From positions 1,124-65,123 of the forward strand of contig CASFNK010000006.1 of assembly GCA_949295995.1 (NCBI GenBank): a stretch of DNA of 64,000 nucleotides, written 5' to 3'. The notes under the pieces were generated by a model, which saw only the letters and a program-made list of their open reading frames with translations, did not search any database and had not been told where the DNA came from. This stretch comes from an uncultured Pseudomonadota bacterium. Its GTDB lineage: Bacteria; Pseudomonadota; Alphaproteobacteria; RF32; CAG-239. Positions 1 to 64,000 of this stretch are shown in pieces. Position 1 is the stretch's first letter. Each line of letters starts with the position of its first letter. The position numbers were made by a program, and so were the translations under genes.

Positions 1-601
1 TTTTTTGCAAATCTATCGGTTTGTTTTTTATAGTGTAAACATAATGGCACCTATCCCCATCTTTGCCTTGTATGCTCATAATATTATCCATATTAGAGAA
101 GACGAGTGTTTTTTCGTAAGGCAGACAAGCGATTAAGTTATCGCGTAAGTCTTTTGTATAATCGACATTAATAACCTTCATCTGACAAACTCCAGGGTCA
201 GAAATAAGAGATTTGACTGTAGAAGCTAATTGTGCTTTTGCTTCACTAAGAGAAATTTTTTCTTCTTCTCTAAAATCTTGAATGGCTTTTTGGTAAGCGG
301 CTAAATTTTCTTTATCGAAATCGCAACGATTGATAAAATGTCCCATTTGAGAGGTAGAGATGAATTCACACCGACATTTTTCACCAACCCACCCGATAAT
401 TTTATATTTAAAATCATAACTTAAGCCACTTGTTTCTTGGCTTTTTTCTTCAATCATCGGGGTACAATCTTTAATATTTCGAATAAAAGTGTCGGACATT
501 CTGACTAAATCAACTTGTCCGTTAAGGTCGGTATTAATTCTGTCTGCTCTTGCAGGTGTAACAAATGCAATCATCAGAAGAAGGGGTAAATAGTTTTTCA
601 T
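1..601 (-). CDS. hypothetical secreted protein; only the N-terminal ~200 codons are in the window (the ORF continues past the left edge)
   Basis: Absent from the supplied ORF track because there is no stop inside the window. The ATG at 601-599 is preceded by AAGGAG (614-609, 7-nt spacer). I read the frame by hand down to position 2 and found no stop. The product starts MKNYLPLLLMIAFVTPARADRINTDL..., a Sec-type signal peptide. No family recognised. Confidence 0.55.
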   Translation of the reverse strand, partial: MKNYLPLLLMIAFVTPARADRINTDLNGQVDLVRMSDTFIRNIKDCTPMIEEKSQETSGLSYDFKYKIIGWVGEKCRCEFISTSQMGHFINRCDFDKENLAAYQKAIQDFREEEKISLSEAKAQLASTVKSLISDPGVCQMKVINVDYTKDLRDNLIACLPYEKTLVFSNMDNIMSIQGKDGDRCHYVYTIKNKPIDLQK

Positions 602-705
602 GAGCCATCTCCTTTATTGCAATATATTTTATCATTTTAGAGTAAAAAGTTCAATTCTTATTCGTTTTTTTGTGGAAGAGAGAGAATGTAAAAGAAAATT
701 ACAAA

Positions 706-1170
706 CTATTTGTTGAGAGCTTCAATATTTAACAATTGAGATTTAAGATTTAACCCTCCGGCATATCCGACAAGTTTTCCGTTTGAGCCGATGACTCTGT
801 GGCAAGGAACAAAGATTGGAATAGGATTTTTGTTATTAGCCAAACCAACGGCACGATAAGCATGAGGAGAATTTATTTTTTCAGCAATTTCCTTATAAGA
901 CGCAGTTTCCCCATAAGGAATATCCAACAATGCGTGCCAAACTTTTTTTTGAAAGGTTGTTCCGAAAGGGTTAAGAGGGATATCAAAAACTTTTCTTTTT
1001 CCGACTAAATATTCTTGTAACTGCCGAAAAGCCTCATTGATGAGTGGTGTTCTTTTCATTATTTCTGGCGTCATAAAGTTTTGTTTTTGAAAACAGACAC
1101 GAGTAATGTTATTGTTTTCTTCCACAATAAAAATTTCGCCTAAAGCTGTTTGATTAGCCCAAAACAACAT
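706..1170 (-). CDS. ogt: methylated-DNA--protein-cysteine methyltransferase (O6-alkylguanine-DNA alkyltransferase)
   Basis: 154-aa ORF with the active-site motif PCHRV (IFVPCHRVIGSNGKLVGYAGG) and a typical size for the family. Confidence 0.9.
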   Translation of the reverse strand: MLFWANQTALGEIFIVEENNNITRVCFQKQNFMTPEIMKRTPLINEAFRQLQEYLVGKRKVFDIPLNPFGTTFQKKVWHALLDIPYGETASYKEIAEKINSPHAYRAVGLANNKNPIPIFVPCHRVIGSNGKLVGYAGGLNLKSQLLNIEALNK

Positions 1171-2379
1171 TTAGAAAAGATCTAAACCTCTCTCAATTTT
1201 AACTCTTTGCTGCTCAAGGATAGTACCCATATTTAATTTACCGCTTCGGAGCATTCCACGAACCTGACAAGCAGCATTTGTATCAGGATTAGCAAACAAA
1301 TAACTCACTTTAGCTTTTTTGGGAGCACCTTCCAAAATCTGGTGAATACAACCCAAAAATCCGTTAGCCACTAATTCGTATGCCATTTCCTCACTAATAC
1401 CGCTGGATGCGGCATATTTAACGAGTGCGTTTACGGCATCACTAACGTTATTTGCGTGAATTGTAGATAAAACCAAGTGTCCTGAAGTTGCAGCGCGTAA
1501 GGCTTCGCTAGCCACATCGGGAGAACGAATCTCCCCAAGATAAATGTAACGAGGCTTAGAGCGAAGAGCTGATTTAATACCTTCTTCCCATTTACCATCA
1601 GGAGGGGTCGTTTGTTTACAAAGTCCGAGCTCGGCCTCAGGCGTAACGTAAACACCGTCTAAAGGCATTTCAATCGGGTCTTCAATAGTGAAAGCATAAC
1701 CGCCTTTTTTTTGTAGATATTCTTTTAAGAGAGCAGCGATTGTTGTACTTTTACCCGAACCGGTAGCTCCGGCAAGTAAAATTAAACCACTACATCCGGC
1801 TAATGAAATTAAATGTTCATAAACGCGGTAAGGTAACCCTAAATCTTTTAAGTTTGGAACAGTTGTTGGCATTTTACGAGCACAATAGTTAACGCCTTCC
1901 AAAGCGATTGTCCGCTCCACACGATAATTTCTTCCTTTGTAGTTCAAAAGATAACTACGATTTTCCCCATCGTATGCTTTTTCTAATCCGGCTAAAAATT
2001 CATCAAAGTCATCAAAAGTAACAATTTTTAATCCACAATTAGTTCGTCCGCTCCAAATGTAACATTTTTTATCCGGAGTAACATAAACATCGGAAAATTT
2101 TACTTCATTTATCGGACCTGAACTATATTTGCAAACGAGAACATCTTCCGTATTCACTTTTGTCTTTTCTGTAATAGTTTTATCTTGAGCGGAAGAATTT
2201 GCTTGATTTCCGGTAGTATCTTTTGGAGAGTTAGATTCCGCAGAATGATTATTCTGTGCGGCAGAAGCCCCTGTTTGAGAAGATACTGTATTGGTAGAAG
2301 CCGAAGCAGGTTTAACGCCGGTCGCTGATACTTGTTTTAAAAGCTCCTCACTTGAATTTCCTGCAAGTCTAAAATTCAT
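1171..2379 (-). CDS. PilT/DotB-family secretion ATPase, orphan paralog with a low-complexity N-terminal extension
   Basis: Motifs: Walker A GATGSGKST, Asp box TIEDPIE, Walker B-like YIYLGEIRS, His box GHLVLSTIHA. It is clearly paralogous to 26042-27004 (YRVERTIALEGVNYCARKMP vs YRVERTVSIYGIQYCARKMP). The first ~80 aa are S/T/N/Q-rich. Its stop codon directly abuts the ogt start. Confidence 0.8.
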   Translation of the reverse strand: MNFRLAGNSSEELLKQVSATGVKPASASTNTVSSQTGASAAQNNHSAESNSPKDTTGNQANSSAQDKTITEKTKVNTEDVLVCKYSSGPINEVKFSDVYVTPDKKCYIWSGRTNCGLKIVTFDDFDEFLAGLEKAYDGENRSYLLNYKGRNYRVERTIALEGVNYCARKMPTTVPNLKDLGLPYRVYEHLISLAGCSGLILLAGATGSGKSTTIAALLKEYLQKKGGYAFTIEDPIEMPLDGVYVTPEAELGLCKQTTPPDGKWEEGIKSALRSKPRYIYLGEIRSPDVASEALRAATSGHLVLSTIHANNVSDAVNALVKYAASSGISEEMAYELVANGFLGCIHQILEGAPKKAKVSYLFANPDTNAACQVRGMLRSGKLNMGTILEQQRVKIERGLDLF

Positions 2380-2551
2380 TGTACCCTCACCATAAATTCC
2401 ATCAAATTTGTAATTAAATTAGAGACAACCCATACAAAATAGTATAAATAATATTTTCTTGAAATAGTGTTAATTTTTTTTGACAAATACAAATTAAAGC
2501 ATAAATATACGAATAAAATTAAGATATGAGCACAAAAGGCAAAGTCAAAAA

Positions 2552-2893
2552 ATGAGACAATTTTATCCGGTATTTTTACTAATAATTTCAAATATCTTTA
2601 TGACATTTGCATGGTATGGTCATCTAAAATTTAAGAGTACCTCTCTATGGCTTGTTATTTTAGCCAGTTGGGGCATAGCTTTTTTTGAGTATATATTTCA
2701 GGTACCGGCCAATCGTATCGGGCATGATTACTTTAGTGCGCCGCAATTAAAAATAATGCAAGAAGCCATCACCATAACAGTATTTTGCATATTTTCGATT
2801 CTATATTTAAAAGAGGACTTACGGTGGAATTATTTGGTTGGTTTTGGCCTAATTTTGTTGTCGGTATTTTTTGTATTTAAAAAGTGGGATTAA
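2552..2893 (+). CDS. small DMT-superfamily membrane protein (DUF486-like)
   Basis: 113 aa with 4 predicted TM helices. The N-terminus LLIISNIFMTFAWYGHLKF matches my recollection of the DUF486/DMT_6 family. Confidence 0.65.
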   Translation: MRQFYPVFLLIISNIFMTFAWYGHLKFKSTSLWLVILASWGIAFFEYIFQVPANRIGHDYFSAPQLKIMQEAITITVFCIFSILYLKEDLRWNYLVGFGLILLSVFFVFKKWD

Positions 2894-2910
2894 AGCCGAT
2901 AAAAAACAAA

Positions 2911-2937
2911 GCCCCGCATTTCTGCAGGGCTTTCTTG
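2911..2937. terminator. bidirectional rho-independent terminator
   Basis: Hairpin GCCCCGCA-tttc-TGCAGGGC (one mismatch) with a T-run on the plus strand (TTTCTTG) and a longer T-run on the minus strand (complement of AAAAAACAAA at 2901-2910). It lies between the DUF486 gene and tRNA-Ser. Confidence 0.6.
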
Positions 2938-2941
2938 TAAA

Positions 2942-3032
2942 TGGCGGATAGACAGGGATTCGAACCCTGGATACCCTTTAGGGGTATACACGATTTCCAA
3001 TCGTGCGCCTTCGACCACTCGGCCATCTATCC
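2942..3032 (-). tRNA. tRNA-Ser (anticodon GGA)
   Basis: The reverse complement folds by hand into a cloverleaf: acceptor GGATAGA/TCTATCC, anticodon arm CACGA-TTGGAAA-TCGTG, long variable arm, T-arm CAGGG-TTCGAAT-CCCTG, encoded CCA. Confidence 0.9.
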
Positions 3033-3112
3033 ACGAACGACACTATTCATACTGTCAAAAGTTGCGTTTGACAAGAGTTTTTTTACTTAATTTCAAAAAA
3101 GTCAGTATTTTT

Positions 3113-3727
3113 TTATTCTTTGGGCCAACCGATAGCCTGAGACACAATCACTTGTTGCTTATCATCAAGTTTGAGTTCTTTTGCTATAGCATCATGGTCA
3201 AAATAACCTCTGACGACATTATTTAGCCCTTTATCTGCACAATAAAGTCCGACGTTTTGATAAGCCGAACCGGCATGCATAGCGCTATACATTGGGTTTT
3301 CATTGGCTGACACATAAATCAAATCCAAAGCAGCGTCTTTAGCAAATTCTTGCGTAGCCATCAAAGCACGCAAATCTTTGTCGGAAACTTGAATAAGTTT
3401 GTGTGCTTTGGCATCATAAAGCCATACCCCGTCATATTTAAGCACATAGACGGATAAATCTTGGCTGTCGCGGGCGGTCGGAATGGTTCGCTTGCCATCC
3501 TGGCGATTGACACCAACCGCTGCCCACAGCATATCAGCCAAAGTTTGTTCATTAACGGCGCGTCTGCCGAATTCACGCGCAGTACGTCTTTCCTGCAGGC
3601 TTTGCATCAGGGTTTTGCCACCAATCATATTTGGCTTTGGCAAAGGCTGAATGACAGGTTCAGCATTTGCGGATGAAATTCCGAGAGCCAAAACACAAAC
3701 GGCAACCGTCAATGTTTTTTTATACAT
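3113..3727 (-). CDS. nitroreductase-family protein with an N-terminal signal peptide
   Basis: 204 aa. Signal peptide MYKKTLTVAVCVLALGISSANA. Nitroreductase-like LQERRTAREF motif and C-terminal SQAIGWP. Confidence 0.65.
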   Translation of the reverse strand: MYKKTLTVAVCVLALGISSANAEPVIQPLPKPNMIGGKTLMQSLQERRTAREFGRRAVNEQTLADMLWAAVGVNRQDGKRTIPTARDSQDLSVYVLKYDGVWLYDAKAHKLIQVSDKDLRALMATQEFAKDAALDLIYVSANENPMYSAMHAGSAYQNVGLYCADKGLNNVVRGYFDHDAIAKELKLDDKQQVIVSQAIGWPKE

Positions 3728-3894
3728 GTATAATCTCCTTTTAACTGGGGCTTAATAATCAATAAACTTAATATACTAATCATAATCTTAAAAAATACAT
3801 AATGATAGAAGGGGATGGGGAGTAATAATATCTTCAATTAATATAAGACCTCGGCTCCTGCCGTTATCTTTTTATGCTTTTGGGACTTCTGTCA

Positions 3895-6800
3895 TCAAAA
3901 GACATAGTTTAACCCAGCGGTAATTGCCAAATCTTGATAATCGCTTCCGGCAGTAGCGCGAGCGGTAGCATACAAGCTGAAGAATTTACTGATATCAGCA
4001 CTTCCACCAATTTCCAGACGAGCAAACGTACCGTCGTCTATTTCAGGAGTATTATCAAGTAAGTTGGTAATTGTAACATCACCACCCGAGACCGAATTAA
4101 AGAGAATGCTCGGTCTGATATAGGCTTTAGCATAGCCCTTATCCAGATTCCAGGTTTGTTCAAATTTCACACCTAAATCTGCTTCCAATGATGTGAGGGT
4201 ATCAAATTCAGCCGATTTACCATAAATATCTTTAGCATCATCATAGCTGATAGATGTAACATTAATAATGGCGCTCGGTTCAATATTAAAACTGTAATTA
4301 ACATTATAAATGTATCCGGCGGCAAGGCTCAAACCATATTCGGTTGCATCTGTATCTGAAGTAACATTATCTTTTGTTTTAATGTCTGCTTCTTGAATAC
4401 CGCCATAAACGGTAGCCAATGCCCAAGCATTTTGCCAGTTATAGCGATAGTAAACACCGCCCAAATAGCTGTCGATATCAATATCACTTCCATATCTGGC
4501 AAAGAAGTCCTCGGCTTCGCCGTCAAAATCATAATCACCTTGTCGATAAGAGGCAAAAATACCGATTCTATTATTGTTGTTGTTATAAATATCAATTCCT
4601 GCCTCACCGCCCATAATATCGGCATCATAATTAATAGAGCCTTCATTGGTAATTGAATGATAAATCGGCATAATCCAGAAATTGTAGTTATTATAAAAGT
4701 TTTCAATACCTTTTGAGTAATAGCGATAAGAAGGCGAATGCATAACACGGTTGTCAACCAGATTATTGTTACGCAGGTTGATTTTATTAATCACGTTATA
4801 AACCACGCTTCTTGTTTGCTCCAAAGCCGCATGAGGCAACCCCATATAGGCTAAGACTTCAGAATAAACCCCTATTTTTCCGCCGATATTAGCCATACCC
4901 ATATACCAGTTATTTCCTTCATTATATGTATCCCAAAGGTAAGGGCTGGAATTTACCCTCCAAATGGTAAAGTTTGCGGCAGTAGAAGCGTCATCATTAG
5001 GAGCTTCCAAGAACAGAATTTTTTCACTTGTTTTAGCTATGGAAGTAAGTTGAATATTGAGTTCGGAAGTTCCTTTGACATCGCCGTTAACCACCAATTT
5101 GTCGGAAATATTATTCTCTGTATCAACTTTTAACGTAATGGATGAATTACTTTGACCGACATAATTTCCGGCAATAGTCGTTGTGTTATCTTTTTCATCG
5201 GCCAAACTACCGGCACTGACCATATTTAAGTCGCCGGCATTAACGACCGAACCAAGAATATTTACATTTTCAACTTCGGATGTATCAAGAACTGAACCTT
5301 GGTTAATTCTAATTTCGCTGGCTGTGCTGTCCATATTGACATCACCGGCCAAAGATACGTTTGCGGTTCCGTTTTTTCCGCCGATATTGATGCTGTCCCA
5401 ACCATTAACGGTTGTTGACCCATTTACACCGTCAGAAGAAATCTTGAAACTGCCATCAGCAAAGGTAAGATTTTTACCGGCGGTAGTGGCTTCAAGAGTA
5501 TTTCCAAAAGCAGCATTTACACCTTTAACAATGACTAAAGATGAAATATTGGCGTCATTGAACAGATTATCATAATCATAAGTTCCGGCTAAAGTAGCAT
5601 TTTGTGAAATGGCAACCGTTCCATTAAGATTTGTTCCATCAGCCAAAGCTAAATTAGAAGAGCCCAGAGCTTCTAAATTATTTAAACTAGCACCATTTTC
5701 AGAGTTCAAAGTACCACCGTTAACAACCGTATCATAAGCATCACCGCCATTTTTAACCAACATTGTGCCGTTTGCGTTAACAGTAGAGTTGAAAACCATG
5801 CCACCAGAATTAACATCTAAACCTTGGCTACCACCATTACCGCTTGAGTTAACAATCGTATCCAAAGCCACGCCGTCAACAATCATGGAACTGTTTTCAT
5901 TTAAGGTGGTGTTAAGCGAATTTCCTCCGGTCTCAATAGTAATATTACCGGAATCATTAGCAATAGTGTTTGAAATTATACCGCCGTTTTGAACTTCAAC
6001 CAGACCACTATCTTGGATAATGGTATTATTTAATCGACCGTTATCCAGCACATCAAGTTGACTTTCTCCGCCGACAATAATTCCATCTCCGACACCGCTA
6101 TTAAAGAGAGTATTATAGTGTTTTCCGTAAAGATTAGCATCAACAACGTCGCTATCCGTAGTCAGGTGATAAGACCCTTGGTCATTCACCGTCAAGCCAC
6201 GAACCGACGCATTTGATTGTGATGCATCAATCAAACCACCCTCGTTGACAACAACAATATCGGCATTAGCACTACCCTCAAGGGTCAAGGTGCCACCGGA
6301 ATTAATTGTTGTATCTGTAACTATAGAAGCATCTTGGGCGATGATTTCGCCGCCATTATTAACAATAGAGGTTTGAGCTAGGCCACCTCCGGTAACATTC
6401 ATCACGCCGCCATCAAGAGTGGTTAGGGAAGCGTTTCCTCCGTCATTAACATTAAGAGTCCCCCCGTTAACAGTTGTATTTGTCGCACTTCCGCCTTGAT
6501 TAACGTTGACGGTTCCATTATTGAGTGTAGTGCTATCCGCCAAGCCGCCGGCATTTATATTCATAACGCCAGTTGAGTTTACTTGGGTAGTATTTGCAAC
6601 ACCACCCGTTTCTACATTTAGAGTACCTGAGTTGATAGTAGTATCATTGACAGTAGAAACCATACCTTCATTTTCACCATCAGGAAGGGGAATAGTGTCT
6701 CCACTATCTGTACCATCTCCGCTTGTCGGTTGATCATAACGAACTTCAACGGTTCCGCCATTAATAAGAGTAAGATCTGCCGTTGCACCGCCTTTCACCA

Positions 6801-7305
6801 GCATAGTACCGCCGGTATTGACTTGTGTTGTCGTGGCAATACCGGTACCGCTAACTTCAAAACCTTGATAAGTATTTTCACCGATTTGGCCACCCGAGGA
6901 GTTGACAATTGTGCCGACAGTATTTCCTTCGCTTATCATAGAGCCGGAATTAATGGTTGTTGTTGTTGCGTTACCTCCGTTAGTTACAGTTACAAGGCCT
7001 CCTTCAATAGTTGTTTCTTGAGCTTCACCCGAATCATTAATAATAACGTTACCGCCGGTATTAACGGTCGTTTCATTTGCGAGACCGCCGTTATTAATAG
7101 TCATCACTCCGGTATCACCGACAGTATTATTATTTGCGATACCAGTATCATTGATAATCATTTCACCGTTATTATCAATTGTCTGAAAATCGCACATATC
7201 GCCCGGACAAGAGATGATGACCGGATCAGCGGCAAAGGCTAAAGAATTGCATAAAGCAACGGCTATAAGAAGGCTAAATGAAAAGATAGAAAATTGTTTC
7301 GTCAT
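3895..7305 (-). CDS. autotransporter (type Va) outer-membrane protein with a beta-helical repeat passenger
   Basis: 1136 aa. Signal peptide (...LAFAADP). About 800 aa of degenerate ~20-aa repeats of the form T-x-[IV]-N-x-G-G-x-x-x-[IV]. The C-terminal ~280 aa alternate aromatic and polar residues like a beta-barrel domain and end ...GLNYVF. Confidence 0.85.
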   Translation of the reverse strand: MTKQFSIFSFSLLIAVALCNSLAFAADPVIISCPGDMCDFQTIDNNGEMIINDTGIANNNTVGDTGVMTINNGGLANETTVNTGGNVIINDSGEAQETTIEGGLVTVTNGGNATTTTINSGSMISEGNTVGTIVNSSGGQIGENTYQGFEVSGTGIATTTQVNTGGTMLVKGGATADLTLINGGTVEVRYDQPTSGDGTDSGDTIPLPDGENEGMVSTVNDTTINSGTLNVETGGVANTTQVNSTGVMNINAGGLADSTTLNNGTVNVNQGGSATNTTVNGGTLNVNDGGNASLTTLDGGVMNVTGGGLAQTSIVNNGGEIIAQDASIVTDTTINSGGTLTLEGSANADIVVVNEGGLIDASQSNASVRGLTVNDQGSYHLTTDSDVVDANLYGKHYNTLFNSGVGDGIIVGGESQLDVLDNGRLNNTIIQDSGLVEVQNGGIISNTIANDSGNITIETGGNSLNTTLNENSSMIVDGVALDTIVNSSGNGGSQGLDVNSGGMVFNSTVNANGTMLVKNGGDAYDTVVNGGTLNSENGASLNNLEALGSSNLALADGTNLNGTVAISQNATLAGTYDYDNLFNDANISSLVIVKGVNAAFGNTLEATTAGKNLTFADGSFKISSDGVNGSTTVNGWDSINIGGKNGTANVSLAGDVNMDSTASEIRINQGSVLDTSEVENVNILGSVVNAGDLNMVSAGSLADEKDNTTTIAGNYVGQSNSSITLKVDTENNISDKLVVNGDVKGTSELNIQLTSIAKTSEKILFLEAPNDDASTAANFTIWRVNSSPYLWDTYNEGNNWYMGMANIGGKIGVYSEVLAYMGLPHAALEQTRSVVYNVINKINLRNNNLVDNRVMHSPSYRYYSKGIENFYNNYNFWIMPIYHSITNEGSINYDADIMGGEAGIDIYNNNNNRIGIFASYRQGDYDFDGEAEDFFARYGSDIDIDSYLGGVYYRYNWQNAWALATVYGGIQEADIKTKDNVTSDTDATEYGLSLAAGYIYNVNYSFNIEPSAIINVTSISYDDAKDIYGKSAEFDTLTSLEADLGVKFEQTWNLDKGYAKAYIRPSILFNSVSGGDVTITNLLDNTPEIDDGTFARLEIGGSADISKFFSLYATARATAGSDYQDLAITAGLNYVF

Positions 7306-7371
7306 AGTTTAGGCCTTGTTGCATAAGAACTCCGTACTGGAGAACTTGTGGAAGATAAATCGATTTGCCCC

Positions 7372-7542
7372 GATTCTATCTTTGTAATTATTAACAAAAT
7401 ATTATGCCGATTCTTTTCTTCGCTTCTTCGATTCGTTCAAAGCCTTATCCAGATTCGCATTGAGTCCAATTAAAAAAATTTTTTCGATTCGCTTAAAATA
7501 AAAGTTAATTTTTCTCCGAATCGCAAAGCTGTTATCCGAATC
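7372..7542. promoter_or_regulatory. cluster of 8 GANTC motifs (CGATTCG-type units in both orientations) upstream of the autotransporter gene
   Basis: GATTC at 7372, 7409, 7430, 7452 and 7486; GAGTC at 7462; GAATC at 7518 and 7538. The unit CCGAATCGCAAA is repeated at 7515 and 7535, and TTCGATTCG at 7428 and 7484. Confidence 0.5.
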
Positions 7543-7544
7543 GC

Positions 7545-7580
7545 AAAAAAACACCCTCCGGCAAACCGAAGGGTGTTTTT
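7545..7580 (-). terminator. rho-independent terminator downstream of rpsA
   Basis: Hairpin CACCCTCCGG-caaa-CCGAAGGGTG (one mismatch) at 7552-7575, flanked by an A-run (7545-7551) that is a T-run on the minus strand. It lies 18 nt beyond the rpsA stop. Confidence 0.75.
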
Positions 7581-7597
7581 GAAAACAGCTCTAAAAA

Positions 7598-9283
7598 TTA
7601 AGCGTTTTTCTTCAAAGCTTCGCCTAAAGCATCACCAAGGCTGGAACCACTGGAAGATGTAGAAGAATATTCTTCCAAAGCTTTCTTTTCTTCATCAATC
7701 TCTAAGGCTTTAACAGACAAGCCGAGCTTGTTGTTTTTCTTATCGACAGAAGTAACTTTAGCTTCCAAAACATCACCTTCTTTGAAGTTTTCAGGATTTT
7801 GGTTAGCTTTTTCTTTAGATAAATCAGCTTTTTTAATCATAGCGCTAATGCCGTTAACTTCAACATTAACACCTTTGTCTTCAATGCTGACAACGGTAGC
7901 TTTAACAACATCGCCTTTCTTGATTTCTTCTAAAGCGGCGGCAACGTTATTTTCAGATAATTGCTTAATACCGAGGCTGATGCGTTCTTTTTCAACATCA
8001 ACATCAATAATTTTAGCTTGAATATCTTGCCCTTTAACGTAGTCTTTAACAGCTTCTTCACCGGATTTATCCCAAGAGATATCAGAGAGATGAATCATGC
8101 CGTCGATTTCATCAGACAAACCAACAAACAAACCGAATTCGGTAATATTTTTGATTTTGCCTTCAATGATTGAGCCGACCGGATGCTCTTCAACATAAGC
8201 AGCCCAAGGATTTGGAGTACATTGTTTGATACCGAGGCTGATACGTCTTTTATCTTGATCCACTTCCAAAACCTTAACTTCAACTTCTTGAGAAGTAGAA
8301 ACGATTTTACCGGGATGAACATTTTTACGAGTCCAGCTCATTTCGGAAACGTGAACCAAACCTTCGATACCGTCTTCGAGTTCAACGAAAGCGCCGTAAT
8401 CGGTAATATTAGTAACTTTACCTTTGTAGATTTCGCCGACTTGGAATTTATCGGCAACAGCTTGCCAAGGGTCGCTTTCGAGTTGTTTCATACCCAAAGA
8501 GATGCGTTGGTTATCTTCATTGAATTTGATAACTTGAACTTTAACGGTTTGACCAACAGAAAGAACTTCGCTTGGGTGGTTAATACGTTTCCAAGAAATA
8601 TCGGTAACGTGGAGCAAGCCGTCAACACCGCCCAAATCAATAAATGCACCGTAATCGGTAATATTTTTAACAACACCTTCGAGGATAGAACCTTCTTTTA
8701 AGGTATCGATTAATTCAGCGCGAGCTTCAGCTCTGGTTTCTTCCAAAACGACGCGGCGAGAAACAACGATATTTCCTCTAACCTTATCCATTTTCAAGAT
8801 TTGGAACGGTTGAGAAATACCCATTAACGGAGTAATGTCGCGAATTGGGCGAATATCAATTTGAGAACCCGGCAAGAAAGCGATAGCGCCGTTGAGGTCA
8901 ACGGTAAATCCGCCTTTAACTCTTCCGAAGATAACACCGTTAACTCTTTCACCGGCGTTAAGAGATTTTTCAAGATCTTGCCAAACTTCTTCACGGCGAG
9001 CCTTTTCGCGAGAAAGAACGATTTGACCGTCTTTGTCTTCATAGCGGTCAACATAAACTTCAACTTTGTCGCCGGCTTTGAGTTCAGCGTTTTGACCGAA
9101 TTCACGCAAAGGAATGCGACCTTCAGATTTAAGACCGACATCAACCAAAGCAAAGTCAGGAGTAACGCGAACGATAGTTCCTTTAACCACGGAACCGGTG
9201 AGACCATTTTCACCGAATTGCTCGTTTAAGAGAGCTTCGAAGTTTTCGTTGGTTTCAGGAATTTGGAATTCAGTATTTGTCAT
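7598..9283 (-). CDS. rpsA: 30S ribosomal protein S1
   Basis: Six S1 (OB-fold) repeats, e.g. GxVxxITDYGAFIDLGGVDGLLHVTDISW. I moved the start to the ATG at 9283 (MTNTEFQIPETNENFEALLNEQF). The 27-codon upstream extension in the ORF track looks non-coding. Confidence 0.93.
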   Translation of the reverse strand: MTNTEFQIPETNENFEALLNEQFGENGLTGSVVKGTIVRVTPDFALVDVGLKSEGRIPLREFGQNAELKAGDKVEVYVDRYEDKDGQIVLSREKARREEVWQDLEKSLNAGERVNGVIFGRVKGGFTVDLNGAIAFLPGSQIDIRPIRDITPLMGISQPFQILKMDKVRGNIVVSRRVVLEETRAEARAELIDTLKEGSILEGVVKNITDYGAFIDLGGVDGLLHVTDISWKRINHPSEVLSVGQTVKVQVIKFNEDNQRISLGMKQLESDPWQAVADKFQVGEIYKGKVTNITDYGAFVELEDGIEGLVHVSEMSWTRKNVHPGKIVSTSQEVEVKVLEVDQDKRRISLGIKQCTPNPWAAYVEEHPVGSIIEGKIKNITEFGLFVGLSDEIDGMIHLSDISWDKSGEEAVKDYVKGQDIQAKIIDVDVEKERISLGIKQLSENNVAAALEEIKKGDVVKATVVSIEDKGVNVEVNGISAMIKKADLSKEKANQNPENFKEGDVLEAKVTSVDKKNNKLGLSVKALEIDEEKKALEEYSSTSSSGSSLGDALGEALKKNA

Positions 9284-9441
9284 ATAAAATTTAATTTCAA
9301 AAAAATGCCGATTTCTAAATAAAGAAACGGACTTGTGCGAGTTAAATCGATAGGCCATGCGCACCCATAGACCTAAAGTTAGGACATTTATACAATTAAA
9401 ATTTAAAATTTCAAGTATTTTCTTTGTGTTAAGGCTGATTT

Positions 9442-10098
9442 TTAGAGCTTATTTTCAATAATTTGTTCAGCTTTTTGCACGACATCTTGAATACTCATGG
9501 AAGAAGTATCAAAAATATAAGCGTCTTCAGCAGGTTTCATAGGTGCGGTGGCTCTTTTTGCATCGCGTTCGTCGCGTTCAATCATGTCTTGCAAAACTTT
9601 TTCAAAAGGCGTGTCTTTTGCTTTTGCTTTAAGCTCATCAAAACGACGTTTGGCACGCACCTCGGTAGAAGCGGTGATAAAGAATTTAATATCGGCATTA
9701 GGGCAAACAACCGTTCCTGTATCTCGTCCGTCATAGATGGCACCGTTTGCGGGAGTTCCGTTTGCAAAAACCGGTTTAAGAGCAAAATCTTGTTGCATTT
9801 TAAGGAGAGCAGCGCGTACTTTGGGCTGAGAAGATACGATAGAAGCGGCCACGCCTCCTTCAGAACTTCGAAATTCAGGATTTTGAGAAAGCTCCATCAT
9901 CTGCGGAAAAGTTAGATTTTTTGCGAGCTCTTCCGCTTTTCTTTCATCGTTAAGGTCGAAGCCGTTTTTTCTCATCAACAAGCCGACGGCGCGGTAAACC
10001 ATTCCCGTATCAAAATAAGCCAATTTGTATTTTTTGGCCAGTTGAGAGGCAAGGGTTCCTTTTCCGGCAGCGGCCGGACCGTCGATAGTTATAATCAT
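9442..10098 (-). CDS. cmk: cytidylate kinase
   Basis: 218 aa with P-loop IITIDGPAAAGKGT. The cmk-rpsA adjacency is typical. Confidence 0.9.
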   Translation of the reverse strand: MIITIDGPAAAGKGTLASQLAKKYKLAYFDTGMVYRAVGLLMRKNGFDLNDERKAEELAKNLTFPQMMELSQNPEFRSSEGGVAASIVSSQPKVRAALLKMQQDFALKPVFANGTPANGAIYDGRDTGTVVCPNADIKFFITASTEVRAKRRFDELKAKAKDTPFEKVLQDMIERDERDAKRATAPMKPAEDAYIFDTSSMSIQDVVQKAEQIIENKL

Positions 10099-10208
10099 TT
10101 GTTATTACCTTAAAGTCTTTACAAAATTTTATCTATTCATTAACATATCTGTTATAAATTAACAGAGATTAAATAGGTTATACAGAGCTTTTAAAGCGAG
10201 GAGGATAA

Positions 10209-10856
10209 ATGTCTCAAATAAAGTTTTTATGGGTAGCTTTAGGTCTGGGTATTTTGAGCGGCACGGCTCAAGCACAAGATGCAACATTTCAGGCGGGAGC
10301 CACGGCGGAATCAACATTAGACAGTTTGCAAGCATCTACAGGATTAAATGGTTTTGGAGAAACCTACGGCGAACAAATGGCAAGAGAGCAGGATGAGGCA
10401 GAAGCAATTGCTCAAGAAGAAAAGGAAAGTCAAGGCTCTGTTTTAGCAACGGTTCCGCAAAACAGCACCATAGATTACAAAGGAATAGCCAATGCGTTTT
10501 TTGCAGGGAATCAAAATCCAGATACAGCCGAAGCGGAACAAGAAGCACCTGCAAAGCCGAAAACCTATGAGGACGTCATATTTACGTTGACGGAACCTAC
10601 CTCGCAAACGGTGCTTGGGATGGGACATACCATAGATTTGAAATTAAGAACTTCATCTAATTTGAAATGGAATTTTGATAAAGAATTCAAATCATTAGAG
10701 TTTTTATCGGAAAGAACGGAAGATGGTTTCTTCCATGCAGTATTCAAGGCCAAAGCGCCGGGTCAGGAAACACTTTATTTTGATTGCTTGGATGTAGGCA
10801 ATCCGACCAATATTCAGGTTTTAGAGACAAAATTGATTGTCGTAAAAGTAGAGTAA
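10209..10856 (+). CDS. hypothetical secreted protein
   Basis: 215 aa. Signal peptide ...LSGTAQAQD, acidic linker, then a ~100-aa C-terminal region with a beta-sandwich-like alternation pattern. No family assigned confidently. Confidence 0.6.
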   Translation: MSQIKFLWVALGLGILSGTAQAQDATFQAGATAESTLDSLQASTGLNGFGETYGEQMAREQDEAEAIAQEEKESQGSVLATVPQNSTIDYKGIANAFFAGNQNPDTAEAEQEAPAKPKTYEDVIFTLTEPTSQTVLGMGHTIDLKLRTSSNLKWNFDKEFKSLEFLSERTEDGFFHAVFKAKAPGQETLYFDCLDVGNPTNIQVLETKLIVVKVE

Positions 10857-10861
10857 CGAAT

Positions 10862-11605
10862 TTGGCTTCAAAAGTACGTTTATTTATAAGCACCACGCTT
10901 CAACCAGAGCAACTCGTAGAGTTGTCCGAGGCGCAAAGTCATTATTTGAGCAATGTCATGAAGTTAAAAGTTGATGATATATTTTTTGGCTTTGACGGAA
11001 CGAGCGGTGAATATGAATTACAAATAGTCAAACAAGGAAAAAAACATATTGAAGCCAAAGTAACACAAAAGCGAAGAGATTTTGAATCATCTCCTGATGT
11101 CTGGCTGTTATTTGCGCCGGTTAAAAAAGACCAAACAGATTTCATTATTCAAAAAGCGGTAGAATTAGGTGTAAGCGAACTAATTCCGACCATTACGCGT
11201 TATACCAACAGCGATAGAACCAAAACCGAAAGATTTGTAGCGCAAAGTATTGAGGCTGCCGAACAATGTCGTAGGCTTGACATTCCGAAAGTTGCTTCTG
11301 CCAAACCTTTGTCGGAAATTTTATCAAATTGGGATAGGGGGCGTCATTTATATTATATGGATGAAAGTCGAACCGGAACGCCCGTACGGGAAGCCTTTTC
11401 ACAAGCTGTTGCGCCGATAGCAATTTTGGTTGGTCCGGAGGGAGGGTTTAGTGAAGAAGAATTAAAACTTCTGCGTCAACTTGATTTTACAACCGGAGTA
11501 ACTTTAGGACCAAGGATTTTGCGAGCGGAAACAGCGGTTGTTTCAGCTTTGAGCTGCTGGCAGGCACTGAGTGGAGATTGGGTAAACTATAAGGAGCAAA
11601 GCTGA
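10862..11605 (+). CDS. rsmE: 16S rRNA (uracil1498-N3)-methyltransferase
   Basis: RsmE-like N-terminus (KVRLFIS...HYLSNVMKLKVDDIFFGFDG) and the GPEGGFSEEE motif. The start is set at TTG 10862, just after the upstream stop; the ORF-track start at 10784 overlaps the previous gene. The start is uncertain. Confidence 0.8.
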   Translation: MASKVRLFISTTLQPEQLVELSEAQSHYLSNVMKLKVDDIFFGFDGTSGEYELQIVKQGKKHIEAKVTQKRRDFESSPDVWLLFAPVKKDQTDFIIQKAVELGVSELIPTITRYTNSDRTKTERFVAQSIEAAEQCRRLDIPKVASAKPLSEILSNWDRGRHLYYMDESRTGTPVREAFSQAVAPIAILVGPEGGFSEEELKLLRQLDFTTGVTLGPRILRAETAVVSALSCWQALSGDWVNYKEQS

Positions 11606-12255
11606 TGCGTTTTTTAGTAGCAGACGACCATGATTTATTTTTAAAAGGTCTGGAATTTATTTTGAAAGAAAACTATTCGGATATTGAATTGGTTTTTGCG
11701 CATAGTTATTCCGATATTTTCCATATTTTGGAAAAAGACCGAAAATTTTCTATTGTAATGACAGATTTAGCCATGCCGGGAGGGAAGTGGTTAGATTCGT
11801 TACAACAAATTCATAATTTATTACCGGATACGCCGATAGTTATTTTATCTGCGGTTTTTGACAAAGAAATTGTGCAAAAGACCATAGATTTAGGAGTTTC
11901 GGGCTATATACCGAAAACCTCATCGAATATGGTTATAATGAGTGCCATAAATTTAGTTTTGTCGGGAGGCATTTATATTCCGCCGGAACTTTTAAATAGC
12001 AAGCTCAAAACCGAAATGAATATAGATATGGGCGAAAATCAAAGTATGGAACAAAATGTGTTGACACCACGCCAGATTGAAGTACTTGAAAAGGTAGCTG
12101 AAGGAAAATCCAATAAAATTATAGCATACGAATTAGGTTTGAGTGAGGGAACGGTAAAACTTCATGTTACGGCGATATTAAAAATGCTAAACGTCAACAA
12201 TCGGACCGGAGCGGTAAGAGAAGCCGAACGACAGGGACTAATAAGTCATGAGTAA
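11605..12255 (+). CDS. two-component response regulator, NarL/FixJ (LuxR HTH) family
   Basis: REC domain (LVADDHDLF..., phospho-acceptor context IVMTDLAMPG) plus a C-terminal LuxR-type HTH (LTPRQIEVLEKVAEGKSNKIIAYELGLSEGTVKLHV). Its ATG overlaps the rsmE stop (TGATG). Confidence 0.9.
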   Translation: MRFLVADDHDLFLKGLEFILKENYSDIELVFAHSYSDIFHILEKDRKFSIVMTDLAMPGGKWLDSLQQIHNLLPDTPIVILSAVFDKEIVQKTIDLGVSGYIPKTSSNMVIMSAINLVLSGGIYIPPELLNSKLKTEMNIDMGENQSMEQNVLTPRQIEVLEKVAEGKSNKIIAYELGLSEGTVKLHVTAILKMLNVNNRTGAVREAERQGLISHE

Positions 12256-12595
12256 TATGATTTTGCAAGAATATCAAAAGCAATTGGGTTTCGCCAAAAC
12301 AGCCGAGCTCTGGAGCATATATAAAACGGAAACGAGGGATGGCTTATACACCAGACTTTCGCGTTGGGTATTGCAATCAGAAAAAGAGTTGTTACAAAAC
12401 TTTTTTCATTCACGCCAAGCGGGAGGTAAAACTTTTGGTATGGATGAATTTGTCTGTATCTGTAAACAAATGGAAGAGCATCTCCAAGCCGGTGGAGGAA
12501 TAGAGATTATAAATTCCCGATTATCGCACATAAGCGAATTATTTGAGCAAGAGGCAAAGCAAGTCGAAAGTATTCTAAACAAGAAGGATTCCTAA
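12248..12595 (+). CDS. hypothetical protein (weak HPt-like motif)
   Basis: 115 aa, helical-looking. FFHSRQAGGKTFG loosely resembles the HxxKG histidine-phosphotransfer motif. It overlaps the response regulator gene by 8 nt. Confidence 0.45.
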   Translation: MSNMILQEYQKQLGFAKTAELWSIYKTETRDGLYTRLSRWVLQSEKELLQNFFHSRQAGGKTFGMDEFVCICKQMEEHLQAGGGIEIINSRLSHISELFEQEAKQVESILNKKDS

Positions 12596-12596
12596 G

Positions 12597-13385
12597 ATGA
12601 TAAAACTGATAAGTGATATAGACCAAGAGGAAGTAGAAGAAGATATAATTTCAAGGGAGCCGGCTTTTCAAGCTCCGAAAGAGGTATCCATACCGCTTTA
12701 CCAGCGTCTGTTTTATTCCAAGCTCTACAATAGTGTAAAATGGAGTTCATTACTTGATAATAATTTGTTGCTCAATATAGCCACATTCGGAACATATTCA
12801 AAATTGGTTCGAGCTTGTTGTAATGAAATAGAGATGCATAGTAAAGTTCTGCAATTAGGAGGAACTTTTGGTAATCAACTTGCAGAGTTAGCGGAGAGTG
12901 TTGGCTATTATGGGCATTTAGATGTCATAGACGTAAACGGCACCCAGTTAAGTCGTTTGGAGGGCAAATATGAAACGCCATATCCGCAAATGCATTTTAT
13001 CCGCGCCAATGCAGAAGATGAAATAGAGGGAGAATATGATGCGGTTGTATGTTTTATGCTGTTACATGAACTTCCTATTGCCAGCAAAGCGAAAGTAATT
13101 GAAAACGCATTACATTCCATAAAGGAAAACGGCAAAGTGATATTTATAGATTATGCGCAACCTGAATATTGGCATCCGCTAAGATATATTGTGAGAATGT
13201 TTAACCGGTTATATCAACCTTTTGCGGAAAAATTATGGGATAGAAGTATTGATACCTTCGCTAAAGACAACTTAGATTATATCTGGCATCGAACCAAATA
13301 TTTCGGAGGGATGTATCAAAAGGTAGTTGCAGTTAAGCGACCCAAGATGTTTGATGATAGTCCAAGTTATTATGATTTTTTATAA
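12597..13385 (+). CDS. class I methyltransferase-fold protein with a degenerate SAM motif I (possibly RquA-like)
   Basis: 262 aa. At the position of motif I (canonical VLDVGCGTG) it reads VLQLGGTFGN. It has an LHELP-type post-I/II region and a UbiE/Coq5-like length. Confidence 0.6.
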   Translation: MIKLISDIDQEEVEEDIISREPAFQAPKEVSIPLYQRLFYSKLYNSVKWSSLLDNNLLLNIATFGTYSKLVRACCNEIEMHSKVLQLGGTFGNQLAELAESVGYYGHLDVIDVNGTQLSRLEGKYETPYPQMHFIRANAEDEIEGEYDAVVCFMLLHELPIASKAKVIENALHSIKENGKVIFIDYAQPEYWHPLRYIVRMFNRLYQPFAEKLWDRSIDTFAKDNLDYIWHRTKYFGGMYQKVVAVKRPKMFDDSPSYYDFL

Positions 13386-14354
13386 AGCATCAATTTCTTG
13401 AGCAATTTGAATGGCGGGGAATAAATTTTTTCCGCCTTTAAATTTTTCACAATTGTTTTGCAAAGGAACAGCATATTCTCCGTCATACAAAGATTTTACG
13501 AAGCGTAAATGTTTTGGGGTCAGCCAGTTTTCACCGCAAAAGACAAATACGGGTTTTCCTGTTCCGCAAGATTCACAAGCCATAGAAACGGAATCACCTG
13601 TTACCACAATATTATCGGCACAAGCGTAGTAGCCAAGTAGTGGGTTTTCATCCTTACTCCCCCATAAGAAGGTATGAGCCGGAAACTCTTTGAGATAACT
13701 CATAATAATTTTTTCGGCCTCATCACCGGTACGTCTGGAATCAGTAACCAAGAGAGAACCGCCGATTCTTTTTTTCAAATTTTTAATTTCTAAAGCTAAA
13801 GCCTCAGCATTTTGGAGAGTAAAAGGTTTACCTTTAATACTACCGCCGATAATGACCGCAGTTAAGGGTTTAGGCAGATTTGCAAACACGCTTTCCCATT
13901 TTTCACGAGCATCATTTAATACTTTTTGGGATACTTTATGAGGAGAACCGATAGTATAAAAACAATTTCCTTTAGAGTTTTTGTATTTATCATGTTCGGG
14001 TAAAAAGATGCGGTCAAATTTCAAAAGGTTAGAGTTTGATACGTCAGGGTGTAAAAGTTGCACAATTTTAGTTTTAGGAGATTTCTTTTTAATCCAAAGA
14101 GCAATCGGAGCGGTGCGGCGGCTGGCGGAAATAACGATATCGGGAAAATCAGAATTAATTTGAGCGATGCTTTCTTTTTCCACGCCCAGCAAAGAAGCTC
14201 CTTTGAGCAAATTTGGTAAAGCCGCCAACTTAGTATATTTAATTTGTTTTTCTTCAGTTTGATAAATATTTGAATTTAACTCATTGAGCACGCCTTTAAT
14301 TTGCCCGACGCTACCCATACGATTATCAAGAAGAGCCCAAACACGTTTTTTCAT
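13380..14354 (-). CDS. ELM1/DUF1022-family protein (putative glycosyltransferase-like fold)
   Basis: 324 aa. N-terminus KRVWALLDNRMGSVGQIKGV, and VISASRRTAPIALWIKK...FDRIFLPEHD matches my recollection of the mitochondrial-fission ELM1 family that is common in Alphaproteobacteria. Confidence 0.55.
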   Translation of the reverse strand: MKKRVWALLDNRMGSVGQIKGVLNELNSNIYQTEEKQIKYTKLAALPNLLKGASLLGVEKESIAQINSDFPDIVISASRRTAPIALWIKKKSPKTKIVQLLHPDVSNSNLLKFDRIFLPEHDKYKNSKGNCFYTIGSPHKVSQKVLNDAREKWESVFANLPKPLTAVIIGGSIKGKPFTLQNAEALALEIKNLKKRIGGSLLVTDSRRTGDEAEKIIMSYLKEFPAHTFLWGSKDENPLLGYYACADNIVVTGDSVSMACESCGTGKPVFVFCGENWLTPKHLRFVKSLYDGEYAVPLQNNCEKFKGGKNLFPAIQIAQEIDAL

Positions 14355-14442
14355 ATTTAATAACTCATAAAATAGATTAGCAAAGAATAAGAGTTATGGT
14401 AATATAAATAAAAGTAAAAGCAACAAAATTTAGGAGGTTGTT

Positions 14443-14751
14443 ATGCGTAAAATTCTATGTTGTGTAATATTTATGAGTATTTTTTTATTAAATAACGAAG
14501 CCTCTGCTCAGTTTAGTGCGCAAAAAGACGCGCAGTATATTGCGACGCTGAAAGCGGTAGTGAATTATAAAATCAACGATGAAGAAATAATAAAAGACAT
14601 TGAAAGCCTGCGTCAAAACAAATCGTTCAATCAAAAATTACAGAGAATGCTGAATAAATTGCAAAACACGCGCACCAAAAACAATACCAATACGAAAGTT
14701 CAGCAAATATTGGAACAAGCCGGACAGGAGATTTATCGTCTGCTTGATTAA
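14443..14751 (+). CDS. small secreted hypothetical protein
   Basis: 102 aa with a signal peptide (...NNEASAQ) and a good RBS (AGGAGG at 14431-14436). Confidence 0.6.
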   Translation: MRKILCCVIFMSIFLLNNEASAQFSAQKDAQYIATLKAVVNYKINDEEIIKDIESLRQNKSFNQKLQRMLNKLQNTRTKNNTNTKVQQILEQAGQEIYRLLD

Positions 14752-14809
14752 TAAAGCATTAAGGATAGAATGCTATAATGAAGCCAAAGAATAAATTGAA
14801 GAGACCGGG

Positions 14810-14977
14810 ATGGAAAACGCCGAATATTTTCAAGAAAAGATAATGAGCTTGCGACAAAAGTTGCACGCAATGGATGGTTTTGAGCCAATAGAAAACATTT
14901 CTGAAAATATTCCGGAACCTACTCAAATAAAATCTGTAATATTCTCAAACAAAGAGAAAGAAGACCATGAAAAATAA
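14810..14977 (+). CDS. possible small protein (55 aa)
   Basis: Below the ORF-track size cutoff. Product reads MENAEYFQEKIMSLRQKLHAMDGFEPIENISENIPEPTQIKSVIFSNKEKEDHEK. Its stop overlaps the start of the next gene, which suggests coupling. There is no other support. Confidence 0.3.
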   Translation: MENAEYFQEKIMSLRQKLHAMDGFEPIENISENIPEPTQIKSVIFSNKEKEDHEK

Positions 14978-15284
14978 GCTAAAAACATTGTTTTTAATTA
15001 TTCCGTTAGTTATAGGTTGTGCATATATTCCCAAGGAAGATACATCGGTAAAACAGGCTTATGATTCAGACTATGAGCGTTTTTTTCAAAATGTAGTAAT
15101 TAAAGAGAAAACTCCTTATTCGATAACGTATGAGTATAAAGATGTCCGCATAGATGAGTTGGCATTTTTGGCGTCGCGTTACTGCCAAGAACAAGATGGC
15201 AAATATGCATATCTGCATGATACGGTGTTGTATAGGAATTTTTCACGACGCGCGACATTTGATTGCTTAGAGTTGCAAAATTAA
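14967..15284 (+). CDS. hypothetical lipoprotein
   Basis: 105 aa with signal peptide and lipobox LVIGC. Confidence 0.6.
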   Translation: MKNKLKTLFLIIPLVIGCAYIPKEDTSVKQAYDSDYERFFQNVVIKEKTPYSITYEYKDVRIDELAFLASRYCQEQDGKYAYLHDTVLYRNFSRRATFDCLELQN

Positions 15285-15330
15285 GCGGCTCTTCCTATAT
15301 AGATAAATAAGGAAGGGAGCCAAACAGAAG

Positions 15331-16278
15331 ATGAATAAAAATTTATATCATGTTTTAGGGGTTTCAAAAGAAGCGAGTGATGCCGAAATAAAATCGGCAT
15401 ACCGAAAATTAGCGCGTAAATATCACCCTGATTTGAATAAAGATGACAAATCTGCCGCCGAGAAATTTAAAGAAATTTCTTGTGCTTATGATATTTTAGG
15501 CAATGCCGATAAACGTAAGAAATATGATAACGGCGAAATAGATTCGGATGGCAAGCCGACAGGATTTGGAGCCGGTTTTGGTGGAGGCAATTACAATTAC
15601 ACGGGCGGAAATCCATTTGGCAATGGGGGCAATCCGTTTGGTGCGGGCGGATTTAGCGGAGGACAACAAGGAGGCTTTGATTTCTCTTCCATTTTTGGCG
15701 AAGACATCTTTTCACAATTCGGAGGAGCGCAACAAGGCGGATTTTCAGGTTATGGGCGTCGCGCGCGTCGAGGGCAAGATATCAACTATACCATGCAGAT
15801 TGATTTTCTGACAGCGGCTCAAGGAGCGGAAAGAACTGTAAATCTCAATGGCAAAAATATTAATGTCAAAATTCCTTCTGGCACGCAAAACAGACAAACA
15901 TTACGCCTAAAAGGGCTAGGGGATGTTGGCTACAACGGGGGCGAAAACGGCGATGTTTTAATCACGCTGAATGTTACGCCGCACCCATATTTTACGGCCG
16001 ATGGTTTGAATATTTTGTTAGAACTTCCGATAACCATGAAAGAAGCGGTTTTAGGGGCAAAGATTACGATTCCGACCATCAGCGGAAAAGTAGCGGTAAC
16101 CGTTCCGCCTTATTCAACCAGTGGCGAGAAATTGCGCCTAAAAGGCAAAGGAATGAAGACCAAAACGGCGCAAGGTGATGAAATCGTAACATTAAAGATT
16201 GTTGCGCCCAAGGCTAAAAATTCGGAGTTGGAAAAAGTGTTATCGTCCCTTGCCGATGAAAATGTAAGGAACTTTTAA
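15331..16278 (+). CDS. J-domain co-chaperone, CbpA-like (no zinc-finger domain)
   Basis: J domain with HPD ([16 protein letters not shown]), a G/F-rich linker, and DnaJ C-terminal substrate-binding repeats. It lacks the CxxCxGxG zinc-finger motifs. Confidence 0.85.
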
Positions 16279-16844
16279 TGCTTCTTGATGCCTTACGAGA
16301 CTTTGAATGGCTAAACGAGCCGCTAGATGTAAATTTTGAAGAAACCGGCATGCGGGTTTTAACCCACAATAAGACGGATTTTTGGCAGTCAGCGCATCAC
16401 CGTGTCGCTAAAGATAACGGACATTTCTTTTATACGCGCCGCTATGATGATTTTAATTTCGTCGTGGGGTGGAAATTTAAAATAGACGGTCGCTTTGACC
16501 AATGCGGTATAATGTTGAGGATAGATGAAAAGAATTGGTTTAAGGCCTCAATAATGTACGATGCGCCGCAATACCCGATGATAGGCAGTTGTGTAACCAA
16601 TAACGGCTATTCTGATTGGGCAAATATTGATATTCCGGCAGACTTAAAGCAAATGTATTACAAAATCAAACGCCATAAGGGAGACTATGTTCTTTCCTAT
16701 TCTTTTGATGGTCGGAACTTTCGCCAAATGAGAATGTTGCATTTACTGAAAGACCAACCTGAAGTAAAAGTCGGAGCCTTTATTTGCTCTCCGCAACATG
16801 AGGGGTTTGAGGCCACTTTGACGCGTATTGAGTTTTTGGAATAA
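16278..16844 (+). CDS. DUF1349-like (concanavalin-type lectin/glucanase fold) protein
   Basis: 188 aa. The segment DFWQSAHH...FDQCGIMLRIDEKNWFKASI matches my recollection of DUF1349. Its ATG overlaps the upstream stop (TAATG). Confidence 0.5.
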   Translation: MLLDALRDFEWLNEPLDVNFEETGMRVLTHNKTDFWQSAHHRVAKDNGHFFYTRRYDDFNFVVGWKFKIDGRFDQCGIMLRIDEKNWFKASIMYDAPQYPMIGSCVTNNGYSDWANIDIPADLKQMYYKIKRHKGDYVLSYSFDGRNFRQMRMLHLLKDQPEVKVGAFICSPQHEGFEATLTRIEFLE

Positions 16845-16870
16845 AAAAGGAGGATAAATCCTCCTTTTTG
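16843..16870. terminator. bidirectional rho-independent terminator
   Basis: Perfect hairpin AAGGAGGA-taaa-TCCTCCTT (16847-16866) flanked by A- and T-runs, between convergent genes. Confidence 0.8.
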
Positions 16871-17377
16871 TTATTTAATTTCTTCTTTTGAGTAAACACC
16901 AAAGAAATTGCTTCTCGGAACCCAGCCTTCATAAGCCCCAAAGCTAATTAAGCAGAATTGGCTGTTTGCCGGACATTTTTTGATGTTTCCGACCACTTCA
17001 TCTTCCACTTTTGCAATAACCGGAGAAGTAAAGTCGGGTTTATCATAAACATTGCTTTCGCCCGGCGTTGTCATCTTAATTGTGCGTTTTCCGGAAAGCA
17101 TGGATTTATGCACCCAAGACTCGGAGCCTTGCCAATCTTTAATTTTGCGCCAAAGCTCAAATTCGGCAACAATTTCAACCGGAGCGCCTTTTTGCATATA
17201 GACCCATTCAATCGGATATCTGGCTCCCGGACCGGAACGAGCGTTAATGAGGTTAGAGCGCAAAGACACCATTCTGGGCAGAGCCAAACCGCTTTCGCTT
17301 TCGTCTTGTACATCTTGAGCCAGAGCCGGAAAAGCGACCATAACCGCGGCTAATAAACTAAAAAATACAGCTTTCAT
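16871..17377 (-). CDS. secreted bacterial SH3-domain protein (SH3_4/DUF1058-like)
   Basis: Signal peptide MKAVFFSLLAAVMVAFPALA. Two SH3b-like segments (NARSGPGARYPIEWVYMQKGAPVEIVAEFELWRKIKDWQGSESWVHKSML). Start set at the ATG at 17377. Confidence 0.7.
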   Translation of the reverse strand: MKAVFFSLLAAVMVAFPALAQDVQDESESGLALPRMVSLRSNLINARSGPGARYPIEWVYMQKGAPVEIVAEFELWRKIKDWQGSESWVHKSMLSGKRTIKMTTPGESNVYDKPDFTSPVIAKVEDEVVGNIKKCPANSQFCLISFGAYEGWVPRSNFFGVYSKEEIK

Positions 17378-17482
17378 ACAGACCACTCTCACATTTTAAT
17401 TATTTCTTATTATATTTAGCGTAATCATACTTAAATAAGATGAATAAAACGTAAAGTTTCACAATTTGATAAGGACAAAAAC

Positions 17483-18592
17483 ATGGATTTAATCAACATT
17501 ATTACGGATTTAATCAAGTTTCGCACCGAAACGGGAAATATTCCCGAAATCAAACAATGTTTTGACTATTGCAAAATTTTATTTGCCAAGACGGATGCCA
17601 AAGTAGAAATCTTTGAAAAAGAGGGTGTCGCGCCGGTTTTATATATCCGCAATACTGATGGTGATAATTTTGATGTTTTGTGTTTGGGGCACTTGGATGT
17701 CGTTCCGGCAACAGATGAAATGTTTACGCCGGTTATTAAAGACGGGCGGATGTATGGACGCGGCACGTTAGATATGAAATCCTTTGCCGCGGTAGCATTT
17801 AATTCAATGTTTCATGTCTTGGAAAATAAGCTGAATTTGAAGTTTGGCATTATCTTGTCAAGTGATGAAGAAAAGGGCAGCAAAGGAACGGAAGCTTTCT
17901 TAGAGGCTCATAAAGATATTAAAGCAAAAATCGTTTTAGATAATGATGTCGGGGGCAATATTTTAAGTATTGTCAATAAATGCAAAAATCCGGTTTTTGT
18001 AAAAATCATTGCCGAGGGAAAAGAAGCGCATGGTTCCACTCCTTGGGAAGGCATAGATGCTAACGAAAAATTATTGCATACATTAAATAATATTCGTGAG
18101 ATTTATCCTTATTATTCCAAAGAAACCAAAAAGCCGAAAGACACTTGGATTGATACGGTTCACTTTGCCAAAATCGAAGGCGGACAAGTCTCCAACGTCA
18201 TATCCAACTATGCCGAGGCTTTGCTGGACTTTCGCTTGACGGAGGATTCGACCGTCAAAAATCTGGAAAAGAATTTGAAAAAATGCATGGAAAAAGGCGT
18301 TAATTACAAGATTGTCTCTTCCAGTACACCGGTTGTGATGGATCCGAAGAATGAATATATTCAAGCCTATAAAACTTTGGCAGAAGAAGTTCTGGGACAA
18401 AAGATGTTTTTTGAACAAATCGGTGGCGCAACGGATTCAAGAGCTTTTGCTGTAAAGGGCTCAATCGTGATTATGAACTCTGGCACGGGTGAGGGCATGC
18501 ACGCCAATGGCGAATATGTTGAAATCGATTCGGTTCAAAAACTAGCCGAGATTCAAAAACACTTCTTGGATAAATTAGCACTTGAAAAGTAG
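17483..18592 (+). CDS. M20-family metallopeptidase (ArgE/DapE-like deacylase)
   Basis: 369 aa with motifs LGHLDVVP, GRGTLDMKS and SSDEEKGS. Confidence 0.8.
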   Translation: MDLINIITDLIKFRTETGNIPEIKQCFDYCKILFAKTDAKVEIFEKEGVAPVLYIRNTDGDNFDVLCLGHLDVVPATDEMFTPVIKDGRMYGRGTLDMKSFAAVAFNSMFHVLENKLNLKFGIILSSDEEKGSKGTEAFLEAHKDIKAKIVLDNDVGGNILSIVNKCKNPVFVKIIAEGKEAHGSTPWEGIDANEKLLHTLNNIREIYPYYSKETKKPKDTWIDTVHFAKIEGGQVSNVISNYAEALLDFRLTEDSTVKNLEKNLKKCMEKGVNYKIVSSSTPVVMDPKNEYIQAYKTLAEEVLGQKMFFEQIGGATDSRAFAVKGSIVIMNSGTGEGMHANGEYVEIDSVQKLAEIQKHFLDKLALEK

Positions 18593-18620
18593 GTCTTATC
18601 AGGCTATAAAACAAGGCAAC

Positions 18621-18697
18621 GTCCCCGTAGCTCATCAGGATAGAGCAACAGTTTCCTAAACTGTGGGTAGGAGGTTCGAGTCCTCTCGGGGACGCCA
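18621..18697 (+). tRNA. tRNA-Arg (anticodon CCT)
   Basis: Hand-folded cloverleaf: acceptor GTCCCCG/CGGGGAC, anticodon arm ACAGT-TTCCTAA-ACTGT, T-arm GGAGG-TTCGAGT-CCTCT, encoded CCA. Confidence 0.9.
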
Positions 18698-18724
18698 TAG
18701 CTTTTCCAAGAGTTTCTTTTTTAT
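18692..18724 (+). repeat. 33-bp direct repeat, copy 1 (spans the last 6 nt of tRNA-Arg and 27 nt downstream)
   Basis: ACGCCATAGCTTTTCCAAGAGTTTCTTTTTTAT is identical to 18878-18910. Confidence 0.9.
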
Positions 18725-18877
18725 ACACGAGAGGACTCGAACCGGGAGGCTGGAGGCAAAAATTGCTCAAAGTAATGAGCAATTTTAACGACAGGTGAAG
18801 ATTTGTTAAATTGCGACTATGCAGTGAGGCATACCAAGCAATTGTTACAAATTAAACTCAGCGAAGTCCTCTTAGGC

Positions 18878-18910
18878 ACGCCATAGCTTTTCCAAGAGTT
18901 TCTTTTTTAT
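18878..18910 (+). repeat. 33-bp direct repeat, copy 2, preceded by a degenerate tRNA-Arg 3' fragment
   Basis: Identical 33-mer. The upstream AGTCCTCTtaggc resembles the tRNA segment AGTCCTCTcgggg. An inverted perfect copy of the tRNA T-arm segment GGTTCGAGTCCTCTCG (18673-18688) also lies at 18728-18743. Confidence 0.9.
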
Positions 18911-19608
18911 GTTTGAGGCACAAATGCTTTCCATAAAAGTGCAAATAGCGATATTTTTATATCGAATAGGGATAAGAAAAGTACTTCCATCATCTTATGT
19001 TAATCAAATAAAAATTAAAGAAAACCACGACCAATTGGTCGATATAAAGCCTCATAAAAGCTTTTTCTGGGGCGAGAATTTGCAAAACAAAGAGAAAGTT
19101 TTTTTTACGTGCAACGGTTTATCAAAAGCTCTGCGAATTAGAGAAGATTTTGCCCGAAAATTATCATTTTAAGATTTATTCGGCATATCGCTCACAAGTC
19201 GAACAGCAAGCACTTTGGAATAAGCGTTATCAAGAAATAGCTTCCCAAAATCCAACATTATCAGCGGCTGAGATGGAGCAAAGAACCAGACATTTTTGCG
19301 CCAACCCGCAAAGAGGTTTTGGCGGACACCAAACCGGTGGAGCAATAGATATTGGCCTGTGTCGCTCAGATGGCTCGGATTATGCTTTCGGCACCAAGCA
19401 ATCGGAAGTAAATCAAAAGACGCCCTCTCAAGCCACAAATCTCACCAAAGAAGAAAAACACAATCGCAAAATTTTATTTTCGGTTATGAAACGAGGCGGC
19501 TTTGTCAATTATCCGCAAGAATGGTGGCATTTTTCATACGGAGACAGACTCTGGGCAGCCTATAAACACAAAAAATATTGCATATACGGTCAAGCCACAG
19601 AAAATTAA
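18909..19608 (+). pseudogene. M15-family D-Ala-D-Ala dipeptidase/carboxypeptidase (VanX/VanY-like) split by a frameshift in a T8 run
   Basis: Two overlapping ORFs (18909-19172 and 19150-19608). The second frame is open from 19048. Removing one T from the T8 run at 19099-19106 joins them as ...KEKVFLRATVYQKLCELEKILPENYHFKIYSAYRSQVEQQALW.... Catalytic motifs GGHQTGGAIDI and QEWWHFSYGD are in the downstream part. Confidence 0.6.
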
Positions 19609-19609
19609 A

Positions 19610-20011
19610 TCACATTAATTTTTTGCCTTCTTTTTTGAGTTCTTGAGAACCCAAGGGGTCAAATTGGTAGTAATAAATCATTTCTCTTTGATTGATTCGA
19701 TTAGCGTCGATTGCCGCTTCAGGCACACCCCAAAGAATAGAAAAAGGCCAAGTAACAAAGTTTAATCCGCCATAAAGCCAGTGAGAGCTATCCGCTCCGT
19801 TTCCGGTAGCCAAATAGAAATTTCCGCCCCCAGGGAGAATGTTGAGCGCACCGGCCGCGACCGGATTAGCCGGACGAACAAAATTTCCGGCCAGTTTTTC
19901 GATTGTTACGCCTTGGCTTTGCAAATAGCGAATATTAATTTCTTCTTGTCGGGAGAGATTGGTACAACCGCAAAGCAAAATTAGAAAGATAAAAGATATT
20001 TTTTGGAACAT
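19610..20011 (-). CDS. hypothetical lipoprotein
   Basis: 133 aa with lipobox ILLCGC, followed by a hydrophobic Gly-rich segment. Confidence 0.6.
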   Translation of the reverse strand: MFQKISFIFLILLCGCTNLSRQEEINIRYLQSQGVTIEKLAGNFVRPANPVAAGALNILPGGGNFYLATGNGADSSHWLYGGLNFVTWPFSILWGVPEAAIDANRINQREMIYYYQFDPLGSQELKKEGKKLM

Positions 20012-20040
20012 GATTTCTTTTCTCCAAGGATATAAGTTAT

Positions 20041-20068
20041 AAAAAAGACCACCTCAGAGCAGGTGGTC
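20041..20068 (-). terminator. rho-independent terminator-like hairpin (minus-strand orientation)
   Basis: GACCACCT-cagagc-AGGTGGTC (20047-20068) preceded by A6 on the plus strand, which is a T6 tail on the minus strand. Confidence 0.55.
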
Positions 20069-20413
20069 GGAGAGTTCGAAAATCATATCATCTTAAATGA
20101 CTCTTTTAGCCTTTAGGGAAACCCTTGGACATACGCTAAAAGCTCCCCGACCCTAAGTCGGGGATATAATTACTAAAAGCCGAAATTCGACTTTGAGTTT
20201 ACGATGTTATATCCCAACACCGAAGATGATAAGAGCTTTCGACAGCTCCGCACCGAGTGCTAAGCAAAATGAGACATCTCACCTTGCCATGCACCAAAGT
20301 ATAAAGATTATTTTGCTAAAATCAATTTTTATTTGAGCGAAAATCATTGTCTTTTACCAAAAACAAAAAATCCGAAGAATAAATCTTCGGATTTTAACGT
20401 ATTTAGCGATATT

Positions 20414-21781
20414 CTAATCACCGGATTTAATTTTTTCAATCAATTCTTTAACCGACGGAATACCGTTTCGATACAACGGGTCGGTTGCAAAACGATAAAC
20501 CTGATGTCCGGCAAACAAAAGATTATCTTTGATGCTGCCATTATGTCCGACGTCATACAAAGTTTTGTGAATGCAATAAGATCTTGGGTCAGGAATTTTT
20601 CCGGTTGTACCGTTAGCTCTTGACCAAGTAGAGAATTGGCATTGAGACAAACAACCAACACATTCGGCTCTGTCTTTTTGCATTTGCTTCCACTCATCAG
20701 GGGTTAAAAAGACAACCGTGCTATCCGGAGTTTCTTTAATTTCGGTATAGCCGACACTAATTTGTCTTTCAGCCTTGCTGACATCTTCAGGTTTGATATA
20801 AACGGTTTTAATACTGCTCATCTCTAAGGGGTGAGAAAACTCGTTATCCGCTTCGGCTTTGAAGGCAATTTCACCGTCTTTGCGACGAATTAAATTTTCC
20901 AAGAAAGTGTTTTTAACTGCCGAAGAGAAGAACCCCGTTGGGCTAAATTTTTGCAAGATAACGTCGCCTTTTTTCAGTTGCAACATCAACTTTTTCCAAG
21001 CATCGCTGACGGGACTTTCTTTGGTAATCATAGGGCGTGTACCGAACTGGAAGGCGATTTTACCAATATCGGGATTATCAATATAATCTTCCCATTCTTT
21101 TAACGACCAAACCCCACCGGCTAAAATAATCGGAGTATCTTCCAAACCAAGGTTACGCAAAGTTTTTCTAAGTTCGACCAAGCGTTCATAAGGTCTTTGC
21201 GGTTTGTTTGGGTCTTCCGCATTTGACAAGCCGTTATGGCCACCGGCAAGCCATGGGTCTTCATAAACCACGCCGCCCAAAAATTCCTTAAAGTTGGAAT
21301 AAGCGCGTTTCCACAAAACTTGAAAAGCTCTTGCCGAAGAAACAATCGGATAATAGTAAACCCCGAATTTAGAGGCTAGTTCGCCCAAATGATAAGGCAA
21401 TCCGGCACCGCAGGTAACGCCATGAATCAAACCCTTAGCTCTTTCCAAAACACCGGTTAAAATCTTTTCGGAATCAGCCATTTCCCAAAGCATATTCATG
21501 TGAATACGACCGTTTCCGTTAGAAATCTCGTGTGCGATTTGAGCTTGAGCCACGCCGCCTTTAATGGCATATTCAATCATTTGCTCATGTCTGTCAGCGC
21601 GTTTTTTCTGAAAAATTCGTTCAATAACGACCTTTCCGTTTTCATCATAAAAATCGGGACTGACACCGGAGAACGTACCAACGCAATTCTCATGCGCCCA
21701 AGCGCCGCAACTACGACCATCACTGGCATTAATACCTTTTCCGCCTTCAATCAGAGGGAAAACCTCTTTACCTGAAATCAT
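20414..21781 (-). CDS. nitronate monooxygenase (2-nitropropane dioxygenase, NPD) family flavoprotein, long form
   Basis: TIM-barrel NPD-like segments (PLIEGGKGINASDG..., GVTCGAGLPYHLGE, PIILAGGVWS). Start moved to the ATG at 21781 (MISGKEVFPLIEGG); the upstream 35 codons look non-coding. Confidence 0.7.
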   Translation of the reverse strand: MISGKEVFPLIEGGKGINASDGRSCGAWAHENCVGTFSGVSPDFYDENGKVVIERIFQKKRADRHEQMIEYAIKGGVAQAQIAHEISNGNGRIHMNMLWEMADSEKILTGVLERAKGLIHGVTCGAGLPYHLGELASKFGVYYYPIVSSARAFQVLWKRAYSNFKEFLGGVVYEDPWLAGGHNGLSNAEDPNKPQRPYERLVELRKTLRNLGLEDTPIILAGGVWSLKEWEDYIDNPDIGKIAFQFGTRPMITKESPVSDAWKKLMLQLKKGDVILQKFSPTGFFSSAVKNTFLENLIRRKDGEIAFKAEADNEFSHPLEMSSIKTVYIKPEDVSKAERQISVGYTEIKETPDSTVVFLTPDEWKQMQKDRAECVGCLSQCQFSTWSRANGTTGKIPDPRSYCIHKTLYDVGHNGSIKDNLLFAGHQVYRFATDPLYRNGIPSVKELIEKIKSGD

Positions 21782-21907
21782 AATGGGATTTAACTTAAAC
21801 AACCTTTTATTCCTTAAAAATTTCACTTTTTTAACTCTATAACACAAAAATTTTATTTTGTGGAGAAAAATCTCAAAACAATTCATTTTTGTGAGAAAAA
21901 TTTTTGC

Positions 21908-23374
21908 TTATAAAGCCAAGCTGAAAATTCCCTCGGGTAAATTATTCAAAGAGACCAAAACAATCAAAATGCAAATAAAAGCATAGACCTGTAACATTTG
22001 TGTAAGTGCTTTGTTTTGCAATAATGGAAATTTGGGTCCCAAGAGATGTAGTGCGCTGTTAATTCCCAACATAAGAAAAGTCGTAACAATTGCCTGAATA
22101 CCAAGCCCCATTGCTCGAATATTTTTTTCAACCGGCTCTAACATTGGGTAGAGAAGAGCAAAAAAGAGCAAATAAACCGCAATTCCACCGGCAGCAATCC
22201 GATTGAGCTTGTGATTGAGCTGTATTTTTTCGGCTTTATCTTTTTGTAAATGTTCAACCGACAGGGTCGAGATTTCCATTCCTCGAACCATTTGCGGTGT
22301 TTGGGCTTGTTTTTTGACGGTATTGAGCGTTCCCCTAAATTTTTCTTCGGCTACGCACAATCCGCACCCTTTTGCCGTAAAATAGAAGTGGTTGGGATTT
22401 TTTTTGCAAGGTTTGAGGGTGTGCATTAATCCCCATAAATGCTCTTGCCATTCTTTTGCGGTGGGACGAGCCTCGTCTTTAACAAAAGCTCGCTCGAACA
22501 ATTCCAAAGTTTTTTTATCAAAATATTCGTGAATAGAGTAAGGGTGGGGTGCTTGATAAGTGTCCGGCCATAATCCGTAAGCATAGTGATATTCTTCGAT
22601 TCGGTTTTGAATAGTGAGCATTTTCTCATCATTTTTGCGAGGAATTCCGGAGAAAGGATGAATACCGTTATTAAGCAATTTGAAAATAATGACCGCTAAA
22701 GCAAATTTATCTTGCTCTTCGCCCATTTCATCACAGCCTAAATCCATTCCTTCGGGGTAGATATACTCTTCACTGACGAACTCAGCTGGATATCGATTAT
22801 TATTTTCGCCTCTAATAGAAAAGCCGTCGCAATCCACCATAGCCACTGTCATAGTATCTCTATAGACGGATACGTTTGAAGGCTTTAAATCCACAATATA
22901 GTGTCCGCATTTGTGCATTGCGGCCACCATTGCCGCAACATTATATGCGGCAAATACGCGGTAAGCATATTTTTCGGGCAAACCCAATTTGGAGCGAATT
23001 GCTTTTTGCATAAGGTGGTCTAAGGAGACCGCCTCACTCATGTTAATCATTGGCATAAGGTAACCGACGCAAAACCCGTTTTCGTCTTCCAAAATAGCGT
23101 CAGGCCAAGCAATTTGAACGCGTTCCAAGCCGTTTTCATCTTTGGTTATTCTTGGAAAATTTGGACGGTTTAGAAGCATTGCCTCTAATTTTTTGCGGTT
23201 TGTAGAGCTTTTGTTGCGGTTGTGAAAGATTTTAGCCACGCTTCCGGGATGTGAAGCATCTAAATAAATTTTTCCGGCGGCACCACCTTTATTAATAAGC
23301 TCGCCGAGTTGAACTTTCTCAAAATGACCGTCTCCGTAAATGGCGTTATAAATCAAAGAACTATCACTATCCAT
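21908..23374 (-). CDS. Ser/Thr protein kinase-like protein with a C-terminal membrane domain
   Basis: Gly-rich loop GGAAGKIY, lysine VAKIF, catalytic loop IVDLKPSNVSV, DFG-like DCDGF. About 4 C-terminal TM helices. Start taken at the ATG at 23374, which overlaps the upstream stop (TAATG). Confidence 0.75.
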   Translation of the reverse strand: MDSDSSLIYNAIYGDGHFEKVQLGELINKGGAAGKIYLDASHPGSVAKIFHNRNKSSTNRKKLEAMLLNRPNFPRITKDENGLERVQIAWPDAILEDENGFCVGYLMPMINMSEAVSLDHLMQKAIRSKLGLPEKYAYRVFAAYNVAAMVAAMHKCGHYIVDLKPSNVSVYRDTMTVAMVDCDGFSIRGENNNRYPAEFVSEEYIYPEGMDLGCDEMGEEQDKFALAVIIFKLLNNGIHPFSGIPRKNDEKMLTIQNRIEEYHYAYGLWPDTYQAPHPYSIHEYFDKKTLELFERAFVKDEARPTAKEWQEHLWGLMHTLKPCKKNPNHFYFTAKGCGLCVAEEKFRGTLNTVKKQAQTPQMVRGMEISTLSVEHLQKDKAEKIQLNHKLNRIAAGGIAVYLLFFALLYPMLEPVEKNIRAMGLGIQAIVTTFLMLGINSALHLLGPKFPLLQNKALTQMLQVYAFICILIVLVSLNNLPEGIFSLAL

Positions 23375-24117
23375 TACAGTTTCACCCACAATAAAGTTTT
23401 ATCATCGGAGTTGAGCTTGCGAGCCTTGGCATTATTGAGTGTATTTTCCAAGGCTTTTTTGGCTTTTCGTTTATTGGTAGCGTTACTCAAAAAGGTATCA
23501 ATCGGCACAATAAAATTTTTCTCAATATGGCTGTAGTCTTTCGAAAAAGAAAAATTCGTGAGACCATCGCTCATCAAAAACAGGGTGTGCGCCTTGTCAA
23601 AACTGGTAAAACGAAGACTATCTTTCCAATCATCCATGGTATAAAAATAGGTTTCGCAAGAAAAATGACCGTTTTCTGGGCGAGAAGCTGTAAAATGCTC
23701 AAAATTATCCTGATGAAAAGCTAAAGCCGCTCCGTCTCCGATATGAAAAAACAATCCCTTATTTCTACAATAAATAACCCCCACCAGAGTTGCGGCAAAA
23801 TCTACAAGTCCGGCTTCGTTTTTAGTCTTGTTAAGACGATGCCTGAGCAATTTATTCCGTGCAATCATAATTGCTTTAACAACGGCTTCTTTCGCATTGC
23901 TGAAATCAGCATTAGGGAGCAAGTCTGTTAGGGTATTGCAAATGACTTTTGCACCGATTTTCCCGTATTTTGAAGAGCCTGCGCCGTCAGACACCACAGC
24001 CACAAAATTTTTGCCCTCAAGGCTATACTTACAGTAATCTTGGCAAGGCATATTTTTAGCCGTATGCATAGGTCCCGTCAAACTTGTAGCCAAAACACGA
24101 ATGTTAGTTGTCTTCAT
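23374..24117 (-). CDS. PP2C-family protein phosphatase
   Basis: Motifs CQDY..., VVSDGAGSSKYG, FLMSDGL. Start taken at the ATG at 24117 (MKTTNIRVLA), overlapping the vWA gene by 14 nt. Confidence 0.7.
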   Translation of the reverse strand: MKTTNIRVLATSLTGPMHTAKNMPCQDYCKYSLEGKNFVAVVSDGAGSSKYGKIGAKVICNTLTDLLPNADFSNAKEAVVKAIMIARNKLLRHRLNKTKNEAGLVDFAATLVGVIYCRNKGLFFHIGDGAALAFHQDNFEHFTASRPENGHFSCETYFYTMDDWKDSLRFTSFDKAHTLFLMSDGLTNFSFSKDYSHIEKNFIVPIDTFLSNATNKRKAKKALENTLNNAKARKLNSDDKTLLWVKL

Positions 24118-24793
24118 CCCAATCTCCGGTGTCTTCCAACAAGTCTGGAACATTCGGAGCGGCCTTGGAAATACAAGACACACTTCTGCTGAGCCACAAG
24201 AAAAATTCGGTAAATTTTAATCCGGTTAGGCGTTTAGGAGCCATTAAAGAAAATTTAGCTAATTTTTCCAAGTTAGCACCTTGGGTTCCGACGGCATGAA
24301 TCACAACTTTTTTATTTTGTTGTGCATAGCGGCATTTTTCAGCCACAATTTCCCAATCATAATCAGTAGGCTCGCCATCGCTGATTAAGAATATCCAAGG
24401 TCTTTTAGAGGTAATACCGCAACTATCATAAAGACATTTTTGCTCTTCAATTTTTTGCAAAGCGAGTTCCATAGCTTTACCAAGAGGCGTTAGACCGCCG
24501 GCTTCCATGGTAGGTGCGGTAAAATTCATGGCATCAATCCAATCTGATGAAATGACGGCTTCATCTTTTCCGAAAGCCTTAATAATCAAGAGTTGCACGC
24601 GAGAGCTGGCGTCAATATCCTCTTTGAGTTCTTTTTCGAGAGCTTTTAGACCGGCATTAAGTTGCTTAATCGGCTCGCCGCGCATGGAACCCGAACAGTC
24701 CAAAACCAGTACGCAAGGTGTACGTTCATTTGCATTATCTGCAAACTCAACGTAAGGAATCATCTCATCAACAAATTGATTATCATCAGCCAT
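24104..24793 (-). CDS. von Willebrand factor type A (TerY-like) protein
   Basis: MIDAS motif VLVLDCSGSM, ...GGLTPLG..., FLISDGEPTD. Strong RBS AAGGAG upstream. Confidence 0.8.
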   Translation of the reverse strand: MADDNQFVDEMIPYVEFADNANERTPCVLVLDCSGSMRGEPIKQLNAGLKALEKELKEDIDASSRVQLLIIKAFGKDEAVISSDWIDAMNFTAPTMEAGGLTPLGKAMELALQKIEEQKCLYDSCGITSKRPWIFLISDGEPTDYDWEIVAEKCRYAQQNKKVVIHAVGTQGANLEKLAKFSLMAPKRLTGLKFTEFFLWLSRSVSCISKAAPNVPDLLEDTGDWDEDN

Positions 24794-24807
24794 AATATAA
24801 CTCCTTT

Positions 24808-24942
24808 TTAAGAACGGGGATATTTATGCGGATATCCACTTCCCTCAAAAGGTTCTGGGTTAGATACTTTACCGCAACCGCTCAGCTGTAATACAAAAAA
24901 GGCCAAGAGTAAAATAGAGATTAATTTGCAAAAATTTTTCAT
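24808..24942 (-). CDS. small lipoprotein (44 aa)
   Basis: Below the ORF-track cutoff. Product reads MKNFCKLISILLLAFFVLQLSGCGKVSNPEPFEGSGYPHKYPRS with lipobox LSGC. Its stop lies 14 nt upstream of the vWA start. Confidence 0.45.
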   Translation of the reverse strand: MKNFCKLISILLLAFFVLQLSGCGKVSNPEPFEGSGYPHKYPRS

Positions 24943-25038
24943 TTTTTAACCTTTTTGTTGTCAAATAAGAAATTATATAAATATATACTCTCAAACAAAG
25001 TGAAATACAAAAACTAAAACTCAGTTATTAATAGGCAG

Positions 25039-25578
25039 ATGGCAAAAAAGTTACTATATATAATTTTTTCTGTTTTTGCTCTGAGCGGTTGGGGTAATCC
25101 CGAACCGGTCAACATCTACCCTGAGCCGAGAGCATTGCCGGATAGAGAGATGTACCACTACACCGAAGATGGCGAAGCCTACAAATTATCGGATTTTGCG
25201 GAACAATTTGTAATCGCCAATTTTTGGTCCAGACATTGTAGCCCCTGTATAAGAGAGCTTGATGATTTAAATGAGTTTAGTAAAAAAGTGAGCGAAAACG
25301 GGATTAAGGTTGTGATTATATCCCCAGCAAGTGAGTGGACGGGAATAGAAGAACAACAAAAATTTTTGGAACGTTTTCATGCTCAAGATTTAGATTTTTA
25401 TGTTGATAAAAAAGGCGATTTGTCAGCCGATTTAGGAATTTTCACATCACCCAATACGGTATTGGTCAATAAAGGCAAAGAAATCGGACGAATTCGCGGC
25501 GCTGCCGATTGGGATGATGATGACGTGATAGAATATATTTACAAAATCAAAGCACAACAAAACAAGAAAGAAGATTAA
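25039..25578 (+). CDS. TlpA-like periplasmic thiol:disulfide oxidoreductase (redoxin family)
   Basis: Signal peptide, thioredoxin fold with CxxC (FWSRHCSPCIREL). Confidence 0.8.
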   Translation: MAKKLLYIIFSVFALSGWGNPEPVNIYPEPRALPDREMYHYTEDGEAYKLSDFAEQFVIANFWSRHCSPCIRELDDLNEFSKKVSENGIKVVIISPASEWTGIEEQQKFLERFHAQDLDFYVDKKGDLSADLGIFTSPNTVLVNKGKEIGRIRGAADWDDDDVIEYIYKIKAQQNKKED

Positions 25579-26010
25579 ATGACTGAAAAAATATATATCA
25601 GTTGGGAAGAATTTCACCAACACGCCAAGCAATTAGCCGTAAAATTAAAGGACAGCGGTCAATGGAATAAAATAGTTGCGGTGAGTCGCGGAGGTTTATT
25701 GCCGGCAGGAATTTTGGCTTATGAATTGGATATCCGCAATGTTGAAGTAGTAAATATGAGTTCCTATGACGGCGATAAGCAGCGTTCTCAAAGCGACATA
25801 GATATCAAAAGTTTTGTAGGAGAGGTAGATGAGCATACCCTTGTGATTGATGATTTATCCGACACGGGCAATACCTTTCGTCTCTTGAGACAAGAATTTC
25901 CTAAAGCTCATTTTGCCGCTGTTTATGCAAAGTCAAAAGGAAAAGTATTGGTTGATTTTTATGTATCAGAAATGCCCGATAAATGGATAGTATTTCCTTG
26001 GGATTTATAA
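25579..26010 (+). CDS. gpt: xanthine-guanine phosphoribosyltransferase
   Basis: Colinear with E. coli Gpt as I remember it: ISWEEFHQHAKQLA..., AVSRGGLLPAGILAYEL, PRPP loop VIDDLSDTGNT, end WIVFPWD. Confidence 0.85.
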   Translation: MTEKIYISWEEFHQHAKQLAVKLKDSGQWNKIVAVSRGGLLPAGILAYELDIRNVEVVNMSSYDGDKQRSQSDIDIKSFVGEVDEHTLVIDDLSDTGNTFRLLRQEFPKAHFAAVYAKSKGKVLVDFYVSEMPDKWIVFPWDL

Positions 26011-26040
26011 AATAAGCTCCGTTAAGGAGCTTATTTTATG
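26011..26040. terminator. bidirectional rho-independent terminator
   Basis: Perfect 10-bp hairpin AATAAGCTCC-gttaa-GGAGCTTATT (26011-26035) between the convergent gpt and PilT-like genes. Confidence 0.75.
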
Positions 26041-26041
26041 G

Positions 26042-27004
26042 CTATAATTCAGGGAAAATATTTTTTCCTCGACTCATACGCGTCATTTGCGTTTCAATAG
26101 AAGTCCCTAAATTGAGTTTACCTCCTTTAATAATACCACGAACTTGGTCGCCCTTAGTTGAATCTGGATTAGCAAACAAATAACTGACCAAGGGTTTTTT
26201 CTCTTTAACACCAATGAGTGTTTGATGCAAAACGCCGAGCATACCGCGAGAAAATAAGTCGTAAGCGAGTTCTTCGCTCATGGATGTAGATGAAGCATAC
26301 TTAACCACTGAGTTAATGGCATCAGTAATATTATTGGCGTGAATAGTTGATAAAACTAAGTGTCCGGAGGTAGCTGCACGTAAAACTTCACTTGCTGTAT
26401 CTGGCGTACGAATCTCACCAACCAAAATAAAACGAGGTTTAGAACGCAAAGCTGATTTCAAGCCTTCACCCCACATTCCGTTTGGCGGAAGAGTTTGTTT
26501 ACAGAGACCCAAACCACCGGCGATGGAATGATAAACACCATCTAAAGGCATTTCAGTCGGATCTTCGATTGTGTAAGCAAAGCCACCTTCCATAGTTAAA
26601 AATTCTTTTAACAAACTGGAAATGGTTGTCGTTTTACCGGCCCCCGTTGGTCCGCCACAAAGGATTAATCCGGAAGCATTGCTAAGAGATAATAAATATT
26701 TTGTTAATTCAGTAGGATATCCTAAACTGCTAAAAGGAGGAACTTGTTTAGGCATTTTACGTGCGCAATATTGTATTCCGTAAATAGAAACAGTTCTTTC
26801 AACACGATAAAAGACGTTATCAAAAACGATAGAATAACTGGGATTTGAACCGTCCCAAGATTGTTCAAGTAATTCAAAAAAATCTGCAAAATCGTCAGCT
26901 TTTAAAACTTCCAAACCATTAGGTGTAACATTATCGGGAATATAAGCTACTTTTTCTGGAGTTATATAAATATCTGAAAATAAAACTTCACTGAGTTTAA
27001 CCAT
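26042..27004 (-). CDS. PilT/DotB-family hexameric secretion ATPase (last gene of the type IVb pilus operon)
   Basis: Walker A GGPTGAGKTT, Asp box TIEDPTEMP, Walker B FILVGEIRT, His box GHLVLSTIHA. 320 aa. Confidence 0.8.
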   Translation of the reverse strand: MVKLSEVLFSDIYITPEKVAYIPDNVTPNGLEVLKADDFADFFELLEQSWDGSNPSYSIVFDNVFYRVERTVSIYGIQYCARKMPKQVPPFSSLGYPTELTKYLLSLSNASGLILCGGPTGAGKTTTISSLLKEFLTMEGGFAYTIEDPTEMPLDGVYHSIAGGLGLCKQTLPPNGMWGEGLKSALRSKPRFILVGEIRTPDTASEVLRAATSGHLVLSTIHANNITDAINSVVKYASSTSMSEELAYDLFSRGMLGVLHQTLIGVKEKKPLVSYLFANPDSTKGDQVRGIIKGGKLNLGTSIETQMTRMSRGKNIFPEL

Positions 27005-27101
27005 TATGCCCTCTTAAATCAACGGAACTTCTTAAAACTATAATCGACAGTTTATCATAAAAAAGAATAATATTTGTTTAATCTTTTATGACAAATTTTG
27101 A

Positions 27102-27701
27102 TTATTCAAAGCTCCAAGCCACGATATTTTTACTACCGCAAAATTTAGCCGCTTCCGTCTTTGTAACGGGAAGAGGATTTTTTCCGCCCCAAGTAAAATC
27201 AAATCTTTGCCCATCTGTCAAAATAACCATTTGTAAAAGGGTAAGATTTTCTCGCTCATTGAGTTTAAAAGCCGCCATTGCTGTGCATTCTTTTTTAGAA
27301 AGCTCAGGAAATGTAATCATAAAATTTCGACTTCCTGGCATAGCAATATTCCCGTCAATATCTTGTCCGATAATGACAGGTTTTCCGAAAGCGTTAGAAA
27401 GTTTTCCTTCCTGAAGCATATCTGAGGCATATAAGTTATTTTTAATAACACTGTCAGTACTCAATCCCCAATATCCAGGTTTTGTTTGATAGAACAAACG
27501 AATATTATTAGCTACTTGAGCAAGCTGCACGGCGGCAAGATTAATTTCCGGATTTGGTCTGATAACCCATGCCAAAATACCGACCAACACAGCCGTAATT
27601 ACAGTTGTAAGAATAATTATTTTTTGCCCCAGTTTTGCAAAAAGCGAACTGGATAATAATTTCTGCTTATAAACAGAAAAGTATTGCTTAAATTTTTCCA
27701 T
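27102..27701 (-). CDS. putative type IVb (PilS-like) prepilin
   Basis: Sits in the pilS position. Start taken at the ATG at 27701, 5 nt after the upstream stop. A basic leader (MEKFKQYFSVYKQKLLSSSLFAKLG) is followed by the hydrophobic helix QKIIILTTVITAVLVGILAWVI. There are two Cys in the C-terminal third (KKECTAM ... AKFCGSK). Caveat: there is no Glu at +5. Confidence 0.5.
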   Translation of the reverse strand: MEKFKQYFSVYKQKLLSSSLFAKLGQKIIILTTVITAVLVGILAWVIRPNPEINLAAVQLAQVANNIRLFYQTKPGYWGLSTDSVIKNNLYASDMLQEGKLSNAFGKPVIIGQDIDGNIAMPGSRNFMITFPELSKKECTAMAAFKLNERENLTLLQMVILTDGQRFDFTWGGKNPLPVTKTEAAKFCGSKNIVAWSFE

Positions 27702-27705
27702 AATT

Positions 27706-28827
27706 TTATCCCATAGCACTCGTAATTTGGTCTTGCATATCAAATACGCCCATAACGGCCCAAGCAATAATACCACCGACAGAAAGTAATGCAATCATAT
27801 TTAAAATACTGGCTTTTTGTTCAATAATGTACACCGATTCTTCCAGCCATTCATTAGCTAATTTATCCATGGCCTCTTCAAAATTATCAAGTTCGGAATA
27901 AACTTTGAGGTCGGCAATAATTTCACGATCAGGAAATTCCAAACCTGTTTTTTCGAGAGCTTGCCCAAGGTTATCACCGTTATTTACAAAAATGAGAGTT
28001 TTATCGATTCTTTCTCTTAAGTAAGGGTTAGCATCACGTCTTAGAGCTTGTAATGAAGTTGAAACCGGTGTTCCGCTTTTAACTAAAGCCGACATAGCCA
28101 ACAACCAACTGATACCGGTAAAAACTTTATATAAAGACCAAGGAGGTAAACTATCGAAGAAAGAGCGAATAAAGCCGGTCCAAATACCGATTGTCGCGTA
28201 AATAACAAGCATTGTAACCGGCAAAGAAGCAAAAGCAACTTGCCAATAAGTTCTAATCCAATCAGAAACATCGACAAGAGTTTTTGCGCTACCGCGCCAA
28301 CGTACGTTAGGAGCGGCATCTTGCATTGGCGGCACCATATAAGCACCGATACCGTATAAAATCAAAACGGCCATAAACATCAAGAAGGATGGATAAGCAA
28401 TAGCGCCGACAATCGGACGAACCATTTTGGTAGTACCTTCGGTTACTTTAATAAGGTTAAGAAGAGCACTTTCCAAGTTTGAAACATCGCCTGTAGAAAG
28501 CATCAGTCTTTCTCTTGCCGGAGCCCAACCTTTCAAGGCTTCAGCGAAAGTTAAACCGTTTTGCAGAGACTTAGACCAAGCGGCAATTGCAATAGCAATT
28601 GGTTCACTAGGATTTTTACCACCGTTACTGGCACCGTCATACAAAAGGTCCAAAGCATCCATTAATGAAAATCGGTTAGACATTAAGGATGCAATTTTAC
28701 GATACATTTTAAGTCTTGTTTTGTTAGACATTTTAGTAATGAGCTTAGCATATTGAATTTCAATAGCGCCGACTTTTTTCATAGCTCTTGTGAGTGCGTC
28801 TGAATGTTTTTTTTCTTCTTGAGCCAT
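27706..28827 (-). CDS. pilR: type IV pilus platform protein, GspF/PilC family (R64 PilR position)
   Basis: 373 aa with two GspF-like repeats and three TM segments. Lies directly downstream of the assembly ATPase. Confidence 0.8.
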   Translation of the reverse strand: MAQEEKKHSDALTRAMKKVGAIEIQYAKLITKMSNKTRLKMYRKIASLMSNRFSLMDALDLLYDGASNGGKNPSEPIAIAIAAWSKSLQNGLTFAEALKGWAPARERLMLSTGDVSNLESALLNLIKVTEGTTKMVRPIVGAIAYPSFLMFMAVLILYGIGAYMVPPMQDAAPNVRWRGSAKTLVDVSDWIRTYWQVAFASLPVTMLVIYATIGIWTGFIRSFFDSLPPWSLYKVFTGISWLLAMSALVKSGTPVSTSLQALRRDANPYLRERIDKTLIFVNNGDNLGQALEKTGLEFPDREIIADLKVYSELDNFEEAMDKLANEWLEESVYIIEQKASILNMIALLSVGGIIAWAVMGVFDMQDQITSAMG

Positions 28828-28836
28828 AATAACCTC

Positions 28837-30501
28837 CTAATACGAAGGACGCTGGTCAAGCAATCCGCACCAACGCTCAACTTCATCTAAATCAATGTAA
28901 CCTTTTAACATACGTTCAATAGCGGCATCCCGAAGAGGTCTGCCATTTAAATCACTAGTCCAATAATCGATAGCTTTTCTGGTTTCCCCAGCAATCATTA
29001 ATTCTAGGAATACGGCATCAGGCAATATAATTTCAGGGACACTCATACGACCTTTGATACCTTTATTATCACAAAATTTACATCCGGGACCGCGAACGAA
29101 AGTATTTTCGACCCCAAAATCGCCCAAAGCAACACGTAATCTTTTAACCGCCGGATCATTGAGTCTTTCTTTAACGGAAACACGACAGTGAGGACAAAGT
29201 TTTCTGAATAAACGTTGAGAAATTAAACCTTTTACGAGTTCTGGATCTGCCAGCATATAAGGTTGAATACCCATGTCTCGTAAACGAGTAATAATAGCTG
29301 GAGCGCTGTTTGCGTGCAAAGTTGTCCAAACGCCGTGTCCGGAAAGAGCCCCTTTGAAGGTAAGTTCTGCCGTAGCCAAAGCACGTGTTTCACCCACCAT
29401 CATAACGTCAGGGTCAGAGCGCAAAGCGGCCGAAAGAGCTTTTGTGAACATTTCGGCTTTTTCTTCTTCACTATTGGCATTTGTTACGGGCATTTGTCTA
29501 GCGCCGGGGATTGGGTATTCGGGAGGGTCTTCCACGGTAATGAGATTAATCTCGTAATTTTTTTCTTGCAGGAGTTTAATCATATTGCGCTGTAAGGTTG
29601 TTGATTTACCCGAACCGGTAGGTCCGGCAATGACACTCAAACCTGTAGGCACGGCACGTAACCGATAGAATAGATTTTCTTCATATTCACCAAAACCGAG
29701 TGCTTGCAAATCACCACTTCCGTCAGGGTTTTCATCAGCGTAAAGCAAACGCATAACCAAATATTGAGAACCAAAAGCAATCGGATTAAATTGTAAACGA
29801 ATAGCCAACACGTTATGAGGCAACATGAGTTTACCTTTAGAACCGCGCAAAGGAGTTGAACCTAATTTTTGAGCTCCTTGGAATTCGTTTTGAGCATAGT
29901 TTGAATCGGAAATATCCGAAGAAGCAAAAGCGGCGCGGACAAAAGATTCCCCCCAATCTTTATTATATTCCATAACGGTTTGCATCATTCCGTTTACGCG
30001 AAACATAATTTGCGTACTATCCGCCACAACAACGTGTACGTCAGACACCTTCATAGCCGCTGCACGAGCAACAACATTAACGAAGTCCTTCTGCATCTGC
30101 AGTTGGTCTAAATCTTCATCTCCTTCAATATTAGAAAGAGGTTGAGCCCGTTCTCCGTAAGCATAAATTGCGTTAATTTCATTTTGACTGACATAGGTTG
30201 GTTTACTTATATTTAAGTGTTTTTTCCGAGCCAAAACTTCAAAGCTCAAAACACGTCCGTCAAATTTATGGGATTCGACTACCAAGAAACGCCCATCAGC
30301 AAACAAAGCTAACAGACGTCTTGTGTCATCATTAATAACCAGAGAAGAACCGGGCAAGGTTAGTAACTTATTACCATTACTAAACACATCTTCAATAATA
30401 TTGTACTTTTTTTGCCCATCAGCCTCAGAGGCTCCGATAACTTGTCCTGAGCCTCGACTGCTGTCATCGACAGTCTCTTCTGTTTTTTCCTCTTCAGCCA
30501 T
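28837..30501 (-). CDS. pilQ: type IV pilus assembly ATPase, GspE/PilB family (R64 PilQ position)
   Basis: Walker A AGPTGSGKST, Asp box ITVEDPPEYP, Walker B VMMVGETR, His box GHGVWTTLHA, tetracysteine motif CPHC...CKFC. Confidence 0.9.
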   Translation of the reverse strand: MAEEEKTEETVDDSSRGSGQVIGASEADGQKKYNIIEDVFSNGNKLLTLPGSSLVINDDTRRLLALFADGRFLVVESHKFDGRVLSFEVLARKKHLNISKPTYVSQNEINAIYAYGERAQPLSNIEGDEDLDQLQMQKDFVNVVARAAAMKVSDVHVVVADSTQIMFRVNGMMQTVMEYNKDWGESFVRAAFASSDISDSNYAQNEFQGAQKLGSTPLRGSKGKLMLPHNVLAIRLQFNPIAFGSQYLVMRLLYADENPDGSGDLQALGFGEYEENLFYRLRAVPTGLSVIAGPTGSGKSTTLQRNMIKLLQEKNYEINLITVEDPPEYPIPGARQMPVTNANSEEEKAEMFTKALSAALRSDPDVMMVGETRALATAELTFKGALSGHGVWTTLHANSAPAIITRLRDMGIQPYMLADPELVKGLISQRLFRKLCPHCRVSVKERLNDPAVKRLRVALGDFGVENTFVRGPGCKFCDNKGIKGRMSVPEIILPDAVFLELMIAGETRKAIDYWTSDLNGRPLRDAAIERMLKGYIDLDEVERWCGLLDQRPSY

Positions 30502-30509
30502 ATTAATAT

Positions 30510-32111
30510 TTACCTGACGAACATACCTGAACGTAAGCTAGGTAAACCTTGATTTGCGCTTAATGCGGGTAAAGCCTCTGTTTTTCCTGACTTTTTAGGT
30601 AAAGGAGTTACACCTGATTTAAAGTTTGGATTAACAGATTTAGGTTCTCTATCCAAAATACCGCCGGCTGCAAAATAGAGATATTCTTTTTTTCCGTCTT
30701 TTGAAGCCGTTAAATAAGTCTGAGATATTTCATCTACGGTATGACCTGTTTGTAGTACGGTTCCTTTTTGAACTAAGAACGAAGACCCGCTTTTATTAAT
30801 GAGTTTAGCCGATAATTCACCGCCTTTCCCGCGAATTTCCATAATAGCATACTCATCAGAAATTTTTTGACTCTTATTTTCATTTTTTTCATTATTTTCA
30901 GATAAAGATGCAAAGGGATTTGTTTTATCCTTTCCAGCTACATTAACATCAACTCGAGCTTGCTTTTCAGCTTCCAAACGAGATTTCAAAATAGAAATTT
31001 GCGTCTGCATATTTGTTAATTCACGACTATAATTTTTCTTAGCTGTTTCTGCAGCTTCAGAAGCTTTTACAGCCAGTTGCAATAAGTAGTTTAATTTTAA
31101 TTTTAGGTTATTAACTAATTTAGAATGATCTTCTTCGATTTTAGCCATTTCGTCATATAAGTTCATATTATTATCAATCCATTTTTGGTTTGTAGCCAAC
31201 ATTTCCTCTTTATAGGCTTTAATAATATTTTCCTGACGTAATTTTTCATAAATTAGATTAAGTTCTCTCAGCTTTTGCTCTTCGATAAGGAGTTTTCTTT
31301 GTTGTTCTTGCTCCCATTCAGCTTTTTTACGTTCTTTTTCTTCTTTTTGAGCTTTTGCGTCATCAATAGATTTTTGTCTTGCCGCTTTTAGGGCTTCAAT
31401 TTCATTTTTGACTTTTTCTCTGCGCAGTTCAAGGCTAAGCAAACTTGTCTGCTTTTCCAAATCAGACATTTGATTAAACAAATCATTGTCTATTTGGGAC
31501 AAAATAGCTTCTCCGAAGTTATTACTTTCGGGCGTAGTAGCTTGTTGTTTTAACAATTGTAACTGTTGAAATTTAGAAGCATTATCATTTAGTTGCTTAT
31601 TTTCAGCTTTATCACCAGAATTTTTAGCTGGAAGCAATTTATCATTAGCTAATGTTTTAGGTGCTGAAGGCGCAGACTTTGCTCCTAAAGGCTTAAGAAC
31701 GGGTTTAGACGCGTCATCTTTCTCAGGATTTGTTTGGGGTAACTTCAAATCTTGGACTGAAGGAACATTATTTTCCGTATTATCCAAAGGAATAACGCCT
31801 GGCACATTACTTTCCGTATTATCCAAAGGAATAACGCCTGGCACATTACTTTCCGTATTATCTAAAGGAATAATATCAGGAACATTATTTTCAATATTTC
31901 CGCTGTTTCCATTTAGAGAAGGTGGGGTTAATAAAGCATCGGCATTAGAAGTTTCCTTGAGAGAAATTTCATCAGGAATTAAAGGAACAACTGTCGGTGC
32001 AGTTTGTTCGGCATCTAAAGGGAGTACAGCCCATGCTACCTGATTAGGAGATAATCCAAGAATCAGAGCCATAACTGCAAAGCATAATTTGTAATTTATA
32101 TTATAAGACAT
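30510..32111 (-). CDS. PilP-position protein: signal peptide, 13-aa tandem repeats, long coiled coil, C-terminal PilP-like beta domain
   Basis: 533 aa. Repeats NVPGVIPLDNTES, a K/E-rich coiled coil, and C-terminal YAIMEIRGKGGELSAKLINKSGSSFLVQKGTVLQTGHTVDEI. The assignment rests on synteny plus the C-terminal pattern. Confidence 0.5.
   Translation of the reverse strand: MSYNINYKLCFAVMALILGLSPNQVAWAVLPLDAEQTAPTVVPLIPDEISLKETSNADALLTPPSLNGNSGNIENNVPDIIPLDNTESNVPGVIPLDNTESNVPGVIPLDNTENNVPSVQDLKLPQTNPEKDDASKPVLKPLGAKSAPSAPKTLANDKLLPAKNSGDKAENKQLNDNASKFQQLQLLKQQATTPESNNFGEAILSQIDNDLFNQMSDLEKQTSLLSLELRREKVKNEIEALKAARQKSIDDAKAQKEEKERKKAEWEQEQQRKLLIEEQKLRELNLIYEKLRQENIIKAYKEEMLATNQKWIDNNMNLYDEMAKIEEDHSKLVNNLKLKLNYLLQLAVKASEAAETAKKNYSRELTNMQTQISILKSRLEAEKQARVDVNVAGKDKTNPFASLSENNEKNENKSQKISDEYAIMEIRGKGGELSAKLINKSGSSFLVQKGTVLQTGHTVDEISQTYLTASKDGKKEYLYFAAGGILDREPKSVNPNFKSGVTPLPKKSGKTEALPALSANQGLPSLRSGMFVR
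31763..31893. repeat. 39-bp tandem repeat (about 3.3 copies) inside the PilP-position gene
   Basis: Units at 31763-31801, 31802-31840 and 31841-31879 are nearly identical (GGCACATTACTTTCCGTATTATCCAAAGGAATAACGCCT), and a partial fourth follows. Confidence 0.9.
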
Positions 32112-33378
32112 AGATTGCTCCTTCGTAATGCCATTGCTTAGAATTTACATCATATTTAATACTATTAATCTCAAGTCCTGAAAATTTTATTAATAAATCA
32201 TTCCAAACAGCCGGATTTTGAAAAGATTTAAATTGGAATTTAATTGAACGATACACATTTTTTCTGGGAGAAGTGTAAGAAAATGATTGCAAAGCAATAT
32301 CTTGACCAATTGCTTGGAACATATTATTAAGCACATTTTTCAAATCTACCCCCATATATTGAGGAGGAGAAGAAATAATATCTATTTTGTTAAAAGGCAC
32401 AGAAACAATCACAGTATTTCCGTCATCAGAAATAGATTTACCAGAAAAATTTATACCAGATTTATTTAGAGCTTTATCAATCCAGCTAATACGCCCCACC
32501 TCTCTTTTCCAAGAAGTTGTGATAGAAGAATCGCTGCAAGAAAGACCGCCGATTTTCCATCCGGGAGGAAGAATATGAGTTAGAGCATCTACCCCCATTT
32601 TACATTGAAGCATAACTTCAGAAGGATTTTTAAGTTTTTCCCAAGGTTTAATTTCAGGAGGTTGTTCCACGGGTTTAACAACTTTAGGTCGAACGGGAGC
32701 TATGATTGGTCTCTTCGGAGGCGATAAAAAGATACTGGTAACAATGCTGTACAAGAGCCATAAACCGACAATAGCGGACACAGCGACAACAGCAAATAAC
32801 TTAGAACCGCGTAGAGCTTTAATTTTTTGAAGTTTATTTTTCGTCCCTCTTTGCAAGAGTTTTGCTAAATCGGGATATTCAGTTTCTTCAATTTCCCACT
32901 CTGGAGGTGCAATTTTGCGCCCCCAGTCAGGAACAGCCAACATGGACATAAATTGGTTTTTAGCATCTTCTTCTTTTAGGAAGAGCATATCGCCATCTGA
33001 AAGGATAATATCATTACGTACGCAAGTGTACCACCATCCTTCTTTCACCTTGAATACACCGACAAAAGAAGAACGATCGGAAAGAGCCGTTGATAAAGAA
33101 ACGGCAGCAGCTAACGTACCATTTTTATATCCTTCTTGGGAAACACAAATACCGAACTGAGGAGCTTTACCTGGTTTGATACAAAAAAGGTCAGCCCCTT
33201 CTAATACGCCGCCGGCGGTTTCTTCTACTTCCGTATAAGGATCATCTTTATTCTGTAAAGGCTGCCAAAACAAACTTGTAGCGTAAGTAATCCCTTCCAG
33301 AGAAAACTCCGTAGCCCACGAACGATTAACATTCGTGTCAAAATCTTGTTCTTGAAATTTAGCATCTTCCAGAACCAT
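32101..33378 (-). CDS. PilO-position bitopic membrane protein (R64-type PilO)
   Basis: 425 aa with a single central TM (LFAVVAVSAIVGLWLLYSIVTSIFL). Size and position match R64 PilO as I recall it. No diagnostic motif known to me. Confidence 0.5.
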   Translation of the reverse strand: MVLEDAKFQEQDFDTNVNRSWATEFSLEGITYATSLFWQPLQNKDDPYTEVEETAGGVLEGADLFCIKPGKAPQFGICVSQEGYKNGTLAAAVSLSTALSDRSSFVGVFKVKEGWWYTCVRNDIILSDGDMLFLKEEDAKNQFMSMLAVPDWGRKIAPPEWEIEETEYPDLAKLLQRGTKNKLQKIKALRGSKLFAVVAVSAIVGLWLLYSIVTSIFLSPPKRPIIAPVRPKVVKPVEQPPEIKPWEKLKNPSEVMLQCKMGVDALTHILPPGWKIGGLSCSDSSITTSWKREVGRISWIDKALNKSGINFSGKSISDDGNTVIVSVPFNKIDIISSPPQYMGVDLKNVLNNMFQAIGQDIALQSFSYTSPRKNVYRSIKFQFKSFQNPAVWNDLLIKFSGLEINSIKYDVNSKQWHYEGAIYVL

Positions 33379-33390
33379 TTTAATAATTCC

Positions 33391-35010
33391 TTATTCTTTC
33401 ATTCTCGATTCGGGTGATAATGGGGATTCCAAGACCACAGGAGTCAAAATAATAACCAAGAGGCTTCTTACTTTTCCAGCTTTAGCTGTACCGCCCAATA
33501 ATGAATTTTCAGCGGAGCCGACACCTGATTTTTCGGTCGTATTTTCAACTCTTTCATATCCGGTTAAGACCAATGATTGTCCTGATTTCATTGCTACTTC
33601 TTGAGTAAAGCCGCGAGATTCTATGACCGGATTTTGAATATATTGTCCCCCTCCCGCACTTGTTTCACCGTCAGCTCTGTCATCCAAACTGACTTTTTCC
33701 AAAGAAATTAAATCAGATAGTGTCAAGTTGAACATCAACATCAAACGACCATGTTCCAAAATTCTCGGTAAAACGTCCATAGTAAAACCTGTTTCAATCT
33801 CTTCAGTTTCGGTAGAAACGTCGTAGTAACTTGCATCACCGCCGCTGTTTGTTTTGGTGATTTCAGAAATATAGTTTTGGGTCTTAACTACTTGAATCGG
33901 AGCAGGTTTATTATTTAATGTTGTAACTGTACCGCTTGTAATTAAATTGGTCGTAGCTTGAGTTGATAGAGCTTGTAAAGAAGCGTCTATCGAAACATTT
34001 CCGGGCAAGAGAGTCATAGTTAAGTTTTTGGTAACGTCTTGACCCAACCCGCCGGCAATACTTGATAACCCGACAGATTCACCGGTATGATCTTTCCAAA
34101 TAGCAGACAAATCAAGACCATATTGATCACTATCATCAATACTAACTTGCAAAACTTTTATACTGATAGCGACTTGTCGAGATAAACGGACATTTTGTTC
34201 ATTTATAAATTTTGCAATTTTCTTAATATCGTTCGGTGTAGCAGTAACCGAAATAGTACCATTTGAGGGATCCATGGTATATTTAGAATCTTTATCTAAC
34301 ATATTTTTAATAGAGGTTTCGATATTTTTCCAAAAATCCATTTTTGCACCGCTGGTCAATGAAATTTGTGAAGAACCGCCGGAACCTTGAGATGAACCAC
34401 CGACATTGACCGAAACTTGAGGAGAAGTCGGCAAGCTATACAGAACAAAGGTTCTTGTTTGGTATTTGTAAAAATATATTTCTTTTCGGTCATATTTCCA
34501 CCAAATACCAAAACGAGATCCGATTTCATTTAACAAACCGCTTAAAGGCCCTTGATAAGAAACAAGCATTTTGCTTGGGTCAGTCCAATCGACATTAATA
34601 GAAGCGGCATCAGGTTTATTTTTTGCCGCATTAGATAATACGTCTTTTTCCAAATGTGTTGCATAACTAACGCGCAGCCCGGTAATTTTGTTAATCATAT
34701 CACCGATTTCATATAAAGTAATCGGACGATTACTAATTAAAGTGATACCGTCTTTCCCTTCCAGATATGCGGGAATTGGCTGTCCGTCATATTCAACCTG
34801 ACTTGTATCGCCGAGCCAAATATCATTTTTAACACGAACAACATCGTCGTTAAGTACTTTGTCAGGAATTTTAGCGACTTCTTTTAATTTAGTAGTAGCT
34901 TCGACCTCGCGCTCAACCGTTGTATCCATTTTGGTTGATAAAGAACAAGAGCCGGCAATCACAAGTAATAATGCGCCTAAGCTGTATTTAGTAATTTTAT
35001 TCATAAGCAT
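33391..35010 (-). CDS. pilN: type IVb pilus secretin lipoprotein (R64 PilN family)
   Basis: Lipobox VIAGSC. C-terminal secretin domain (...SLVLTGYERVEN...GVGSAENSLLGGTAKAGKVRSLLVIILTPVVL). Start chosen at the ATG at 35010 (GGAGG 6 nt upstream). Confidence 0.85.
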   Translation of the reverse strand: MLMNKITKYSLGALLLVIAGSCSLSTKMDTTVEREVEATTKLKEVAKIPDKVLNDDVVRVKNDIWLGDTSQVEYDGQPIPAYLEGKDGITLISNRPITLYEIGDMINKITGLRVSYATHLEKDVLSNAAKNKPDAASINVDWTDPSKMLVSYQGPLSGLLNEIGSRFGIWWKYDRKEIYFYKYQTRTFVLYSLPTSPQVSVNVGGSSQGSGGSSQISLTSGAKMDFWKNIETSIKNMLDKDSKYTMDPSNGTISVTATPNDIKKIAKFINEQNVRLSRQVAISIKVLQVSIDDSDQYGLDLSAIWKDHTGESVGLSSIAGGLGQDVTKNLTMTLLPGNVSIDASLQALSTQATTNLITSGTVTTLNNKPAPIQVVKTQNYISEITKTNSGGDASYYDVSTETEEIETGFTMDVLPRILEHGRLMLMFNLTLSDLISLEKVSLDDRADGETSAGGGQYIQNPVIESRGFTQEVAMKSGQSLVLTGYERVENTTEKSGVGSAENSLLGGTAKAGKVRSLLVIILTPVVLESPLSPESRMKE

Positions 35011-35662
35011 TCTCATCCTCCATGGTCTCAACAACTAAGACGCGGTTTCCTTTATAAAAAGTAGCAATCGGAGCAGGTGTTGCGCGAGCAAAAGCTCTGA
35101 TAAGCGCAGCACTGACATCTGCAAAACGACCTCTAAACATTGCTCCGGCAGTTAAAGTATAATTACGATTTGAGTTCCAAATTAATCTCCATCCGGCTCT
35201 TTCACTCCATTCTGTCAAAAGGGCCTTAAGAGTTTGTCCTTCTTCTGCGAGCCAATCTTCAACAGGGTCTTCTGCGTTATATTCGGAACCAGCGTTTGAA
35301 GAGTTTCCTGATGTTTCACTAATTTCTTGTTCATAATCGATAACTTCACTCTCTACTGTTGGAGGAACGGCAGCCGAAATATTGCTTCCGGCGCCGCCGT
35401 CAACAATATTTTGATCTCTTGGAGTTCTCTCTCCGTATTCTTTATAATCGGCAGCAACTTCTGTATAATTAACAAATTCACTGTCTTGAAGAGAACCATT
35501 CGGCTGCAAAACATTATTTGCATCAGTACAAACTCTATTACCGTTTTCATCACATTCAACGGTTTCAGGGGGTATATGAACAGGATGGTATAAGGTGCCT
35601 AAACATCCTGAGGTAAGAAATAATCCCAATAATCCGGTAATTAACCGAAGCTTTATGCGCAT
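34997..35662 (-). CDS. pilL: PilL-like lipoprotein with a TcpQ-like C-terminal domain
   Basis: Signal peptide and lipobox MRIKLRLITGLLGLFLTSGC (start at the ATG at 35662). The C-terminus reads WLAEEGQTLKALLTEWSERAGWRLIWNSNRNYTL...FRGRFADVSAALIRAF...NRVLVV, typical of PilL/TcpQ. Confidence 0.75.
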   Translation of the reverse strand: MRIKLRLITGLLGLFLTSGCLGTLYHPVHIPPETVECDENGNRVCTDANNVLQPNGSLQDSEFVNYTEVAADYKEYGERTPRDQNIVDGGAGSNISAAVPPTVESEVIDYEQEISETSGNSSNAGSEYNAEDPVEDWLAEEGQTLKALLTEWSERAGWRLIWNSNRNYTLTAGAMFRGRFADVSAALIRAFARATPAPIATFYKGNRVLVVETMEDENAYE

Positions 35663-35756
35663 AATTTTAATTCCTAAGCTATGTTTTGTCATTTTTTACC
35701 TATAATACATATTGAAAAATAAATAATCAAGCGTAAGGCTCAACTTATTACCAAGG

Positions 35757-54665: not shown

Positions 54666-55400
54666 ATGGATAATCGTCTGGAAGGAAATAACGCGCAGCA
54701 ACGGCTTATTGGGCGGCAGGCACAACCGCAGCAAACGGTTAGGTCTCGCACCACGGAAGATGTTTTTGTTGCCAATGTTGGAGAGAAAAGGTATTTATGG
54801 ACGGCTCGTGCTTTTGCTGTCATTACGGCAATAAGTTTATGCTGTAATATAGTTCTGTTTTTGGCAATAGTTCAGGTAATGCCGTTATTTCGCATAGAAC
54901 CGTTTTTATTGACATTTCAGGCGAAGGGTGAACAAGTTTATAACATAGTTCCGGTAAGAGGAAATCTAGCGGATGAAAAGGCAATAACGGAAGTTTTTGT
55001 GAGGGAGTATGTCTTGCAAAGGAGTTCGTTTGACCGAGATATTCCGGAAATGGAGGCGCGTTGGATGCCGGGAGGTCCGATACAAGAAATGTCATCTCCC
55101 GCAGTATATCAAGAATTTTTAAATAAAACGGCTAAAAGGGCGATAGAATTGATAAGAGCCAAGAGTTTACAAAGGAATGTTCGTATATTAACTGTTAACG
55201 AATTGGGACAAGGGCTCTGGCAAGTTGAATATGAAACGCAAGATATGTACCCGGATTCAGTTAAACCAGAAATAAATTATTGGACGGCATCACTTCGTGT
55301 CAGTTATGTAAGAAAGAGAGTTAAATACGGAGAGCGGTTGAATAATCCGGTAGGATTTACGGTAGATAGGTATTCTTTGTCATTAAATAGGGTTCAATAG
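54666..55400 (+). CDS. virB8: VirB8-like T4SS protein, copy b
   Basis: TM FAVITAISLCCNIVLFLAIV. C-terminal NNPVGFTVDRYSLS. Colinear with copy a (EPFLLTF vs EPFLIIN; YWTASLRVSY vs YWTASVTAFF). Confidence 0.8.
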   Translation: MDNRLEGNNAQQRLIGRQAQPQQTVRSRTTEDVFVANVGEKRYLWTARAFAVITAISLCCNIVLFLAIVQVMPLFRIEPFLLTFQAKGEQVYNIVPVRGNLADEKAITEVFVREYVLQRSSFDRDIPEMEARWMPGGPIQEMSSPAVYQEFLNKTAKRAIELIRAKSLQRNVRILTVNELGQGLWQVEYETQDMYPDSVKPEINYWTASLRVSYVRKRVKYGERLNNPVGFTVDRYSLSLNRVQ

Positions 55401-55420
55401 GAAGATTAAGGTATTAAAAA

Positions 55421-57061
55421 ATGATTTTGAAAGTTGGCAAATTTTTAATAATAGGAGCGATTGCGATAATAATGAGTCGCAATGTTTATGCGCAAGCCAC
55501 AATGGGAAGTTTAGATCAAAATGCCGACCAAAGTCAGGGACAATATATGCCGATGAATTTAGGTTATGCCGGTTTTAATTCTTTGGGAATGACACAGGCG
55601 GCCTGGTTAGATCCGCTCCAAAATCTGGGAGAAGGACAAAGCAAGCCGGCATATTCCAAATATTATTGGTCTCCGGATTTGATATTACCGATACGCCTTC
55701 GTGAAGGAATGATAACTTTGCTTAATTTTCCGGATTGGGAATTAATTGAAGATATGTACATAGGAGACAATGCGACATTTGATGGTCAAATATCTGGTCC
55801 AAATACGATTTTATTATATCCGCGCAAAGGGGCAAATGTCGGGGTGGATACCAATATCATTATTTTTGGACGTTCAGGGAACAAATATGTTTTTTATGTA
55901 AAGAGCGAAGGAGTAAATACGGAGCGATTGACGAATTCCATCATTGATATTGATGTGATTGACGGTCCTTCCGGCTCAAGAGGGGCCGGTCTGGCAGGAG
56001 GAAGTGTAGGAGGAGGCTCGGGAGTTAATGCTTCAACTTATAAAGCCAATAATTCTCATTCGGCAGATTCTCTTTTTACAAAAAGTTTCCAACGAAGCGA
56101 TTGGATAAAAGAAATCCCTGTTGACCCGAGTAAATTTCGTTTTGATATAGAAGTTTATGTTCCCAATCCGGATGATGTGGTTATTGCACCGGAAAGAGTA
56201 TGGAGAGATGATATTTTCACCTATATTGATTTTGGTGAAAAGGCCTTAAATATGACACAACGTCCGATAGTTACGCTAATTGTAGAAAGAATAGAGGTTC
56301 CGGTAGGGTTTAGAACCAAGGGTCCAAATAATCGTCTGATAATAGTAGAAGGTATAGGTGATATGGTTTTACGGAACGGCAAGCGAATAGTTTGTTTAAA
56401 GATGCGTCGTTCAGATGATGCCGGATTAGAAAATGCGACTTATGCAACGGATTTTGAGGATTCTACATGGGATGTTCCGCAACCTATTCCTGGAGGCACA
56501 ATGCGTCCGACCGGAGGAACGGGTAGTAATAGTGAATTTAATTCTTCGGCAAACGGAATGCCTGGTCAATATGACATTCAGGTCGGACAAAGCGAGATAG
56601 TTGTTCCTCGCTATGGGAATAATATGGCAAACGGCGGCAATAGCAATGGAGTAACAATAGGTTTCCAACCACCTAATGACGGATATGATTATTCAAAAAT
56701 GCAACATATAAAGAATAATAACCAATATTCGGGTACAGTTAGCCCGCAAGGAGGAAATAAGAGCGGGTATGGTTTCGGATCAGGATTTGTAGGTGCGGAT
56801 AGCTCGAATATTTCAATAGAGTTGGGAACGGATGCTAATGTCTCAAATCTTGAAAATTTGTGGAGTGAGCTTTCTAAAAAATATCCGGATGTATTGAGTC
56901 GCTATGAGCCGTTTTTCTCAGTAGATGCGCCGGCGGATGGACAGGGGAAAGAACTGTTTCACTTGCGTGTTGGACCGGTTAAAAGTTTAGAATCAGGAGA
57001 CAACGTCTGTAGTCGTTTAGGACGTAACGGGGTATTTTGTAGCGTAGTAAGGACGCAATGA
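55421..57061 (+). CDS. virB9: VirB9/TrbG-like T4SS outer-membrane core protein with a C-terminal SPOR-like domain
   Basis: Signal peptide. VirB9 N-domain pattern (ILPIRLREGMITLLNFPDWELIEDMYIGD...NTILLYPRK...TNIIIFGRSGNKYVFYV). VirB9 C-domain (APERVWRDDIFTYIDFGE...IVCLKMR). The last ~85 aa are SPOR-like (ISIELGTDANVSNLENLWSEL...LFHLRVGPVKSLESGDNVCSRLGRNGVFCSVV). Confidence 0.75.
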   Translation: MILKVGKFLIIGAIAIIMSRNVYAQATMGSLDQNADQSQGQYMPMNLGYAGFNSLGMTQAAWLDPLQNLGEGQSKPAYSKYYWSPDLILPIRLREGMITLLNFPDWELIEDMYIGDNATFDGQISGPNTILLYPRKGANVGVDTNIIIFGRSGNKYVFYVKSEGVNTERLTNSIIDIDVIDGPSGSRGAGLAGGSVGGGSGVNASTYKANNSHSADSLFTKSFQRSDWIKEIPVDPSKFRFDIEVYVPNPDDVVIAPERVWRDDIFTYIDFGEKALNMTQRPIVTLIVERIEVPVGFRTKGPNNRLIIVEGIGDMVLRNGKRIVCLKMRRSDDAGLENATYATDFEDSTWDVPQPIPGGTMRPTGGTGSNSEFNSSANGMPGQYDIQVGQSEIVVPRYGNNMANGGNSNGVTIGFQPPNDGYDYSKMQHIKNNNQYSGTVSPQGGNKSGYGFGSGFVGADSSNISIELGTDANVSNLENLWSELSKKYPDVLSRYEPFFSVDAPADGQGKELFHLRVGPVKSLESGDNVCSRLGRNGVFCSVVRTQ

Positions 57062-60000
57062 GCAAAGAAGTACTAACACATTCGGAAAGTTACATAAAAA
57101 AAACCAACCGCATAATTTTTGTGGTTGGTCTTACCTCTTTTGTAATTTTTGTATTAGGAGTAATGCTTTTATTGCAAAGTGGTCCTGTTGAGAATGAATA
57201 TACGGAACCAGTATTTACGACCAATGATGATGCGTTAAATATAAGTATGGATACGGGACCAAGCAACAATATAGAGTTTGGCGTTTTAGAAGATGGCGAA
57301 CCCCCGATAACAACAACACCCAATCCAGTACAAATGGGTCAAGTTGTTTTAGGAACAGATGCAAAGAATGTTTTAACCATAGGAACCAACGCAAAAGCGG
57401 CAATAAAAATTGTATCGGTGCAGCTTGCGGAGCCGCCGTTTGATGGCTTTACGTTTAAGGATGATTGTACGGACAAAGAATTACGAGGTCATGAAACTTG
57501 TGATATTACGATGGGTTGGACGCCGATTGTTCCTGGAAATGTTCAAAATAACTTCATAATCACCTGGCATGAATCGAATTTAACGACGGCCAATGCAAAA
57601 TCAGCAAAAGTTCCGGTCGAAGGTAACGCGATACGCAAAGAAGATTGTAATTTTTGTGAACAAGTTCCGACCGACAGCGCTAAAACGAGTAGCGGACAAG
57701 AAGCAAAGGGTCTTCACACAAGGAACGCAATAGGACCTAATGGTGAAATAATAGGTACGATAGATGAAGAAGGCTATGTTAGAGATGCCAACGGCAATAT
57801 CATAGGAAGAGCCAATTCAGCCGGAATGATAGTAGATGAAAACGGCAATGTAATAGGCGTAGGAGAAAATCGACGTTTGGTATATGATGCCAACGGTAAT
57901 GTTATTGGCTACGTCAACCCGGATGGGAGTGTCGTTGACTTGAATGGCAATGTCATTGGCAGAGTACTACCTGATGGCACGGTTGTAGATATGGATGGTA
58001 ATGTTATAGGAAAAGCTGTAGATGCAGGTTTTGTCTATGATGAAAATGGCAATATCATAGGACGAGTATTGCCTGACGGCACGGTTGTAGATATGAATGG
58101 GAATGTAATCGGTCGCCTAAATGAGAAGGGAGAAGTAGTAGATGCCAACGGCAACATAATTGGTCGAGTAAGCAAACAAGGTCGTGTAGCCGTAGATGAA
58201 AAAGGTAATGTTATAGGCGTTGTGATGCCGGATGGTACGGTTGTTGATAAAAACGGAAATATAGTCGGTCAAGTTGACGAAAATGGCAAAGTTGTTGGTA
58301 AAAATGTATTGGGCAATGCTGGTGGTTCAGCAACTTTGGCATATGATAAGAATGGGAAAGTAATAGGTTTTGTTGATGCCAACGGAAATGTTATAGATGA
58401 AAATGGCAATATCATAGGAAAAAAAGATGCCAATGGAAATATAGTAGATGAAAACGGCAATATTATCGGGAAATCAGCCACAGTTGCGCAAAGACGTTTG
58501 GCGTATGATAAAGACGGTAATGTAATCGGTTATGTAGATGAAAACGGAAATGTTGTTGATTTTAATGGCAATATCATAGGTAAGGTACTACCTGATGGTA
58601 CGATAGTTGATGCCGAAGGAAATGTTATAGGTCGAGCAGCCAATGTTCCAGGACGAAGACTTGTTTATGATAAAGACGGCAATGTGATAGGCTATGTTGA
58701 TGAAGATGGTAATGTACGGGATGCTAATGGAAATATTATAGGTCGGGTATTACCGGACGGAACGGTTGTTGATAATAACGGCAATGTCATAGGAAAAGTT
58801 GCCGATATGAATATCGGTGCGCAAAGACGGCTGGCTTACGACAAAGACGGCAATATCATAGGTTATATTGATGAAAATGGAAATGTCGTTGATTTTAACG
58901 GTAATATCATAGGAAAAATGCTTGATGACGGGACATTGGTTGATTTAGAAGGAAATGTTATAGGAAAAGCCGGAGAAGTAGTTAATCTTGTTTTGGATAA
59001 AGACGGCAAAGTTATAGGTTATGTTGATGCCAATGGAAAAGTGTTTGATTTAAAAGGCAATGAAATAGGCTATGTAGATGAAAACGGCAATATAGTGAGT
59101 TCCCAAGATAAAACTCTAGGTGCATTGGTTCAAACCCGAATGATACCGATTACGCCCAAGGGAACGGTTTTGGGAAAATTAAATAATGATGGTACGGTAG
59201 TAAAAGACAGCAAAATTGTTGGTAGAGTTTTAGCCAATGGTTTGGTTCGAGATCCTGCAGGTTCAGAAGTTGTTGCAAAATTAGTAAGGGGAGGATTGGT
59301 TGTCGGTTACGGATGTAAAAATATCGGTTATTTAGATTCTGACGGGAAGATAAAAAAAGGTAATACGGAAACAAAATTAAAGCCACTTCCGGACGGCTTA
59401 ATAGTAGATGCAGAAAATAATTATGTCGGAGAAGTCATAAGAACGGGAAAAGTATTTGATAATAATTGTACCTATATAGGAGATGTTGGGACGGATGGGA
59501 CGGTTCGCACATCAGAAGGAGTTTACATTGGTTGTGTCAATCCAGACGGAACGGTTCTGAGTGAGAAGGGAGAAGTTATAGGCAGTGTTGTTCGCAATGG
59601 AGTTGCTTTAGCTTATGATGGAGAATATTTAGGGCAAGTTTCCGCAGATGGTCTGGTTATAGCACTTTCACAGCTTCCTGTAGGTTGCGTAGGTATTTAC
59701 GGAGATGTGTTCAATAAAGACGGAGCCTATATCGGTCGAGTTTTAGAGCAGACGAATGCTTATGATTTACATGGAAATTTTTTGAATTTGGTAGGACCCA
59801 ATGGTCGAATAGCCATCAGTGGTCAGTCTGATGCCAAACTTTATGCCAATAATTTGGTAGCAAACGACCGCAACGAGATTATAGGTGTGTTAATGGATGA
59901 AAAATCAACCATAATTTCACCAGAAGGTAACTTTAAGGGGCGTCTTTTTCCTAACGGAGAAATTTACGATTCCAAGGGGAGTGCAATAGGTCATCTTCAT

Positions 60001-60981
60001 GGAGATGGAATGAATTTTTATAATTCAGCAATAGGAAACACGGTCAAAAAAGGATTTGTTTCAGATTTTGAGGGGAAAACAATAGGGCAAGTTACGTATG
60101 ACGGGCAAGTTATAACGCGCTTTGGTGAAAATTTAGGTCGAATTGACGCAAAAGGGAATTTTATAGATAATAAGGGAGTTTATCGAGGCAGCGTAATTTC
60201 CAGAGGAAGTGCCATAGGTTATGACGGGTCATTTTTAGGCTATTCTACAACAGACGGAACGGTTATCAGCATGGAAGGAAACAAAGTCGGAATGACAAGT
60301 TCTGATGGAAAAGTTGTTGATATAAAAGGTACGGTAATTGGAGAAGTAATTCCCGAAAACATAGTTGTTGATATTTGGGGCAACTACAAAGGTCGAGTAA
60401 ATTCGGTCGGAGACGTAATCGATTTGAAAGATGAAGTAATAACAGCGGTTCTTCCAGGTGGTTCGACGGATAAAAATTTAAGTTTGTTACGCCGAGGAAC
60501 GGTAATAGATTTTGGAGGAAACACGATAGGAGCAGTTTTACCGAATGGTCAAGTTATAGATAAAGAAAACGTTGTTATAGGACGAGTATTATCGGATGGA
60601 AATGTAATCAGCGCGTCAGGAAAATTAATAGGGGAAGTTGTTCATGGCGATATAGTTATTGATAACTCGGATAAAGTAGTAGGCTATGTAAATTTTGATG
60701 GTAAAATCAGAGACAAAGAAGGTAGCCTTATCGGTCGCGCTATTTCTGGTGATTTGGCAATAGATACCAATGATAATATTATTGGAAAAATTTATAAAAT
60801 AGGAGCCACGATTTTAGGAAATGACGGAAACTATGTTGGTCGTTTAAGTGCGGAAGGTATAGTTCAAGACAGAGAAGGCAAAAATGTAGGTTATCTTAAA
60901 AATAACGGTTCATACATAAATTTGGATAAGAAAGTTGCAGGCTACGCTTTGCAGGAAGTAGCAAAGAACCGGAGGAACTGA
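57058..60981 (+). CDS. 1307-aa membrane-anchored protein made of ~10-residue D-x-x-G-N-[VI]-[IV]-G repeats (virB10 position)
   Basis: Its ATG overlaps the virB9 stop (ATGA). N-terminal TM IIFVVGLTSFVIFVLGVMLLL. A ~150-aa non-repeat region is followed by more than 1000 aa of repeats, e.g. VVDMDGNVIGKAVDAGFVYDENGNIIGRVLPDGTVVDMNGNVIGRL. No VirB10/TrbI-like C-terminus seen. Confidence 0.7.
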   Translation: MSKEVLTHSESYIKKTNRIIFVVGLTSFVIFVLGVMLLLQSGPVENEYTEPVFTTNDDALNISMDTGPSNNIEFGVLEDGEPPITTTPNPVQMGQVVLGTDAKNVLTIGTNAKAAIKIVSVQLAEPPFDGFTFKDDCTDKELRGHETCDITMGWTPIVPGNVQNNFIITWHESNLTTANAKSAKVPVEGNAIRKEDCNFCEQVPTDSAKTSSGQEAKGLHTRNAIGPNGEIIGTIDEEGYVRDANGNIIGRANSAGMIVDENGNVIGVGENRRLVYDANGNVIGYVNPDGSVVDLNGNVIGRVLPDGTVVDMDGNVIGKAVDAGFVYDENGNIIGRVLPDGTVVDMNGNVIGRLNEKGEVVDANGNIIGRVSKQGRVAVDEKGNVIGVVMPDGTVVDKNGNIVGQVDENGKVVGKNVLGNAGGSATLAYDKNGKVIGFVDANGNVIDENGNIIGKKDANGNIVDENGNIIGKSATVAQRRLAYDKDGNVIGYVDENGNVVDFNGNIIGKVLPDGTIVDAEGNVIGRAANVPGRRLVYDKDGNVIGYVDEDGNVRDANGNIIGRVLPDGTVVDNNGNVIGKVADMNIGAQRRLAYDKDGNIIGYIDENGNVVDFNGNIIGKMLDDGTLVDLEGNVIGKAGEVVNLVLDKDGKVIGYVDANGKVFDLKGNEIGYVDENGNIVSSQDKTLGALVQTRMIPITPKGTVLGKLNNDGTVVKDSKIVGRVLANGLVRDPAGSEVVAKLVRGGLVVGYGCKNIGYLDSDGKIKKGNTETKLKPLPDGLIVDAENNYVGEVIRTGKVFDNNCTYIGDVGTDGTVRTSEGVYIGCVNPDGTVLSEKGEVIGSVVRNGVALAYDGEYLGQVSADGLVIALSQLPVGCVGIYGDVFNKDGAYIGRVLEQTNAYDLHGNFLNLVGPNGRIAISGQSDAKLYANNLVANDRNEIIGVLMDEKSTIISPEGNFKGRLFPNGEIYDSKGSAIGHLHGDGMNFYNSAIGNTVKKGFVSDFEGKTIGQVTYDGQVITRFGENLGRIDAKGNFIDNKGVYRGSVISRGSAIGYDGSFLGYSTTDGTVISMEGNKVGMTSSDGKVVDIKGTVIGEVIPENIVVDIWGNYKGRVNSVGDVIDLKDEVITAVLPGGSTDKNLSLLRRGTVIDFGGNTIGAVLPNGQVIDKENVVIGRVLSDGNVISASGKLIGEVVHGDIVIDNSDKVVGYVNFDGKIRDKEGSLIGRAISGDLAIDTNDNIIGKIYKIGATILGNDGNYVGRLSAEGIVQDREGKNVGYLKNNGSYINLDKKVAGYALQEVAKNRRN

Positions 60982-60982
60982 G

Positions 60983-63900
60983 TTGGGACTGGGAAAAACA
61001 AAAAATAAATACTGTGCCAGGACACTAAAGTTTATTAATATTCTGTTTGGAATATTAATATTTAGCTTTAATGCACAAGCTCAAGAGATTACGGCGGTTG
61101 ATTTTAACGGGGATTTGATAGGAAAAGTAATTCCCGATGGTAAAGTAGTTAGTTTTGATAACCAACTTATCGGCAATGTAACGGCAGATAGTTTGATATT
61201 AAATTTCGACGGAGAAATCATCGGAGGAGTTATTCCTCAAGGTATAGCGATTGGCAATGATAATAAGCCGTTAGGTAAAGTCAATAACGATGGATCCGTT
61301 CGTCTTCCATCTGGAAAAATAATAGCTAAAGTATTGCCGAACGGTTTAGTTTTGGATGAGTATTTTAATGTTATTGGCTCAGTTTTGTTTCCGGGGCTTG
61401 TTTATTCTGATGACGGGAAAACAGTGGGACGTTTAACCGGAGATGGCTTATATACCAATTTGCAAGGACAAGCGATAGGTTTTGTATCTCCGGATGGCTA
61501 TGCATACCGCAAAGTTGGACAAGATTATATTTTAGATGGACGTCTGATTTCTTCCAAAATGGTAGTATCGTTACGAGGTGAATTTATCGGCAGTGTAGCC
61601 CCTGGAGGAAATGTTACAAATTTTGAAGCACAAACCATAGGCTATGTCAAAGCCAATGGTTTTGTGTATGATAAGGATAATCAAATTATCGGTAGTATAG
61701 TTCGTTCAGGCTATGCTTTGGATAATTCTGGTAAATATTTAGGTTTTGTAACCTATAACGGCGAAGTTGTTGACAAGAACAATATAGTCGGACGAGTTCA
61801 GGCAGATGAAAATATTATCAACGAACAGGGCGACATAATAGGCTCGGTTGTAGATTTTTCAGCGACGGCAACGGATTTAAATGGTAAATATTTAGGTCGA
61901 GTTGTTCCGCAAGGAAAAGTAAGAAAGACGAAAGAAGATATTGGCCAAGTCGGGAACAGAGGTGTAATTTTGTCTTCAGACGGAACGCTGATAGGTAAGA
62001 TTATCAAAACCGGTCCTGTATTTGACTATCGAGGCAGTCTGAAAGGTCATGCCTCAAAGAATGGTTCAATAGTAACCATGGAAGGAACTCCGGCAGGTTA
62101 TATAATGGACAATATGGCTTATGAAAATACCGGACGAGCCATAGGTGCAACTATGAAAAATCTGTTAGCAATTAGTTCGAATAATAGCCCGCTGGGAGTT
62201 GTAGGAATCAGCGGTTCGGTAATGGATGGAGAAGAAAAAAAATATATGTCTCCGTTTGGGTATCTTTTCTCAGCAGATGGGAAAGTAGTAGGGGTAGGCT
62301 TAAGTTTATCTTCCGTATATAACATTACGGGAACTCCGGTAGCTCAAATAATGCCTAACGGACAGCTAACCAATAAAAATGTTCAGTCATTGGGAAAATT
62401 AACCCAATCAGGATTTAATATAGATGAGCGAAATTTAATAATCGGAAAAAATCTCGATAATGGATATTTTGTAGATTCCCAAGGGAATTCAATCGGATTA
62501 TTAAATAACAGTAATCTTGTGCAGAAGCGAGATGGCAGCATTTTGGGTAAATATATTCCAGACGGTTCGGTTGTTGCATCGCAAGATAATACCTCAGTAA
62601 ATATGATGCCACAGCAAGGAACGGGACGAACAGCTTCACTGGCGATGTCTTTTAATGGTCGTTTAGTTGGCTATGCCAACAATTTAGGAATAGTCAAAGA
62701 TTTTGGCGGTTCAAATCTAGGAAAAATCACGTCAGAAGCAATTTTGCTAGATAATACTGGTTCAGCCATAGGCGGTGTAATAGACTATGAAACGGCCATA
62801 GACGATAAATGCTCTTTTTTAGGAGTTATCACCTCACGCGGAGAAGTTAGGAACTATCGAGAAACGGTTATGGGGCGTTCCTTGCTGAATGGGCAAGTTA
62901 TATCGGAAAATGGGAGCTATATAGGTTACAGTGTTAAGCCGACGGCAGTAATAGATTATAATGGTAATGTGATAGGAACAGTATCAAGCAATGGACAAGT
63001 TTTAAATTATAATAATAACATTTTAGGATGTATAGATAAACGCGGTTTTCTAAAAAGCGATGAAGGTATTTCCCTGGCTCATACTATAGAATATTATCCT
63101 GTTATGAGCTTTAACGGCGTAATTTTAGGTCGCAGTGTTTTAGATGGTCAAGTAGTTAATTCAGAAAACCAATTTATAGGATATACACAAGCTAACGGCA
63201 ATGTTAATTCCAAAACGGGCTCGCCAATCGGACATTTATTAAAATACCGCTATGCCTTTAGTTTGGCCAATAAATATATAGGTAGAATCACCGGTGATGG
63301 AAATGTTATAGATGGTTCCGGCAATAATATAGGAAAAATTGATTTTGAAGGGAATGTTATAAAAGACAATTACAAAATTGGTTATGCGCTTTATGACTTT
63401 TATATTTACGATAATGATTTTGAGGTTATAGGCGTTATCCAAAAAGACGGTAATGTTCTGTCTTTTGTGAATCAGAATTTAGGTCATTTAAGCAGAGGTT
63501 TTCTGCTTGATAAAAATGATGAGGTAAAAGGCAGAGGGAATAGGGATTTTTATATAAGAGACGATTCCAACCGTATTTTGGGAGAATTAACTCTAAAGGG
63601 AGAGTTAAAAGATATAAACAACAATATATTAGGCACGATTACTAAAAACGGCAATATTATAGATTCCAATGGGCGTGTAGTAGCAGTTGCAAAACCGTTA
63701 CAATATTATGGAGAGATAGTAGAAAGAGAAAAGGTATTTGACGTAAATGGCAATCTATTAGGCTATGTGAATGCAGACGGAACTGTAACTGATGACAAAG
63801 GCAATATAATCGGTTCGGTACAAAATGGAAAAGTTGTAGATGCAAAGGGTAATGAAATCGGAGAATTGGCAAGTACGAAGATTGCCTATGATGCAAATGG

Positions 63901-64000
63901 AAATGTAATAGGAAAAGTTCTTCCTGACGGCAGTGTTATAGACGGTTCGGGTAAAATAATAGGCAAAGTAGGAACAAACGGAGCAATCGTGGATGCCAAT
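60983..64000 (+). CDS. second giant decapeptide-repeat protein, 5' partial (at least 1006 codons, runs off the right edge)
   Basis: Absent from the ORF track (no stop in the window). TTG at 60983 lies 6 nt after GGAGGA (60971-60976) and 2 nt after the upstream stop. Product starts M-GLGKTKNKYCARTLKFINILFGILIFSFNAQAQEITAVDFNGDLIGKVIPDGKVV.... The same repeat type is still in frame at the last codons (GTNGAIVDAN). Confidence 0.7.
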   Translation, partial: MGLGKTKNKYCARTLKFINILFGILIFSFNAQAQEITAVDFNGDLIGKVIPDGKVVSFDNQLIGNVTADSLILNFDGEIIGGVIPQGIAIGNDNKPLGKVNNDGSVRLPSGKIIAKVLPNGLVLDEYFNVIGSVLFPGLVYSDDGKTVGRLTGDGLYTNLQGQAIGFVSPDGYAYRKVGQDYILDGRLISSKMVVSLRGEFIGSVAPGGNVTNFEAQTIGYVKANGFVYDKDNQIIGSIVRSGYALDNSGKYLGFVTYNGEVVDKNNIVGRVQADENIINEQGDIIGSVVDFSATATDLNGKYLGRVVPQGKVRKTKEDIGQVGNRGVILSSDGTLIGKIIKTGPVFDYRGSLKGHASKNGSIVTMEGTPAGYIMDNMAYENTGRAIGATMKNLLAISSNNSPLGVVGISGSVMDGEEKKYMSPFGYLFSADGKVVGVGLSLSSVYNITGTPVAQIMPNGQLTNKNVQSLGKLTQSGFNIDERNLIIGKNLDNGYFVDSQGNSIGLLNNSNLVQKRDGSILGKYIPDGSVVASQDNTSVNMMPQQGTGRTASLAMSFNGRLVGYANNLGIVKDFGGSNLGKITSEAILLDNTGSAIGGVIDYETAIDDKCSFLGVITSRGEVRNYRETVMGRSLLNGQVISENGSYIGYSVKPTAVIDYNGNVIGTVSSNGQVLNYNNNILGCIDKRGFLKSDEGISLAHTIEYYPVMSFNGVILGRSVLDGQVVNSENQFIGYTQANGNVNSKTGSPIGHLLKYRYAFSLANKYIGRITGDGNVIDGSGNNIGKIDFEGNVIKDNYKIGYALYDFYIYDNDFEVIGVIQKDGNVLSFVNQNLGHLSRGFLLDKNDEVKGRGNRDFYIRDDSNRILGELTLKGELKDINNNILGTITKNGNIIDSNGRVVAVAKPLQYYGEIVEREKVFDVNGNLLGYVNADGTVTDDKGNIIGSVQNGKVVDAKGNEIGELASTKIAYDANGNVIGKVLPDGSVIDGSGKIIGKVGTNGAIVDAN

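Follow-up and report, generated by a model that had tools for sequence, protein, structure and literature searches.

The window analysed here, a 64,000-nucleotide stretch of a contig from an uncultured alphaproteobacterium, ends within a VirB-type locus for a type IV secretion system (T4SS), in which VirB2, 3, 4, 7, 8, 9 and 11 are present. We find no virD4 or virB6 in the window or in the 1.6 kb beyond it. Directly after virB9 lie two large repeat-containing genes, ORF1 and ORF2. The features discussed below are:

53596..55400 (+): two virB8 paralogues (Pfam VirB8, 2.7e-17 and 4.8e-21) with a VirB7-like lipoprotein gene between them
54469-54657 (+): VirB7-like lipoprotein, 62 aa; lipobox LLSSC, read from the sequence
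55421..57061 (+): VirB9/CagX homologue with a C-terminal SPOR domain (Pfam CagX 2.6e-11, SPOR 5.8e-06)
57058..60981 (+): ORF1, 1307 aa, probable inner-membrane-anchored N-terminal half of a split VirB10 (from the ORF list, Pfam and the N-termini of relatives)
57058..57177 (+): ORF1 cytoplasmic tail with the motif SESYIKKTNR, then one transmembrane helix (aa ~18-40; AF2 helix 8-40)
57307..57633 (+): predicted periplasmic Ig-like beta-sandwich of ORF1, ASH/PapD-like (aa 84-192; AF2 strands 84-192)
57721..60942 (+): ORF1 beta-hairpin array of the beta-flower type (aa ~222-1295; ~63 units of 17 residues)
58333..59127 (+): ORF1 length-variable cassette (aa ~426-690), made of regular repeats and including three 54-57-aa units
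60940..60981 (+): near-invariant ORF1 C-terminal tail GYALQEVAKNRRN and stop; the RR codons carry the GGAGG of ORF2
60983..64000 (+): ORF2, first 1006 of 1520 codons, predicted Sec-exported C-terminal half (full length read from L002:15563-20125)
60983..61081 (+): ORF2 signal peptide, aa 1-33, with cleavage between FNAQA and QEITAVDFNG; conserved in 75 of 75 orthologues
61082..64000 (+): ORF2 beta-hairpin array within the window (full extent aa 34 to ~1015, plus 2-3 hairpins at 1058-1100)

The length of ORF1 and the overlap of its ATG with the virB9 stop codon (ATGA), both described in an earlier sequence-only reading of this DNA, are reproduced from the ORF list. The second ORF proposed there is also borne out: it starts at TTG 60983, 2 nt past the ORF1 stop (TGA 60979-60981), has a good ribosome-binding site (GGAGG, 60971-60975) and stays open for 1006 codons up to the window edge. 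To extend the locus we used metagenome contigs with 99.3-99.9% identical DNA, found by an exact look-up with VirB9; an exact-sequence look-up with ORF1 returned nothing. The gene models have no frame breaks in several independent metagenome assemblies (L001-L003 at full length, L005 and L006 in part). The exception is assembly L004, where a 179-nt out-of-frame deletion falls in the Ig-like domain of ORF1 (window 57354-57532). We rejected a change in repeat number as the cause of the shorter ORF1 of L004, the deletion being frame-breaking.

Domain architecture of ORF1 and ORF2

Within a T4SS, VirB10 is normally the one chain that connects the inner membrane with the outer. On the longer contigs, ORF2 is 1520 amino acids long and contains a TrbI/VirB10 domain at residues 1208-1399 (PF03743, E-value 2.7e-32, 112.6 bits against a cut-off of 35), about 0.6-1.2 kb past the window edge. 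The match covers profile positions 2-187 of 188. ORF2 also matches the ComB10/VirB10 NCBIfam models and, among known structures, ComB10 (2bhv, 7.4e-19), CagY (8cb2, 2e-6), TraF, TrwE and VirB10. A Gly/Pro-rich linker is present as well, beside the hairpins and the barrel domain. A virB11-like gene starts 12 nt after ORF2, and there is no second virB10 between virB9 and virB11. Because ORF2 ends in a TrbI/VirB10 domain and virB11 follows directly, the locus does have a VirB10, namely ORF2. The stretch downstream of position 64,000, to which the sequence-only reading had pointed, thus supports its proposal of a DotG-like, extended periplasm-spanning T4SS component; its statement that no recognisable VirB10 follows virB9 is correct inside the window and wrong for the locus as a whole.

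ORF2 lies where members of the VirB10 family are encoded, between virB9 and virB11 of a VirB-type locus. It lacks the cytoplasmic tail and transmembrane helix that the family carries on the same polypeptide as the barrel; that combination is found only in the ORF1 and ORF2 pair, or in fused relatives described below. The tail and helix are at the N-terminus of ORF1. The tail motif is conserved in split orthologues as S-E-x-Y-[VI]-[KR]-K-T-N-R, and variants (e.g., SSSEQYVKKSNR) occur in most fused relatives. The Ig-like domain that follows is modelled with a pLDDT of ~65-85 (10-residue blocks) and is similar to 6fvi and 2e6j (Foldseek, E ~1e-6, TM-target 0.61-0.68), while the Pfam ASH match is weak. 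When a 700-amino-acid ORF1 model was used with Foldseek, the Ig-like domain alone was matched, and a PDB sequence search using ORF1 gave no match.

The repeat arrays

The residue-identity autocorrelation peaks at lag 17 and its multiples in both proteins (z = 22.7 for ORF1 and 14.9 for ORF2, versus shuffles). The repeat unit is one 17-residue hairpin of 10+7 residues, present in ~63 copies in ORF1 and ~60 in ORF2. The period of about 10 residues given earlier is thus incorrect; 10 residues is the length of one half-unit, and its partner of ~7-8 residues completes the hairpin. Members of the beta-flower families PF21785 and PF21784 (clan CL0395) fold into a closed shallow barrel of 8, 10 or 12 short strands. 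PF21785 (Bflower_2) matches ORF1 with an E-value of 2.3e-82, in 12 stretches, and the window part of ORF2 with 7.1e-62; PF21784 and PF12396 (DUF3659) also match both proteins. The bit scores for the beta-flower/DUF3659 families are 272.7 (Bflower_2, cut-off 38), 153.6 (24.8) and 137.2 (25) in ORF1, and 206.6, 70.3 and 93.2 in the window part of ORF2. Both proteins thus score above the curated cut-offs and carry the [DNEQ]xxG motif at the hairpin tips. The sequence-only reading had left the repeat unclassified, although its suspicion of a DUF3659-like repeat was well founded. In an AF2 model of ORF1 residues 222-415 (pLDDT 87.7, pTM 0.72), we see 22 short strands of alternately 5 and 3 residues. 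A Foldseek search with this repeat block finds no solved counterpart.

Other repeat classes were considered and rejected. An RHS/YD-repeat shell (cocoon) is suggested by a whole-protein match to PF05593 (E-value 3.7e-25), which contains no significant single stretch. The repeat block superposes on RhsA, Tse15 and teneurins with a TM score of 0.11-0.13, an rmsd of ~15-21 A and a probability of at most 0.33, a local hairpin similarity only. YD repeats are ~20-22 residues long, compared to 17 here. As already argued in the earlier reading, the array is neither an RTX nonapeptide repeat (GGxGxDxUx, period 9) nor a pentapeptide repeat (A(D/N)LxX, period 5): its period is 17, and no such Pfam family is matched.

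Three higher-order units, reported previously as 54-57 residues long, are real. They start at residues 479, 533 and 590 of ORF1 (nt 58492, 58654 and 58825), with spacings of 54 and 57 residues. They are 72-84% identical as protein and 68-76% identical as DNA, and ~45% of the codons for identical residues differ among them. Tandem Repeats Finder detects no DNA-level tandem repeat between 57000 and 64000. Without tandem repeats in the DNA, a recent DNA duplication, against which the synonymous differences had already been taken to speak, is unsupported, and so is repeat switching of the CagY type. ORF1 and ORF2 align best over their full length and colinearly (26.5% identity, E-value 6e-80); such an alignment is expected for any two repeat arrays of equal length and hence is no proof that one whole array was duplicated from the other. 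No charge complementarity is seen between the two arrays.

Conservation of the split and single-chain relatives

A relative is held by 277 GTDB genomes, and we examined the locus layout in the best 80 loci among them. In ~70 of these 80, an ORF of 1068-1574 amino acids lies directly upstream of a VirB10 ORF of 1420-2366 amino acids, in the order virB8-virB8-virB9-ORF1-ORF2-virB11. The same-place split occurs in ~70 GTDB species of animal-gut Alphaproteobacteria. The linkage to virB9, which the sequence-only reading had singled out for a survey, holds in essentially every related locus with enough upstream sequence, virB9 directly preceding the ORF1 homologue. The gap between ORF1 and ORF2 is 0-6 nt in orthologues. 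A canonical cleavable signal peptide (basic n-region, hydrophobic core, A/S/G at -1 and A/V/L/T/S/I at -3) is predicted in 75 of 75 ORF2 orthologues, and the mature N-terminus that follows is near-invariant (QEITA[IV][DN]F[ND]G, e.g., QEITAIDFNG). At the other side of the split, 54 of 71 orthologues share the ORF1 tail LQEVAKNRRN exactly, and the others differ at one residue (in one case, two). Few parts of either protein are better conserved than these two termini, although the RRN of the tail also encodes the ribosome-binding site of ORF2, which might by itself account for its conservation.

Could the split reflect decay of a single virB10 into a pseudogene, by a nonsense or frameshift lesion, or else an error of assembly? 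Single-chain relatives do exist, and L004 carries a frame-breaking deletion in ORF1. The comparative data contradict such an origin: the stop, ribosome-binding site, start and complete signal peptide are kept in all 75 orthologues from independent projects, the new termini are among the best conserved segments, and the gene models agree exactly in three independent full-length assemblies. With ~70 genomes carrying the split, the stop codon and signal peptide are unlikely to be assembly artefacts. We regard this explanation as wrong almost beyond doubt and, in practice, already refuted.

The arrays are colinear position by position in 72 ORF1 and 74 ORF2 orthologues, with one variable cassette in each protein to which length changes are confined. 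In ORF1, residues 426-575 have aligned counterparts in only ~30% of orthologues, and every large insertion falls within residues 469-685. In ORF2, occupancy is ~100% for residues 26-900; the cassette starts at residue ~913 (nt 63719) and every large insertion falls within residues 913-1029. Position-by-position conservation covers ~85% of each array.

A single hot spot per protein, together with repeat numbers that differ widely between species (giving the size ranges above), might be expected if the arrays, or at least the cassettes, were exposed at the cell surface as a CagY-like fibre for contact or immune evasion, its repeat number tuned by recombination. Variable repeats in VirB10 homologues have precedents in CagY and DotG (PMC6761968). 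The topology suggests otherwise: with the VirB10 barrel on their C-terminal side and an inner-membrane anchor or a Sec signal peptide on their N-terminal side, the arrays have the periplasm as their default location. Moreover, there is no DNA-level tandem repeat between 57000 and 64000, and ~45% of synonymous positions differ among the three most regular units, so rapid recombinational switching is unlikely. The repeat number is also invariant among independent assemblies of the same population, and a surface under antigenic variation would not be expected to keep ~85% of each array fixed position by position. Surface exposure is thus improbable.

Some relatives carry both ends on one chain. 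At least 13 representative proteins of 1930-2363 amino acids have the ORF1 N-terminus at residues 1-205, and TrbI is found near the C-terminus in all four that we checked. Single-chain relatives of ~1900-2400 residues that begin with an anchor and Ig-like domain of the ORF1 type and finish with TrbI thus number four at a minimum, and probably 13 or more. Twelve of the 13 have a single N-terminal transmembrane segment, and the remaining one (P0262) scores a second hydrophobic stretch at 1308-1326. The EITA and AKNRRN motifs are absent from all 13. Another relative, L007, has a 2700-codon ORF running from an ORF1-like anchor through to TrbI; it contains a scaffold gap, for which the gap-free fused proteins make up. 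P0051 ends at a contig end and is uninformative on fusion. Because the repeats align in many registers, the split point could not be mapped onto the fused proteins; all that is seen at the junction is that the 17-residue register is preserved.

These relatives bear on whether ORF1 belongs to the machine at all. It might be a co-transcribed adhesin or secreted substrate that shares the repeat of VirB10, as the sequence-only reading allowed: ORF1 has no TrbI domain, and proteins with no relation to T4SS share the repeat family as well (Durairaj et al. 2023, PMC10584680). We find this very hard to reconcile with the data. ORF1 has a VirB10-like uncleaved anchor and not a secretion signal; its N-terminal 205 residues head single chains ending in TrbI where checked; its length and repeat order are conserved; and it is coupled to virB9 by the ATGA overlap and to ORF2 by a gap of 0-6 nt in ~70 species. 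The earlier picture of two parallel giant proteins likewise gives way to one of two halves of a single split gene.

A probable two-piece VirB10 and its comparison with known systems

We consider it likely that ORF1 and ORF2 together constitute one VirB10 of ~2800 residues, with ~120 beta-flower/DUF3659 hairpins, split into two translationally coupled genes. We read the kind of protein (VirB10) and the repeat family (beta-flower) as already known, and the two-polypeptide form of ~2800 residues as new. ORF1 would keep the VirB10 N-terminus, a short cytoplasmic tail and one transmembrane helix, and add the Ig-like domain and ~63 periplasmic hairpins. ORF2 is predicted to be exported through its own cleavable Sec signal peptide. 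The SPOR-bearing VirB9 is the expected outer-membrane partner of its VirB10 domain; in the outer-membrane core complex, the barrel is expected to sit with VirB9 and the VirB7-like lipoprotein. The arrays may fold as strings of small beta-flower modules, ~12 of them in ORF1. If they form a multi-copy ring, as VirB10 does in characterised systems, they would amount to a large scaffold or sleeve in the periplasm between the membrane complexes; a scaffold between inner and outer membranes is probably their role.

Alternatively, binding to the cell wall might be the main task of the arrays, which would then anchor this very large machine in peptidoglycan instead of bridging the membranes. The SPOR domain of the neighbouring VirB9 is of a peptidoglycan-binding type, which agrees with such a putative binding, although a further annotation in its favour is second-hand, and the strict conservation of array length and of the two new termini would be left unexplained. 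We think it unlikely as the main function, and it is compatible with a scaffold, the two not being mutually exclusive.

In the two-piece VirB10 that we favour, the halves are presumably held together non-covalently. It is tempting to guess, from the conservation of the termini and from the repeat register, that the C-terminus of ORF1 contacts the N-terminus of ORF2. In its most specific form, the guess has AGYAL, the final strand of ORF1, pairing with ITAV, with which mature ORF2 opens its first strand, to make a single hairpin; if GYALQE is joined to ITAVDFNG, the 17-residue register is exactly restored.

The textbook case of a single polypeptide that spans the Gram-negative envelope and relays an energy-dependent signal from the inner-membrane ATPases to the outer-membrane pore is VirB10. 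Here its two ends are on separate and, by prediction, separately exported proteins, and dozens of gut species keep the split, which makes the lineage a natural test of whether coupling needs covalent continuity. Compared to A. tumefaciens VirB10, pKM101 TraF, R388 TrwE and H. pylori ComB10, the pair shares the C-terminal TrbI barrel, the position between virB9 and virB11, and the cytoplasmic tail with one transmembrane helix (on ORF1); by eye only, a segment of ORF2 made of a hydrophobic helix, an acidic loop and a helix resembles the antenna. It differs in being ~7x longer in total, in having ~120 hairpins and an Ig-like domain in place of the Pro-rich linker, and in dividing anchor and barrel between two polypeptides, the barrel half having its own Sec signal peptide.

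H. pylori CagY is likewise a giant VirB10 homologue (~1900 aa) with large repeat regions of changing number. It is one chain whose repeats, of a different type from beta-hairpin repeats, change through DNA recombination within strains, whereas the beta-hairpins here have diverged at the DNA level and are stable between assemblies. Legionella DotG/IcmE, the type IVB homologue, shares the transmembrane anchor, a long variable repeat region, into which its length variation between species falls (PMC6761968), and the C-terminal TrbI. In contrast to its pentapeptide repeats and its Dot/Icm context after dotI/dotH, we find a VirB-type locus, a split protein and no pentapeptide Pfam match. In locus layout only, the rvh T4SS of Rickettsiales is similar, being alphaproteobacterial, chromosomal, vertically inherited and VirB-type, with duplicated virB8 beside virB9-virB10-virB11; no split or repeat-enlarged RvhB10 is described there (PMC2653234). 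Literature searches for the T4SS of this gut lineage, for DUF3659 and for a split VirB10 gave nothing relevant. The host lineage consists of widespread uncultured Alphaproteobacteria of human and animal guts with a conserved chromosomal T4SS.

Described beta-flowers are small single domains of ~70-115 residues (Durairaj et al., Nature 2023, PMC10584680). Our arrays share the strong HMM matches, the [DNEQ]xxG turn and the short antiparallel strands, and differ in that each of the two chains links up roughly a dozen module-lengths within a secretion-machine subunit. The membrane anchor and the C-terminal domain are likewise separated by this repeat in a DotG/IcmE within a Dot/Icm locus (L091), and in CpaB/RcpC of Flp pili. 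The beta-flower repeat, named only recently, is thereby placed inside three kinds of envelope-spanning machines, its first concrete biological setting. One may speculate, with considerable doubt, that the VirB10 bridge is a two-piece coupling with a hairpin completed in trans, its inner- and outer-membrane halves being assembled separately and possibly engaged or released, and more generally that beta-flower arrays are a reusable periplasmic block acquired by VirB10, DotG and CpaB for megadalton sleeves. At ~2800 residues per protomer pair, and 1930-2363 residues in single chains (~2680 in L007), these appear, to our knowledge, to be the largest assemblies of the VirB10 family.

A VirB10 probably carried on two polypeptides

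The two tandem giant repeat proteins that the sequence-only reading had placed directly after virB9 (ORF1 and ORF2) were reproduced, with the following gene models.

57058-60981: ORF1, 1307 amino acids; its ATG overlaps the virB9 stop codon as ATGA
60971-60975: GGAGG, the ribosome-binding site of ORF2
60979-60981: TGA, the stop codon of ORF1
60983: TTG start codon of ORF2, 2 bases past the ORF1 stop; 1006 codons without a stop up to the window edge

Nearly all of both proteins consists of a glycine/asparagine/aspartate-rich beta-hairpin repeat. Autocorrelation of residue identity has its maxima at a lag of 17 residues and at multiples of 17 (z = 22.7 in ORF1 and 14.9 in ORF2, relative to shuffles); the period is therefore 17 residues, not the approximately 10 first proposed. 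The unit, D-x-x-G-N-V-I-G-x-V-x-x-D-G-x-V-V, combines a 10-residue and a 7-8-residue half-unit and occurs approximately 63 times in ORF1 and 60 times in ORF2. Three higher-order units of 54-57 residues in ORF1 (starting at amino acids 479, 533, and 590) are 72-84% identical in protein versus 68-76% in DNA, approximately 45% of their identical residues are encoded by differing codons, and Tandem Repeats Finder reports no DNA-level tandem repeat in 57000-64000, in agreement with the earlier view that the repeat is kept at the protein level.

That reading recognized no VirB10 after virB9, a conclusion overturned by the downstream sequence, where it had looked for a TrbI domain and virB11 and where both are found. 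Ten metagenome contigs are recorded as encoding this VirB9 protein; the six compared (L001-L006) match the window DNA at 99.3-99.9% over the stretch shared by each. On the three that reach past the window end (L001-L003), full-length ORF2 has 1520 amino acids, and a 322 amino acid VirB11-type ATPase begins 12 nt after it, the next gene lying on the opposite strand. Amino acids 1208-1399 of ORF2 cover the entire Pfam TrbI/VirB10 profile (E = 2.7e-32) and also match the ComB10 and VirB10 models of NCBIfam and the solved domains of ComB10, CagY, TraF, TrwE, and VirB10. This barrel domain comes after roughly 1000 repeat residues and a linker rich in Gly and Pro. ORF2 is thus the VirB10 and fills the virB10 slot. 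Beyond the domain, ORF2 has a variable Ser/Thr/Pro-rich tail (L002:19760-20125) whose final residue is aromatic in most relatives, commonly ...P-x-L-F, and which resembles outer-membrane-protein C-terminal signals.

Sequence comparison identifies ORF1 as the probable other half of the same VirB10. In L007, a more distant metagenome relative, a single 2700-codon ORF begins with an ORF1-like tail, transmembrane helix, and Ig-like region, continues with repeats, and leads to TrbI, and ORF1 aligns to its first approximately 1300 residues. Because this ORF contains a scaffold gap, we searched 1.84 billion representative proteins with ORF1 amino acids 1-220. At least 13 representatives, 1930-2363 amino acids long, carry the ORF1-type N-terminus at residues 1-205; the four scanned all have beta-flower repeats and a TrbI domain close to the C-terminus, and in 12 of the 13 the N-terminal transmembrane segment is the only one. 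The split-end motifs occur in none of these 13 fused proteins, and the cytoplasmic motif S-E-x-Y-[VI]-K-K-[TS]-N-R is recognizable in split and fused forms. The VirB10 anchor and barrel reside on two translationally coupled proteins, and each protein has a beta-hairpin array of approximately 1000 residues whose length is conserved. The giant repeat proteins in the virB10 slot are real, and the main idea put forward for them, an extended VirB10/DotG-like component of the secretion system, was right. In L004, from the same population, 179 nt are missing inside the ORF1 Ig-like domain (L004:3231/3232, equivalent to window 57354-57532) and the frame is broken into 104 and 1051 amino acids; the contig represents either a genuine loss-of-function variant or a misassembly.

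Conservation and geometry of the split

The VirB10-domain alignment was run against a single genome for every GTDB species, and 277 of these genomes contain a relative. The 80 top-ranking genomes all belong to uncultured Alphaproteobacteria of human, chicken, mouse, and ruminant guts (Candidatus Scatocola, CAG:495, and MAGs labelled “uncultured Azospirillum”). In approximately 70 of these 80, an ORF of 1068-1574 amino acids lies immediately 5' of a VirB10 ORF of 1420-2366 amino acids, in the order virB8-virB8-virB9-ORF1-ORF2-virB11, and this conservation rules out that the split is a lesion. The gap between ORF1 and ORF2 is 0-6 nt in most loci, and the apparent overlaps result from taking the earliest in-frame start codon. 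The C-terminal sequence of ORF1 is LQEVAKNRRN in 54 of 71 cases, with almost all others one residue off; the conservation of RRN may in part be owed simply to the embedded GGAGG. All 75 ORF2 N-termini have a basic n-region, a hydrophobic core, and cleavage positions with A/S/G at -1 and A/V/L/T/S/I at -3, directly followed by a near-invariant QEITA[IV][DN]F[ND]G. These features are those of a canonical Sec signal peptide with a signal-peptidase I site, so that the outer half is predicted to be exported independently, without an inner-membrane anchor.

When GYALQE of ORF1 and ITAVDFNG of ORF2 are joined, exactly ten residues lead from the half-unit G to the next D. The 17-residue register is therefore unbroken across the junction, and the pseudo-fusion aligns across it to the fused arrays with just 1-2 gaps. 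The split looks like the insertion of a tail, stop codon, ribosome-binding site, and signal peptide within one hairpin. By analogy with VirB10 of VirB/D4, pKM101, and R388, the ORF2 C-terminal domain would join VirB9 and the VirB7-like lipoprotein in the outer-membrane complex, the ORF1 tail would touch the inner-membrane ATPases, and the arrays would form a scaffold or sleeve that fills the periplasm. The two halves presumably associate non-covalently; one might hypothesize that the two strands orphaned at the junction could pair in trans.

The repeat arrays and their relatives

PF21785 (5-fold beta-flower) scores 272.7 bits in ORF1 and 206.6 bits in ORF2 (cut-off 38), and both proteins also match PF21784 and PF12396 (DUF3659). 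The name beta-flower was given in 2023, on the basis of AlphaFold models, to a fold in which 8, 10, or 12 short strands form a shallow barrel with hairpin “petals” tipped by [DNEQ]xxG; the fold then lacked a PDB counterpart, and it has no known function (PMC10584680). In an AlphaFold2 model of ORF1 1-700 (23 homologues), a transmembrane helix (residues 8-40) leads through disorder to a beta-sandwich (84-192) that matches ASH/PapD-like Ig domains in Foldseek, and alternating 5- and 3-residue strands begin at residue 220. A separate model of amino acids 222-415 is confident and compact (pLDDT 87.7, pTM 0.72). Foldseek with this model found no solved structural relative of the repeat block in the PDB; the best matches, Rhs and teneurin YD shells, reach a TM of just 0.11-0.13, which rules out an RHS cocoon. 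The hairpins would presumably close into beta-flower barrels, and the 12 Pfam stretches in ORF1 suggest approximately 12 modules. The pair thus belongs to known families, VirB10 by the C-terminal domain of ORF2 and beta-flower by the repeat, and database annotation already names the pieces (“TrbI/VirB10 family protein,” “DUF3659 domain-containing protein,” “5-fold beta-flower protein”). In the literature searched we found no study of these annotated proteins and no description of a giant two-polypeptide VirB10.

Alignments of 72 ORF1 and 74 ORF2 orthologues (median lengths 1143 and 1511 amino acids) are colinear, with occupancy of approximately 100% outside one length-variable cassette per protein, to which every large insertion or deletion is confined.

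ORF1, amino acids ~426-690: length-variable cassette (72 orthologues)
ORF2, amino acids ~913-1030: length-variable cassette (74 orthologues)

The three regular 54-57-residue units sit within the ORF1 cassette, and approximately 70% of orthologues have nothing aligned to amino acids 426-575 (the first two). The rest of the arrays consists of individualized repeats that correspond one-to-one between species. Best conserved are the VirB10 domain, the start of mature ORF2 (approximately 170 residues, 74-85% identical to those of the window protein), amino acids 226-400 of ORF1, and the ORF1 tail.

Other envelope-spanning proteins carry the repeat. In DotG/IcmE proteins of 700-890 amino acids it separates the membrane anchor from the C-terminal domain; one of these (P0178) directly follows dotI and dotH in a Dot/Icm locus, an arrangement recorded at L091:8001-10217 (738 amino acids). 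Whereas Legionella DotG has pentapeptide repeats, the L091 protein has beta-flower repeats in their place. Similar DotG proteins occur in other MAGs, one (P0188) labelled Gammaproteobacteria. The Gilvimarinus CpaB/RcpC Flp-pilus proteins (P0165, P0168, P0177; approximately 785-833 amino acids) have the array between SAF and RcpC, again past the membrane anchor and ahead of the C-terminal domain, a comparable insert in another envelope-spanning machine. Together with Legionella DotG and CagY, both repeat-bearing VirB10-type bridges (PMC6761968), these settings support the view that such bridges acquire periplasmic repeat arrays repeatedly, and suggest that beta-flower arrays are one reusable solution.

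The surrounding locus

The locus is chromosomal, with cmk, rpsA, and rsmE in the first 12 kb and, in relatives, flagellar genes 3' of virB11; its conservation across the whole lineage rules out a recently acquired conjugative element. The order 5' of ORF1 is two VirB2/TrbC pilins, a 1013 amino acid protein, a VirB3-sized ORF, VirB4, four secreted proteins, and two VirB8 genes with a lipoprotein, then VirB9.

38048-41969: two VirB2/TrbC pilin genes (E = 1.7e-9 and 3.6e-6), then the 1013 amino acid protein
44941-53580: four consecutive proteins of 622, 280, 470, and 1540 amino acids, between virB4 and virB8
53596-55400: two virB8 paralogues flanking a 62 amino acid lipobox ORF
54469-54657: this ORF, a VirB7-like lipoprotein (lipobox LLSSC, read in the sequence)
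55421-57061: VirB9/CagX homologue with a C-terminal SPOR domain (amino acids 465-544, E = 5.8e-06)

The 1013 amino acid protein is partly coiled-coil-looking, with a weak TrbC-like hydrophobic hairpin mid-protein (E = 0.0017), and may be a giant pilin-like fusion. The interval between virB4 and virB8 is the expected place of virB5 and virB6; neither virB6 nor virD4 was seen in the window and the stretch just beyond. Its four proteins, predicted to be secreted on the basis of hydrophobic N-termini that by eye resemble signal peptides, have no convincing family match; at least one is coiled-coil-rich, and the 622 amino acid protein has sub-threshold matches to coiled-coil families alone. The duplication of virB8 beside virB9-virB10-virB11 resembles the Rickettsiales rvh locus, and the lipobox ORF is likely VirB7. 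SPOR is a peptidoglycan-binding module that is not known to occur in VirB9 proteins.

Divergent from this locus, on the minus strand, lies a complete-looking type IVb pilus cluster (26042-37700) with a PilN-family secretin, TcpQ, PilO, a T2SSE ATPase, T2SSF, a bundlin-like pilin, and a second ATPase. Elsewhere in the window are a Ser/Thr protein kinase adjoining a PP2C phosphatase (21908-24183) and an AIDA/Ag43-type autotransporter of 1136 amino acids (3895-7305).
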